A DNA stretch of 64,000 nucleotides, taken from contig ML996699.1 of the NCBI GenBank assembly GCA_010356995.1, forward strand, positions 341,697 to 405,696. Reading direction: 5' to 3'. The position numbers and the translations under genes were made by a program. Of this stretch, positions 1 through 64,000 are shown in pieces (the first letter of the stretch is position 1; every line of letters begins with the position of its first letter). Origin of the DNA: Trichodelitschia bisporula (lineage: Eukaryota). The notes beneath the pieces were generated by a model. The model was given only the letters and a program-made list of their open reading frames with translations, did not search any database and was not told the origin of the DNA.

Positions 1-3000
1 TAATCCCGACAAGCCTCAAATTAACGCTCTTATCGAACCACCTCTCTCGCCTAACCTCCCTCCTTTCCCCCCTCTCCCCGCGACTCGCCCTCGTCACCCT
101 CGCCTTCTTCCTCCCCTCACACGCCAGCCCCGCACGTACCCGCTCCTCCTCCCGCCTCAACTCGCACGCCGCGATACCCCGCACATACGGCGCCACCTCT
201 GTGACGACCGTCGCGAACGGGCCGTCGAGCACCGAGGCTATGAGCCCGGTGCCGGAGGGGTGCGTTTCGCCCAGCGGATCCAGCGCGAGGGAAAACGTAG
301 CCCGCGTCAGGCGCTCAGGCGCGGTGACATGCTCCAGGATCGCAGATGGCAGGGCCTCCTCCGGGGCGCGGGCTCTACGACATGTCGTGTGCTGCGCGGT
401 GTATGCCGCAAGCCGCGCGCCGAGCTGGGCGTAGTCGGCCGGCGTTTCCGCGGCGAGCACGCGGCAGTCAGTGATGTAATTCGCGCGGGCGCGATCGGAA
501 ATATCCGGGATCGAAGCGTCGAGCGGCTGCTCGGACTGCGGGCGCAGGGTGTGGCCTGCGTATACATCCGCCGCGCTCTGGAACTCGAGTTCGCGCTCGA
601 AGTCCGCGAGGGTGGATGGCGGGCCTTGGGGCTTGCACAGCGTGCCGACGGCATGTGCGTCGAGGCCCCATTCGCGCATCGCCTCTAGGGCCAGGGTGAG
701 GGACTTCTCGAAGGCCGGGGTATCGGGTGCGGAGGCGAGGGCGGGGGAGAACCAGCCCATGGACTCGCGGTAGGTGTCCTTGCTGAAGACGCGCAGGGGC
801 CGGCCGTTGGCATCGAGGTCGGCGCCAGGGGGCCCGCGCTGGAAAATCCATTCTAGCCCGCCTTTGCGGTCACCGACGCCCATTTGGCACCAGAAGGAGA
901 GGTCGGAGATGGTGGCGCGGAGGTCGTGGGAGCGCGAGGTGTAGAGGGATTCGAGGGCGGGGCGGCGGAGGATGTGGCCTTCTTTTGCGGCGAGGAGGAG
1001 GAGGTAGTCTGTTGCTAGGTCGATGGGGGGAGGGGTGAAGCGGAGGATTGCGTGGACGGGGAGGGCGTTCAGCGGGAGGCGGGTTTCGTCGTTGCAGGTT
1101 AGGATTATGGGGCGTTTGGTGTGGGCCGCGAGGGTTAGGACGGTGAACCAGAATTGCCGGTCTTCGTCGAAGAGGATGTCTACCTCTTCAAGGAGGATGA
1201 CGCATTGCTTCTGCTGCGCTGGGGTATTGGCCTCTGTTGCTTTCGGAGCTTTGGGCTTTGCGGCCTTCTTGGATGCGTTTGACTTGAAAAAAGAAGTCAC
1301 TTTGCGGCTAGAGACGTCCTCTTCGTCCTCCACGACCTTCTCGATCCGCATTTTGCCCTTGGCAGGCACATTGCCCTCCGATAGAGCTTTGGACACCTGC
1401 TGAACGAGATGGTTCTCCGCCATGTCGCCGATCCGGTCGAGAACATCCTTGCCACTGCGTCGTGATGCCGAATTCAGCTCGAACACTTCGAAACCTAGTT
1501 CATGGGCAACAGCGTACGCCGCCGCGGTTTTGCCGCAGCCATGGGGTCCACTCAGGATGATGGCGTTGGGCGGTCGCTCCACTTCCTTCGATTGGGTGAA
1601 GGTCGTGTCTTTGACCCGGATGACTGACAAAGGCTGCGGAGGGCCAGGAATGTCGCCCACCCGTTCAATGTCGACGAATTCGCCCAGATCATCGAGCTCA
1701 TCATTGCTGGTGATGATGAAATTGTCCAGCTCGTCGTCCCGCTTGCGCTTGCGCTTCTTTTTTTCCTTTTTCTCGGTCTCCTTAGGCACAGGGTTCTTTC
1801 CGCTGGCCTTTTGACCAGTGTTGACGGCGGTAACGCTGCACGCTTGCAGCCAGTCACGCAGGATGGTAGTCTCCTTTCCGCTCTGCAGTACATGGGCAGC
1901 CGACTTAGGTGTGTATTTTTGCACCCAGGCCTCGGTTTCGCACTCGAACCTGTCAAAGGCGGAGAGATCGCTCATTGACGCGGCAAGATTCTCGACGGCT
2001 GGGTGGATGCGAGGTTTAGGGGGATTGTTCGACTTGAGTCTCAAGCGGAGCGGAACACATCGGTAACGAAGGGACGGAGCCATGTCACCGTACACTTCTT
2101 CGCCAGCCTTGATGAGACGTTTGGGCAAGCGAGGTTCCCATTCCGAAGAAGGTTGGACTTTCAGGTGGCGCAGAAGCTGGTTTAGCAAATCGTCCGACTC
2201 GGACACAACCACAGCGCGTTCCTTGAGTTTCTTCGGCCGAGTAAGCTCAGGGTCGAGAGATGCAGGTGCAGTTGGAATGTCCACGAGATCGCGTACGTGA
2301 ATAGCTCCATCCCATGGGGCGTCGGGGAACTTGGCGTACTTCCTCAGGATGCTGTCACCGGATTGTGCTACGGGAGCGAAAAGAGTAGCAGGCTTGGACT
2401 GCGACTTCACCACGTATGGTCCTGTAGGCGCCGGCTTCAAGCTTCCGGAGCTTCCGGGTCTAGGCGAGGTAGCCCGCGATTCAGATGCGTTGGAGGCGTT
2501 GTCTTTCCTAGCCTCCAGCTTCGGCTTTGGGGCGGCTTTTCCGAGAAAGAAGGGATGCGTGACCTTTTTCGGTGACGCCGGCCGTTTGGGGTGCTGCACT
2601 ACGACTGCGGGTTTGGGGGCGGGAGCTTCAGGCTTGGGGACGGTAGCTGCGGGCTCCTTGACTGCCTTGACTGCATCCGGTTTGGGAACAGGAAGCGCAC
2701 GCTTCTTGACTGGCGGGGCTGATTCTGGTTTCGGAGCGGCTAAAATAGCCTCGATCTTGTTGCCAAAGTCAGCACGCTTGTCGGGTGAAACGGGAAAGGC
2801 GATGGTGACAATATGACTCTTCTGCTTGCGCCTTTTCCCACGCGGTGCAGCACGGCCCGCTGGTGTATCTGCCGCTGGTGTGTCTACCGCCGGCCTCTTC
2901 TTGGATTTCGGCGAGGCGAGCTTTCCATCGGGGCGGAGCACCATGACGCGCTTTGTATTAGAATCTGGATGAGTGGGCGCAACCACAGGTTTTGGAGTGC

Positions 3001-3619
3001 GAGCCGGTTGTAGCGATGGGGGAGATGTCGGCTCACTCGGCGGAGTGACTGGAGAAGGAACTTTGCTGTTGCTAGCAACGTTCACCGATGTTGTGTTTGG
3101 TTGAAGTTTCTCGGCGGTGTTGTGGACGTCGGTGGGAAGTGCAAGTTTGCTATCGGAACTAGCTTGATCTGGTTGAAAGTTGTTGCGTGGTGCAGTTATA
3201 TAAAGTACGGACTCGGGCGTAAGGTGGGGAACCGCATCGTTGTTCTGATGCTCCGGACTAGCCCGTGATGAGTCGTCCGGTGTAGTCTTACGACGCTTGC
3301 GCCGCTCGTAGTTGATATCCTGCTGGCTCATGTCTGCCTTCATGTCGTCTGAAGGCTGTACAGGTCGAAATAAGCGATCAATGGTGACTTGTACGGTTCC
3401 GTTGGTCTTCTGCAGAGGTTTGCGGACTTCCGGTTTTTGAGGTTCGGCCACTTGGTCCACAACAGCGGTGACTGGTGAATCCTCACCGGCTGAGGGGCCC
3501 ATATCTACCCATGTTAGTGAGCTCAGACGAGAGGAGACGAGCAACAAACCTTTGGGCTGGAAGAATGGATGTACGACAGGTTTACTGTCCGAATCCACTG
3601 CGACAGCTAGAGACGCCAT
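1..3619 (-). CDS. ELG1: Elg1/ATAD5-like RFC-family AAA+ ATPase (PCNA unloader); 3' end lies outside the window
   Basis: Minus-strand frame missed by the ORF track because it runs off the window. ATG 3619, intron 3549-3505. Walker A region GPHGCGKTAAAYAVAHELGFEVFELNSASRRSGKD (~1440-1560), Walker B-like ILLEEVDILF and RPIILTCND, long disordered N-terminus. Confidence 0.85.
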   Translation of the reverse strand, partial: MASLAVAVDSDSKPVVHPFFQPKGLLLVSSRLSSLTWVDMGPSAGEDSPVTAVVDQVAEPQKPEVRKPLQKTNGTVQVTIDRLFRPVQPSDDMKADMSQQDINYERRKRRKTTPDDSSRASPEHQNNDAVPHLTPESVLYITAPRNNFQPDQASSDSKLALPTDVHNTAEKLQPNTTSVNVASNSKVPSPVTPPSEPTSPPSLQPARTPKPVVAPTHPDSNTKRVMVLRPDGKLASPKSKKRPAVDTPAADTPAGRAAPRGKRRKQKSHIVTIAFPVSPDKRADFGNKIEAILAAPKPESAPPVKKRALPVPKPDAVKAVKEPAATVPKPEAPAPKPAVVVQHPKRPASPKKVTHPFFLGKAAPKPKLEARKDNASNASESRATSPRPGSSGSLKPAPTGPYVVKSQSKPATLFAPVAQSGDSILRKYAKFPDAPWDGAIHVRDLVDIPTAPASLDPELTRPKKLKERAVVVSESDDLLNQLLRHLKVQPSSEWEPRLPKRLIKAGEEVYGDMAPSLRYRCVPLRLRLKSNNPPKPRIHPAVENLAASMSDLSAFDRFECETEAWVQKYTPKSAAHVLQSGKETTILRDWLQACSVTAVNTGQKASGKNPVPKETEKKEKKKRKRKRDDELDNFIITSNDELDDLGEFVDIERVGDIPGPPQPLSVIRVKDTTFTQSKEVERPPNAIILSGPHGCGKTAAAYAVAHELGFEVFELNSASRRSGKDVLDRIGDMAENHLVQQVSKALSEGNVPAKGKMRIEKVVEDEEDVSSRKVTSFFKSNASKKAAKPKAPKATEANTPAQQKQCVILLEEVDILFDEDRQFWFTVLTLAAHTKRPIILTCNDETRLPLNALPVHAILRFTPPPIDLATDYLLLLAAKEGHILRRPALESLYTSRSHDLRATISDLSFWCQMGVGDRKGGLEWIFQRGPPGADLDANGRPLRVFSKDTYRESMGWFSPALASAPDTPAFEKSLTLALEAMREWGLDAHAVGTLCKPQGPPSTLADFERELEFQSAADVYAGHTLRPQSEQPLDASIPDISDRARANYITDCRVLAAETPADYAQLGARLAAYTAQHTTCRRARAPEEALPSAILEHVTAPERLTRATFSLALDPLGETHPSGTGLIASVLDGPFATVVTEVAPYVRGIAACELRREEERVRAGLACEGRKKARVTRASRGERGERREVRRERWFDKSVNLRLVGI

Positions 3620-3747
3620 ATACAGATGTGAAGCATGTTCCCAAATAGAGCTTAGAGAGCGCACAGGAACGAAAAGACAGTGATAAGGAAAGAAGTATGC
3701 AAGTGGCTAAGTCGTGAAGGTTGTGGGGGGAGACGTGGTGTCTGTAG

Positions 3748-3814
3748 ACGCGTTGGCTTGCCGTCACGTCGTCTGCAGTCTCGGACTTGAGGTACGAGGT
3801 CTCGTCGCGACGCG
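3748..3814. promoter_or_regulatory. MCB-like (ACGCGT/ACGCG) elements in the ELG1-UTP8 divergent promoter
   Basis: ACGCGT at 3748-3753 and CGCGACGCG at 3806-3814, 130-195 bp upstream of the ELG1 ATG; fits G1/S regulation of a replication gene. Confidence 0.4.
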
Positions 3815-4058
3815 CTCTCACGCTTCCCAAGTGACAAGGATCATAATTACGCGACGACTAGTGCCAAGACTTAAGTGTGGAGCAAATCTTGGCGGCAGCC
3901 CCCCGCCGCTTCGGAACCAAGAGTGCCGTGGTCCCGACAACTTTTTTCTGCCTTGCAGCTTTTCGCGACGAAGCTGGGGAGACAGTGATACGACCGACCC
4001 ATCCTCAAGCCTAATTCAGCCTATACGAACGGCTTCCTCAGACTCCACTCAGCAGGAA

Positions 4059-6925
4059 ATGGCGTCTGGAAGCCTTCTGGGCTCCATCTTCACTTTGGCC
4101 AGCCTCCCAAGGCCATTTGACTCTGCTCACGGCCGTACGCAGGCTGCGCCCGTCTTTGCGCTATCCGAATCGAAGCGGACGAAGCGGCCGGAGGTTGTCA
4201 CGAGCATTGATGGAGAAAGCGTGAATATATACAATGTACGTTTCGTGTCTTGATATTATATCCTGTAGTGGAGAAAGGAGGCTCCTCTTTTGTGGCAGTG
4301 AATTAACTTCTGCAGGTGTCAAACTCTGCCTTGATAGCAACCTACGCCGTCCCACCGCAAACTCGCTTCGTTGCTGCCCCGTGCTCTCTGTACCAGAAGC
4401 ATGGGAAGAACCAAAGCGCCCGGCGCTACACATACACGGCCATACAAAACCGGAGCAACAAGTTGCAAATAGCCTGCTTCGACGAGGAACTCCAAAGGGC
4501 GGAGACCAGCAAGCCGAAGACCACATTTAAGGATCTGCCTTCCACAAGCGCCGTTGCCTCAATACGGGTGGTGCCCTCTTACAGCTTCGTCAACGGCAGA
4601 GAGGACTCGCACGACGTCATTGTCATTCAAGAGGATGGGAAGACGTCCTGCTTTTCAGCCGCGCTCCAGGATCTGCTCTGGCAAAGGGACGTCAAGGAGC
4701 TTGTCAGCGTTGATGGAGCGGAGGCTGTAGACACCCTCAATGTCGTATTTGCCGATATCACCGATGTCCGTGCAGCTAAAAAGGGATTGCTTCAGGGACG
4801 GGAAGACGTTCTGGCACAGCTTGACGCTGGGGATGCGCGTACGGCGGAGCACACACAAATCCTCTTTGTGGCAACACAGGCCTCCGGTAGCAGCTCTGAT
4901 TGTCCTAACGTACACGTCTTTGCGGTCCGACCCCGCTTGTCCACCACTGGCCAGGTCTCCGTTCCGCAACACCTGCTCACATGGCATATACCCGCAAACC
5001 GGCTGGCATCACCGTTTGCGCAGACTGATTCCTACTTCCTCCAGCCGGCATCTGGTCACTTTTACCACCTGGCCGGGGAGTCCATTGTGACGTACGATCT
5101 CACTGGGCTGTCGCCAGTCATTACCTCTGAGCTTCAAAGCGACACCAGCTCTTTTGGAAGCTTTGTCAGAATCTCGTCATCGCTACTACTGACAGCTTCG
5201 TCCACCGAATACAGCGTTTATGACGTCAAGTACGGTACGGTTCAAGCGACGCAGCGCGTCTCACGCGAGCCTGCTGTCACGGGCAAGAAGCGGAAACACG
5301 CAGACATCGATTCAACAACACCCCCTAAGCTCGTCTCTTACTTCGCAAAACTTGGTATCGCGGTGGCTCTTTTCGAGCGGAACCTCGTTGCTGTGCAGAT
5401 TGGCGATAATGTATCCGGATCCAAGGCGCAAGCAAAGGGCATCACGCTGGCTGATTCGCTTGGGAAGGGGACTCGTTGGGCTCCGGCGGTTTCCTTCCGC
5501 GGAGAGCCGATTGAGCCCTTTGCCAACGTTCTGCGCGATTCGACTGTTCTGAGGACAGATGAACCCAGTGCTTGGAAGACGGCAGCGGAGAATCTCGAGA
5601 GACTCGCTCGGAGCGAGGATATCATGGGCTTTGATCGAGCCTTTGCCCCTGAAGTGGGTGTCCATGTGCATGCCAACGCAAAAACTCCAAAGAAGGCAGA
5701 AGAGCAGGAAGAACTGGTGGAATGGACCTTCCCGGGCGAACGGTCCACGAAGCTTCTGGGATTGTTTCGCGAAAAGGCCTTGTTCGCTTTACGCCAAATA
5801 TTTCAGCCCTCAAGACCCACAAGCAGCGATAAGCTGAACGCGGCTCCAGTCTCCCTTCGCATCCAGTTTTATCCGCCTAATGTCTTCCACTGGTTAGTCC
5901 GAACCGGTCAGCTCACTTCTCGGCTTGCCGGGCAAGCGCTGCGCGTAGAGGCTGGGAACGAGCAGCTCAACCTCCAGCCCGGAGCCGTGGTGACTGCCAT
6001 TGTCGATTACGACCCATCGCTGGAACTTCTCTACACCACATTGCAGGCGCACCCCCATCTCGAGATCGACGACCTCGTTCGCACTGTGCAGGTCATCATT
6101 CAGAGCCTGAACAACTCGACCCTTTCCCTCAGCGACGCCACTTTGGCCGCCACCGCCCTCGCCCTCAACAACGATGATGACGTCGCCAACGGGGTCATCG
6201 AGCCCGAAGCCGACGCCGCCATGGCCGATCTCGACCACGCGGTCGAAGTACTGGAGACGGGCCTGCCCCTCCGCGGCGAGAGCCTGCGCTACGCCCTGAC
6301 GAAACTAAACGCTTTCCCTGTCCCGCAGATCGTCAAGGCGCTACAAACCGGCCTTGCGCGTCAAGAAATCGTCTTCCTGATCCACATCCTGCGCATCGAA
6401 CTCGCGGACGGTGGGTGGACGGCCCGGTATATCGACGTCGGGCCCGTCGGCGCCGAGTCCGGCGAGCCCTCGGACCGGGCGATCACGGTGATCGCGAAGC
6501 TGCTGAGCTGCGCCGTGGATGCGTTCGGTGTGAATGGGTGGCTTGTGGCGTCTTCAGCGGACCCGGCGGATGCGCTGGATGAGGTGCTCGTAAGCTTGCG
6601 GACGGAGATCACGGCTGCGCTGGAGGGGATCCACGAGGCGAGTTTCATGCAGGGGCTTCTTGTTGACTTTCTGCGGTTTGCGCATGAGAATGGCCCGACG
6701 CTGCGGCAGAAGAAGAAGCAGAAGAAGGAGCGGACGTTGCTGCCGCAGACGGTGGAGGCGGAGGCTGAGAATCCCGTGCTGCCGCTTGGGCTGAAGGTGC
6801 CGGAGGGGGTGGCGGATACGACGGTGGATGTTACGGGCAAGGTGTTGAAGAAGAGTAAGCGGCAGATGGGGTTGGAGCTTAGTATGCGGGTGGGGCAGTA
6901 TAGCTTCGAGCGGATACGGTTTTAG
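4059..6925 (+). CDS. UTP8: Utp8-like U3 snoRNP/SSU processome protein
   Basis: ATG 4059 (MASGSLLGSIFTLASLPRP...IDGESVNIYN), intron 4236-4315, then an 869-aa frame; beta-rich N-terminus and C-terminal VGQYSFERIRF typical of Pezizomycotina Utp8. Confidence 0.75.
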
Positions 6926-8059
6926 TGGGTGGTGCTCGTGGGGGGGGGGAGGGTGCTGACAATGTAAATGACTACGTCTATGGCGATGTTGGTAATGCAT
7001 GCTTGGGGGCAGTATGTTGCAGGCGCGAACGGATGTTTACTGATCCATATTCTGGCCATCCAGTTGTTGTTCTTCACGGAACGGTGTCAGGCATCCCATG
7101 GTGCTTAATATATCGCTGGCCGCGTCACATTGGCCAGCCTCGAAGCCATTGAGTGAGCAGTGCTTGCTAGTAGGACAATACTTAACTGCCAACAAGCCCG
7201 GTACAACCTTAAAATGACCTCAAACTTCAAAGATCATTGACAGCCTTGGAACTATCGTCGATAACTAGCCCGAATACTCTATCGTAGTCTGGGAGCACAT
7301 CTATCGGTGCGGTTATCCTCGCTTCAGCCCAACATCGGAAGCGAGCTATCTCCTCTTACCTCCGCTAACTTAACCCAGATCTCACTCCCCTTCTACCGTC
7401 TTCTACCGTCTTCTGCCGTCCACAATTTAACCATCACGACCTCCCCCCGCAATCCCCGTCACAAACTCCGCAAACCTGCCCTCCTTGTCCGAGACCGCAC
7501 GAACCATCCATGACGCCCATCAGACCCTCTCCCCCACCAACCTCACCCGTCAGCTCGACGCAATGCGGCTCACCTCACGCCCTTCGACAAACCGGTGTAA
7601 CCTCACCTACACCCCAACTGACATAATGACATCGGCTCCGAGCGCCTTGCCCACCCGGGCCATCACCTCTAGCCGCTCCTCCACCCACGGGGCCCTCCCT
7701 GCTCGTATCTGCACGATGCGTAAATAAGCAGCAACAAGACTCGCAGCGAAAGCGCCACACCCGCCCTAACCCCGCTTAACCCCGCCCCTCCATCCCGCGC
7801 GCAGATGTCGCTAACCCGTAGCGCGGAATTCGGCACGGGCAGCAGCGATCCGCGCCGTAGGATCGCAGCGGACGAGCCTGGCGGTGTGGACGCCCTGCGT
7901 TGACGTACCGTAAGGTTACTTATCGCCGGCGCCGAGATGGAAGGAGCGCGGGGGTGGATGTCTTGTTCCTGCTGTTGTGCTTCCAGCGGGTGCTTGGTCT
8001 CGGTCTTATAAGCATTCGCTCGCGCCCAGCGGTTTTCGAGTGAGTAAGGCTTGAGAAAC

Positions 8060-9823
8060 ATGACGCTTATACCGCGACCCCGCTCCCCACCCGCCGGGCC
8101 GGACCGCGCTGCGCTGGTCGACCTCGCGGCCGCGGAGGGACATGATGCTGATATACCGAGTAACATCGGGCGCGTGCCCGACGAAAAGACACCGCACTCG
8201 CTTACACCCGACACGCCCGTTTCCACCGGCCCGCATGGCCTCGACAAGGACTTGGAAAAGGAAGCCGGGTCCGCGCAATCTTCCGCCAGCAGCGTCGCGG
8301 AGCCTGAACCAACGGATCCGAATATAGTCGACTGGGACGGCCCGGACGACCCCGCGAACCCGCAGAACTGGAGCACGCTGCGCAAGACCGGGGCGATACT
8401 GATTATAAGCGGGTTTACGTTCTTGATTCCGCTGGGGAGCAGTATTTTTGCGCCCGGGGTGCCGCTGGTGATGGAGGAGTTTCATTCGCACAATACGCTG
8501 CTGGCGGGCTTTGTGGTTAGTGTGTACGTCCTTGGGTTTGCGTTTGGGCCGCTGGGTAGGATTCACCCCCCCCCCTCCTCTCCCTAGAGCTACAGAGATC
8601 TAACCGACCCCCCAGTCATCGCCCCCCTCTCCGAAATGCACGGTCGCCTCCCCCTCTACCACGCCAGCAATGCCCTCTTCACCATCTTCACCATCGCCTG
8701 CGCCCTCGCCCCCTCCCTCAACAGCCTCATCGCCTTCCGCTTCATCGCCGGCGCCGTCGGCGCCGCGCCCCTGGCCCTGGGCGGGGGCACGATTGCCGAC
8801 GTGACGACGCGCGAGCAGCGCGCCACGGCGATGAGCGTGTGGATGCTCGGGCCGACGGTCGGCCCGGTTCTTGGGCCTATTGCGGGCGGTTTCATAAGCG
8901 CGGGGCTGGGGTGGCGGTGGAATTTCTGGGTGGTGGCGATTGCGGCGGGGGCGTTTGGGGTCGGGGGCTTGGTGCTGATGCGGGAGACGTATGCGCCCGC
9001 CATACTCGCGAAGAAGGCGGCGCGGTTGAGGAAAGAGACCGGGAATTCGGCGTTGAGGAGTAAACTCGACTCCGGGCTTGCGCCACGGGATCTATTCCTG
9101 TTCAGCATCGTCCGGCCGACGAAAATGCTCTTCCTGTCCCCTATCGTGTTTTTCCTCTCCGCGTATGTGGCGCTGGTGTACAGCTACTTGTACCTCATGT
9201 TTACGACGTTCACGGATATCTTTCTCACGCAGTATCATTTCGCGCCCAGGCTCGTCGGGCTCAGTTTCGTAGGCATCGGGATCGGCGCGTTTGTTGGGCA
9301 GTTCGGGTACTCCTGGCTTGCGAACAGGGACGTGCGGAAACATATTGCGGCAGGGACGTTCACGCCGGAGCGCCGGCTGGTGTTCATGTGTCCCGGCGCG
9401 TTCCTCGTCCCGATTGGGCTTTTCTGGTATGGGTGGGCGGTACAGGCGCGGGTGCATTGGATATGTCCGATTATGGCGACGGTGGTGTTTGGCGTGGGGT
9501 TGTTGTTGATTTTTGTACGTCCTGCTCCCTTCTTCCCTTTACGGTGCTTTTGACTGTGCTGACGCTCGGACTAGATGCCCGCAAACACATACCTCGTCGA
9601 CGTGTACACCGTGCACGCGGCCAGCGCGATGGCGGCCAACACGGTGCTGCGCAGTATCGCAGCGGCGATATTGCCGCTTGCCGGGCCGAGCATGTTCAAG
9701 GCGCTGGGGTACGGAGGGGGCGGGTCGTTGCTCGGCGGGTTCGCGGTGGTGATGTTGCCGGTGCCGTTTATATTTCTTAAATATGGAGAGAGGTTGAGGA
9801 CGAGGTTTGTGGTTAAGCTTTAG
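8060..9823 (+). CDS. MFS transporter, DHA1 drug:H+ antiporter family
   Basis: VDWDGPDDPANPQNW and GPLVIAPLSEMHGR motifs, many hydrophobic segments; introns 8556-8615 and 9515-9574 restore the frame. Confidence 0.92.
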
Positions 9824-10249
9824 GGACATTGGGAGGAAGCATGGGTGGCGTTAGGATATGGATATGGGTATTCGGGATTGGGGGGCTCGTGGGGGTGCAT
9901 TTGCAAGGCTGGAAAATACGAGGCTTAGTTGATATACTGTTGAAGTTCTAAATACTGTGTTGAAGCTCCTGTACCGGTTGCCCAGGAAGAGCTATATTTA
10001 CCCCGTGCTCCCCCAGCATATACCCAAGCTCTAACCCACACTCACAAATCCTCAGCCTTGCCTTGGCACATCCGGTCGTCGGTCCTCTTCAACATTCCGC
10101 ACCAGGCCAGGCCATCAATGAGGCTGATCAGAATGTCAAACAGATACGTACGGTCTTTGGGCTTACTTGTTAGGGTACTATACACATGCCGCTGCTGATG
10201 TATGTGGACACCATCCACATTCTGAAGTTCCCAACATTGAGTCCTTTGA

Positions 10250-11690
10250 TCGTGCATGAGGATCCATCACGCTCGGAGACCATTTTCCCTGTCTGACGGT
10301 TGATATGGAGCCTCATCTTACCGTAACCGTGGCGGCTGCGGAGGGGACTAGTCCAGTAGAATAGGGTGCATGTACTCTCCCTTTTAACTTGGTACGAGGG
10401 GCCTTGGTTGACCGTAAATGTATGGCCAGTTTGTGATTTCAGAGGCATGGCGAGACATGATGTTGGCGTCCGGGAATCCGTTTCGAGTTCCAAGATGGCC
10501 GGTCAAACTCCGCGCTCTGGTTCCCGAACGGTACATCCTCGTTTGCATTGATACGGTGTATGGGGAGGGAAGATATCTTGTGCACCTGTATCGCTAGCCG
10601 CGGTGAGCAGACATAGCTTTGGCAGCGTGGAACAAACAGAGACGAGATTGAGGTTTAGTGGTCGGTCTATATGCCCCGGTCCATATGCCCCATATCACCC
10701 ACGGAAGGCCGCTTTGTAAGAAAATCGAACTCCGGCAGGCACATCTCCAATTCGAAACATTGCCGCTTGGGTTAGATGCCTTGGAGATATGTCATTTGGA
10801 TCATCGTGCCATGCACAAATCCTAGGTCTATCGGCATCGTTAAGATACCTACTTCCATTCTCGAGACGCCGTAGCGAAGGCTGAAAACGTCCAATCTTGT
10901 AGAATGTACGCTCCGTACTTGTGAATGGTATCCGGTTTACATCATACTTCGATATAGTGGTAAGCTGATGTCCCCTAGCTGCGTCATTCAGTTAGTTGTA
11001 CCTCGACCGCCGCACTGAACTCAAAGTATGGAATGTTAACGGAGGTATCCTCGTCCCTTACCATTATGACTCTTTTCAGAGCACTTTGCGTGTCCCCTAC
11101 TTCTCCGGAGAGAGCATTGGCGTTGTGATAAACGGTTTGACGATACCTGGGCTGGTGGCGAGGCCCTGAAGCGACTGCTGTTTGGAAGCACGCTGTAGTC
11201 CTAGTTCGGCTTCGAAACGGGGTCGAATCGGCGCAATATGCTGCTCATGTTTCCGGGCAAGGATAGGCCGCCGATAGCGTTCACGTCACCAACGAACAGT
11301 CAAATGACAAGGTGAGCTTATGAGCAGCACAAAACGGGAATCCGCATAGTTTCTCCTTCTATTGACATTAGCGTGGACTGGTTTAAGTAGACAGACTGAC
11401 AATGCCCGGGTGTGAATATGCCGCCCTTGTCGACCATTTCCCGCGATAGTGTCTTTGAAGGGATCTACAGTAACCTTATGCTAAACAAAGGAACCCGATC
11501 CAGATCAGGCGGAAGCCTATGAATTTTTTCGTCGTCGACCACACGGGAGTCCGCATGAAAGCGATATCGAATGATCTTTTCTTCCACGAGTTAACTCTCA
11601 GAGTAGGAGAATATATAGAGTAGGTGGGTCCGCTGGCCAATTCGGCCACAATATGAAACCTCAAAAATCCATCGATAATAACCTGGACTT
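10250..11690 (-). pseudogene. Decayed coding region resembling the fungal FQRT-R-PD/LPP...QDY-V-P-Q-WLDG family (often ubiquitin-domain associated); probable former 3' half of the hydrolase gene
   Basis: Interrupted peptides in order: FDIAFMRT, DDEKIHRLPPDLDRVPLF, EMVDKGGIF, FVGDVNAIGG, *DYSVLP, GLATSPGIVKPF, VEVQLT*, HQLTTISKYDV, with frameshifts and stops. Family assignment is from recall; the lower boundary is approximate. Confidence 0.6.
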
Positions 11691-11702
11691 AGAATGATGT
11701 GA

Positions 11703-12087
11703 GGTACTACGTACCACACCCTGTACCCCAAATCACCACGAGGCCTTACCAACAAGCGGGATATGGCTGGTCTACGATTGCTTGCTTAGGTTCTAAATCT
11801 ACACTGCAAATAATGTTTCGGCAGTCTACGGTAGGAGCGAGTGCCAGGTGAGGACCGGGCGTGTTGAACTGCACTTCTCACCCATGGATGGGACGTCAGA
11901 ATCCGGCCGTACTGTATCTCCGAATTTGTACAGTATGCGGAACGCACTAGGATAGATATGGAGTGTCAGGCAGTTGCATTGACGATAATGTTGAAGGTAC
12001 CATTAGGCTACGTAGTACGCGGAAGCATCTGCAACGTACGGTACGTACGTTGGTAGAAGCATGCAATTCATTCGCTTACGTAGTACC
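11703..12087. mobile_element. Possible MITE-like insertion bounded by an 11-bp inverted repeat
   Basis: GGTACTACGTA (11703-11713) / TACGTAGTACC (12077-12087); non-coding, palindrome-rich, lying between the intact and decayed halves of a gene; no clear TSD. Confidence 0.25.
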
Positions 12088-12142
12088 GTACTTCAGTCGC
12101 CCATGGTGCTATCCACCCATGACGTAGAGCATGCAGGTAGGA

Positions 12143-14206
12143 TTAGCGCCACCGCTTCCTGTCCAATGGCGCGGTAAGGTTAGGTTCTCCCGAATAGTGG
12201 GAAAAAAAGAAGAAAAAAAAAAAGGCATCGCTTTCATAATCACGTAGTTTTTGGCTCGATCCGCACAATTTCCTTGAAGTCACACAGACTCTTTGGGCAA
12301 AGGTGTCCATGAAAACTGAATCATCCAGGTCGCTTGACACGGAGAAGTCACATGAACTGGCTGTGCGTCCTTTGACGGCTTGATATCCTGAAGTTATTAG
12401 TAGGGTGCTGGCAGACAGGCGACTGTACAAACCTTTCGCCTCAAGAATTTTGATCAAGTCACGGATCGAGGTGTCCGCGGGAAGATTCAGAACAACATCT
12501 CCGCAGCTGGCTGGCTGACCACATTCTGAAAGTTGCAGACACTTGATTGTAAGAGTCACCTGCTGGGAGGTGGCTGTACTGATTGATGATGACGTTGGTG
12601 GTGGCAAGGCTGACAATGTACCAGGCTCATATTCGGAAGGAACGGTGTCATCTAGCTCAAGGACTTGAGAGGAAATATCTGATGCTCTAACTGAGACGAC
12701 TTTTTGCCGCTTTGCGATACTGGCCGTATCTTCTGCTTTCCGAGACAGTGGTTTATGTGGCGGTCTCGGCGGCGGATCCGATCCTGTAATTGGAGAACGG
12801 GGAGATTGACGATGAGCCGTATCTTCAGCAGTGCTGCTTGCAGATGGGTTCTGGGACGAAGCAGAGCATTCGGTGGTAGGTGGTTGAGCGAAGGTGTCCA
12901 CCGCGACCATGTCAACGATGGCCTGTTCGATCGGAAGATAACTCTGGCTGGTCGCATTGGGGAACCTGCACATAGCACGGTGGTCGGCCATTATTGGAGC
13001 CATCCTTTCATTTGGGATACCGATGGTCGCGGAGTCACGGTCCACAATCTGATATCATAAGCAAACACCAGCCTCGTTGCCGCCTACTTACCAGATTGGA
13101 CCTGGTTCCAATGCCTCGGCGCTCGTAGAATGAGACAATTTGCATATTTTTTGCTCGTTGAACGAACTGACGGGAAATCGCCTGGAGAGGGTCGGACTTC
13201 GCCTTGAGAACCCGTAGGAGGTCGGTTCGGAGTGCAGACCCGAAGGCAAGGGCGTTGGGTACTCTGCCTATCTTCTCTGCCCGGGAAGCAAGATCGGCGC
13301 CGCGATGGGGTGTCCCAAAAAACACAATGCCTTTGCAGCTTTGAAGGATGTGACCGTACTGGCTGTCATTCTCGTGGGCTGTGATGAGAGCCTGGGACGT
13401 GAGAGCCTGCACTTTATGCAAAGGCGAGACTAACCTTCTTGACCACAATTCCGCCGAGGCTGTGGCCAACAAATATCAGAGGCCGGTCGATCGAAGCCTG
13501 CTTGAGGTCAGCCATGTTGGTACAGGATGCTTTACTTGCCTTGGTGCGACGGTGATCCGAAAGTCGGTTCAACAAACTCAGCGCAAAATCATCCAGGTCC
13601 GCCGTACTCCCGCTGAAAGCCAGCCGGGAGTCGTATCCGAAGGTCATGATGCGGGCATTCGGAAGCTTCCGGGGAAGGAAGTCTTTGAGCCACAACTTGC
13701 CCGTTGAGGGATCGGTGAAAGTGTTTCGACAGTGCCCATTGAGGCCATGAAGAGCGACGATACTATAACTGTTAGAGCGAGTTAACAGTTATTGGCGAAA
13801 GCGGACATACTCAACATCTACTTGGGCTTCCGACCCAGGAATCACATCAGGCTCGTACAAGATAAAGAGCCCGAAGGGCTCTTCAGTGACTTCTTCACGA
13901 GCATCACTGGACTGAGAAGTCGATGCCAGGTGTACTGCAGTAACTCCTTCACGAGCATCACTGGACTGAGAAGTTGATGTCGGGTGTAATGTAGTGCTAT
14001 CAGACAAATGCGAGCTCGAACGTTTGGACTTGAAGCTGAAAAGCCGTTGCGCCTGCGAAGGTAAACAGACCGCCTTGTCTAGAGCACGATCCGCCTACCT
14101 GTCTCTTGTACTTGCTGGGAAAACCAGGCTCTCTCGGGCTCTCGTTGGATGCGACATCTCCCGGCACCAGTGGCCCACTTTCGGGCCGATCCTCGGATGG
14201 TGGCAT
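12143..14206 (-). CDS. SesB/SERAC1-like (DUF676-type) alpha/beta hydrolase with C-terminal extension, probably truncated
   Basis: ATG 14206; introns at 14098-14053, ~13810-13763, 13539-13498 (GC-AG), ~13434-13392 and ~13091-13049. Motifs IVALHGLNG, WLKDFLP, ARIMTFGYDS, FVGHSLGGIVVK, GIVFFGTPHRGA, SFYE, ADHRAMCRF. Confidence 0.8.
13881..13988 (-). repeat. 54-bp tandem duplication (18 aa, STSQSSDARE core)
   Basis: CTTCACGAGCATCACTGGACTGAGAAGT occurs at 13893 and 13947. Confidence 0.9.
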
Positions 14207-15207
14207 GGCGTACTAGGCGAATATGATTTTCGAGTATCGTGAGGAACAGATGGCAACCACGAAAACGAGGCCAGGTGAAAAACTGTAAGGCAGCAGAAGA
14301 CGAGGCTCAGCTGCTTCACCCACACAAGTGAGGCGGGGGACGGCGCTGACTCTGTTGCCCAAGGCAGACTGCGTTGGCCTACTGCCAAGACGTTACACAG
14401 CGGCCGTGACCAGTCAAAAAATTCATGGCCTGCTTGCTTGTGGATCTTTGCTGAAGGGGCGCATTACGACTTTTTCACGCAGCCCTTGGGCGGTGGAGCG
14501 GCCTCCAATTGATACGGGAGCCCATTTCGGTTGCCGATATCACGTGATCTAGCCTCGTCTGGTATTCGTACATCTACGACCTTGAACCTCAACGACGATC
14601 AGTACAGGACTTGTAAGAGGTGGATGTAAGTTATGAGCTTATACCACAGCTATAGAGTCGAAGTAGTCTCAGACGCAGCGACTGTCGAACATCGGACATC
14701 GGACACGGCGCTGTTCAACAATGACAATGCCCGAAACCCATCGGGTCACTACCCATCGTGAGACCTCGTGCTTTTCCATCATGCAGTTTGGACTGAAGAT
14801 TGCCAGACAGTCATTGTCATGCCGGCTGTCATCCACAAGCACCCGGTTACCGCAACCGAGCGATATGTTGTCAGATCCCGGTAGTCACCGATGCTGCCAC
14901 GTGATACTTGCTTGTCGATGTGATCTCAACGTCATCCTAACCTCCACACCAGTCACCTAGCCTCGCCGTGGAGAGGGCCATTCAATAAACGATCCAAATG
15001 TTCCTATCTTGATCATGAGCGCAGAGAGGATCGGGTAACTTTGACCGCATCGTAAGCTCGGATCGGCATTGCACCCCGCCGAGGTTACCCCTCAGTCGCG
15101 TCATCTTGCGCTAGAGTGCCTCTAATGGAGAATCACCTTTCGATGCAACATGCGACGTCTTCGTAACCTATCGGCAAGGAATTCGCCGCTCCGATTGCCA
15201 TCCCGCA

Positions 15208-16332
15208 ATGTCCGCACTCCCGATCCTCGACCTCTCGGCCACTGCCGACACTAACCGGCGGCCCGAACTCCTTGCACAGCTCCGAGCCTCCCTCTTCGAC
15301 ATCGGGTTCTTGTACATCTCAAACCACGGCGTCCCGGAGCCCGTGATATCTCACCTAACTGCCTTCCTGCCGCGCCTCTTCGATCTCTCCGAAGCATCCA
15401 AAGCGGCGCTCTCGAAACTCAACTCCCCGCATTTCTTGGGCTACAGCGGCTTTGCCGAGGAGACCACGCGAGGCGAGCGGGATCTGCGCGAGCAATTCGA
15501 CTTCGCAACGGAGCTACCCCTGGTTTGGACCGGAGGGGATGTTGGAGCTGCGAAGGGCGGAGGTGAAGCCTATTCACAGCTGTTCTGGCGGCTGCGCGGA
15601 CCGAATCAATGGCCCGAAGAGTCGGAGCTGCCCGGGTTTCGGGCCGCGCTGACCGAGTAGGCACGCACTCCTCTCCAGCTAACACCACCTCACACTCACA
15701 GCTACCACGACGCCCTCGCCGCTCTTTCCTACTGCTTCGTGCACCTCGTCGAGGAAGCATTCTCCATTCCGGTAGGCACGTTTGACAACTTCTTCCGCCC
15801 GGCGCCACAGCACCGCATCAAACTAGTCAAGTACCCCCCAATCACCCCTTCAATCACATCATCCACGTCCCTCGGAGTAGGCCCCCATGCCGATACATCT
15901 GGCTGGCTGACGTTCTTGCTTCAACCTTCCCCACACAACAGCCTGGAGGTCCTCTCCCCACAGACTGGAGAATGGATTCCAGCTCCGCCGGTGCCAGGTA
16001 CGTTTGTCGTCAACTTCGGCCATGCCTTTGAGGCGGCAACGGCGGGTGCGGTTCGTGCGACTGTGCATCGCGTGCGTGCGCCGGAGCAACCTGCTGAGCC
16101 CAGATACTCGGTCCCCTTTTTCATGGGTCTACCACTTGGCGCGCGGGTTAGCAATGTTAGAGAGTGGATTCCGCGGCATGTGCTTGAAATGAGGAAAGAT
16201 AGAGAGGAGCCTGAAGAGGATCCTAGATGGGAGGTGCTGGGGGAGGCGCAGTTGAGGAAATGGATCAGGAGTCATGTGGACGTTGCGAAGAAGTGGTATG
16301 GGAGCGACGCGGTTGCCTATTATTCACAGTGA
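15208..16332 (+). CDS. 2-oxoglutarate/Fe(II)-dependent oxygenase (IPNS-like, DIOX_N + 2OG-FeII_Oxy)
   Basis: LPILDLS, GFLYISNHGV, HAD...TVHRV...RYS motifs; intron 15657-15701. Confidence 0.92.
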
Positions 16333-17640
16333 GCGATTCAGGTGTGACAATGATGCAAAATTGGAAATCAGTGTGCTCTTTGTTGTGCGAAGCCAAGGTT
16401 GAGATGTATGGGACTTCGGTACCACAGCTTCAAGCCCGAAGGTCGGAAGAGCAAGTTGGGAATTGCCCTGTCTTATAGAGGATACCGAGCTGCACATCAG
16501 TGCCCTAACCCACAGCATCTTGGTCCCGAGACAGGAAACGTACTACATCCCTGCATGCTTGAAGTACTGATCCATGGATTCCTGCTGGCTTAAGCACGGA
16601 ACGCTTCCTTAAAGCTGGACGAAACTGCATGATGTATTCGAATACAGGACCAATAGGCAGTAACCGGACACCGATATCAAAAGGCTAGTTCCTGATTGGA
16701 TGAACCGGTTGCTTTTCGGTTCGGCAGTTAGTATCCACCATGCTTGCGGGGCAGTTTTCCCATATGTAGCTAACAACGGATGGGGGAAAAGAAGGAACTT
16801 CTCTTCAGATCCCAGCGGCGACCTTAGCCCAAGACCATTGTATTCGAGCTGAGCTTACGGAGTATATCTGGAAAGATACTGCAGTATCCCGCTCCGGCCA
16901 TGAAATCGGTAGTTCCAGATCGAAGAGACGTTAGGAGTGTCGATAAAAGAAGACGGTGGGGTTCAATCGCGATCCGCCATTGGAGCATCGCCATGCTTGT
17001 TCGCCATCGGAAAGTCTTTCCCTTTCGGACCAATAACCTGCAAGCATGGGGTATCGGGAGATATTGACTTTTTTTGGTACTACGTCCTCATGGCGACTGA
17101 AAAGTCCCCAAGCTGCCTTCCCGCTTTTCCGCCCCTAGAATACAGTGTGGAGAAGAGGGATGGAGGTGGGGAAAAGGGTCCGATAGAGTCGTAACTGATG
17201 ATGGGAGAGGCAGTGTGAAGGCCTTGCAGAGAGTCAAGAAGTCATGACTATGATATCTTGACCATCGAGCGAGAGTTTTGAGAAATAGGACATCGGCTAA
17301 CGTGAGCCCACAAAGAGTCTTCCCCCGTTCAAGAATGAGTTGACGGTGTAGCTATTGAACTCGATTTCATATTTCAGTCAAGTGAGAGGGTGGAGTGCAC
17401 CCTTGGCTTGGCAGGGAACAATCTGTTCTTCTCCGGGCACGGACCACCAACGCCTCCCAACTCCCTTTCACAAGCTTTCGGCTTCCGATAGCCCGTCTAC
17501 ACCCAACTATCCACGTTTCTGTCCCTCTCTCCGCCCATATCCTCCCGCCTTACTCCAGCCCTCCACGATCCTCACGTATTCGCATCCCGAAGGCCATCAA
17601 TTGGACACTTAGACCGAAACCCTCTTCCCCCACCGAAACC

Positions 17641-18159
17641 ATGAGCCAAAAGCTGTTCACCTACGCCGAAGTCGCCGAGCACAGCACGAAGAAGGACTTG
17701 TACGTGGTCGTGCACGACAAGGTCTACAATGTCTCCAGCTTCGTGGATGAGCACCCGTACGGCACCCGTGGCAGCTGCATCTCCCCCTCCTAATGTGCTT
17801 GCTGACACGTATCCGCAGCGGTGGTGAGGAGGTCCTCGTAGACGTCGCGGGCCAGGACTCCACCGAAGCCTTCGAGGACGTTGGGCACAGCGACGAGGCG
17901 CGCGAGATCCTGGACGGCCTCGAGGTCGGCGTGCTAAACCGCCAGGTACATCCCTCCCGTACACATATTTTCCCTAGGCTAATACGCGCAGCCCGGCGAC
18001 CCTGTGCCCAAGGCTTCGAAGCCTGCATCTCAGTCCGCAAACTCGTCGTCAGGAGGCGCCGGCGTTGGTGTTGGCCTGTATGCGGTTCTGGTTATCGGCG
18101 GTGCGCTCGCGTTTGGCGCGTACAAGTACCTCGAAATGCAGAAGGAGAAGCAGGTTTAG
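17641..18159 (+). CDS. CYB5: Cytochrome b5, tail-anchored
   Basis: FVDEHPGGEE and FEDVGHS heme motifs after splicing introns 17757-17818 and 17946-17991; C-terminal TM segment; TAG ends at 18159. Confidence 0.95.
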
Positions 18160-18920
18160 ATGAGCTTGGGCAGACGGTGGGAGTGTGTGGACTGGCGTAG
18201 AGCACGATGGCGCGGTGGATATCTGCGGGGCATTGTACAAGATTTGCACCAGGTACGCGCGGGCAGCATTTTGATCATGTAGCGCGGTCGAGGGGACGCT
18301 GCTTGTGTATTCATGGGCTGGGATTAATGGCTGCAGTGGGATTCTGCGCCGGGCGTCCTCATCTTTAGAAGTCATTTGCGTCTGCAATTTTTTCACCTGC
18401 CGTATTTCTTTGTGTAGTTCGCTAACATTGCACGAGAGACTTCACTGACATCCTCCTACCATCTGCGCATTTGTTTGTTCCTCGGGACATGTTTGGATTT
18501 GGGTATGTGCTCGGAGCTCACGTAAGGCGCGTCCTGATTCGTCCATCTGTCCGATCGGCGAATACTCGGACTAATGGCCTGACGCCTTACTGACCACGTG
18601 TACGGATACGGAGGTAGTTAATCTTCAGATCTGATGGGTGAGGCTGGCGTAAAGCAAAATATCGCACACATTGTAGAACTACTCAGTCAAGTCAAAGTCT
18701 GAAAGCCTCGTAACTTCGGCGTCTCGAGTGTAAATTCGTACTCTAAGCTGACGGTGGAATGCATGTCTGGCACCCACATTAGGGAGCACAGAAGACGACA
18801 GAACCCCCACTATTCAAGCTCGATCCTAACACCGTACACCCAGATACAAGTACACCATGATCCATAGCAGCATCACCCAGCCTGATCCTAACGCCAAACC
18901 GAGCATCCGTCAAATCCACG

Positions 18921-21900
18921 CTACTCCTGCAGTTTCGCAAAAGACCCAGCATACATCAGACCCTCGATCAGGGGCATGTACTCCCGCAGAGTCTGGTTGT
19001 ACGCCATGACGTGGAAGATGCGATCGCGCACGGGGATGAAGCACTTATCAACCAGCTGCTCCGCCTGCTGTTCGTCACGCATGCGGCGACCTTCGTCGAT
19101 CTTGCCCATCTGGCGCGCCAGATTACGCAGGACAAACACACTCGCAACCGGAATGCCTGTCGGCTCGCCGCGCTCATCCACCTGGGTGTTGAAAAACACC
19201 GTCGGCGGCAGAGGCTCCGGCACCACCTCGTCTGGCATACGGTTATGACGGCGCCGCAACTCCGCCTTCTCTGACTTGTCAGGCAAGTGGACTTGGATGT
19301 GGTTGCACACAACACGCAGATCGGGTACACCGGAGACGGGGAAGTGGCGGCAGGTGCTCCAGTGGCAGTTGTAGGTCCGAGTCTCGCCCTCGGGAACGGC
19401 GGGCGGGATGAACTTCCCCGTCGTCGGGTCCTTGGATCCGCCGAGGTGGACGGTGAAGATGTGCTCCCAGAGCTCTTGGGGATTGAGGACACTGAGTCCG
19501 CACTCAATCATGGGCGGAGGCGGACCCATGGTTCCGACAGTACCGTTCGCAGGCGCAGGTACAGGAGAACCATTCGTCTGGACCGGACCGCCGTTAGTAT
19601 TGCCAGGACTCATAACACCGTTGGTAGGCGCCGGAGTTGGGGCAGCCGGGCTACGCCACAGACACTGCGGATAGCGCACACCGCGGGGATCGACCGGCGC
19701 AACCCTCGGGCGTACACCGCGTATAGTGTACTTAGGCCGGGCCGGGTCCACCTTGTTAGGAACGACCATCGCATTAGCACCCGGGTATGTAACCGAAACA
19801 TTGGAGATGAAGTCTTTAGCCTGCATGTGCCTGGGCTGTGGAGAAGTGGCAAAGGACTGTGTGTAGGCGGACCACAACTCCAGCTGCGTGATCTCGGAGT
19901 TTGGATCTTCCTCTACGCATGCGCGCAACCTGATCCGTTAGCTTTATCTTTGGCCATTGATGCTATGGGGGAGCTTACCAAGCTGCGCTTTGTTCGCGCT
20001 CACCGCCGGTCTTGAGAAGATTCTGGACGATCGATTCCGACAGCTTCGGCGCCATGTTGCCCGGGCGCGTGTGACGCGGCACCGGCGGGGCGGCATGGAC
20101 GGCCGTAGTCGCTCCATACATGAGCATACGCGCCAATTGATGGACCAGAGCCTCGCAGTCGATGCTGTCGGACAGAAACTCGACGTTCTCCGTAATCGCC
20201 GTATAGTGATGAAGAAACTCGAGACACGCGTGGCACATATCCTCGTCGGGGAGTAACAAGGAGTCGCTGATCAGCTTCAGAGCAGCAAGCGGTACGTTTC
20301 TGAGCGTGTTCTTGGCTTCCAGATTGTTTGCGATCCGGGCAAGCGCGCGGAGGGTCGTGATGAACACGCCTCTGTCCTTCGTTTGGAGTTGCTTCAGCAG
20401 AGTGACATACATCGGGTCAGCGGCGTCCAAGGCGAGGAACTTGGTGAACGCCTCGGCAATCTCCAGCGCGTAGTGCTGAGATTCCGTGACGGCAGGGTGA
20501 TTCGGAAGATTGAGCATGATAGTGATGAGGTCGCGAGTCAAGTCCATTGTCGAGAGGTACTGTGCATTCTGTTCAAGCATGGACATGTTTCGCAGCACCA
20601 GCATCGCTTCATTCATGTCTTCGATGATCCGAGCAGCTTCGTCGGACAGCACGTTGTTCTCGGTAAAAGGACGCGCGTCTTTGAGCTTCTCCAGTAGATC
20701 GGAAGTTCCAGAAAGGCCATCAAGGACGTTTTTCTCAGTGGTGGACTCGCCGGTATACGAGACCCTCCACTCGATGCCATGGAACGGGATGCTCACCTTC
20801 AGCACACGCTCCATAAGTGTTTCGGCAAGCCCAGGAAACAGGTCGAACATGAACTTGTCGCCCCGCTCGTGAGAGATCTTGACCAAATGGTGCAAAGCGT
20901 AGCGGACTTCGGCAGGGATCCCAGACTGTAGAGCCAACTTGGCACGGACGTAGATATTAGGGCCAGGGAAACCCGCTGAGGAATTTATCAGATCAGGATG
21001 AGGGGGTACGGAGTTTGGAGGCTTACTGCCAGGAAGCATGGTAGGACCACGGGGTTGCGGCACACCCTTTGCAGCACGGCGCTGCGCCATCATGCGCTTC
21101 GCCATCTCACGATAGTAGCCCGGGTTGTTGCCTGGCGTGGTAACCTGCTTCACGCTAAGGGGAATCTGCGGCATCGGATCGTAGCTCATGATGACGTTCG
21201 CGGAGCTCTTCTTTTCGCCGTTCGCGTTCGTCGTTCCGCCAGGCGTCGGCGAGTTGGTATGCCGCGCCGAGTTGCGCGCACGGGAGCTCGGCGTGTCTGG
21301 CTGACTGCCGAACAGGATGCGCTGCGGAGGAGCTTGTCGGAGGCCTGGGGACGTCAGCGTGAGGGAAGAAGTTTTGGGCGGTGTACCTCGTGTTGCACGG
21401 GCAGCGATATTGGGGGCTTCATCGGTGTCCATCTTGTCGTCCTTCCTGGGGGTTTTCCCATCACTGTCCTCACCTTCAGTGTTGTTTCCGTTAGCAGTCC
21501 CTTCGGCTTCCTGAGTGACGCGCGGTACGTAGTTTTCCACGGTTCGATTCAGCAAATCGCCGCCCCTCGCAGAGACGTCCTCTAGAATCTCCTTTGGAGG
21601 TGGCTCGCGCTTGTGGTGGTCCGATATCTCGTATGCGCTGTGGGATTAGCCTACTGTATTAGATGCAACGGTCCCACATACGCAAGATTTCTGTAGTAGG
21701 CGCTCTTGACCAAGAACGCCAGTGCAATGACATTCGCGTTTGGTGGCAAGAACTCAGCCGCAATCCGCCTCCAAGCTAACTTGTTGCCCCTTGTATCAGA
21801 CGCAATGTCGTAGCCACCCTCAGCTAAAACGCGCTTGTAGAGGCGTAACAGATCGATATGAACGGGGCCGACCTTTGGCGCGGGATCGAACACAGTCCTA

Positions 21901-22187
21901 TAGGCGTTAGCTTCGTTTGTCTGAGATTCTTGTAACTATTTGCTATGGCCTCAATTTGTTTGCCATCACTGGTCGATCTTCGTGCTGCATCAACTTGTAG
22001 TAGGGTGCACGAGAAAGTACGAAGTAGTCGCAAAGGCCCGAAACAAGTAGATGTGAATATCAGAAACTAGGGGCTCTTACCCTCGCTTCTCATGGTATGC
22101 ACGCAACTTCTCTATGAATTCATCATATTCTGGCGTCTTCTCGATGGCTACGGATGAACCGCCCACCGAGCTGCGACGCGGAGGCAT
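18921..22187 (-). CDS. RSC9: RSC chromatin-remodelling subunit Rsc9 (ARID, ARM-like, RFX-like winged helix, zinc fingers)
   Basis: ATG 22187; ARID (IDLLRLYKRVLAEGGYD...WRRIA...LVKSAYYRNL), GPNIYVRAKLALQSG, ITQLELWSAY, CHWSTC; several introns. Confidence 0.9.
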
Positions 22188-22763
22188 CGTGAATGAGCGT
22201 GTACGTCCTTGCGGACGACGAGTAACGAAAGGCAGCTCCGGACAGCTAGGATGTATGCAATTTCAGGGATGGCTAATGGTGTTGGCGTTGCTGAAGGGTG
22301 GAGCGCATTCGGGCGCAAAACACGGATCTGCGGTGGTCGAATGTCGTGAAGTCGCGATTCGCGATCTCGAAACGCGGCAGCACACAAGGGTTGCGGGCTC
22401 GGCCTGAGGAGTCACGTGAAATTTTGCCAAGTCTTTCATTTGCGCGCTAAGCTGAGGCTGGTGAGCGCCACATATCTGGGTGGCGCGCTAGGGCCACCCT
22501 TGCTTGTGGGAACCTGAGACGATAAGGCGGAAATAGACATCACGACGACGCTTGCTCCCTCAACTTCATCCCTTCTACTCTACTGCGACCTCAATGCCTC
22601 TAGACCTTAACGAGCCAATGCTTTTCACTGCCACTTGACTGTACCATCGCTAGCAATTTACTGCACCAGTACTCGTAACTGCAGCTTTCATCTCATATAA
22701 ATTCGAGAATTTCGCCTTGTATCCCATCGCCGACTCGTGGCATCACGGCCCTTTTACGGCAAG

Positions 22764-24372
22764 ATGCCCCAGTTCCCGCTGCTCAAGTACTCGAAGGCCA
22801 CTAGCCCAGTAGGCGTCCTCAAGTACACCTGGAATCATGCCACCCATGATCTTGCTCTCGTCTTCGACTCTGGCAGCAGCGGTTTCTCGCAGCATCTAAG
22901 CATGCTGAAAGTTTTCCAAGGAGGAACCGCAGTGGTGAGACAATAGTGGCGCTGCTGCTCTATTGGAACCCCATTGTGCCTTCTTCGATTGACTTTGTAT
23001 TGACTTGTGTCGTGCAGGATGCCGTTGACCTTAGAAGCAAGATCCAAGAGGCAAATCAGTTCGCCGAGCAGGCTCGAGAGGCGGGCGTTATCCTGAAAGC
23101 GGAGCAGCTTCACACGACTGTGCTGCACCGGAGAACCGCCTGCTCGGTAGCCATAAAGTATCAGCTAGACGACAGGATGGTTTGGTGATGTCTGGCTTTG
23201 CTTGATTTTTGCTGATCCTGTTGCAGACTCGAAGAATCCAGTTACGATTCTGCTCAGTTCAAGACTTCGATGAAGTCCTTGGAATTCTGAAAGGGATGCA
23301 GTGTACACTCATTGCGATCGACCCCCAAGACGGTCAGAGTCAAGATGGAGATCAATCTCGACCGTCCACTGCAGCGTCCGCTATGATCGAGCATACCCGC
23401 AAACCTACTTTTCTAGCTCCCCAACCTGGTCCTCCATCAAGTGTGGGTTCGGGCTCACATTCGCGGACCGCGAATGCGGATGAGCGGCAGCTTCAGCTTG
23501 ACGTTACGCCTCCTGTGGAATCGCGTTCTTCTTTCGCTGTTTCCAATCGTCACTTCTCGCGACAGCTCCCGACCATCGCGGAGCGCCAGCAGCTCGAACA
23601 GCAATCCGAGCCTTTTATGGACCGACCAATGACTGCCTTGGACCGCACGATGGAGCAGTATGCGGATGATGCTTCGGTCGTTGCTGAGAGTGCTCGGCCG
23701 TCGACTGCTCCAATTCAGCAGGCACCTTCAATGCTACCCCCGAGGAGATTGTTGCCTTTTCAGAAACCGGGTTCGAATTATAAGGGTCACTCTAATGCTG
23801 GATCAAGCTCCAGCAGGCCGCCCAGTTCGGGGTACCCCCTCCCGCCACTCCCTATCCCGAGCTTTGTCAATAAGCCGTCTCCGAAGGGTACTCCGCCCAC
23901 ATCAAAGCGGGCTCAAGCCGAGCCTCGTGTCGGTAAGACGACGCCGGCGGGTTCTTCAATCTGGTCCAATTACGGTAAGGCAAACTCAGCGACAAAGCCA
24001 CCACCCTCCGCTGGAAGTGAGCCGATCACTGGCACTCCGCCCTCGAAGGAGCACAACTTTCGGAGCAGCCCTCCGCTGAATCTCAACCGGATGGCTCAGC
24101 CCAAACCTCCGAACGAGGATACATCAACACCTTCGGAACTCGTAGTTGAGGGCGATGTTTCGAGTGCTCAAGATCAGGTTGGCGCCGAGTCTTTGAAACT
24201 CATCGACCGCAGCATGACTGGGGACCTCGCCGAGTACGCCGCCCTTCCGTATGCGGAACGCATGTCAATGGTAGAGAGCATGATCATCGAGCTTGCAGCC
24301 GACCCTGACTTTCTGACGCTTTGCGAGGATGTCAATGGCTGTTGGCAGAGGATCGGTCTTGAACTCAGCTAA
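22764..24372 (+). CDS. REC114: Probable meiotic double-strand-break factor Rec114/Rec7 homolog
   Basis: Introns 22935-23017 and 23180-23226. N-terminal PH-like region (LLKYS...W, LKVFQG, AIKY, RRIQLRF), long disordered S/P-rich middle, C-terminal helix IIELAADPDFLTLCEDVNGCWQRIG matching the Rec114 C-terminal signature. Confidence 0.7.
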
Positions 24373-25126
24373 ATCCACTACAGCTCTAAACTGTAAGAAC
24401 GTGGTTTGAACGTGGTTCTTTCCTTTGCTGGTACGTTCCTCTCACAATTGCCTAGCCTTGTCTCCTGACCTCCCGCTCGTTTAAGTTGCCGTAACAGTTG
24501 TACGCGTCCCGCACTCTTACCCCGCACAAAAGCACGATACGGGCTCTTGGCTTGTGTATCACGCCGCTCTAGCGGTGCTTGGTTGCCGGAAGCGGCCCGC
24601 CTATATGGCTCGTCATACCTCGACGCAGCAATCCCCGGTTCCGCATCGTCTAAATAGACGACGAGCCGCATCGTCCGGCTGGCGCCCGTTTCCCGGCACC
24701 GGTCAAATCAGCCTCCACGTCACGCGGCTCCGCCATAGGACCCCACACTCTGATAGAACGGTGAACGAACTAAGTATAGCAGAGCACACATAGCACACAT
24801 AGCACAAATACTAAACCCAAGACACTATTTCCGAGTATTCGGTCCGACTACCGACTATGCAAGTGCGCAGTGAAGTTGGCCGCCCTCGCTCAGCGTGGGG
24901 AAATAGTTACATTGGGCACGCACACCGTATTTACAAGATACCGTGCCCGTGGCTCGCAAATGTGAATAAACCAATTATTCCCCAACTCCGGCCCGATGCT
25001 ATTCCCGCAAACGGCAGTTGCCCACGGGCGGGATCGTGCTACAACTTTTCCCCAGGCCGCCACTCGCCCGAAGCACCTGCACCAATGCTTCCTCTGTTCA
25101 CATCATATCTACAGCCCGGTCTACCC

Positions 25127-25765
25127 CTAATTCCCCGGAAGCGGCGTGAAAATAACCGGCGCCTCCATCGCCGTCGTCACCACACTGCTCACCGGCGGGA
25201 GTAAATCCGCCGCCTCGAGCGTCGGCAGTCCGACTGGGACGGTAATCACGGTCGTCGTGTCGTTCAGCGTAACCACCATCGTGGTCTTGCTCCGCGTCGG
25301 CCTAGAACAATACCCGATCTCCACGCAATTGAGCCCGCCGTTCCCCTCGTAGGGAGGCGTGTATTTAGGCCGTGGCGGGGCGGTTAGGGTCGAGGTGCCG
25401 TTGGAGGCCAGGACCGCGCCTTCGCAGTTGGGGGGGGCGGGGAAGGGGCACCCTGCCCGTCGGTAGCAGAATATTGCGGCGTTGTATTCGCAGGCGCAGA
25501 GCTGGGGGGTGTTAGTTGGGGGGGGTTTGAAGGAGGGTGGGGGTGGGTTTGGGGGTTTGGGGGTAGGGGATGGGATGGGACCCACGCTGCCTTTGGCGAG
25601 ATACGGCGGGCAGGCAGGCGCGTCGCACACGCACGCCTTGCTGCTGTCGTCTTTTTGCACGCTGCCCGGCGCACCGGTTATCATGGGCAGCGGCGGGGCG
25701 GCGCCGTGGGCGTGGGCAGCGACGCGCAGGGCCAGGAGGGCGAGGGAGAGGATGAGGGCGTGCAT
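25127..25765 (-). CDS. Small secreted cysteine-rich protein
   Basis: Signal peptide MHALILSLALLALRVAA; 84-nt in-frame intron 25585-25502 (GTGGGT...CTAAC...CAG); CVC-x4-CP-x7-CAC-x7-C-x5-CP-x6-C core after splicing. Confidence 0.75.
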   Translation of the reverse strand: MHALILSLALLALRVAAHAHGAAPPLPMITGAPGSVQKDDSSKACVCDAPACPPYLAKGSVGPIPSPTPKPPNPPPPSFKPPPTNTPQLCACEYNAAIFCYRRAGCPFPAPPNCEGAVLASNGTSTLTAPPRPKYTPPYEGNGGLNCVEIGYCSRPTRSKTTMVVTLNDTTTVITVPVGLPTLEAADLLPPVSSVVTTAMEAPVIFTPLPGN

Positions 25766-28700
25766 GGCGGCGGATGAGGACCGGTCCAAAAGAGTGACGG
25801 TGGGTGAGGTATGAGCGAGCGTGGTGGAGCGGAGGATGCTCTGCGGGTTGGCTAGAGTCGATGGCTGCGCTCACGGCGGGTCCGGGGTGTGGGCGGCATG
25901 GGGCGAAGGCTGAAAAGCGGAAGACCAGATGGGTGCTGGCTTTGTATTTGAGGCAGGGCGGCAGCACGGGGGTAATATGGGTTGATTGGGGAGGTGCGTG
26001 GGCGGGTGGGCGGTTGATGGGTGAGCTTAGAGTGCGGATATTTGGCGAGGGGGGGGGGGGAATATACCTCCGGGGGCCGAGGGTGCGGTGGGCTGGGGTG
26101 GGATATGGGGGTCCCGGATGGCCCGGTGGGTGGAATTGGAGTACTGGTGGGGGGGGGTTGGAGATCTGGGTGCGAGAGTGTGGGGATGACTTGTTGGGCG
26201 GTTGGACTACTACGCAGTACGATCGCTGGGTGAGGGAGGATGGGTGATGGGCGGTGGGCGGCAGGGCTGTAAAGCGGAAACACGTCAACCGAGGCGAGAG
26301 CACAGTAAATACGGGACGGGCACTACGGGATATAGTGCGCGTGTCCCAGCGATGGAACTAGGAGTTTGGGTCAAGGCAGAGAATGACGAGTATGTGTGAT
26401 ATTTGCGCTTTCGAACCAATTGCGCACTGAAGGCAGAGAGAAACGGGTGTGCGAAGGGGAATATGGCAGCGAAAAGAAGGCCAAAACGAGTGAGCTTTTT
26501 TCCCTGGCCCACGTTTTGGGACCACGGAGGCGGCCGTGCCTGGAGATCATTGCTGAGGAACCCAGGCGAGGGGGGTTAGGGCCAATATGGCGAGTTATTG
26601 CGGCTCACGCAACCTAAGGAAATGCTGAGGAAGCTGTCGTGTGTTTCTCGTATCGGGTGTACCGTGGAAATTCGTGGCTAACGATGAACGGTTAATCGGG
26701 GTCTCTTCTGCTTGATGGGAAACTTACGGGATGTGTTCGTGCTGTTGCGTTGATATCATGCAATTACGGAGGTAGATCGTGGCATAGTGAAAGACGTGGA
26801 GGCAGCGAAGGACAAAGGGGAAACGGGCAGAGACGTAGCAGAAAAGAGAGGATTGCAATAAAGCTCAAATCATAGGGAAAGAACCGTACTGGAATGCGCG
26901 ATGCATCATAGAGAGAATGGAGAGAAGGTATTCCATGGGAAGCATTCTGATCAACTTCATTTTGACGTCGAAGGTGATGGAGCAAAAGGAAGATGCACTC
27001 ACCAAACCTACGCGGCCGAGAGCTCCATTAAATCACAGCAGTCAATTCAACCTGACTCTGGGCGAGCATACTTCAGAGAATATGCTTCTCCAGACATCGA
27101 AGCGTCTTTGGCCAGCACTCGTCTCAATTCATGAGTGCGAGACGTGAAGCCCTGACGCATAATGCCACCGCCCACGGTCAATCAGTCCGTGCAAGTTTCC
27201 CATTCCTCGAAGAACGCAAGGAACAACGGAGGAGCACACCCGCGATGGGGAGGATCCTCACGTTCGAGCACCATTGGGTCGCCCGTTCCATACCTCTTCC
27301 CCTGGTAGGGGGGGCTGTTGATGAGCTGGTGACGGTCAAACAGGACGACGTTTGATTTTGAGAGGTGGTTTCCCCGCTGGCGGCCTCGAGGGTGCGACCC
27401 CGCACGACGACGGTGAGAGAGCGCAGCGGGAAGCCTCCCTCGTGACGTGATACTGTGCCCGCGAGGTGTGGTTGGCACATTGTTCTATGTTACGTGAGGA
27501 TGGGAGCTGGAACGATGGAAGCGCCGCGCTCGTGTTTGAGCCGCCGGCGCCCGTGTGAGAGGTGGGAGGGGAGCGGGCTTGGCTGTTGCAGGGGCGGTTC
27601 TCGATGCGGTGCACGGAGGACGACGTCTGGGGATGCATAAGCTGCACGGATGGCATATTCTCGCAATAACGCATCGAAGGAGTGTCGATAACTCAGCGGC
27701 ATAGGAAGAATGAAGTCGGATGTGGTCTGTGAGATTCGGGCGGAGTCGTTCGCGGGGGCGGAGTGCCGAGTTGTCCTCTGAGCGGACCGATTGCCTGGGC
27801 GACGGAGCGGAGGCTTCCGCCCCCAACGTTAGACAACCCCGTCTTGCGGCACGATCCTGTCAACCCTGACGAAATTGCGAATTGCAGTGCAACGCCCCCA
27901 GACGACATCTCACGCACTTCAAGGCAAGAGCGCGTCAAACCGGGGAGTAGGCTAGGAGCCGCCACTTCACGATGCCTTCCTCCTCTGCTGTCCCGTTGCG
28001 GCCTTCTGACGCCTCCCCTTGTGTCAATCACCGTTTACGCCTCCTCCAGAGCACTTAATATGTCGTTCACGACGTCATTGACGACTGATCGTCCATGTCC
28101 CTGAGGCTGGTAGGAAAGGCCTCCGTCGTTCATCCCAAAAGTGCAAGATAGTAGCCCCTGTCCTCTACTACGTACGAACTCTGTAAGCGCTGTCACCATC
28201 TTGTGACTTCATCTCTCGCTTGTGAGCCGCGTGAGGTAATTACAGGAACTATCGTGAGCGCCCGTTGCCTCCCCCGTCTCGGATAGCCTGGATGGACGAC
28301 TTCCGGCTCAGCACATCTTGGCTCCACGCTTAAGCAGCTTCAGCGTACAGCTTCTTTTTCTTGGGACACGGCTTATTCAGATACAAGCAGGTTTGGCCGA
28401 GAAAATGAAGCACATGTCCCTCAAACTCCCCCAACCTCACGCAGTCCAAAAAGCATCGCATCGCTTGGCAGGACCGCTCGGCTGGGGTTCAAGCTTCTGG
28501 GCGCAATGTCAACAAGGCTGGAATTGCCTCGATCGGGCGTAGCAAGTCCTGCTGGGGCATAGTCAATGCCTTCCCCGATGTGCTCTCTGACGCTGCGAGC
28601 GTCGAACCCGTTCCCATGTGCGGGAGCCCCGCACCCCCAGTGACCAGGGTATGAAGAATAACGGACGCCACGGCCTGGAGACGTGCATGGTTTCAGACGA

Positions 28701-28908
28701 CAGCCTCGCGTGTGGAGGCCACGAACATGATCGTCAATATAAACCGGCACAGCTTCCACCTCACTACAGAATCCAACCGCAAGTTCGGCCAGAGCAACAC
28801 CGATACCTTCTTCTCAACCTTCCTTCTGTTCATCTTGCCGGTCAAGATTTTTGATTCTATACATTCTTTTCCTCACTCCGGTCCACTCCTTGCAGTACTT
28901 CCTTCATC

Positions 28909-29923
28909 ATGAAGCTTTCAGTTCCCGTCGCTTTCTTCCTGGCGACGCTAGTCGTCGCCGCTCCTTCGCAGAAGCGCGGCTTCGGTTCTGCACTCGCCGC
29001 CGCCAAGGGCCAGCAGGGCCAAAAGGCGAATGCTGGTGCCGGTGCTGGTGCCGGTGCCAACAAGGGCGGCAACAAGGGCGGCAACACCGGCACCACCCAG
29101 ACGGGCAACACCGGCAACTCCAACGCCAGCAACGGGACCAACACGGGCACCACCAACACGGGCACCACCAACACCGGCACCACCAACACCGGCAACTCCA
29201 ACGCCGGCAACTCAACCACCGGCACCACCAACACGGGCAACACCGGCGCCGCCAACCAACCCGCCATCCAAGACGGCGCCAACGACGTCAACGCAGCCGG
29301 GAGCGTCTCCGCCTCGGACGCCCTCCTCATCAACACCGCCATCGACGCCTGGCAGCGGGACACCGGCGTCGTAACCAACTTCCTAAACATGGGCGCCAGC
29401 TTCACCGACGACGCAACCTTCAAAAACCAAGCCCTCATCGCCCACTCCGCCGAAGTCGACGAACTGACGCACAAGAACGTGCTCGACCAGTTCACAGCCG
29501 GCAACGCCAACGTCCAAGCCGCCAACGCCACGCTGACCAGCGGCGCGTTCCAGCTCGTCGTCGATCGCCTTTTCGATATGAGCGTCAACGGGCGCGCGGA
29601 TATTGCGGGCATTGATCAGATTAACAAGGATCGTTGCGTCAACGTGTTGCCCAATATTGATACGTATTTGAGGGAGAGCGCGCAGTTGATTGGCGGCGGG
29701 CAGAAGGTTATTCAGAGTGTGAGGCCTGCGGCTTGTGGAAATATTGTGCCGGGCCAGAATGGCGCGCTGAAGGTTAATGAGATTCCGGCTGGGTATGTGA
29801 ATGGGAAGTTGCAGAATGGGAATTCGAATACGAACCCTAACATCCCCGCCACTGCGGCTGATGTAAGTTCTCCTCCGCCCTCCACTTTGAAGAGCAACCA
29901 GCTAACGCGCACAGGATGGTTGA
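28909..29923 (+). CDS. Secreted protein with N/G/T-rich linker and a globular helical domain (AIDAWQRDTGVVTNFLN...RCVNVLPNIDTY)
   Basis: Signal peptide plus KR site; intron 29863-29914 gives terminal DG-stop at 29923; strong codon bias. Confidence 0.8.
29030..29250 (+). repeat. Coding low-complexity repeats (AG, NKGG, TNTGT units)
   Basis: Repeated 15-bp ACCAACAC(C/G)GGCACC units. Confidence 0.85.
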
Positions 29924-30809
29924 ACAAGCATTCAAAACATCAGTGCGAAGGTCGCAGGGGGGTGAACGGTGATGGGAAACGGTTCGGAGTGGAAGGGGTA
30001 GGGGTTCATCGCACATAGCTTCCATTCTGGGAATGGTTGAGAAGTCGAACAAAAATCGAATTAGCTCTGGCCAGAAACAGATTCCACACTGTGCTTCCCC
30101 CTCTCCAAAACGAACCTGACGAAATTCTCAACCCCAGAACTGACCTTCCATTGAATGTCGCGCATGAATCCGCCAAGCCTCAGCCTTGCCAAGCGAGGAT
30201 CTGAAACCCTGCCGAAGCACATGGCGGATTTGGCGAGTGTCTCACCTTTGCTTCCGGTGAGGGGTTTGAACTGACGGTGGGGGGCGCTGCCGCTGCGGCG
30301 TGAGTGTGGGCGAATACAAAAGGGAGAAAATGTTTCTCCGGGGAAATAAGCGGAGCACGGAGTATAAACAAGAGAGCTCCAGCCGGGGATTTTGCGGGAA
30401 GTTTTGCGGAGTTGGACAAGCTCGTCGTGCTTTGGTGCACCGCCTGTGCCTCGTTGGGGGAGGCTTCGTGGCTTGGCACGGGTAGATTTGTTGGTCGAGT
30501 TGGCATTTGGAGGGCTCGTGAGGTCATGAGCGAAGACTGGGAAAACGCAGTGCTGCAGATGGAAGGTCTCCATTCCCCTACCCGCCAGGTGCGTACCGTC
30601 GAGGAATTGCAGTGCTGCGACAAAATGTGCCTTGATGTGCTTATTCAGGTTTTCCATTCTCACTGTGACGAGGCTCTAGAGTGTCCGTACCCGATGCTCC
30701 TCGTACGTCTCCATCCATCCTAGCCTGCCAACCAGACTCCTAAACCCTTGTACATCTCCATTCTACCTTGCCAACCAGACTCCAAAAAATGCAAATGGGT
30801 ATCTCAAGA

Positions 30810-31970
30810 TCAGGAAACATCCGTCATTACCGTATCTGTCATCGCCGCCATACCAGCCCCCGCAGTCGCCACATCCTCATCCTCCCCAACAAACACACCA
30901 AACCCAACGTACAAATCCGTCAACATACGAGAGCAGTACTCGTCGATGTCGTATCCGCCCGCCATGATCCGTCTATCCTTCTTCGCTTGTTCCAGAGGCT
31001 GCCAGCGGTAGTTGTCGTGCACGATGCCGTACTCGTGCTTCGCCGTAAGTCCGTCAAACGGATCGTACGGGTTCACGGGGCCGGCCTTGACTGTCTTCTT
31101 CAGGCCCTTGACCTGGAATCCCGTATCCACCGGTTCTGGGCGCCGCTCGTATTGCTCACGCAGCGCCTTACTCTTCTTGAGAACCGTCTGTCCCCGGCGA
31201 GCGATTGTATCTGCATCCCCACGACCCGTTGCCAGTTGTGAGATGACGTTACGGCGGGCCGCGTCGCGCTCCGCTTTGTAGGCTTGTGCTTCGCTCGCGG
31301 CACTTTGCTGCCGAAGACGGGCTTGCTCCTTCTCCGAGGCGAGACGCCGCTTCTCGTCGCGCATGCCCTGGTTTGAACGTTTCGAGTTCTCCGTGATGGC
31401 TTGACGGTTCGCGGCTTCATACTCGCGGAGCCGCTGCTCCATGGCGTCGACTTCGATGTTGTGGATCAGGTTGTGGGTGATGTCTTCGACATCGTTGAGA
31501 TAGTTGTTGTAATCGAGCAAGGTGTCAAAGTCATCTTCTTGCTTGTTGAATCTGGCATGTTAGAAGGATAGCAAACGGAGGCGGAAGACATACACTTGAG
31601 ACACACGTTTCCGGATGTCGACTTCGCGCTCTAACTGAAGGTCCTGGAAAGTGGGTGCCCTGAAGCGGTGTCTGCGGAGTGTCTTGCCACAGCCGGCAAC
31701 AGGACACGGAGCGGGGCCATGCGAGAAGATGCGGTCGATGCAGCTCTCGCACATCCGGTGGTAGCACTCCGGGTTGATGAGGAACCGCATATCACGGCGG
31801 AGGTAGCGCTTGGAGTGGCAGATGGGGCACTCCTCATCTAATTCGAAGTCCATGGTGTCAGTACTTCCAGCGAGCTGGATGTTGAGTGTTGCAAGGTGGT
31901 TGTGGAGCTCACCACCATCCTCCGGGTGTATGCGCTCGGGCACATCATTGTGCAGTGCGGTACGCGACAT
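30810..31970 (-). CDS. TFB3: CDK-activating kinase assembly factor MAT1 / TFIIH subunit Tfb3
   Basis: RING CPICHS...ECYHRMCESC...CPVAGC, TFQDLQLEREVDIRKRV, YNNYLNDVEDI; two introns. Confidence 0.93.
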
Positions 31971-32255
31971 GTTTTTGCCGTCGAAGGAGGACGGGAGGCG
32001 AGCTGGAATGTATTTCGGTATAGCAAGGGATGGAAGCTTGTTCTGCAATGATGGCTTGTGTGGTGCTGGAGAGATGGATGTGGCGTCTCTTCTGATATTC
32101 TAGGCGGTCCGTGCGTCATGACAGAAGCAACTTGGTCGGCCTTTTGTTAAGGACCCGGTCTCTCCCCTCCCCAACCAACTCCCTCACACACTCAACCTCG
32201 TTTTTGGTAATAAAATCACGCGACTGCGATACACTCTCTTTCCAATACAGCGAAC

Positions 32256-33851
32256 ATGGCTTCCAATACCGACCTCTCGAGCGTCGACCGCGCTCGTCAG
32301 GACCTCGAAAGCAGCGTAAACAAACTCCGCAACGCGCTCCGCTTCTGGCAAACCTGGGAGGCGGAGTACGAAGGATTTAAGGAGGAGCTTGAGGCCTTGG
32401 AGACAGAACCTACAGTCGATGAGATGGTCGCGCTCGGTGTCTCATTTGGCGGCACTGTCATCAATGAGAAGGAGATAAAGGATCTCATCGGACTCCCTCG
32501 GACGCCTCGCACCCGCACACAAGTGATCGCCGGCTTATCTCACCGAGCGGAGACGGGCCGGAAGAACGCAGAGATGATGCAAAAGCGCATAGAGGCTGAA
32601 GAACAGAAGCTGGAATCACTGGCTGCCATCAGCGACGCGAAGTTGACCGACGACCACGGCAATCCCCTCATGGAAATTTTTGAAGAGCTGGATGACGACG
32701 ACAACGTAGTCTCCAGTCGACTTACGAATGCCGATAAGGCTGCAGATCAACTGGATTCCTTGATAAAGAAGCAAATGGGGAAAGCTGAAGACGCTTTGTC
32801 TACTCCTTCCGCAGCGTCGACCGCTCCAAGCACGACTCCGTCACTCGCAGCATCCAGCCTGGCCTCCGAGCCGCCGAAGCAGCTTGCAGTCCGGCCGAAA
32901 CCGGAGGCGTCAACACCCAAATCCAGTGACCAGATACTTCCAAAGGCTCAGCACAAGCCTGTCGCAAATCCGGCACCTCCTCTGCCCTCTGACACGAGCC
33001 TTGACCCTCTTCTAGCTGCTCTCAAGGATGCGTCCCCACACCCACCCAACATTCCGAAAGGAGACAATGTCATGCTGGAGGTCAACGAGCATGACGAAAT
33101 CATCGGCTATAAGCCACTGGATGCTGTCACCAATCCAAGCGCGTATGCGCCCCATAAAGACGAGATGCTACAGAACATGAGAGAGATTGGCCCAGTGGTT
33201 GCCACGATGGATATCGAAGACGACACTGACTCCGAGTGGGATGACGTGGATGAAAGCTCCTCCGAGGAAGAGAACGAATACGGGATGGTTGACATCCGAA
33301 GTCAAATGTCCGACGATTACGTGGCGGAGATGGAAGCTCTCATGCGGAAACACTCCCTGGCCATGGAGAACGTCGGGCCCACGCGCAAGAAATCCGTTTT
33401 GGAGTCAGTGGCGGAGGATATCGCGACAGAGGATGTTCCCATGACGGATCCACCACCGTTTGAAGTTATCGAAAAGCCCGCCGAAGCGGTCCCATCCATC
33501 GCGGTTGTGGAGCCTATTGAGGACCCACTGGCTTATCGGGCAAAGCCCCTCCAAAGTGCGTTATCCAAAGGCAAGAACACCAATGGGAAGCCTACCCCAG
33601 AGAAGAGCGTCAGGTTCTCGGACGACCTCGATGTCTCACCTGCTCCTCCGTCCAAGTCATCGTATAAGACTGCAGCCAAGAAAGCTGCAAAGGCTTCCAC
33701 TGCGCCCGTCAAACCCGCGCCCGTCACAGCGGCGGTTGCTGAAGCGATAGTCGAGCGCAAGGCCGCTCCTGAGCCACCAAAGGTGGCCCCGCCAACAAAG
33801 AAGATGAGTCGGTTCAAGGCCAAGCGACTCGACCCGGATGCGGCTCCGTAG
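32256..33851 (+). CDS. BUD27: Bud27/URI unconventional prefoldin (Prefoldin_3 + DUF3835-like tail)
   Basis: N-terminal coiled coil WQTWEAEYEGFKEEL, PLMEIFEELDDDDNV, KSVRF, C-terminal KKMSRFKAKR; intronless, 531 aa. Confidence 0.8.
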   Translation: MASNTDLSSVDRARQDLESSVNKLRNALRFWQTWEAEYEGFKEELEALETEPTVDEMVALGVSFGGTVINEKEIKDLIGLPRTPRTRTQVIAGLSHRAETGRKNAEMMQKRIEAEEQKLESLAAISDAKLTDDHGNPLMEIFEELDDDDNVVSSRLTNADKAADQLDSLIKKQMGKAEDALSTPSAASTAPSTTPSLAASSLASEPPKQLAVRPKPEASTPKSSDQILPKAQHKPVANPAPPLPSDTSLDPLLAALKDASPHPPNIPKGDNVMLEVNEHDEIIGYKPLDAVTNPSAYAPHKDEMLQNMREIGPVVATMDIEDDTDSEWDDVDESSSEEENEYGMVDIRSQMSDDYVAEMEALMRKHSLAMENVGPTRKKSVLESVAEDIATEDVPMTDPPPFEVIEKPAEAVPSIAVVEPIEDPLAYRAKPLQSALSKGKNTNGKPTPEKSVRFSDDLDVSPAPPSKSSYKTAAKKAAKASTAPVKPAPVTAAVAEAIVERKAAPEPPKVAPPTKKMSRFKAKRLDPDAAP

Positions 33852-34726
33852 ACAGCTCCATCTCGGCAATTGAATTTGTCTGATTTCTCAGCCCACGCCC
33901 CCGCGTTGGAGAATTGGTGATGCGTTTGTAAGATTGAAACCAACTCCTGCACTTCTTGCTGCATTGTGGACCGGAACGCGCGATACCAACCATGCTATAA
34001 ATGGGACATCTAGACCTGTGGATGGTTCCATGATGCGCAGTTCCAAGATCAAGAAACAGGGCTCTCTGACACACCACCGCGTTCCCATGGGTGGCAGTGA
34101 TTCGTTTCACTCTGTACATTTCTTCACGCCAGTAGAGCTTGGATTTGGCGACATGCGTGTCGGCAGACTCCCGTACCCACCGGCGTTCGTCGCTGGGACC
34201 GGTTTAGGCACCATTGTCAAACTCAATTTATCAGAGCTAGCTCACCATAACTTGTCACGATAGCGCCTTTTGTCCAAGTCGGACGGGCTTCTCCGCCGTC
34301 TGGACTAAGTGACAATGTTGCTGTAGTCTAACCCCGGTCGAGTTCGACGGCCTGCTAACCTTGTTCGTTTAGGATGTCGAAGCTTCCTTATCGGAGCTAG
34401 GCCCGGCTGATACAGCTGTCCAATTGTGTCCGGGCTGAAGTAAGGCACTTACCAAGCCGACCCCACTTAGTTGAGCATTTTTATTCCATTTCGGCATGAC
34501 GTCGTTTCAACATATGCGTAGTGATCAATGGTACCGAGACGGGTCGCACCGAGGCCCATGTCGACGTAGCAATATCGCATAGCAACATTCGGCTGATGTG
34601 AGATTCTAGCGCCGTTCAGAGGCCTTGGACCAGTCAATGCAGCATCTCTACATCCACAACGGTATCATTCAGGAACACACAATTGAATTCGCTCAACTAG
34701 GGAGTAAACAGGCACCAAGCAGTCCC

Positions 34727-35749
34727 CTACTCCTTCTTCGACGTCCCATCCGCAACAGCCTTGCGCCTCTCCCGTCCACTAATTAGGTACAACCCCGCCC
34801 TAAACTCCAAAATGGGATCATCACTCGGCTCCACGCCCTCCACCCGCGGAATCGGATCAAAAATAATCGTCTTCGCCTTCTCATCCCCATCCGGTACCAC
34901 GGCATCCACCACAATCGTCCCCAGCGTCACCACATCGCGCTCCGCCGGCCACACCACCGTCGCATCATCCGTAACATCGCCCTCAGCCGCAACCTGCGCC
35001 TTGAGCTGCCAGGTCACTTTCCCACCCCCCAACCGCGCCGCAATCTCCTCGCGTAAGTAGTCTGCACCCTTCGCGCCGACCTCCTTGTCGCTCAGCGTAG
35101 CAACCTGCGCCTCCGGCTCCACAATCCAGCGCACAAACGTCCCCTTCCCCTCAGGCGAGATCAGCTTAAACGCATTAATCCCATGGTACTCCTGCCCCGC
35201 CCAGCTCTCGAGCGCGGGCTTCGGATACCCAAGGAAAGCCTGCGTGTACGGCCTCGCACCCACGAATTTCTGCACTGGGCTCGGTTCTGCGCCGCCTGGG
35301 GGCGAGGTCGCGATCGCGGTAAGTAGACCGAGGAATTCCTCGCCGGTGCGGACGGGGAACCGGGGGGTGCTGTGCGCGACGATGTCTGTGTGCTTGCGCC
35401 CGCCGAGGTCGAAACGCAGGCCTAGGCCGTGAGGGCGGGAGTCGGCGACGGTGTCGGGGATGGCGGGGAGGCCGGTGGAGTCGCTGAGGCGGGCGAGGAT
35501 GGGGGTGGGGGCGTTGAAGTGGGGCGCTGTGCTGAGGGTTTTTGCGGTTTCTGAAGGGGTGAAGGTCCCGCTTAGGAGGATGCCTTTGGCGTGGGCTGCG
35601 GGGGGAGGTTAGGGTTGGGTTTAACTTGGTGGATGATAGGGGGGGGACGTACCGGGCCGGTAGCCGGGGTGGTCGCCGAAGACTTTGTGGAAGAGGGCGA
35701 GGAGGTTTTCGGCTGTTTTTACGAGCTCGGGGTCGCTGGGAAGGGGCAT
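34727..35749 (-). CDS. Small catalase-related heme peroxidase (SrpA-like)
   Basis: ATG 35749, HPGYRPAHAKG across intron 35652-35596, ARLSDSTG, PVFPV, FDPIP...EPSDDPILEFRAGLY. Confidence 0.88.
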
Positions 35750-36652
35750 GGTGGGTGGTTGGGGAAGTACGTAGATAGGTGTAGCTGGGATGTAGAACTA
35801 GAGAATTGATATCGTAGTCGAAGCCTGATGCCGTTCCTCCTCCGCCCACCTCCCCCTTATATACCCCAATCACTCAGGCGATCTCCAAACCCGTCACAGC
35901 AGTGAAAGTAATCACCAACCACACCATCGCTGACACACTCCACCTCCCGAGCACACCAATCACCGCCAGAATTACTAACCCTTCGCTCGGAAGGACTACA
36001 GAAACACAAATACTCTCAAGGTCCGGACCAGGCTAGCTCCCAGCGTCTGCAAGCGGACTTCGCGCGTCGCGCGCGGCCCAACCGCGGCGCGCGAGCGTCC
36101 AGGCTGCTGGGAAGCGCGCAGGAAGGACGTGACAAATATGCACCTCTGGGGGTGTTCGGCGAGGGGACATGGTGGATGGGGGGAGAGGCCGCATGGTGGG
36201 GTGCGGGTTGGGTGTCAGCGCTGGGGGGAGTTACTCAGCATGACGGCGGGGGAGGAGGGGTATGGAGGAAGGTGGCTTGTGGGGATGCGTGAGGAGGAGA
36301 GCCCAAGATGGATAGCGGGGTTATCGCGACGGACAGCTTGGGACAGGTGCATTGCGAGCTGCAGGTCGCTGCTACTGTGGTACCGCAGAATGCGCGCGGT
36401 GGGATCGGGCTGCTTGAGAGTGGGGTGGTTCTCATGCAGACGATCGGCGCGCGGGCCTGGAGTCGTGATTTGTATTTCACATCTAGCCTCGATATTCCGG
36501 ATGAGACCCTTTGCGGCTGCGGCGAGCACGCTGCATGGCGCCATCTGCACCGCAGCCATGATCATCCCCAGATCGGCTACCGGCAAAGGCGTCACGAATG
36601 CAGTTACGCCGTTTGATCTGATATAAGCTTTGAAGAAAAGAAGACATGAAAA

Positions 36653-36744
36653 GCGTTGGTGGTTTAGTGGTAAAATCCGTCGTTGCCATCCGGATTCATT
36701 CGGGACGATTCGACGGGCCCCGGGTTCGATTCCCGGCCGACGCA
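36653..36744 (+). tRNA. tRNA-Gly(GCC) with 21-nt intron (36689-36709)
   Basis: Acceptor GCGTTGG/CCGACGC-A, D arm, anticodon stem CGTCG/CGACG with GCC at 36685-36687, T arm CCGGG-TTCGATT-CCCGG. Confidence 0.95.
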
Positions 36745-36757
36745 GTTACAGCTTCAC

Positions 36758-36768
36758 TTTTTTTTTTT
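36758..36768 (+). terminator. RNA polymerase III terminator (T11)
   Basis: Poly-T run 13 nt after the tRNA 3' end. Confidence 0.85.
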
Positions 36769-37259
36769 GGGTGCTGTGGAATTGTGAAGTTGAACCCGAG
36801 GTCGGGGAATTGGCGGGGTTGAGAATCGGCCAGGGTGTTGGTTGTCCCGAGATAGGCGGGGGAACGATTGTCCGGGCACATTGGGGTCTTAAAATCCGCG
36901 CCTGTTCTCCACCGAACCAGAGAACTTCAACCCGCAGCTAGCTGATGGAGCTAGACCCTCTTATCAAGCTTTTTGGGCTGGTGAGTATCAATGACATCTT
37001 TAAAATGTCGTCTCTGGACCTCGTTACGATGATTGCCTATTATTATTCATTGTTTCAACCCCTTATGATCTTTCTTGATTAGGCTCGTGCTTGAAACTCT
37101 GACATCGAGGATATTTGTAGTCTTCTATCCTTTCTCTGCTTTCGACGCAGCGAGGCTGACGGTTCGACGGCCAGATTGCGAGGGACCAATGGGGGTCCCT
37201 CGCTGACGTCACTTCGCGTGGGTTTGAGCATCTCGATATTGGTAAGCAACTCCTTCACC

Positions 37260-37477
37260 TTCACGTTTAGGCGTTGTGCCTCGCATCCAAGTGTGAAGAC
37301 GTATTAACAACCTTGCCAGCAACTGGAAACAATATGATCATCTTCAACCCGTCGTCGTTCCACGCTCTTGAGGGGGAACGACGACGGGCACGAAGCTGAT
37401 CGTGATGTTTCCCCTTGTTGGCAAGGTTGTTAACACGTCTTCACGCTTTGGTGCGAGGCACAAAGCTTCAATGTGAA
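37260..37477 (+). repeat. ~218-nt imperfect inverted repeat (fold-back hairpin, candidate small-RNA precursor)
   Basis: Arms 37271-37322 / 37415-37466 differ at 6 of 52 positions; perfect 14-bp inner stem 37348-37361 / 37375-37388 closes a 13-nt loop. Confidence 0.85.
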
Positions 37478-37662
37478 CGGGAGCGGTATCGTCCATAAGA
37501 GTTAGATGCCTCGCGTCCACCTCATGGCCACAGCGTAAACTGCTCAAGTAGTGGCCACTTGCAGGATAATAGGTTTCAGATAGCTTCCAATTGATATCAT
37601 TTGCTAGTTCAATCCCCTTCCATGCGTGACCCATCCCCAAACCCTCCAACCTCCAGTCCCTC

Positions 37663-38118
37663 CTACTTATCAGTCGCCTTCAACCCCTCCATCAGCGCCT
37701 CACTCGTCTCAACAACCTCCTTCCCAAACTCCACCGCCTGGCCCGGCGCCTCCTGCCCCAGCAGCTCCATCTTCCCACTATTATCATGGAACAAAACATC
37801 CGCGAATACGGTCCGCTCGTTCACCTCCTCCCAGACCTTCTTCGTGCTCCGCGGCAGGCTGGCATCGATAGCCAGCGCCATCCCCAGCGTCCGCCCGCAA
37901 AAGTCCCACATGAAGTAGACGCGACTCTTCTTGTTTGCCGGCGTCATGAACGGCTGGTCGATGTTGGGCTCCATTGCCGGGTGGTAGGCAAGGGCGCGAA
38001 GGACTTTCTGTGCGCCGCTGACGAAGGTGCGGTACTGCGGGGTGGCGGCGTCGGGGATCGGCCGGTTGAGCATCGCCTCTGTGAACTCGCGGCGCGTGTT
38101 GGTGTAGGGGTCTGCCAT
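37663..38118 (-). CDS. Hypothetical fungal protein (151 aa)
   Basis: Intronless ATG-TAA ORF with strong coding codon bias; globular-looking core LAYHPAMEPN...VYFMWDFCGRT. Confidence 0.75.
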   Translation of the reverse strand: MADPYTNTRREFTEAMLNRPIPDAATPQYRTFVSGAQKVLRALAYHPAMEPNIDQPFMTPANKKSRVYFMWDFCGRTLGMALAIDASLPRSTKKVWEEVNERTVFADVLFHDNSGKMELLGQEAPGQAVEFGKEVVETSEALMEGLKATDK

Positions 38119-39483
38119 TTTAAGGGAGATGGGCTGGTGAGGTTGGGGAGGTGTGGTGTTGGGGGTGTTGTTGGGCTGAGGGTGGAAGGGGTGTGTTGGT
38201 GAGGAGGTGTGGTTTTTTTTTTTTTTGGAAGAGCTGGCGATGTGGTGTGAGGGGCAGTTTTATGGGAGAGGTTCTGGGCTGGCTTCCAGGAACGCGCTGA
38301 TCGGCGGGGTAGATGGCGGGGCTGGAGGTTTGGTTGGCTAGGTGGAGGCCAATCAGCGATAGGGCTTCATCTGATCTTTCCAGCCAAGATTGAGGACACG
38401 ACAGGATGGCGTGGATGGGTGCGAGTGCGAAGGCTTTTGATGTTCAGGACGGGATTGCGGAAGATGATCGCATCGGAGGAAGATGACCAGATGGGCGGCG
38501 ATCGATGTGCCGTGGGCCAGTGTACCGTAAGGTTAGCGGCTCCCTGCCTCGAGTTGCTGTAAGGTTACTCGTACTATCCAAGAGCCACCCAGAAACATCG
38601 CGGCCGCTACCCGCTGTGGTCTTTGCTGTGATGTGCAAAGGCCTGAGGAATAGACAGCGGGGAGGGGGCGGGGGTTGCACGACAATTTTCGGGCGGCCCT
38701 TGGTCCTGCACTGTCCCGTCGTATCCGTACGACTGCGAGTTCCGGGCCGACTCCCGAGATGTCGTCTCCCTGTGTCACCGGTGCCTGCCATCATCTTGAG
38801 GCTTAAAGATCTCACTCATCCGAGCATCGTCCGGCCCGAGTCTGACTCCTCTCATCGGCGCCGACATAACCCCTCAAATCCCAACCAAAAAGGCCTTATG
38901 ACATCACCCAACCACCGCCGCGCCCCGCGCACACCGCGCGCCTCACCAAGCGCCACACAGCCACCACCACCTCAGCATCGGCTGTATCCGACCACTCCTC
39001 CCCTTCCCCAAAACGCACAACAGGCAAACCAGCATCTCCGGTCGTTCTAGAACGGACTCAGCCGCTTTGTCACTGCGTATTGAGCTGAAAACCCCATGCC
39101 CCAGCAAGCCCATCTGCACTTCCCGCTCCATCAGTCAGCACCCCGGACCGGTGAACCCGATCACACATCCCGGCCCTGAAGCCTGACCGGCCTGACTGGA
39201 GCCCCGCATTAACCCCGCTATCCTCCATTCGGCGCGACGAGTGACCAGTCCCAGCGGGGCGCAGTGCTTGCGCGGTTCGGCCTGAGGCGCGCGCGGAGTG
39301 AGATAAGAAGGCGCGAGTCGCTGTCGCATCGCAGTCAGAGGCAGGCACGATTACCCCGCTATTCGAACCATCTTGAATATTGCTCAACCCCTCAGTCCTA
39401 CACTTAACATTTGCGCACATCACAAACCCTTCATCGCGAAAGCACCCACACATCCCGTACAAAGCACTTCCACATTCCGCACA

Positions 39484-40182
39484 ATGAGCAGCTACGACGC
39501 GCCCTACCCCTCCCACGGCGGCGGCGGTGGCGGTTACGACCAGCAATACGCCCCGCCCACCGCCTACGCCCCCAGCACCACCAGCTACGACACCTACCAA
39601 CCGCCGCAAAACGACGCGCTCATCCCCACCCCGCGCCACCACCACGAGCGCAGCCACTCGCGCCACTCACACTCCCGCCACCGCGACCACTCCTCCAGCC
39701 GCCATCGCGACGCCTCCGCCTACTCGGGCTCCGACGAGCAAGGGGACGAAGACCGTCCGCGCCGCCGGCACCGGCACCGGCACCACAGCCGCGACACGCG
39801 TCGCGACGACGATGCCTCAACCGAAGACGGGGAGCGCGGGGAGCGCGGGTTGACGAGCTTGTTTGGCAGGCGGAGCCGGAGTCAGAGTCGGGGGAGCAGG
39901 GGGAGTGAGGGTGAGAGGGGGCATGGGCATGGGAAGCATGCTGATGCTGCCAAGTGGGGGGCTACGATTGCCGGTGCCGCGGTAGGTGGATTGGCGGGCC
40001 GGACGGCGAAGAAGGATAATTGGGTGCCGGCGGCGATTGGGGCTGTTGTTGGTGGGCTTGTGGCACGCGAGGCGGAGAAGGGATGGGAGAAGAGGAGGGA
40101 TCGGAAGAGGGGGGAGAGGGAGTGGGAGGGGGATAGGAGTCGGAGTCGGAGTCGGAGTCGCGGGGAGAGGAGGGAGTGGTAG
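39484..40182 (+). CDS. Glycine-zipper 2TM protein with His/Arg/Ser-rich disordered regions
   Basis: ATG 39484; WGATIAGAAVGGLAG...AAIGAVVGGLVA; RSRSRSR tail. Confidence 0.75.
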   Translation: MSSYDAPYPSHGGGGGGYDQQYAPPTAYAPSTTSYDTYQPPQNDALIPTPRHHHERSHSRHSHSRHRDHSSSRHRDASAYSGSDEQGDEDRPRRRHRHRHHSRDTRRDDDASTEDGERGERGLTSLFGRRSRSQSRGSRGSEGERGHGHGKHADAAKWGATIAGAAVGGLAGRTAKKDNWVPAAIGAVVGGLVAREAEKGWEKRRDRKRGEREWEGDRSRSRSRSRGERREW

Positions 40183-40663
40183 TGGTAGTTGTGTGGGTTT
40201 GATGCTTGGTGCTTGATATCCTGTAGTGCGAGTAGCCTTCGGCTTTTTCTCTCAATGACATGATTGTGCTTGTATTCATTTGTATATGACTAGACGAGAA
40301 ATATGCCTTTGAACCGTGTCAGGACAGTTTGATATGCTAGAAAGATCATCGTAGCCCGTATCGGATGAACGTCGGGGCCGTCTCAAAGTTTCAACAGACA
40401 CAAGATGAATGAAAGGATTGCCTCAGCTAAGATCAGACGAAGGTAAAAAGAATGTCTGAAAACTGGTCAGGCAAAAGAACAAGACTCGTCCCGGCGCTGT
40501 TGGGACGAGCGTTCACGAAGCCGTTTCAACATCACCAAACCGACATCCAGTACTCCAGACAGTAACAACCTCTCCATGGCTTTCCCCACACGCAGCATTA
40601 ACTTCACCCATCTGATGTCGAAGAAGGTATCCCTCCTCACAACCCGTAAAACAGCAAAAACAG

Positions 40664-40734
40664 TGCGCCGGCCGAGAATCGAACTCGGACCTCAGCCTTG
40701 GGAAGGCTAAATTCTACCCTTAAACTACCGGCGC
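40664..40734 (-). tRNA. tRNA-Gly(CCC), intronless
   Basis: GCGCCGG acceptor, TAGCC-TTCCCAA-GGCTG anticodon arm, CCGAG-TTCGATT-CTCGG T arm; T5 terminator at 40656-40660. Confidence 0.95.
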
Positions 40735-41817
40735 TGAACAAGCCAGCTATACTGGGATTAGATGATGGGACGTGGTAGATTTCAAAATATGTTCTGGGCA
40801 AATGTGAGACGGTGGGGCTGGGTGTGGTGTCGGGACCTCGGCTTAGGCTTCGACGACGGGTTAGGGTTTCGGGAAGGGGTACCGTAGTCGGAGGAATGAG
40901 CGGTTGGCCGTGTTTTGGGACATGGGTTAGTTCTACGGTACAGGGGTGGTAAGGTTTGGCGGTGGTGGATCATTTGGACTCGGCTCGACGAGCCGCGACT
41001 ATCTCCTTGGGCAATCTTCGAGTACAGGCACTAGTTCTAGTTTCCCTACATGTAGGATATGCAAACGGAAGTTCGTGCAAAATGTTTCAAAGACTGGATA
41101 TAAGGGAGTGGATGCATGTCACAGGGCACGTGGCTGCGAAAGCTCCTGGAATCGCGCAAAGGTGACGGGGGAATGCACAAACGCCACCACCAGGCCGTGA
41201 TTCAGCCTTGCGACGATACCAGCCTCGACCTCACCTGGCAACCCACACTTTATGTAAAGGGATGACAAAGCCCAGAACCGGCACCTCTCCCTCACAGGCC
41301 GATATTACGCATAAACACCATCGAGCACCACTCTCTCCGGCACCCAAAATAACCCTTCGTCCAAGCCGATCCTCAACCTCAAACGCCACACGTCAGACCA
41401 GGCTCACGGCACCGCCAGTCCAAAAAGCGCAACCCACCCATCCCTCCGCTCTGCAAGCAGCCAAAAAGGCGTCGCCTACTCTCCAAATTCGCCGCTATAT
41501 CTCTCAATCTCCCCCTCGCCACGCGTCATCGCCGTATTATAAAGCTCACGGACCAAATTAATCCACGCACCTAATATCCAAGCTCCAACTCCGCCAACCG
41601 ATCCACCAATCGCCCCCTTCCCCACCCGTGCCCACCAACCCCACAAATTACCTCCCGCACCGGCGCTCTGCCACCTCCACACCACGCCACCGCGCCTCTA
41701 ATTCCCCATCTCTCCTCGCCGCAGCTTGGCCGCTGAGGAGTGAACCGCCGACGACACACTTAACCACATGCCGACGTCCCACCTCAGTCCGCAGGCCATG
41801 CCCTCCCAGCGACCACG

Positions 41818-43928
41818 ATGCGTCTCCTTCACCCCCTCCTCCTCGCTCTCTCCTTCTCCCTCGAGACCACCGCCCAACGCTGCTGGCGCCAGCTAACCTG
41901 CACCGGCCCCTCAGCTCCCTCCTTCCCCGGCCCCTGGGACGTGCAAAATTTCGCTCCCGCCTCGCGCACCCTCCAGCCCAAGCGCATCCTTTCCCTCCCC
42001 GCCGGCGCGCTCCTTTCCCAATACCCGGGCCCCGCCCCCCTATCACGCAACGGCTCCGCCCTCGTCTTCGACTTCGGCCTGCTCGTCGGCGGCCTCATAA
42101 CCCTAACCTACACGTCCACCGGCCCGGGCCGCATCGGGCTCGCCTTCAGCGAAGCGCGGGACTACATCGGCGAATGGAGCGACGCGTCGAACGGGCGCTT
42201 TCGCGGGCCCGATGGCGCGGTGTACGGAACTGTAAATGGCGGAGGGAGGGGGCGGTATGTCATGCCTGACTGGGCGCTCAGGGGGGGATTTCGGTATTTG
42301 ACTGTGTTTTGGACGACGGGGGCGGGGGCGAGGTTGGAAGTGCAGGATGTGGAGCTGGAGATCGCGTTTCAGCCTACATGGGCGGATTTGAGGGCGTATC
42401 AGGGGTACTTCCACTGCTCGGATCGGATGTTGAATAGGATCTGGTACGCCGGGGCGTACACGCTGCAGACGAATGCCGTGCCTACAAACACCGGGAGGAT
42501 GGTTCCGATGCTCAACCGCGGGTGGGCGAATAACGCGACGCTCGGGCCCGGAGATAGTATTATCGTGGATGGAGCGAAGAGGGACCGCGCCGTGTGGCCG
42601 GGGGACATGGGCGTTGCGGTGCCGGCTAGTTTTGTGTCCACTGGGGATTTGGAGAGCGTGCGCAATGCGCTGCAGGTTATGTTCGATTATCAGAACAAGG
42701 ATGGGAGTTTTCCGGAGGCGGGGCCGCCGCTGCTGCAGCAGAATTCGGATAGTGAGTTCCCTTGGGTTTCCTGGGTTGATGAGGTCTTTGCTGATGGCGT
42801 AGCGTATCACATGTGGACGCTCATCGGCACGTATAACTACATGCTGTACACGGACGACACTGCCTTCTTAGATAAGAACTGGGCCAAATTCCAGCGCGCG
42901 GTCGCGTATATCGCGGATAAAGTCGAGGACGGCCTACTTCACGTCAGCGGGACGCGCGACTGGGCGCGCTGGGGGCAGGGCGGCCCGAATGCGGAGGCGA
43001 ATATGATGTACGTTCCCCCTTCCACACTCACCATCCTTCTAACACCCCCAGCCTGTACCACACCCTCACAACCGCCGCCCTTGTCGCGACCTGGACGTCC
43101 CGCGCCCCGCCCTCCCTGGCACAATCTTACACCGTGCAGGCCAGCGCCCTGCGCACCGCGATCAACGCCCAGCTCTACGACCCCCCCTTCAATAGCTTCA
43201 AAGACAACACAACCCGCACAGCACTGCACCCCCAAGACGCCAACGCCCTTGCCATCCTCTTCAACATCACCTCCGGGCCCCGCAGCGCCGGCATCTCAAC
43301 CTCCCTAACCAAGAATTGGACGCCTATCGGCCCCTCACCCCCCGAGTTACCAGGAAACATCTCGCCCTTCATAACCTCCTTCGAACTCGCCGCGCACTTC
43401 TCCATCAACCAAACAGCCCGCGCGCTCGACCTCCTCCGAAGAACATGGGGCTGGTACATCGACCACCCAAACGGGACGCAAAGCACGCTGATCGAAGGGT
43501 ATCGCACGGATGGGAGCTGGGGCTATCGCCGCGAGCGCGGCTACAAAGACGAGTCGTACGTCTCGCACGCGCACGGGTGGTCCGCAGGACCAACCAGCGC
43601 GCTCACGCATTACATCGCGGGGCTAGACGTTATTGAGCGGCTGGGGCGGCGGTGGAGCGTGCGCCCGCAGTTTGGAGACCTGCGTTTTGCGGAGGCAGGG
43701 TTTGTGACGCGGCTTGGCAAGTTTAGGACGGGGTGGAGGAAGGTGGAGGGGGGGTATGATGTAGAGATTGAGACGCCGGTGGGGACGGAGGGGGATGTTG
43801 TGCTTCCGGTGCTGAGCGCGGGGGTCATGCCGACGGTAATGGTGAATGGGGCGGCGGCGAGGGCGAGGCTGGCGGCGGGGGTGGAGATGGTGCTACCTGG
43901 GGGACGGTACAACATCACTGTACGATAG
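41818..43928 (+). CDS. Secreted alpha-L-rhamnosidase, glycoside hydrolase family 78
   Basis: Signal peptide; LRGGFRY, DGAKRDRAVWPGD, SHAHGWSAGPT motifs; introns 42752-42802 and 43008-43051. Confidence 0.92.
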
Positions 43929-43999
43929 GGCCTGTACATAAACTTGTGCGTGCGTGTAAATATTGACAGCGGCTCGAAGCCTCACCTAATACTCCAAAT

Positions 44000-45712
44000 C
44001 TAGTCATCTCCCTTTTCGGGAATCGGGATGTCGTCAGCGTCGTCCAGATGGGCCCGGAGACCGCTCTTCCCCACATTCATCGCCCGATCGAGCTCCATCT
44101 CCTCCTCTCTGAGCCTGCCACGTCCGTACGCGAGGTCCTTCTGCTGTTTGCGTTTCGCCTCCTGGACGCGCCGCTCCCGTTCCGCCAATGCCTTTTCCCG
44201 GCGCTCGCGCTCCCTGCGCTGGGCCACGAGTTCCGCTTCCTGTTCCGCCGACAGCGGGGCCTCCGGTGGGGGCGGCAGTGTCGAGATGTAAGCTTCGATA
44301 AGCGGGTCGCGGTCCCTTGGAGAAAGCGAAATGTAGCGCAAATCCGTCAGAATTGAGGGCGGAAGGGAAGCAATAGACGTCGAGCGGTTCAGCGCCGACA
44401 ACGGCGTGCCCTTGAGCAGTGCCGTCAGATCGGCCTTGAGCGTCGAATGCGCCATCTGCAGCCGCTTGACGTGCTCGCGGTACCACTTCTCGCGGTCCTT
44501 GTCCGTGACCTTCGCGTCGCGCATGGCGGGCTCCTTGCGGTACTTGCGCTTGAATTCGGGCCAGTAGAGCTTTGGCGTGGCCTTTTCTTGCAGGAAGGCG
44601 AAGTAGGGGATCTTAGGGTCCTGCTTTTCCTGCTTCTTGCGCTGTTCCTGGAGTTGGTGGATCCGCTCGCGCGACCATTCGTCCCAGAACTCGCGGCGAG
44701 ACCGCATGTTCGGCAGGGCGAGATAGCGGTCGTCTTCGATGATGCGACCTTCTTCGACGATCTGGTCCCATGTCTTGTAGGGGTTGGTGACGAAATCCTC
44801 TAGTAAGTCGCGGAACAGGGCCTTGGAGTCGTCTTCTGTCAGTGGTATGCCCTCGGCGCCCTCCTCCATTTCCTCGTCGCCGAAACCGTACTCCCCGCTT
44901 TCCAGGCCATATTCCTCTCCCATGGCCTGCAGCTGGTAGGCAATATCGTCCTCGTCGAACTCCACGTCCACATCTTCAGGGGGCTCCTCAGTGCGCAGGC
45001 GCTTCGACGGGCCGTCCTCCCCCTCGCTATCCGTAACCTCAACCTCAACCTCCTCATACTCATCGCTTGATCCGCCCGCCTCATCCGGCTTGCTCGGCCC
45101 CTCAACCGTAGCAACCGGCTTTTCCTCCGGCTCGGCCGGCCCCTTCCCAGCCTTCTTCCTGGCCTCTGCTATGTCAAACTCAAGCACACCCTTCAGTACA
45201 TCCTCCGGAATCTTCCAAAAACTCTCTCCCGTTTCCGTATTATGTACGAACCGCCGACCGAGCTTCGTCTTGACTAACACCCAGGCGTCGAACCCAGGAA
45301 TGACATACTTGTGTTTCGGCCGGTCGGCCGGCTCCCGCCGTCGATCTTGATACCCATGACCGCCGCGGAAGCTTGCGTGCCCGCCTCGTGCTGACGATTC
45401 GGAGCCCTGGAACTGGCCTGCGTTGAATCCGCCCGCGAAGGCGCCGGAGGCGTAGCTTGGGATGGGGGCTTCCTGTTGCAGGAAGTGCGGTTCGATTATG
45501 GGGCGTTTGTAGGTCGATTGCTTGGTCTCAGCGTGATAGTAGTAGGTGTGGCCTGCTCTGTTAGCTATGCCGAGACGTGCAGCAGGCGGCATACCGGCGG
45601 GCGCCTTGTGCTCCGTCCATCCCGGTGGCAGCGGCGGAAGCGCAGGCGCTGCAGACGTGGATGGTGCAGGCTCTGCAGGTTTCTGATTGAGGTGATATGT
45701 AGACTTCAACAT
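44000..45712 (-). CDS. WW + FF domain splicing/elongation factor (Dre4/Urn1/TCERG1-like)
   Basis: WW domain [30 protein letters not shown] after removing a short in-frame intron; second WW-like motif; FF domain FRDLLEDF...RREFWDEW. Confidence 0.85.
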   Translation of the reverse strand: [570 protein letters not shown]

Positions 45713-45836
45713 ATCGGCGTGTGTGCTAGTCAGTAACAAGTGGTGGTAGATCAGACGCGCAGATCAAAAGAAGTCGCCAAAACCGAGATGATGTTGGATG
45801 CGGAGGCTTGGCGCGGCGTCGACCTTCTTACGCGTT

Positions 45837-45842
45837 GGAGCT
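45837..45842 (+). promoter_or_regulatory. GGAGCT, Pezizomycotina-type proteasome (Rpn4) element
   Basis: GGAGCT ~100 bp upstream of the PRE9 ATG, with GGAAGCT nearby; the motif is short, so chance occurrence is possible. Confidence 0.35.
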
Positions 45843-45940
45843 TGCCTAGCTGGAAGCTCACAACGCCGCATCACCACCACCCCCTCCAAAACCACCCACA
45901 CCCATCCATCTCACTTGTCTAACCCGTCTACGCCGCAATA

Positions 45941-46835
45941 ATGTCAAGACGCTACGATTCCCGCGTATGTCCATCGCCCGTCTCACCGCCCGCTAGCTAA
46001 CGCCCTCCCAGACAACCATCTTCTCGCCCGAAGGGCGCCTGTACCAGGTCGAGTACGCCCTAGAGGCCATTTCGCACGCCGGCACCGCGCTCGGCATCCT
46101 CGCGCAGGACGGAATCGTGCTGGCAGCCGAGCGCAAGGTGACGAGCAAGTTGCTGGAGCAGGACACGTCGGCGGAGAAGCTGTACATTCTGAACGAGTGC
46201 GTCCCCGCCCCCCGCCCCAACAAATATCTAACCGCCCAGCAACATGATCTGCGCCGTTGCGGGCATGACCGCCGATGCCAACATCCTGATCAACTACGCG
46301 CGCCAGGCGGCGCAGCGCTACCTGCTGACGTACAACGAGGATATTCCGTGCGAGCAGCTGGTGCGGCGGCTGTGCGATCTGAAGCAGGGGTACACGCAGC
46401 ACGGTGGGCTGCGGCCGTTTGGTGTTAGCTTCATCTATGCGGGGTATGATCCGCAGCGGCAGTTCCAGCTGTACCAGAGCAACCCGAGTGGCAACTATGG
46501 CGGGTGGAAGGCGACGAGCGTGGGGGCGAATAACACGAGTGCGCAGTCGCTGCTGAAGCAGGACTACAAGGAGGAGTGTGATCTGAAGGAGGCGTGTGGG
46601 CTGGCGGTCAAGGTGTTGAGCAAGACGATGGACTCGACGAAGCTGAGCAGCGAGAAGAGTGAGTGGCTTGTCGCGAGATGGGGCTCGGCTAATGTGTGCA
46701 GTCGAGTTTGCTACGGTCGGCAAGACCAAGTCTGGCGAGGTTTACCACCATCTATGGAGTGCTGAGGAAATCGACGCGTTGCTCAAGGAGCATGGGCTAG
46801 CGAAGCCCGAGGACACGGACAATGCGGAGAGCTAG
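45941..46835 (+). CDS. PRE9: 20S proteasome subunit alpha-3
   Basis: [49 protein letters not shown]; three introns. Confidence 0.96.
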
Positions 46836-48595
46836 GGTGGTGCGATGGGGTACCTTAGGCGGCGCTCTCGGAATATGACATAGATACTTGGGTTATGACT
46901 TCAGCGTGATGGCAGTGTTCGATGTAGGGTGGAGCAGTCAATGAGGAGCTTTCGTTGCATCACGGAGCGAGGCGTCACAACAGGCACATGTCAGGCCATT
47001 GACATGCCGCCCCTCAATGAATACGATAAATACCAGTCTATCCTACGACCAAGCATAAACAACCCCTGTTCTCACGGCACCCAAGCTGAATATGCCGGCG
47101 GCGACGTCCTCTCGAAGACGATGTACATGCCCTTGAATTGGTTCCACAGGTATTGCTTCATGTAGAGGGGAGTGATAACCTCGCCACGTGCTTGGGCGGT
47201 AAGCTTCGCTGCAGCGGTGACGAAGTAGCGGTTGCTCTCTATGGTGACGAAAGGATCGAACTTGAGAAAGAGAGTTTGGTCTAGCCGTCAATGGGTTGTC
47301 GTCGTAAGACTTATGACGGAACCCACTGTTGTCCAACCACCTACAGAGTCGATGCATCTCCATAATCCGCAGGGTTCCTCCCTTGTACACGAGCACAGGT
47401 CTATGGCTGTGGTGGTTGACGCCGGTCGTCGCGGAGCGGCAGTTCCATGGTGGGCGAGAGTGGCATGTGCAGAGGGTTTGCCAAATTTGCAAGAGGCGTC
47501 GCAGGGCGGATGGAGACATCAGGTCGGTGTGCGATGGTGAGGATAAAGGGAGCTCTTAGGACCGATGCGCGGAGGTTTCATTCCGATTGCTTGCAGGAGA
47601 TCGTGTCGTGGTCATCGGACAGCTGGAGTAGAACGTCTTGTTGCCCCTCTGCACCAAGCACCCGTCCGTACCTGCTTCGGCGGGGCGAAGTACACGCTGT
47701 ATATGCCTTCCATCCAGTATCAACGCCTTGCCCCAAAGCCAGGGCATTCGCGGATATCCGCACAATCCGAACGTCCAACCTCCACGGTTCTCCACACTCC
47801 ACTCAATCTTTGAATCGGGTCTTATCCTCCAGTCAAATATTTCATAGATATCCGTTAGGTAATTGCCTCTCCCAAGGAAAGTGTCCTTCGTCATTTCCTA
47901 GGACTGAGCAACCCTCTTTCCGATCACTCACGGCTTCTTTACGGGTACGATACATCCAAAGGCCGCTGGACATCTGACTGCCTCTTTCAGCACATGTCTA
48001 GACAAAAGAACGTCAAGAACCCAAAGGTGAAGTCCAGGACTGGATTCTAGCTACGAGCTTCTCGCCGACAGACAGCTGGTCTTGCGTCGTCCAGGGAGCT
48101 GAAGTCGCGGGAGCCGACGGGCCGAAAAAGGCGTTGCCGAATTGGAGTCACTAGGCCGCTTCGGCTCCGGCGCAAGAAAGCAGGCCGTTACCGCTTGACG
48201 CGTTCGAACAGCGCCAATGCCGACGTAGTTACTCCAGTCGTTCATGCTATCGACAGCTCCAAGATACTTTCAACATGACGCAATGCCCTTCATTCAAGCT
48301 CTGAACTTGCTCCAAATTCCTGCACAACCACCCTCACTAAAAAGAGCAATCCCCGCGCCACACCCTCCCGAAGCGGAAAAAGGGGCGGCACCGCGCATGC
48401 TAACTGGCCAACAAAATCCAACACAATCCCAAAGCAGCAAACCCAGCAAAAGCAATAAAAACTCCGTAACGTGATCCCAGCGACTCGGAAGTACTCCGAA
48501 AAGAAAAGCCCCCGTCGACTACATACGTACTCTCGCTCGTCAATTAGCCTCCGGAACTCAAAAGGCGTGTTTTCTCGACGCCTGAAATTCCGGCC

Positions 48596-50126
48596 ATGCC
48601 TTCCTCGCCCTTCGTCGTTGACCCGAACTTGACCCGGCCTGATAACCTCGTGCTACGCTCGCTGATCCGCGACGTTGAGCGTGGCTCACCTAAGCTGCGG
48701 ACAGGGGGGAGCCTGGCTGCGTCGAATTTCACTTCACGACTTGCGGGGGAGGGCAGCGAGGCCGAGAGTGACGCGAGTGGGCGTGCGCGACCCAATGGGA
48801 AGGAAAACTCGCGGAAGCGCTTAGGAAGGGATGCGCGTAGGTCTAGAGCTCCCCAGATGTCCAATTTTCCCTCTGCGCGACCGCCTACTAACTTCCAAAA
48901 GCTGCGGAAACCGGCGATGAGGCTGCAGCTCAGCTCCCCGACGACAATACCATCCTCGCACACCTCGCCGCTATCAACAATCCCAAGGATCCCGCCTTCG
49001 AGCCCACCGTCATCGTCTCCAAAGACCTGCCCTTAACCGCAAACCCCATCATCGACACATGGCTTCTACAGCCGTACATCGCCTGGGCGCGCCGCGTCGT
49101 ACGCGTCCAAACCGACGTCGTGATGCTAACCCACCTCCTCCTCTACTTCAGCACCTCCGTCCCCAGCGCCATCCTCCTCTTCCTCCACTTCTCCTACCCG
49201 CACGCCGTCATCCACTTCGTCATGCAAATGTACTACGTCGGGACATACACGCTCATGATGCACCAACACATCCACATGCGCGGCATCCTCGCGCCGCAAT
49301 ACCGGCTCTTCGACACCATTTTCCCGTACATCACCGATCCGCTCATGGGCCACACTTGGAACTCGTACTTCTACCACCACGTGAAGCACCACCACGTCGA
49401 GGGGAACGGGCCCGCAGACTTATCGTCTACGCTGCGGTACCAGCGCGACTCGGCTCGCGACTTCCTGCGGTATTTTGGACGGTTCCTGTTATTCGTCTGG
49501 CTGGAGCTGCCGCGTTACTTCCTGCGCAAGGGCAAGCCCGGGCTCGCGGTGCGCACGTTTTGCTGGGAGGTCTCGTCGTACATCATGATCGCTCTGGCGG
49601 CAGGGGTGAATCTGCGTGCCGCTGTTGCAGTACTTATGTTGCCGCTTTTCTTCATGCGGATCGGCTTGATGGTCGGGAATTGGGGGCAGCATGCTCTGGT
49701 GGATGAAGAGGAGCCGGACTCGGATTATCGGAGCAGTATCACGCTCATTGACGTTGCGGTGCGTTGTGTATCCCCCATTTTTGCTGCCCCATGCTGATGT
49801 TTTAGTCGAATCGCTTCTGCTACAACGACGGGTATCACACGTCCCACCACCTCAACCCGCTTCGCCACTGGCGTGACCATCCGTCTGCGTTCCTTAAGGG
49901 GAAGGCTACATATGCGGAGCAGCATGCGCTGGTGTTTCATGATATCGACTACATCATGCTGACGGTGCGGCTGTTGACGAAGAACTACACGGCGCTGGCA
50001 AGGTGTCTTGTGCCTATTGGCGAGGCGCAGATACGGCTGAGCTTGGAGGAGAGGGCGGAGATGCTAAGACGCAAGACGCGGAGGTTTAGTGAGGAGGAGA
50101 TTAAGGCGCGGTTTGCGAAGGCGTGA
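48596..50126 (+). CDS. Membrane fatty-acid-desaturase-superfamily protein of unknown specificity
   Basis: Histidine boxes HQHIH, HHVKHHH, GYHTSHH and NWGQH; probable introns 48837-48901 and 49759-49805. Confidence 0.85.
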
Positions 50127-51185
50127 TGGTGCATGGCAGGTGTCTTTTGTGGAGTTGAGCATATAGACGGGCGCTGGTCTAAGAGCAATGTAAGGTTGGG
50201 ATAGACGTGCATTTGTCGGGCTTTGGGCTATCTCGGGTAGGGTGATTAGTACTGTTGCTTGGTTGGCAGCCTACGAGCATAGACAGGCGTACTCACAACC
50301 AACTAGAAAAACTCAACCCTTCCAAACTGATCCAACTGGTCCCCCGCTATCCCCGCTATACCCCGCGAGCAATCCACTAGAACTAACCTCCACGTTTCAC
50401 CAATCTCGCCTTCCGCCGTCCTCCACCCCACACCCCTCTGCGTCAAAGCCCAATGTCTGCAAGCGTCGTGTGGCTATCCGAGCTGGTGATGGAGGGAGAC
50501 AGTAACGGCCTATCTCTTTGGTCAGTTGGATCAGGCTGGCCGTGTCCAAATGCGGAGCAATATACATATCGACACGCCTCGATCCTGTCCCTCCGCCCAT
50601 CGCCAACACATGCGTGCCACATCGTGACGCGCAGTCCGACTCCACCCCCTGTTCATCACCGTTTAATTGCCGCATTGTCAACGGGCGTAGAAGCGCGGAG
50701 TGTCCGCGAGAGCCTCCAAGGTCGCATTGGCGCCCAAGGGCGAAGTTGGCAAAGCTCAGCCTGATTCGGGTTCAATATGATCTCCAGTTCTAGAGACGTT
50801 CACGTGGATCATGACTCCTCGTTAGCATGCCTGATGTGTCTCTATTCAGACGTATCTGTCCAATTTTTCCCGTTCTCATAAGATTTTTGCTCGTAAAGAT
50901 ACTGGATGGTCTGGAAACTGGTGGATGTTCCACCTCTGTTAACAAGGCTGTGAGCCTACGCCTTGCATTGCTGGGAGAGGTCGGCACTGCCATCTTATTC
51001 GCATCGGGTAACACTCCCAGTTCCTATGTCTGCCCGATTGGTGGCCATTACCACAATAAATGTTGTAGTTGCTGTACTTGCTCAGGAGCTTTCGGATCAA
51101 CTTCAACTCTCACGACTTCACCCGCCATTTTCTCTCCAGACCATTACCGGCACGCGGCCCAGCTATTCCCCGTCCTTGCCATACT

Positions 51186-51529
51186 ATGACTACAGAAGAG
51201 CAACATCTTCCCGATCTCCATGGAGTGGGCTACATCCCCTCTCGTTCCGTTACACCCAAGGTACGCCGCCCTCGTTGTCATGTTAAATCCCAAACCGAGC
51301 AAACACCACTAACGACATCCAGAGAGCAGGCGCCAGGCTGAAACTAGTCACCTGCTCCCTCTGCGACGGCTTCGGGGAATACGATAAGAAGTGCGCATCG
51401 TGCGATGGTGCTCGGATCGAACGGGAGAGGGGTATGCATGCACGTGAGGAGTGTTTAGCCTGCTGTGAATACGGGGCGGTGTTGGTTGAATGTGAGGCCT
51501 GTGACAACAGTGGCCAGTTTTTGGCCTAG
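51186..51529 (+). CDS. Stand-alone DnaJ-type (4x CxxC) zinc-finger microprotein A, 93 aa
   Basis: Exon 51186-51260, intron 51261-51322 (GTACGC...CTAAC...CAG); exon 2 encodes CSLCDGFG, CASCDG, CLACCEYG, CEACDNSG. Confidence 0.7.
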
Positions 51530-51917
51530 CTCTGCGGAAAATGGGGAACGGCAGATGTATTACGGGTACTGGTATTTTTTCTGAGTGGTCCAGCGGCGAG
51601 GCCAGCTGGTCTATGGGCTTGCCTTTTCTTTTGCCTGAAGCATTCAGGGATAGAACTGGAGAACGTCTCGAATGCTGCCTGCAAGGCTGAGCTGGCGCCT
51701 GGAGCATGCTGGAGAGGTTGGCATTGGCATTGGCATTCGCATGCGGTGACATCCCGTTGTCTGCAAGTCTGCACAATTTTGATGGCTATGTGCCTCGACG
51801 TATAAGTTGTCGTTGCTTCACTTCATTCGCAGCCTTGTCTGTCCACTTTAACCCCTTCAACTCACCCGCACCGTTCCATCCAGCGTCCACCTACACCCAA
51901 ACCAGCTCTCACCAGTC

Positions 51918-52348
51918 ATGTCTTCCCACCAATCTTCCCACCAAGTAAGCCGCCTCACCATCACGTTGACTCCCAGAACCCACAAGCTAACCAACCCATC
52001 CAGCCCAGCAGCACCCGCTCCAAAACGGCGCGGTGCAACATCTGTTACGGCAACGGGCAATACGACCGGGCCTGCATCCCCTGCGCCGGTTCCGGGTCCC
52101 TCGTAAGAACCATACCGGCCGGAAATGCTCAGAACCCAGGACCTCAGAACCTGAGATCCCGGGACTTGAAGCTTCGGAATACAAAGGGGCGGGACACTAG
52201 GCCTCAGTATGCGAATGAGGATACGAATGAGGAGCAATATCTGGAGGAATGCTCTGAATGCTCGGGCACGGGCATGGTGACTTATACTTGTAACTATTGC
52301 GATGGTGGTCACCAAGATGGGGCCACGGTCGGGGAATGTGGGTATTAG
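51918..52348 (+). CDS. Stand-alone DnaJ-type (4x CxxCxG) zinc-finger microprotein B, 123 aa
   Basis: Exon 51918-51944, intron 51945-52003 (GTAAGC...CTAAC...CAG); exon 2 encodes CNICYGNG, CIPCAGSG, CSECSGTG, CNYCDGG. Confidence 0.75.
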
Positions 52349-52604
52349 GATGTGGTGGATGTTGGAGTTAGGCCCGTCTTCATAGTGCTTATACACCCCC
52401 ATGGAATGAGGGACTGGTCAGGCAATGCTTTTGGACTCTGAACGAGCAACGATGGCATCATCGGACAGTACCTTAAGTCTTAGCCTGGGGTCTGCGGAAG
52501 CCTGGTCTGAAGAAGCAGTGAATCCGAACTGGAAGCGGGCTGATCGTTGATCAAGCACTAATCTGGCCCAATACTGCGGGCCAACTATTCCATCATGCAT
52601 CTCT

Positions 52605-55004
52605 CTACGCCTCAATCTCCAACGGCAAAACCTCACCCAAGAACTCCCCCCCCTCCCCCCTAAGCAGGGCATCAATATCCACAACCCCACTCGTCAAATA
52701 CCTCTCACTAACCCCCACATTAACCTTTTGCCTCAACATCCCCTTCAACTCCACCCTCCACGCCGCCACCTCCCTCGGATCAACCATCTGATCCTCGCGT
52801 TCCTTCCTGCGCCGATCATTTCCCCTCCCCCTCTTCCCCCCCTTAACCTCCTCCAAACTATCAAGATCGATCCCCAGATCCTCCGCCGCTTCTTTCATAA
52901 CCAAATCCTCGCTATGCTTCTTCTCCTTCGCGCTCACCACATCCGCAATCTTCTTCGCCAGGTCAGCGCGCGCCTTGAGCTTGGCGACTACCCGCCGATC
53001 AACGTCGACGTTGCGCATCCCCCGGCCCCCGCGCTTGCGATGTACTTTCCCGACAAGGCGGCCGTACGCCTTCGCCTCCTCCGGCGCGCAAATAACCACA
53101 CTCGCCCCACCAGCCCCCGCCCGCGCCGTCCGCCCCGCACGGTGGATATAATCCTCCGCCGTGCGCGGGAGGTTATAATGCACCACCAGCTGCACATCCG
53201 CGATATCCAGTCCGCGGGCCGCCACATCCGTCGCCACCAATATCGAGTTCTCGGTAGAGGCAAAGCGCTCCAGAGCCCTGAGACGGGCTTTTTGGACCAT
53301 CTGCGAGTGGAGGGCGAGGGCCGGGAGGCCTAGGTTTTGGAGGAAGGGGGTCAGGCGCCGGACTGCGTGGACGGAGTTTGTGAAGATGAGGGTGCGGGTG
53401 CGGGGGTGCATTACCAGCAGGGCGTAGGTGTATAGGTCTTTTTCTTTGGCGATGCATTGCAACAGGCCCTCGCGGAGCTGCGCCGCGGTATGCGTTGTCG
53501 GGTCCACGTCGATGAATTTAGGCCCGCCGGCGCGGAAGTGCAGCTTCTTTAAAAGGAACTCGAGGGATGCTTCGTGGTTGGCTGGGTCGCCGGTGGACTT
53601 GCTCTTGCCCGCGAGTTTTTGGTGCAGGCCCTTGTGGAAAGTGGCGCTGAAGATAAGGGTCTGCCGGTCGGGACGCGGGGCGGGGGCGCTGGGGACAGCG
53701 TTATCTCCTGGATTCTCTGAGACGGTGATTTCGCCGTCCAGCGCGTTGATAATGGCGTCCAGCTCCTTGAAGTGGCCCTGGCTGAGGAGCCGGTCTGCTT
53801 CGTCGAGGACGAGGAAGTGCACTTGGCGCAGGCGCTTGACGGCGCCGGGGGCGCTGGACATGACTTCCCAGAGGCGGCCGGGAGTTGCGATTATGACGGA
53901 GCTGACGTCAAGGAGACGTTGCTGCTTTTGAATGGAGAGTCCGCCGGTGATGGTTGCTACCTTGGGACCGTCCGTGCCCTCGGCGAAGAGGGCGGTGAGA
54001 TGGGTTCCGATTTGGTGGGCTAGTTCGCGGGTGGGGGAGAGGATGAGGGCTAGAGGGGGGGTCTTGCTGCTGTTGGTCATATTTTTGCTTAGATAGTGTT
54101 CCAGGATGGGGATGCCGAAGGCGAGGGTTTTGCCTGAGCCCGTTGATGCCTTGCCGATGACGTCGCTGCCTGCGATTATTTCTGGGACGGCGGCGGCTTG
54201 GATGGGGGTAGGGCGCTGGAACTTGAGCTTGGAGAGTGCTGCCATGGTTCCGATGGAAAGATCCAAGGGCTGCCACTCCGAGACATCGACGCCGTCCTCA
54301 TCTTCCTCCTCCTCTTCCAGGAGACCTGCGAACGGGACACTGGCGATGATCGTCTCAGGTGCCTTCTCCTTCTTCTCCTTCTTCTCCTTCTTCTCCTTCT
54401 TCTCCTTCTTCTTCTTCTGGGGTTCTTTGGCAGGCTCAGGAGCAGCCTTGCCCTTCTTCTTCAGGATTCCCTTGATGGAAGCAGGCTCCTCAACAGGAGA
54501 AGGAGCCGCAGGCGTGTTATCACTATCTTCAAATCCTTTCCACTCCTCCTCTGTCTCCTCAGCTGCAGAGGCAGTAGCTGTTGCGTTCGACTGTCCTTTG
54601 GATTTGGTCCCATGCTCCTCGTGATCTTGTCCATTGATATGCGATTCCGCACTGCCGTTTGTAGCTTTCCCAGTACCGTTGGATTCGGGTTCTGCAGTGT
54701 CCTCGACTTCGGGCCCAGTGTCCTCGTCCACCTCGCCCAAAAGCGCAGGCTCCTTCGTCTTAAACCACCCCATTCCACGCTCATCCCTCTCAAAGTCCAC
54801 GCCATCAATCTCTTCGAGCCCAAAGAAGCCCTCATAGTCGTCCAATTGATCGGGGATCTCAACTTCCTTCCATGGCAGCTCGTCGAGGCGGACGGCACGG
54901 GCTGGGCGGTTAGATTTCGTTGAGGATACGCCGTTGGATTTGGGGCGCTTATTAGGCTTCGCGCCGGAGGACGTCGCCTTGCGCTTCTGTTGTCCAGAAG
55001 CCAT
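52605..55004 (-). CDS. MAK5: DEAD-box RNA helicase Mak5 (60S biogenesis)
   Basis: GFFGLEEIDGV N-terminal motif, Q motif, STGSGKT, PTRELA, DEAD, SAT, HRAGRTAR; KE repeat. Confidence 0.93.
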   Translation of the reverse strand: MASGQQKRKATSSGAKPNKRPKSNGVSSTKSNRPARAVRLDELPWKEVEIPDQLDDYEGFFGLEEIDGVDFERDERGMGWFKTKEPALLGEVDEDTGPEVEDTAEPESNGTGKATNGSAESHINGQDHEEHGTKSKGQSNATATASAAEETEEEWKGFEDSDNTPAAPSPVEEPASIKGILKKKGKAAPEPAKEPQKKKKEKKEKKEKKEKKEKAPETIIASVPFAGLLEEEEEDEDGVDVSEWQPLDLSIGTMAALSKLKFQRPTPIQAAAVPEIIAGSDVIGKASTGSGKTLAFGIPILEHYLSKNMTNSSKTPPLALILSPTRELAHQIGTHLTALFAEGTDGPKVATITGGLSIQKQQRLLDVSSVIIATPGRLWEVMSSAPGAVKRLRQVHFLVLDEADRLLSQGHFKELDAIINALDGEITVSENPGDNAVPSAPAPRPDRQTLIFSATFHKGLHQKLAGKSKSTGDPANHEASLEFLLKKLHFRAGGPKFIDVDPTTHTAAQLREGLLQCIAKEKDLYTYALLVMHPRTRTLIFTNSVHAVRRLTPFLQNLGLPALALHSQMVQKARLRALERFASTENSILVATDVAARGLDIADVQLVVHYNLPRTAEDYIHRAGRTARAGAGGASVVICAPEEAKAYGRLVGKVHRKRGGRGMRNVDVDRRVVAKLKARADLAKKIADVVSAKEKKHSEDLVMKEAAEDLGIDLDSLEEVKGGKRGRGNDRRRKEREDQMVDPREVAAWRVELKGMLRQKVNVGVSERYLTSGVVDIDALLRGEGGEFLGEVLPLEIEA

Positions 55005-55216
55005 GTTTGCGGTAGTGGTATGTCGGTTGTAGTGAAGTGAGAGTTGAATCGAAGTGTCGCGAACGACTATCCAGAAATCTTTTGCGCACGGACCCATCCA
55101 AAGTTGTAAGCGCGGAGAAGCTGCGGGCCGTGACTCTGTCAGAAAGGAACATCAACCCCACTAGCCGACCATCAACCAAACCTCACAGCAACAAACCGTG
55201 CCCAAAATCGTTCGAA

Positions 55217-56287
55217 ATGGGCAAGTCTTCCAAAGACAAGCGCGATGCCTACTACCGCCTAGCCAAAGAACAAGGCTGGCGCGCCCGCAGCGCCTTCAAA
55301 CTCCTCCAACTCGACGAAGAATTCAACCTCTTCGAAGGCGTCACCCGCGTCGTCGATCTCTGTGCCGCGCCGGGAAGCTGGAGTCAAGTCCTCTCGCGCA
55401 TCCTCATCAAGGGCGAATCCTTCGGCCGGTCAGCATGGGAAGATCGCTTTGCTAGAGACAGAATGGCCGCTTTCGGCCTCCCGTCCCCCCCGGAAGAACC
55501 GGCTGAGACCCCGCAATTGAAGCCCAGGAAGGACGTCAAAATCGTCTCCATCGACCTGCAACCCATGAGCCCACTAGAAGGCATAACAACCCTCAAAGCC
55601 GACATCACGCATCCCTCCACCATCCCCCTCCTCCTCAAAGCCCTAGACGAGGACTACGACCCCTCCTCCCCCTCCGCCGCCCAGCCCGTCGACCTCGTCA
55701 TCTCCGATGGCGCCCCGGACGTCACCGGCCTGCACGATTTGGATATCTACGTCCAGAGCCAGCTCCTCTGGGCGGCGCTGAATCTCGCGCTCTGCGTCCT
55801 CAAGCCAGGCGGCAAATTCGTCGCGAAAATCTTCCGCGCGAACGAGGTTGATCTTTTGTACGCCCAGCTGCGGGTCATGTTTGCCCGCGTGCACGTCTCA
55901 AAGCCGCGCAGCAGTCGCGCAAGCAGCATCGAAGCCTTCGTCGTATGCGAGGGCTTCCAACCACCCCCCGGCTTCAAAGCCAGCCTCGAGAACCCCCTCG
56001 GCCCAAAGTCTGTCCCCGCAAAGCTCGAGCCCCAGGCCCCGTTGAGGACGGTGCGTGAGGACGGCGTCACGGTCCTCGATCTCGGCGATGAAGAGGACGG
56101 CCGCTGGATTGCCCCTTTCCTGGCCTGCGGCGACCTTTCAGCCTTCGACTCGGACGCTACGTATCAACTGCCTAAGGACAGGGTGACACTCGACCCTGTG
56201 CAGCCCCCGACGGCGCCGCCGTATCGAAGGGCTTTGGAGATGCGGAAGGCGGCTGGGGGGGCGTATGGGAAGACGAAGGGCGTGTAG
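55217..56287 (+). CDS. TRM7: tRNA (C32/G34) 2'-O-methyltransferase Trm7
   Basis: MGKSSKDKRDAYYRLAKEQGWRARSAFKL, DLCAAPGSWSQV, DGAPDVTG, PVQPPTAPPY. Confidence 0.96.
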   Translation: MGKSSKDKRDAYYRLAKEQGWRARSAFKLLQLDEEFNLFEGVTRVVDLCAAPGSWSQVLSRILIKGESFGRSAWEDRFARDRMAAFGLPSPPEEPAETPQLKPRKDVKIVSIDLQPMSPLEGITTLKADITHPSTIPLLLKALDEDYDPSSPSAAQPVDLVISDGAPDVTGLHDLDIYVQSQLLWAALNLALCVLKPGGKFVAKIFRANEVDLLYAQLRVMFARVHVSKPRSSRASSIEAFVVCEGFQPPPGFKASLENPLGPKSVPAKLEPQAPLRTVREDGVTVLDLGDEEDGRWIAPFLACGDLSAFDSDATYQLPKDRVTLDPVQPPTAPPYRRALEMRKAAGGAYGKTKGV

Positions 56288-56825
56288 GGAGTTCGCGCTG
56301 GGAGATGAGGTCGCTAAACGACTAATCCTTGCGCGCGTGCCTGCTGCTGCTGTTCGTATTGGAATGGTGCCTACGGGATGACGGACTGAGGCCCTGGGCA
56401 ATGGCTCCCCGGCACTGAGGCGCTGAGGGCTTGGCTGGGCATGCGGCGAGGGGTTTGGATGCGATCTCCAGTCCCGCATTGAGGATGATGGGACTTTGAG
56501 ATCTTTATCGGCTTGAGCCAAGCGGCGGGATCATCAGAGAAGCTGCACTGTTCCCAGTTTATCCCGGCCGATGAACGCTACCCATCGACTCAAGGCACGA
56601 CCATCTCCGCACCACGACCAAGGAAACGCACGACTGTGCCCCCACTTCCCCATGCCTCACTTCCAATCCGCGTGGTTCGACGGATTGGATTTGGGAAGGG
56701 ACAAGCCGTTAAATCTGAAGCTCATCCCTCGAGACGGGTAGACACCAACAGATTTTCAACGTTTCGACGCCTCGATGGACAAGCTTCAGATCTAACGGCT
56801 TATCCCTTCTCAAACGTTCAATCCA

Positions 56826-57046
56826 TCTCTTCCACCAGGCTTCTGTCTCCCAGTCCTCATGAAGATCGATAAATACCTCTTTGTAACGATAGGTAGAAGG
56901 CTGTGGTGCCGCAATAAAGGATCCAGGACTTTGAGATGTCCATGACGATCTTTGAAGGCTGCACCATCGCCTTCCCCCTCTTGTTACAACGATGCTTTTG
57001 TTGGTCTTCAGGAGGACTCCCAGGAGACAGAGCCTGGTGGAAGAGA
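56826..57046 (+). repeat. ~221-nt imperfect inverted repeat (fold-back hairpin, candidate small-RNA precursor)
   Basis: Perfect 16-bp outer stem TCTCTTCCACCAGGCT (56826-56841 / 57031-57046); pairing continues for ~100 bp to a GGAC-TTTGAGAT-GTCC loop at 56926-56941. Confidence 0.85.
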
Positions 57047-57742
57047 ACGCACATGGCCCAAGGTTCGGAAGCACTAGGCCTTGTTACTCGCCAGCTCAAG
57101 TGACGAACATCCGCGCTGTATTCAAGGGCATGATGAATAACAATATATCGATCGAATTCCCCAGACGAGCTCAGGTCCCGACTGAGAACACTTACCGGAA
57201 GCCTGCAAAAGTTCCCTTAATTCTTACACGTCGGGAGCACTAGCCGCGCACATTCTTTTCGATGCCTTTCGGGGACGAAAATATATCTGTATTGGATTCT
57301 TCTGACTACATGGGCACGAGGCGGCGTTGTTTGGCACGGCTTGAGTCCCCCGGCTTATGATGCGGCCATTTTCCTGCTCTCGCCCCGGGTGTGTAGGATA
57401 GAATCAACTCCCTGCCATCTCACACGTTATTCACCAGCTGCTTCGTGACGTGCAATATTTTCTGCTTCCCCCCTTATACGTTCAGCATCCGTTGTTGTAA
57501 CCATTCTTCGGTAGCCGCGATGTCATCCTGCATTCATTCCGCTCCTAGCGGAATTCCCCCGTCGCGCTAGTGCAACACCTAGCAACGCGCCTTATCAGTC
57601 TCCGCATCAACGCCACGGCCTTGCCCCGCAGCCTGATCGCCGCGGCAGAGCTTACCCCTCACCTATAAAGAAACTCCCATTCTCTCCCCCACTCACCCAT
57701 CTCCCCTCAGCTCCCCCTTCCGTCTTACACCCATTGCGCAAA

Positions 57743-59553
57743 ATGTCAACCTACCTCGAGCGCGGCGCAGCCCGGCGCGCCGAAATCGACGCCGCGATCC
57801 CAGAAGAATGGCGCCTCCCCTCCATCCCCTCCCCCTCAGAGCAGCGTGACATCACGGGGCCCTACATCTGGCAATTCCTCACCTCGCGAGAAAAGGAAAT
57901 CACCGAGACAGAAGCCGAAGCCATCGTCCAAAACACAACTTCCGGCACCTGGACCGCCGTCGAAGTAACCCGCGCCTTCTGCCACCGCGCCGCCATCGCG
58001 CACCAACTAGTAACCCTCCCCCCCACTTCACCCTCAGTATCCTCGCTAACACCCGCAGCTAAACTGCCTCCACGCGCCGCTCTTCACCGCCGCGCTGGCC
58101 TCGGCTGCTGAACTGGATGCGCACCTCGCAGCAACCGGCTCCCCCGTCGGGCCCCTCCACGGTCTACCTATAAGCCTCAAAGACCAATTCCATGTCGCAG
58201 GCACGGATACGAGCATGGGGTACGTCGGCTGGATCGGGACCTTCGAGGGCAACGCCGACGATCCGCGGACCGGGGTGTTCGAATCGGAGCTTACGAGCGC
58301 GCTGCGCGGCCTCGGCGCTGTTATCGTAGCTAAGACTTCCGTACCGCCTAGCTTGATGGCGGGCGAGACGCGGAACTACATTGTGGGGAGCACGTTGAGC
58401 GCTAGGAATAGGTTGTTGAGCGCGGGGGGGAGCAGCGGGGGCGAGGGGGCCTTGCTAGGCGCCCGCGGGAGTGCGCTCGGGTGGGGCACGGATATAGGTG
58501 GGAGTGTGCGGATTCCCGCCGCGTTTAACGGCTTGTATGGGCTCAAGCCCAGCACGGGCCGGATGCCGTATGAGGGCGCGGCGAATAGCATGGATGGGCA
58601 GAATAGTGTGCTGTCCGTAGTCGGGCCGTTGGGGAACAGCGTGTCCGCGTTGAGACTCGGGTTCAAGGCCGTGCTTAGCACGCGGCCGTGGGAGCGCGAC
58701 CCGCTGTGTCTCGAGATCCCGTGGAGAGAGGACAAGGCGGTTCTTCCTTCGAAACTGCGGTTCGGGGTTTGGAAAGACGATGGCGTGGCGCGGGTCACGC
58801 CGCCTGTGCAGCGCGCGTTGGATGTTACGGTCATGAAGCTGCAAGCCGCGGGACACGAGGTGCGCTTTCCCCCCCCTTCCCACGCCGACCGCAGCTGATG
58901 AAACCTAGGTCGTGCGCTGGGCGCCGGCGCCGGAGTTTCAGGAGGAGATCACGGCGCTGCTGGCGCAGGTGTGGGCCTTCGACGGCGGGGCCGACATCCA
59001 CCGCGCGCTGGGCCTGAGCGGCGAACCGCCCATCCCGCCCATCGAAGCTGCGTTCGGGACTTCAGCGAGGCCGGCTATGGATGCGGGGCAGGTGGCGGCT
59101 GTGAATGTGCGGATCCGGAAGGTGAGGAAGGGGTACCTGTATTGGTGGCAGAGCAGGGGTGTGGATGCGATTATTGCACCCGTGGCGCCGGTGCCAGCTG
59201 CGCGGGAAGGGATGTATGCGGACTATGGGTATACGATGTGGGTTAATTTGCTGGATTATGCGAGTGTGGTAGTGCCGGTTTCGAAGGTGGATAAGGGGTT
59301 TGATGGGGTGGTGGAGGGGTATGAGCCGCGGAATGAGCAGGATAGGATTTGTTGGGAGAGTTGTGAGTTGTCCTGCTTTCTTTCTGGGTTGAAACTGTGG
59401 GTTTTGGGAGCGGATGACTGACTTCGACTAGATGATCCCGAGATCTTCGATGGCGCCCCGATCGCTCTGCAACTGGTAGGCCAGAGACTGCAGGAGGAGA
59501 AGATGCTGGCAATTGCGGACGTCGTGGTTGAGGTACTCAAGGGCTATGAGTAG
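57743..59553 (+). CDS. Amidase-signature family enzyme (acetamidase-like)
   Basis: GPLHGLPISLKD, GGSSGGEG, GTDIGGSVRIPAA; introns 58010-58058, 58860-58908 and 59363-59431; TATA-like TATAAA at 57664. Confidence 0.93.
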
Positions 59554-59742
59554 TTGGGCCAGCATGCACTAGATTCCCTATGTACCTATCTTGCTGCAGC
59601 ACTACTCACTTGGATAGATAACACGAGACCAAGTACAAAAACAGACCGAATTGTCGAGTAAACCCCTAAAACCCATCCCCGCGCCATCATCAGCTCTTCA
59701 TCTGGCTCACCAACACCAAGGGGCGTCATATCCGCCACAGGC

Positions 59743-62700
59743 TCACAGGAGGGGAACGAGGTCCAGATCCGGAATCTTGCGAATCCACGTCGGCAGAAGC
59801 TTCTTCGCATCGCGGGACGACTTGTCGGTGACGTCCAAGTCAAACTCCTCAAACGCCGCCTCCTGAACCCGGGCCGCCTGCTTGAGCAATTCCGCAACCG
59901 TCTGCTCACGGAACATTTCTCCAGGCCCACAGTGGTTCTTGAAGAAGTTGTACCAAAGATCAGGACCTACACATATTAGTTCAATCCTTCCGTGAGACAT
60001 TCCTCCTTACCTGCATGAGTCTGCAAGCCAGCCGCAAGCGTGACAAGCTCGCGCTCAGACCACGGCTCCATTGGCTGCGGCGTATGCGGAATCTGCGAGC
60101 CCGACCTCCGCGCATGGAACATCTCCAGCCGCTCAAACGGAAAGCCGTTCGCATCGATAGACAACGCGTTCGGGTCCGGCAGCTTCGGCGTCCGCAACTT
60201 CGCCTTGCGCCTAAAGTCCGGCTCGAACTCGCGCCGCTGCGCATATAACAGCATAAGACGCGCCTTTAGGACCTCGAACTTTTCCTTTTTCTCCATAAGA
60301 CGGCGCTCCTCGGACAGACGCAGACCTAGGTCCTGCGTCTCCGCGGCTTGCTGCTCGATGCAGATTTTCATACCGCACCATTTCACGATGAGGGCACGCA
60401 GATGTGGAAGTGAGCCGGCCTTGATGTACTTGGAGAGGCCGAGCCGGCGCAACGGGCGTAGGGGCCAGTTAGCAAGGACGTTGAGGCAGGAGCTCACGGC
60501 TTCGGCGAGGCGGATGAACGAGGTGAGCACGGGGATGCTAGCGGGTCGAGTGGCCACCTCGACGAAGCTGAGGCAGGCACGCTCGAAAAGGCCGACAAGA
60601 GCGGGCCACACCAGGGCGTGTGCTTGGTCGATGTAGTTTTGGTGCTCGGCTGGATCGGAAATCTTTACCTGACCGAGCTCCTGGGAGAGCATGAGGAGGA
60701 CGTCGGCCGCCTCGGCTAGGGTTTCCACAACGTTTTCGACAGTACGAGGGCTCCGGAAATGATCCTTCGTGTTTTGGATCTGCTGGCGAACAACGCGAAC
60801 GATGGGGTCGAGCGGAGGCTTGCCGAAGACCTGATTGACGTGGTCTTTGTATTTTCTGTTGTCATTTCTCAAGAGGCGAAGGAGGGAACCGGCCTCGTGA
60901 AGCAATGCATCTATAGCCTTAACATGAGGGTCGATATCCTCTTCAGAGTCGGATGGTTCGATGCCCTCAACCGGATCGTCCTCGCTGGACTCGTCTGGAG
61001 TCATGAAAAGGTCGTCGTCGTCTTCCTGGCCTTGCACACGTTCCTTCTGATGGCCAGCCCCATTAGTTCCGTTCGCTGCCTGCTGCTCATTAGTCTGGGT
61101 TTCCTCCTCGTCGGATTCATCGTCTTCCTCGTCGGACTGATCATCTTCTTCATCGACCTCATCATCTTTGTAAGCTTCATCATCCTTGCCGGCCTCATGA
61201 TCTTCCCTGGCCTCATGATCTTCGTCGGTCTGATCTTCTGCGTCGACAAGATCAAGTTCCTCGATTTGGGCACCTTCGCCGGCTTGATCATCAGCGACTT
61301 GATCATCGGTGACTTGATCATCTTCGACGACTTGATCATCCTCGACGGCTTGATCATCTTCGGCAACCTGATTAACTTCGTCGGCCTGATCAGTTAGGTC
61401 GGCTGGAACTTCTTCGCCGGCTTGGTCATCTTCGTCGATCTTATCTTCATCTTCCGACGACTCATCGCTTGAAATGACAATCGGACGACGACGCCGTTCA
61501 GCCTCTGGAATAGCAGGGGGGTCAACCTCCATAGACTGTCCAGGAAGCGGAGTCTCCGCTGGGGGTGTCCACTGAACTTCCTTGGCTGGATGAGCACTAG
61601 GAGCAGGTTGATCAAGGATACGACCGGAGGAAGTCGACTTGCGGTTGGCCTTACTGACAGGAGACTTTGATGCTGATCTTCCGATACGGGGGCGCTTGGG
61701 GGTTGAAGCGTCGGGTTTATCAAGGACACCACCGGGGCGAAACGACTTGCGGGCAGCCATTGTGGTTATGGCGTCCCTTGGTGAGCTCCTCGTACGGGCG
61801 CGCTTGCTGGTCTGAGCCTTGAGCTCGTCCTCGTGTACGAAAATCGAAGACTCCTTCGGGTGTGTCCTCTCAAAGTCCAGGGCGGGAGGAGTAGGAGAAT
61901 CAGGTTGATCAAGGGGACCACCAGACGGAGCTGACTTGCGGCTGGCCATAGATGCCAAGACTTTGCGACCCCTGGGGATGGGAGCCTCAACCTCGTCCTC
62001 GTCAACTGAACTCGAACTCTCCTTCGGGGATGTCCTCTCAACATCACGTTCCCGTATCTTAGCGTCATGGTCCTCGTTCCAATCGTCATCTTCCGGAGAA
62101 GTAGGAGAGTCGGGTAGATCAAGGATACTACCGGACGGAGCTGACTTGCGGTAGGCCGTACTAGCTAAGACACGGCTGCGCTTGGGAATCGGAGCCTCGA
62201 GCTTGTCTTCGCGTACGGAAATCGGAGTCTCCTCCATGGGTGTCCTTTCAACACCCTGGGCCGGAGGGGCAGGAGGATCAGGTTGATCAAGGACACCACC
62301 GGACAGAGCTGACTTGCGGGCAGCCCCCAATCTTTTGAAGTACTCTCTACCTGATATTCCGGGAGGGCGGGTGCGCTTGCTGGGCGGAGCCTCAGATTTA
62401 TCCAGGACCTCACCGGGTCGAACCGACTCGTGGTACGCATTCATGGCTTCGTTGTACCTGAAGTCGTGGTTGTGCGTGGAATGCGGAGTCTCCTGCCGGG
62501 GTGTCCTCTCATCATCATGACCCGGACACTCATCACCATGTTCTGGACAAGGAGGAGAATCGGGTAGATCAAGGACACCACCGGACGTAGCTGACTTGCG
62601 TATAGCCCTCATTTTCAGAGAACAGTCTGGATTTGATGTTGCGGGAAAGCGGATACCCTTGCTGGGCGGAGCCTCTAACCTTTTCCCAGGCCGTCGATGT

Positions 62701-64000
62701 GATAGCACGTTCTCCTGAGGTTCTCCGGGCTGTTAGCATAAACTGCTTGGCTTCATATAGGCTAGGGGCTTACCTGCTCCCTGCGGCGTACCCGATATTG
62801 TCGCATCGTCATCGACGAAACCGTAGCCTTGGGCGGGCCCTAAAATATCGCGCAGGGACGGGATCAGATATCGCGGATGCGGACACCACTCGTCTCCTAG
62901 GCTAGCTGCTACCTCCTCCGCATCCGGCGCGGCGCCTTCCCAGCCGGCCTCAAGCCACGTGATTGCCAGGTTAACGTCGCCGACCTGGAATGCCTCAAGG
63001 AGTGGCCGCCCGCGGCCCCCGTCTCGCAACAAGCCGCTCTTCCTCCGGTCTAGAAAGGCGCGCGCAAGGGAGCCAAGGACTTCCGACTCGCTGCGGTGAT
63101 CCAATAGGGAGAGGCGGGCAAGGCGGGCGAGGCGCTTAAGCAATGTGCTCGACGGTTTCCCCTCCGGCCGCTGAACTAGGGCGGTTGGGTCGAGGAGGAG
63201 GCTGCTAAGTCTCTTGTAGCCGGTGTCGCGTATCGTCTTCATGTCTCGCCTCCACCGGGCGTCTGTGATGCGCTCGTCACTGCGGTGATTCTTTAGTTCC
63301 CCCACGGTCGCGTCCTCCAGGTGTGTTCTCTCAACATCCGGGATCGGAGGCGTAGGAGGAGCAGGATGCTCAGGAATACTATAGGACGGAGCATCATGAT
63401 TGAAGATACCGCCGGGCGGGGCAGGATGATCTAGGACACCACTGGACGGAGCAGGGTAATTATGAACACCACCAGACGGAACAGGATAATTAAAGACCCC
63501 ACCGGACGGGGCAGGATAGTCAGGAACACCACCGGCCGGAACAGGATGATCACGAACACCACCGGACGGAGCTGACTCGCGGTGGGCCTTACTGGCTAGG
63601 AGACGGTAGCGCTCTGGGACTGGAGCTTCGAGCACGTCTTCGTGTACGGAAATCGGTGTCTCCTCCGGGTGTCTCCTATCAACATCCTGGGCCGGGGGAG
63701 TAGGAGAAGCAGGTTGATCAAGGATACTACTGGACGGAGCAGACTTGCGGGCAGCCTTTGAGGCAAAGCCAATCCTTGGTTTGCTGATACGGGCGCGTTT
63801 GGGGTTCGGAGCCTCGAGCTCGCCTTCGTATCCGGAAACCGCCTCTGGGGCTGTCGACTCAACATGTTGGGCCGAAGAGGTGGTAGAATCAGGTTGATCG
63901 AGGCCTTGGACACCACAGAACAGAGCTGACTGGCGGGCTGACTTATTGGCCACAAACTTCGATGCTGAGCCTGGAACACTGGGGCGCTTGCCGTTCGAAG
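59743..64000 (-). CDS. Large putative nuclear protein: H3-tail-like repeat region, acidic tract, helical domain and C-terminal Myb/SANT-like domain; 5' end lies outside the window
   Basis: Frame open from 64000. Probable intron 62773-62723 joins the 406-aa and 910-aa ORFs. Intron 60010-59967 gives PWSERELVTLAAGLQTHAGPDLWYNFFKNHC...LPTWIRKIP; stop at 59743. Confidence 0.75.
61100..61450 (-). repeat. Acidic coding repeats (EDDQxV/EDHEAx, ~18-bp units)
   Basis: Repeated TGATCATC/TCATGATC units encoding a D/E-rich tract. Confidence 0.85.
61600..63950 (-). repeat. Nine dispersed coding repeats with core (LAS)xAxRKSAPSGGxLDxP
   Basis: Plus-strand anchor GACTTGCG (RKS) at 61636, 61744, 61933, 62143, 62311, 62593 and 63742; variants at 63574 (RES) and 63928 (RQS). 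Confidence 0.92.
63355..63575 (-). repeat. 30-bp tandem repeat (~7 units, P(A/V)PSGGVxxx)
   Basis: SAPSGGVRDH PVPAGGVPDY PAPSGGVFNY PVPSGGVHNY PAPSSGVLDH PAPPGGIFNH DAPSYSIPEH. Confidence 0.9.

Follow-up and report, generated by a model that had tools for sequence, protein, structure and literature searches.

A non-histone protein of Trichodelitschia bisporula carrying a tandem array of histone H3 tail-like repeats

Does a fungal protein in which a stretch resembling the histone H3 tail around K27 recurs nine times act as a mimic of that tail, or has an H3-like stretch simply been amplified there with little consequence? JARID2 (at K116) and PALI1 are single-copy H3K27-type mimics, and G9a and GLP carry mimics of the H3K9 type (ARKS/ARKT). 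The locus analyzed here raises the question in tandem form. It lies on a stretch of 64,000 nucleotides from T. bisporula (contig ML996699.1, positions 341,697 to 405,696 of the forward strand; here called the window), for which a preliminary description had been made from the letters alone.

RESULTS

The array lies in a transcribed and spliced gene

The array-bearing gene is transcribed and spliced in frame (Table 1). It ends with a TGA stop at 59743-59745, and its 5' end is cut off by the window edge, such that the spliced model of 1,386 aa is a lower bound, the gene extending past position 64000. The in-frame TAA separating the two open reading frames (ORFs) sits inside intron 1, whose acceptor is the second AG 3' of a CTAAC branch-like site and whose spliced joint (a skip of 51 nt, CT..AC) is present in a single contig of run X3 and another of run X4. 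The joint of intron 2 (a skip of 44 nt, CT..AC, cut +2) is also present in X3 and X4, and here a sequence-based prediction preceded the observation. X3 and X4 represent one sample of one study; X1 and X2 are DNA runs, in which neither the 51-nt nor the 44-nt joint was found. The spliced contigs run ~1.0 kb past position 64000, and because the gene leaves the window there, additional copies upstream are possible.

We did not find the window's own protein in the protein collections searched, which would favor an assembly error or an untranslated region. This explanation is close to refuted, however, as the contigs of two studies agree letter for letter over the locus (0 differing letters), in-frame splicing takes out the sole stop, and all 1,386 codons of the spliced frame are open. 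Moreover, a family profile from which the window's own row was excluded matches the spliced model with an E value of 6.5e-56, and the alignment crosses the second splice junction and extends to the C-terminus.

Nine copies and one decayed copy of a single unit

The N-terminal half of the protein consists of nine copies and one decayed copy of a unit of 36 to 96 aa. Each unit runs from a KRxR motif through a core resembling H3(16/20-35) to LDxPDSP and then ERTxPxE...HEDE, with the consensus LEAPxPKRxR, LASKAARKSAPSGGV, LDxPDSPTPP, VERTxPxE(T/S)xxSVxEDE, in which LASKAARKSAPSGGV represents H3 20-31 followed by GGV. The repeat region is open over ~2.4 kb, and its composition includes 12.7% P, 10.8% S, and 9.6% A. 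The preliminary description had claimed at least nine H3K27-tail-like copies flanked by KRxR motifs, LDxP, and SP/TP sites; all nine peptides that it listed are present in the order given and share one minus-strand reading frame, and the flanking motifs are likewise in place, including 8 SP and 12 TP sites.

The decayed tenth copy scores 65% against the reference copy in the repeat search and is a weak HMM domain (aa 501-524, 3.3 bits). In the sub-array of 10-aa units, what has been amplified is the APSGGV..P half of core 3, and the RKS part is missing. For the non-repeat insert, we found no Pfam family and no relatives in a homologous-protein search, and the best PDB match had an E value of 0.22; its single-sequence AF2 model has a pLDDT of 44.5, and the Atlas gives an ankyrin lead only.

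Table 1. Features of the array-bearing gene, in N- to C-terminal order after the gene itself (window positions)
Feature	Position	Strand	Evidence
Gene, part in the window	59743..64000	-	Two adjacent same-frame ORFs, spliced model, family-profile match
H3-like core 1, VANKSARQSALFCGVQGLDQP; K27-equivalent is Q; 2 additional residues	63891..63953	-	Spliced model translation
H3-like core 2, FASKAARKSAPSSSILDQP; 11/12 against H3 20-31	63711..63767	-	Translation, identity count
H3-like core 3, LASKAHRESAPSGGVRDHP; K27-equivalent is E	63543..63599	-	Translation
Sub-array, ~seven 30-nt (10-aa) units PAPSGGVxxY(P)	63354..63572	-	TRF (period 30, 7.2 copies), repeat search, translation
Non-repeat insert between units 3 and 4, ~172 aa	62775..63290	-	Predicted helical
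Intron 1, 51 nt, GT..AG, in frame	62723..62773	-	Spliced joint in contigs
H3-like core 4, LKMRAIRKSATSGGVLDLP	62562..62618	-	Translation
Decayed tenth copy, ...YHESVRPGEVLDK...; R and K equivalents gone, S retained	62405..62435	-	Repeat search, weak HMM domain
H3-like core 5, KRLGAARKSALSGGVLDQP	62280..62336	-	Translation
H3-like core 6, LASTAYRKSAPSGSILDLP	62112..62168	-	Translation
H3-like core 7, LASMASRKSAPSGGPLDQP, with PRGRKV just before; HMMER alignment to H3 16-45	61902..61958	-	Translation
H3-like core 8, ITTMAARKSFRPGGVLDKP	61713..61769	-	Translation
H3-like core 9, PVSKANRKSTSSGRILDQP	61605..61661	-	Translation
Acidic tract, 178 aa, net charge -75, 15- to 21-nt tandem repeats	60939..61472	-	Repeat finding, composition
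Conserved helical domain: helical bundle, long helix, DANGxPFER motif	60078..60938	-	23 relatives, alignment, AF2, profile match
Tbf1-type Myb-like domain, C-terminal, spans intron 2	59746..60077	-	Family profile, structure match
Intron 2, 44 nt, GT..AG; interrupts the Myb-like domain	59967..60010	-	Spliced joint in contigs

Likeness of the cores to the H3 tail

The majority consensus of the nine cores, LASKAARKSAPSGGVLDQP, is identical to H3 20-31 at 12/12 positions, with LASKAARKSAPS, as given for a PDB chain, taken as the reference. Ungapped identities of eight copies are 11, 10, 10, 10, 7, 7, 7, and 6 of 12, and a hand count gives 5/12 for the ninth. Eight windows reach at least 6/12, compared to a mean of 0.25 (largest 3) when aa 1-830 were shuffled 2000 times with composition preserved; the best identity in any shuffle was 8/12, reached in 3/2000. 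Similarly, of the occurrences of the loose motif [AS].R[KQE]S[ATF] in the six-frame translation of the 64-kb window, 9 are in the array frame and 3 elsewhere.

When a profile of the nine cores was compared with 177,635 distinct PDB sequences, it gave 119 matches at E<=10 (best E, 6.7e-5), the best 60 of which consist entirely of H3, its variants, or peptides of the H3 K27 region, and the matches are restricted to H3 tail residues 16-45. A phmmer search of the PDB with the raw protein also ranked H3 tails first or close to first (E values of 0.2 to 1.4). We note that among the 60 profile matches listed, one carries the name Cse4 and another is identified by its residues alone.

Judged by its sequence, the array is a match to the histone tail around a modifiable residue, far beyond chance, and the earlier proposal that the consensus tracks the H3 tail is borne out, both in the 12/12 identity and in the likeness of the cores over 16/20-35. 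The protein had also been described as non-histone, in agreement with the Pfam searches of all three coding pieces (0 families at E<=1), which reveal no histone fold and no enzyme domain. In contrast to H3 itself, it carries nine copies per chain and lacks the K4/K9/K14 region and, in 8/9 copies, a lysine at the K36/K37-equivalent positions.

Retention of sites and selection among copies

R26 and S28 are retained in 9/9 copies, as are the D and P of LDxP, followed by A24 and the L of LDxP (8/9 each) and K27 (7/9, replaced once by Q and once by E, and in 0/9 by M or I), with the L20, K23, A25, and P30 equivalents each at 4/9. The between-site spread of retention exceeded all but 166/20,000 permutations; four columns came out invariant in 64/20,000. 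The test treats the copies as unrelated, ignoring their relatedness. Chromodomain and EED-type readers need Ala at -2 from the lysine, which is retained in 4/9 copies. With R26 and S28 in 9/9 and the lysine in 7/9, the pattern is explained no less well by an R-x-S phosphosite or an R/S-reading partner than by a site of lysine methylation.

It had been suggested that the core be compared with its flanks. The core is indeed more conserved at the protein level, but equally so at synonymous sites: pS is 0.22 and pN 0.23-0.27 among copies of the core, compared to 0.46 and 0.47, respectively, in the upstream flank, and pN/pS is ~1 in every block of the unit. There is thus no evidence of protein-level purifying selection, and the pattern fits recent common ancestry or gene conversion. 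Codons are shared in the core (CGC, 9/9; AAG, 7/9; TCA, 6/9), and codon bias does not explain this, as GC3 is low in the repeats (0.55, versus 0.72 in the C-terminal domain).

A fast-evolving family with a Myb-like C-terminus

A phmmer search identified 23 relatives (best E, 3.5e-13), all of them annotated as hypothetical proteins, and those having organism names are all Dothideomycetes. The window protein shares with them the helical domain, an EPDxRR...DANGxPFER motif, and the Myb-like end. The AF2 model of relative P0001 has a pLDDT of 84.5, and its residues 285-365 superimpose on 8x6d_B (Z 8.6, rmsd 2.7, 75 aligned); the model also matches 8ynu_A (Z 8.0). The family profile matches Tbf1 (E 6.7e-5) and the Schizosaccharomyces pombe Trf1/Tbf1 Myb (E 9.8e-5) in the PDB, and the window's spliced protein aligns with this profile through the Myb-like domain. 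By profile and structure, a three-helix, C-terminal Myb-like domain is thus common to the family and Tbf1/TRF (8x6d, 8ynu), but the K-D-K-A-R-N stretch of the third helix, which we take to be the consensus of the Tbf1 telomere-repeat recognition helix, is not kept in the family in the profile alignment. No TRFH domain was recognized among the 50 structural matches listed, and the Atlas gives a weak TRF/Myb lead.

By these comparisons the family is a fast-evolving one of the Pezizomycotina, its named members being Dothideomycetes. Its proteins have a putatively disordered N-terminal half and then, in order, an acidic tract, the helical domain, and the Myb-like C-terminus of the Tbf1 type. The KRxR motifs, the acidic tract (net charge -75), the Myb-like end, and the AT hooks of relatives (a Pfam match in P0014, and GRP-type motifs seen by eye in several relatives) make the protein look nuclear and chromatin-related. 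The H3-like array is in none of 29 family sequences examined (best E 0.54, <1 bit), which suggests that it is young and dispensable for the core function of the family. No similar array was found in any other protein or contig searched, in keeping with the earlier statement that no comparable fungal tandem K27-mimic array is known to have been described, and among the sequences found, the array is confined to this species.

DISCUSSION

Single-copy precedents for such a mimic are available. NOP16 is described as an endogenous single-copy H3K27 mimic that binds EED and JMJD3 (10.1101/2023.06.13.544862), and EZHIP as having one K27M-like motif (PMC12713659; also 10.1101/585729), its tandem repeats being a separate 33-bp unit distinct from that motif (PMC12713659). 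As in NOP16, EZHIP, JARID2, and PALI1, an R26-K27-S28-like stretch is placed within a disordered region of a non-histone nuclear protein, disorder and nuclear location being putative for the array protein; however, each of those has one short motif, whereas there are nine here, each H3-like over ~16-20 residues. None of the nine array copies has M at the lysine position, as the K27M-like motif of EZHIP does. H3K9-type mimics are likewise described for the automethylation motifs of SETDB1 (10.1101/2025.10.22.683908, 10.1101/2025.01.21.634156), and ARKS/ARKT-type mimics for viral NS1 and ORF8, although the role of ORF8 as a mimic is disputed (PMC10833455). The array core resembles these ARKS/ARKT mimics in sequence, an A-R-K-S/T core outside histones serving them as a docking or modification site, but they have one or two sites in a K9-type context, in contrast to nine copies that are mostly K27-type, and several of them are substrates of an enzyme domain that they carry themselves; no enzyme domain is detectable here.

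The best reading, to which we assign a probability of about 0.4, is that the array is a lineage-specific multivalent mimic of the H3 tail. A single H3-tail-like stretch, arisen or captured once, would have been amplified together with its flanks through unequal recombination or slippage, a process that has continued, as indicated by the 10-aa sub-array and the decayed copy. Within the nucleus, each chain could present the H3 A24-x-R26-K27-S28-A29 site in as many as nine accessible copies, and the protein may act as a pseudo-substrate, decoy, or scaffold for H3 K27/S28-directed factors or readers, with the neighboring SP/TP sites and the acidic tract perhaps modulating access to the R-K-S sites. 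Aurora/Ipl1-type kinases act on H3S10/S28, and because R and S are invariant and K is not, an R-x-S kinase/phosphatase pair and phospho-readers are at least as likely to be partners as a K27 methyltransferase or reader. This reading is supported by the gene model and splicing, the family match, the likeness to H3, the site-specific retention, the chromatin-type context, and the single-copy precedents NOP16 and EZHIP. Against it are a pN/pS of ~1, the decay of one copy, the loss of the lysine in two, the Ala at -2 in only 4/9, and the absence of the array from the 29 family sequences. The H3K27-mimic interpretation of the preliminary description therefore stands in part: the array is real, and the protein is non-histone, transcribed, and apparently nuclear, but K27 itself is kept in only 7/9 copies, the Ala at -2 in fewer, and K36 is lost.

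The main rival to the mimic reading is a near-neutral relic, in which a 5' coding fragment of an H3 gene, or a chance H3-like stretch, was amplified in a tolerant disordered region and the copies are drifting, leaving a spacer and a disordered, NLS-bearing region with no H3-directed factor. We consider this quite possible, if tentative. The pN/pS of ~1 in all blocks, with core synonymous sites as conserved as replacement sites, is what such a relic predicts, and the low GC3 of the repeats, the decayed tenth copy, the amplification of the APSGGV half alone, and the absence of the array from 29/29 family sequences and all other searches point the same way. Known histone mimics need 4 to 6 residues, such that a similarity of ~20 residues is more readily explained if the stretch descends from H3 DNA than if it converged on H3. 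Drift is harder to reconcile with the unevenness of site retention and the invariance of R, S, D, and P in nine copies, or with ~2.4 kb of repeats that are still open and an mRNA that is spliced in frame. Moreover, the consensus uses codons, TCA and CCG among them, that would probably not be expected of a highly expressed H3 gene.

Two further explanations differ in which part of the unit does the work, and we regard both as unlikely. The K27-type peptides could regulate PRC2, either being methylated and activating it through EED (JARID2/PALI1-like) or titrating or inhibiting PRC2 and K27 demethylases (NOP16/EZHIP-like). The lysine context in most copies is of the K27 type (KAARKSAPS) rather than the K9 type, and R-K is retained in 7/9, but within the R-K-S triad it is the lysine that is conserved least, a lysine at the K36-equivalent is missing, and with 0/9 M or I at the K27-equivalent, the array is not EZHIP-like. 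PMC7348808 reports PRC2 and H3K27me3 in some Dothideomycetes (e.g., Zymoseptoria and Dothistroma), but several fungal lineages without PRC2. The Neurospora crassa PRC2 accessory subunit PAS, described as lacking predicted domains, with conservation at the C-terminus and N-termini that diverge and vary in length, is superficially similar in architecture to the array family when compared by description only; however, its homologues are reported only in Sordariomycetes and Leotiomycetes (10.1101/2020.01.06.896845), as opposed to the Dothideomycetes of the named family members.

Alternatively, the non-H3 half of the unit may be what works, through KRxR import signals and [VI]LDxPDSP(T)P and ERTxP phospho-motifs, with the H3-like residues as incidental passengers and a possible descent from the family N-terminal motif [RK]xDxY[DE][IL]xESP[EQ]K. 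Retention of LDxP (D and P in 9/9, L in 8/9) and a sub-array that amplifies the GGV..P half without RKS are consistent with this, as is the presence in 12/23 relatives of a DxY[DE][ILV]xxSP-type motif following a GKLKRPS motif. The best match in the model to an HMM of the relatives' N-terminal motif is at SILDLPDSPTSP in unit 6, but this match scores poorly (0.1 bit; E 0.07 for a single sequence), a combined GKL-to-SPEK HMM has no match in the spliced model, and the 12/12 identity of the consensus to H3 20-31 is left unexplained.

Returning to the mimic reading, a bolder form of it, which we regard as a long shot, is that the protein is anchored through its conserved C-terminal module, either to chromatin or to a complex that modifies histones, and that in this lineage it has acquired nine H3 K27/S28 pseudo-substrate peptides. 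Such a protein might be, for example, a Dothideomycete counterpart of a PAS-like PRC2 accessory subunit or an Aurora/PP1 partner. If this is true, it would be a natural multivalent regulator of an enzyme acting on the H3 tail, whether as activator, sponge, or condensate scaffold, and the first tandem array of histone-tail mimics, a case in which a copy of the histone tail has come to sit within a regulator of that tail's modification.

Structure of the array gene

All nine H3-like peptides named in the preliminary description are present in the spliced translation, in one frame and in the order listed, and the array region (61500-64000) is part of one minus-strand gene. A stop-to-stop listing divides this gene into two adjacent open reading frames (ORFs) parted by one TAA alone, and the spliced model of 1,386 aa is stop-free. 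The locus was found in four public sequencing runs, which were compared with positions 59700-64000. Runs X1 and X2 are of the DNA type and come from a single sample, from which the window itself may derive, and their contigs give colinear cover of the interval. Runs X3 and X4 come from one sample of a second study and are presumed to be RNA; the run listing names no RNA run, yet both have spliced contigs. One contig each of X3 and X4 skips exactly the 51 and 44 nt of the two predicted introns, with CT..AC ends on the plus strand and zero differing letters, indicating that both introns are real and that the array is translated in frame throughout in the spliced message. The two contigs run on 1,008 and 1,047 nt past position 64000, and the 5' end of the gene, possibly with further repeats, is thus not contained in the window. 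With the window's row left out, the family profile matches the spliced model (E 6.5e-56) in an alignment that continues through the second splice junction as far as the final residues. We note that intron 1 is spliced at its second AG (immediately after …CTAACAGCCCGGAG) and not at the AG 3 nt after a branch-like CTAAC; splicing at the earlier AG would cause a frameshift, with the protein ending ∼50 codons later.

Features of the array gene and of neighboring genes, in window positions
Feature	Position	Strand	Size	Description
Upstream ORF	62733-63998	-	421 aa	Open at the window edge; stop-to-stop listing
Downstream ORF	59976-62732	-	918 aa	Adjacent, same frame; stop-to-stop listing
Intron 1	62723-62773	-	51 nt	GT..AG; contains the in-frame TAA, frame kept; from DNA reading, then spliced contigs
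Intron 2	59967-60010	-	44 nt	Near the 3' end, splits the Myb-like domain; from DNA reading, then spliced contigs
Sub-array after unit 3	63354-63572	-		∼Seven tandem 30-nt (10-aa) units PAPSGGVxxY(P); TRF period 30, repeat family D2
Non-repeat insert	62775-63290	-	172 aa	Between units 3 and 4; GC ∼0.60-0.63
Decayed tenth core	62405-62435	-		…YHESVRPGEVLDK…; within the long tail of unit 4; repeat search and weak HMM domain
Acidic tract	60939-61472	-	178 aa	Net charge -75; downstream of the array
Amidase	58050-59418	+		Convergent with the array gene
FtsJ-type methyltransferase	55016-56284	+
DEAD-box helicase	52608-55151	-
WW/FF-domain protein	44003-45763	-
Rhamnosidase-like protein	41764-43305	+

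Each repeat unit (36 to 96 aa) has the consensus lEAPxpKRxR, a 0- to 9-aa insert, and laskAaRKSApSGGv, continuing with LDqPdsptxP and then axdvERTxpxEtpxsvxede. The sub-array after unit 3 is a separate amplification of the C-terminal core half only (APSGGV..P), without R-K-S, and the decayed tenth core indicates that copies have been lost as well as gained. The insert between units 3 and 4 has no Pfam match; the PDB search gives the MALT1 death domain as its best match (E 0.22), and its Atlas neighbors are ankyrin-type at 0.93 to 0.94 with only 92 to 126 shared features, so that both hints are weak and they conflict. A single-sequence AF2 model of the insert is helical and of low confidence (pLDDT 44.5). 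The acidic tract, itself made of 15- to 21-nt tandem repeats (DDQV/EDHEA-type units), is followed by a helical domain and then the Myb-like end.

The neighbors in 41764-59421 are ordinary housekeeping-type genes, and the array is therefore in a normal gene-dense region, not a repeat-rich one. An X4 contig continues for 1,805 nt beyond 59700, entering the convergent amidase gene and suggesting that the 3' ends of the two genes overlap or abut, but a two-gene contig does not prove one transcript.

Resemblance to the histone H3 tail

Judged by sequence comparison, the H3 likeness of the array exceeds chance. Searches of the PDB with raw translations (phmmer) place H3 tails (residues 16 to 45) at or near the top, individually at E 0.2 to 1.4, and with a profile built from the nine cores (35 aa each), 119 chains match at E≤10; the 60 of these that were listed are all H3, H3 variants, or H3 K27-region peptides, the best being a fungal-type H3 18-37 peptide (E 6.7e-5). 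By majority, the nine cores give the consensus LASKAARKSAPSGGVLDQP, the first 12 residues of which are identical to H3 20-31. Eight windows of the array protein match H3 20-31 at 6 or more of 12 positions and four at 10 or more, compared with a mean of 0.25 windows (maximum, 3) at the lower threshold in 2000 shuffles, in which identity never rose above 8/12. Units 3, 6, and 7 resemble H3 further upstream (P-R/K-x-R-x-L-A-S versus H3 P16-R-K-Q-L-A-S) and also downstream, as far as G-G-V plus a proline at P38 spacing. The H3 lysines K36 and K37 are lost in the array.

Conservation among the copies

Across the nine copies R26, S28, and the D and P of LDxP are invariant; A24 is kept in eight and K27 in seven, with Q replacing the lysine in copy 1 and E in copy 3. 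Retention is likewise 7/9 at A29, S31, and the first G, and only 4/9 at each of L20, K23, A25, and P30. Of 20,000 permutations in which every copy retains its own divergence, all but 166 show a smaller spread between sites, in a test that ignores the relatedness of the copies. In the comparison proposed by the preliminary description, the core is more conserved than its flanks at the protein level, but this does not hold as a sign of selection, as synonymous sites are equally conserved and pN/pS is ∼1 in every unit block (pooled Nei-Gojobori counts). Core pS is 0.22 and pN 0.23 to 0.27, versus 0.46 and 0.47 upstream and 0.31 and 0.34 downstream, the core exceeding the flanks in conservation at synonymous sites also. 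Codons are common to the copies (CGC, 9/9; AAG, 7/9; TCA, 6/9; GCT, 7/9), and codon bias does not account for this; GC3 is 0.55 in the repeats versus 0.72 for the C-terminal domain. Common descent of the copies or gene conversion accounts for the pattern just as well, and core conservation is therefore not evidence that the protein is under purifying selection. The selection evidence for a functional claim, as read from these counts, is neutral to mildly negative.

Protein family and distribution of the array

Pfam finds nothing in the array protein, a histone fold included. An HMMER scan of the C-terminal 340 aa against 1.84 billion representatives (E≤0.001; library without the window's own protein) yields 23 relatives, the best at E 3.5e-13 and 34% identity and the only one at E≤1e-10. 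Twenty of the 23 were looked up; all are labeled hypothetical proteins, and six carry organism names, four of which were checked in the taxonomy as Dothideomycetes, the remaining two presumably being Pleosporales from their names. Several relatives share the N-terminal motifs GKLKRPS and [RK]xDxY[DE][IL]xESP[EQ]K, an acidic tract, and the conserved C-terminal module, and there are AT-hook-like GRP motifs (a Pfam AT_hook in relative P0014, others by eye). The second N-terminal motif is KARKSTYDIDESPEK in P0014, an H3K9-like ARKST, and KRKSNDIYELLDSP in relative P0015. We also considered whether the window's first residues (SNGKRPS) correspond to the family GKLKRPS with unit 1 as the ancestral copy, and rejected this; a combined HMM matches nothing in the model and the Y-motif HMM match is weak.

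The family profile matches the Myb domains of Saccharomyces cerevisiae Tbf1 (E 6.7e-5) and Schizosaccharomyces pombe Trf1/Tbf1 (E 9.8e-5), and an AlphaFold model of relative P0001 from the family alignment (pLDDT 84.5) superposes on the Tbf1/Trf1 Myb domains with 75 residues aligned (Z 8.6 and 8.0). For the helical bundle that precedes the Myb end in this model, Foldseek returns no match at E≤0.001, and VIA-align gives generic helical bundles only, with Z up to 10.7, which is below the tool's meaningful level for helical folds. The motifs, AT hooks, acidic tract, and Tbf1-type Myb matches together point to a fast-evolving family of chromatin- or DNA-binding type rather than a histone.

The repeat-core HMM recovers nine domains in the spliced model (47.9 to 57.6 bits) and has no match in 29 family sequences (the 23 representatives and six cluster members; best E 0.54, <1 bit). 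Word-indexed searches of 5.8 billion protein clusters return nothing for the repeat region among proteins of 504 to 1607 aa or for the first ORF, which contains the insert, among those of 231 to 737 aa, and a word-indexed search with the C-terminal region is likewise empty among proteins of 504 to 1607 aa. A protein-based scan of metagenome contigs gives 147 pattern matches, of which none was confirmed. RKSAxSGGxLDxP, searched as a degenerate DNA pattern that catches three of the nine window copies, has no matches in metagenome, viral, and prokaryotic genome contigs (as distinct from fungal genome collections), and megablast with the locus finds no match in a plasmid collection. The searched resources are no complete collection of fungal genomes, and close relatives of Trichodelitschia bisporula may therefore be unsampled.

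Discussion

The array is confirmed as an observation and is unusual. By sequence it is of the histone-mimicry kind; it is new in its copy number, in how far the H3 likeness extends, and in its location within a fungal protein of Myb type. Known histone mimics are short single motifs found in viral proteins and in a small number of cellular ones, G9a being a K9-type ARKS/T mimic. Others of the K9 type are described in SETDB1 (10.1101/2025.10.22.683908, 10.1101/2025.01.21.634156), NS1, and ORF8. Among cellular mimics of the K27 type, NOP16 is reported to bind EED and JMJD3 (10.1101/2023.06.13.544862), and EZHIP to have one K27M-like motif, its tandem repeats being of another unit (PMC12713659); both are single copy, whereas the T. 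bisporula protein has nine copies. The preliminary description knew of no such array in fungi, and we likewise found no tandem or multivalent mimic, and no fungal histone-tail mimic, in open-access papers and preprints; the identifier NCU04278 turned up there in a single paper. PAS (Q1K790), a PRC2 accessory subunit of Neurospora crassa described as domain-less with a conserved C-terminus and a divergent N-terminus (10.1101/2020.01.06.896845), is by that description a possible and intriguing relative of the family.

We give a probability of roughly 40% to the reading in which the nine segments serve as a multivalent mimic of the H3 tail, directed at readers of the A-R-K-S site and at factors acting on it. 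One chain would offer such factors nine H3(16/20-35)-like segments, and candidate partners would be an R-x-S kinase/phosphatase system of the Aurora/Ipl1 type and phospho-readers. Aurora/Ipl1 is the H3S10/S28 kinase, and since the arginine and serine are invariant and the lysine is not, this R-x-S system with its phospho-readers is at least as likely as PRC2. A mimic specific to PRC2 is improbable: the K27-type context around the lysine is genuine, and Zymoseptoria and Dothistroma are reported to have H3K27me3 (PMC7348808), but the lysine is the least conserved residue of the R-K-S triad, no copy has M or I in its place, and PRC2 is reported missing from several fungal lineages (PMC7348808).

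The main rival, and a real possibility, is that the array is a near-neutral relic, a captured H3 fragment that was amplified and is now drifting. The pN/pS of ∼1, low GC3 of the repeats, decayed copy, and half-unit sub-array are all consistent with this, as is the finding of no array in any family relative examined. An unlikely alternative is that function resides in the KRxR and LDxPDSP segments, which may derive from the YDIxESPEK motif of the family; statistical support for this from the Y-motif and combined HMMs is weak.

On either reading the repeat peptides are ready-made test substrates, and the decisive experiments are straightforward because the gene is expressed. A drifting relic would usefully caution against equating a striking histone likeness with mimicry. 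If the multivalent mimic is true, ∼20 H3-tail residues presented nine times in a cellular protein would be a natural multivalent bait for H3 K27/S28 factors and a rare visible case of histone-tail sequence copied into another gene and then amplified, and would allow direct study of avidity effects and pseudo-substrate regulation, possibly also of condensate formation, in fungal chromatin.
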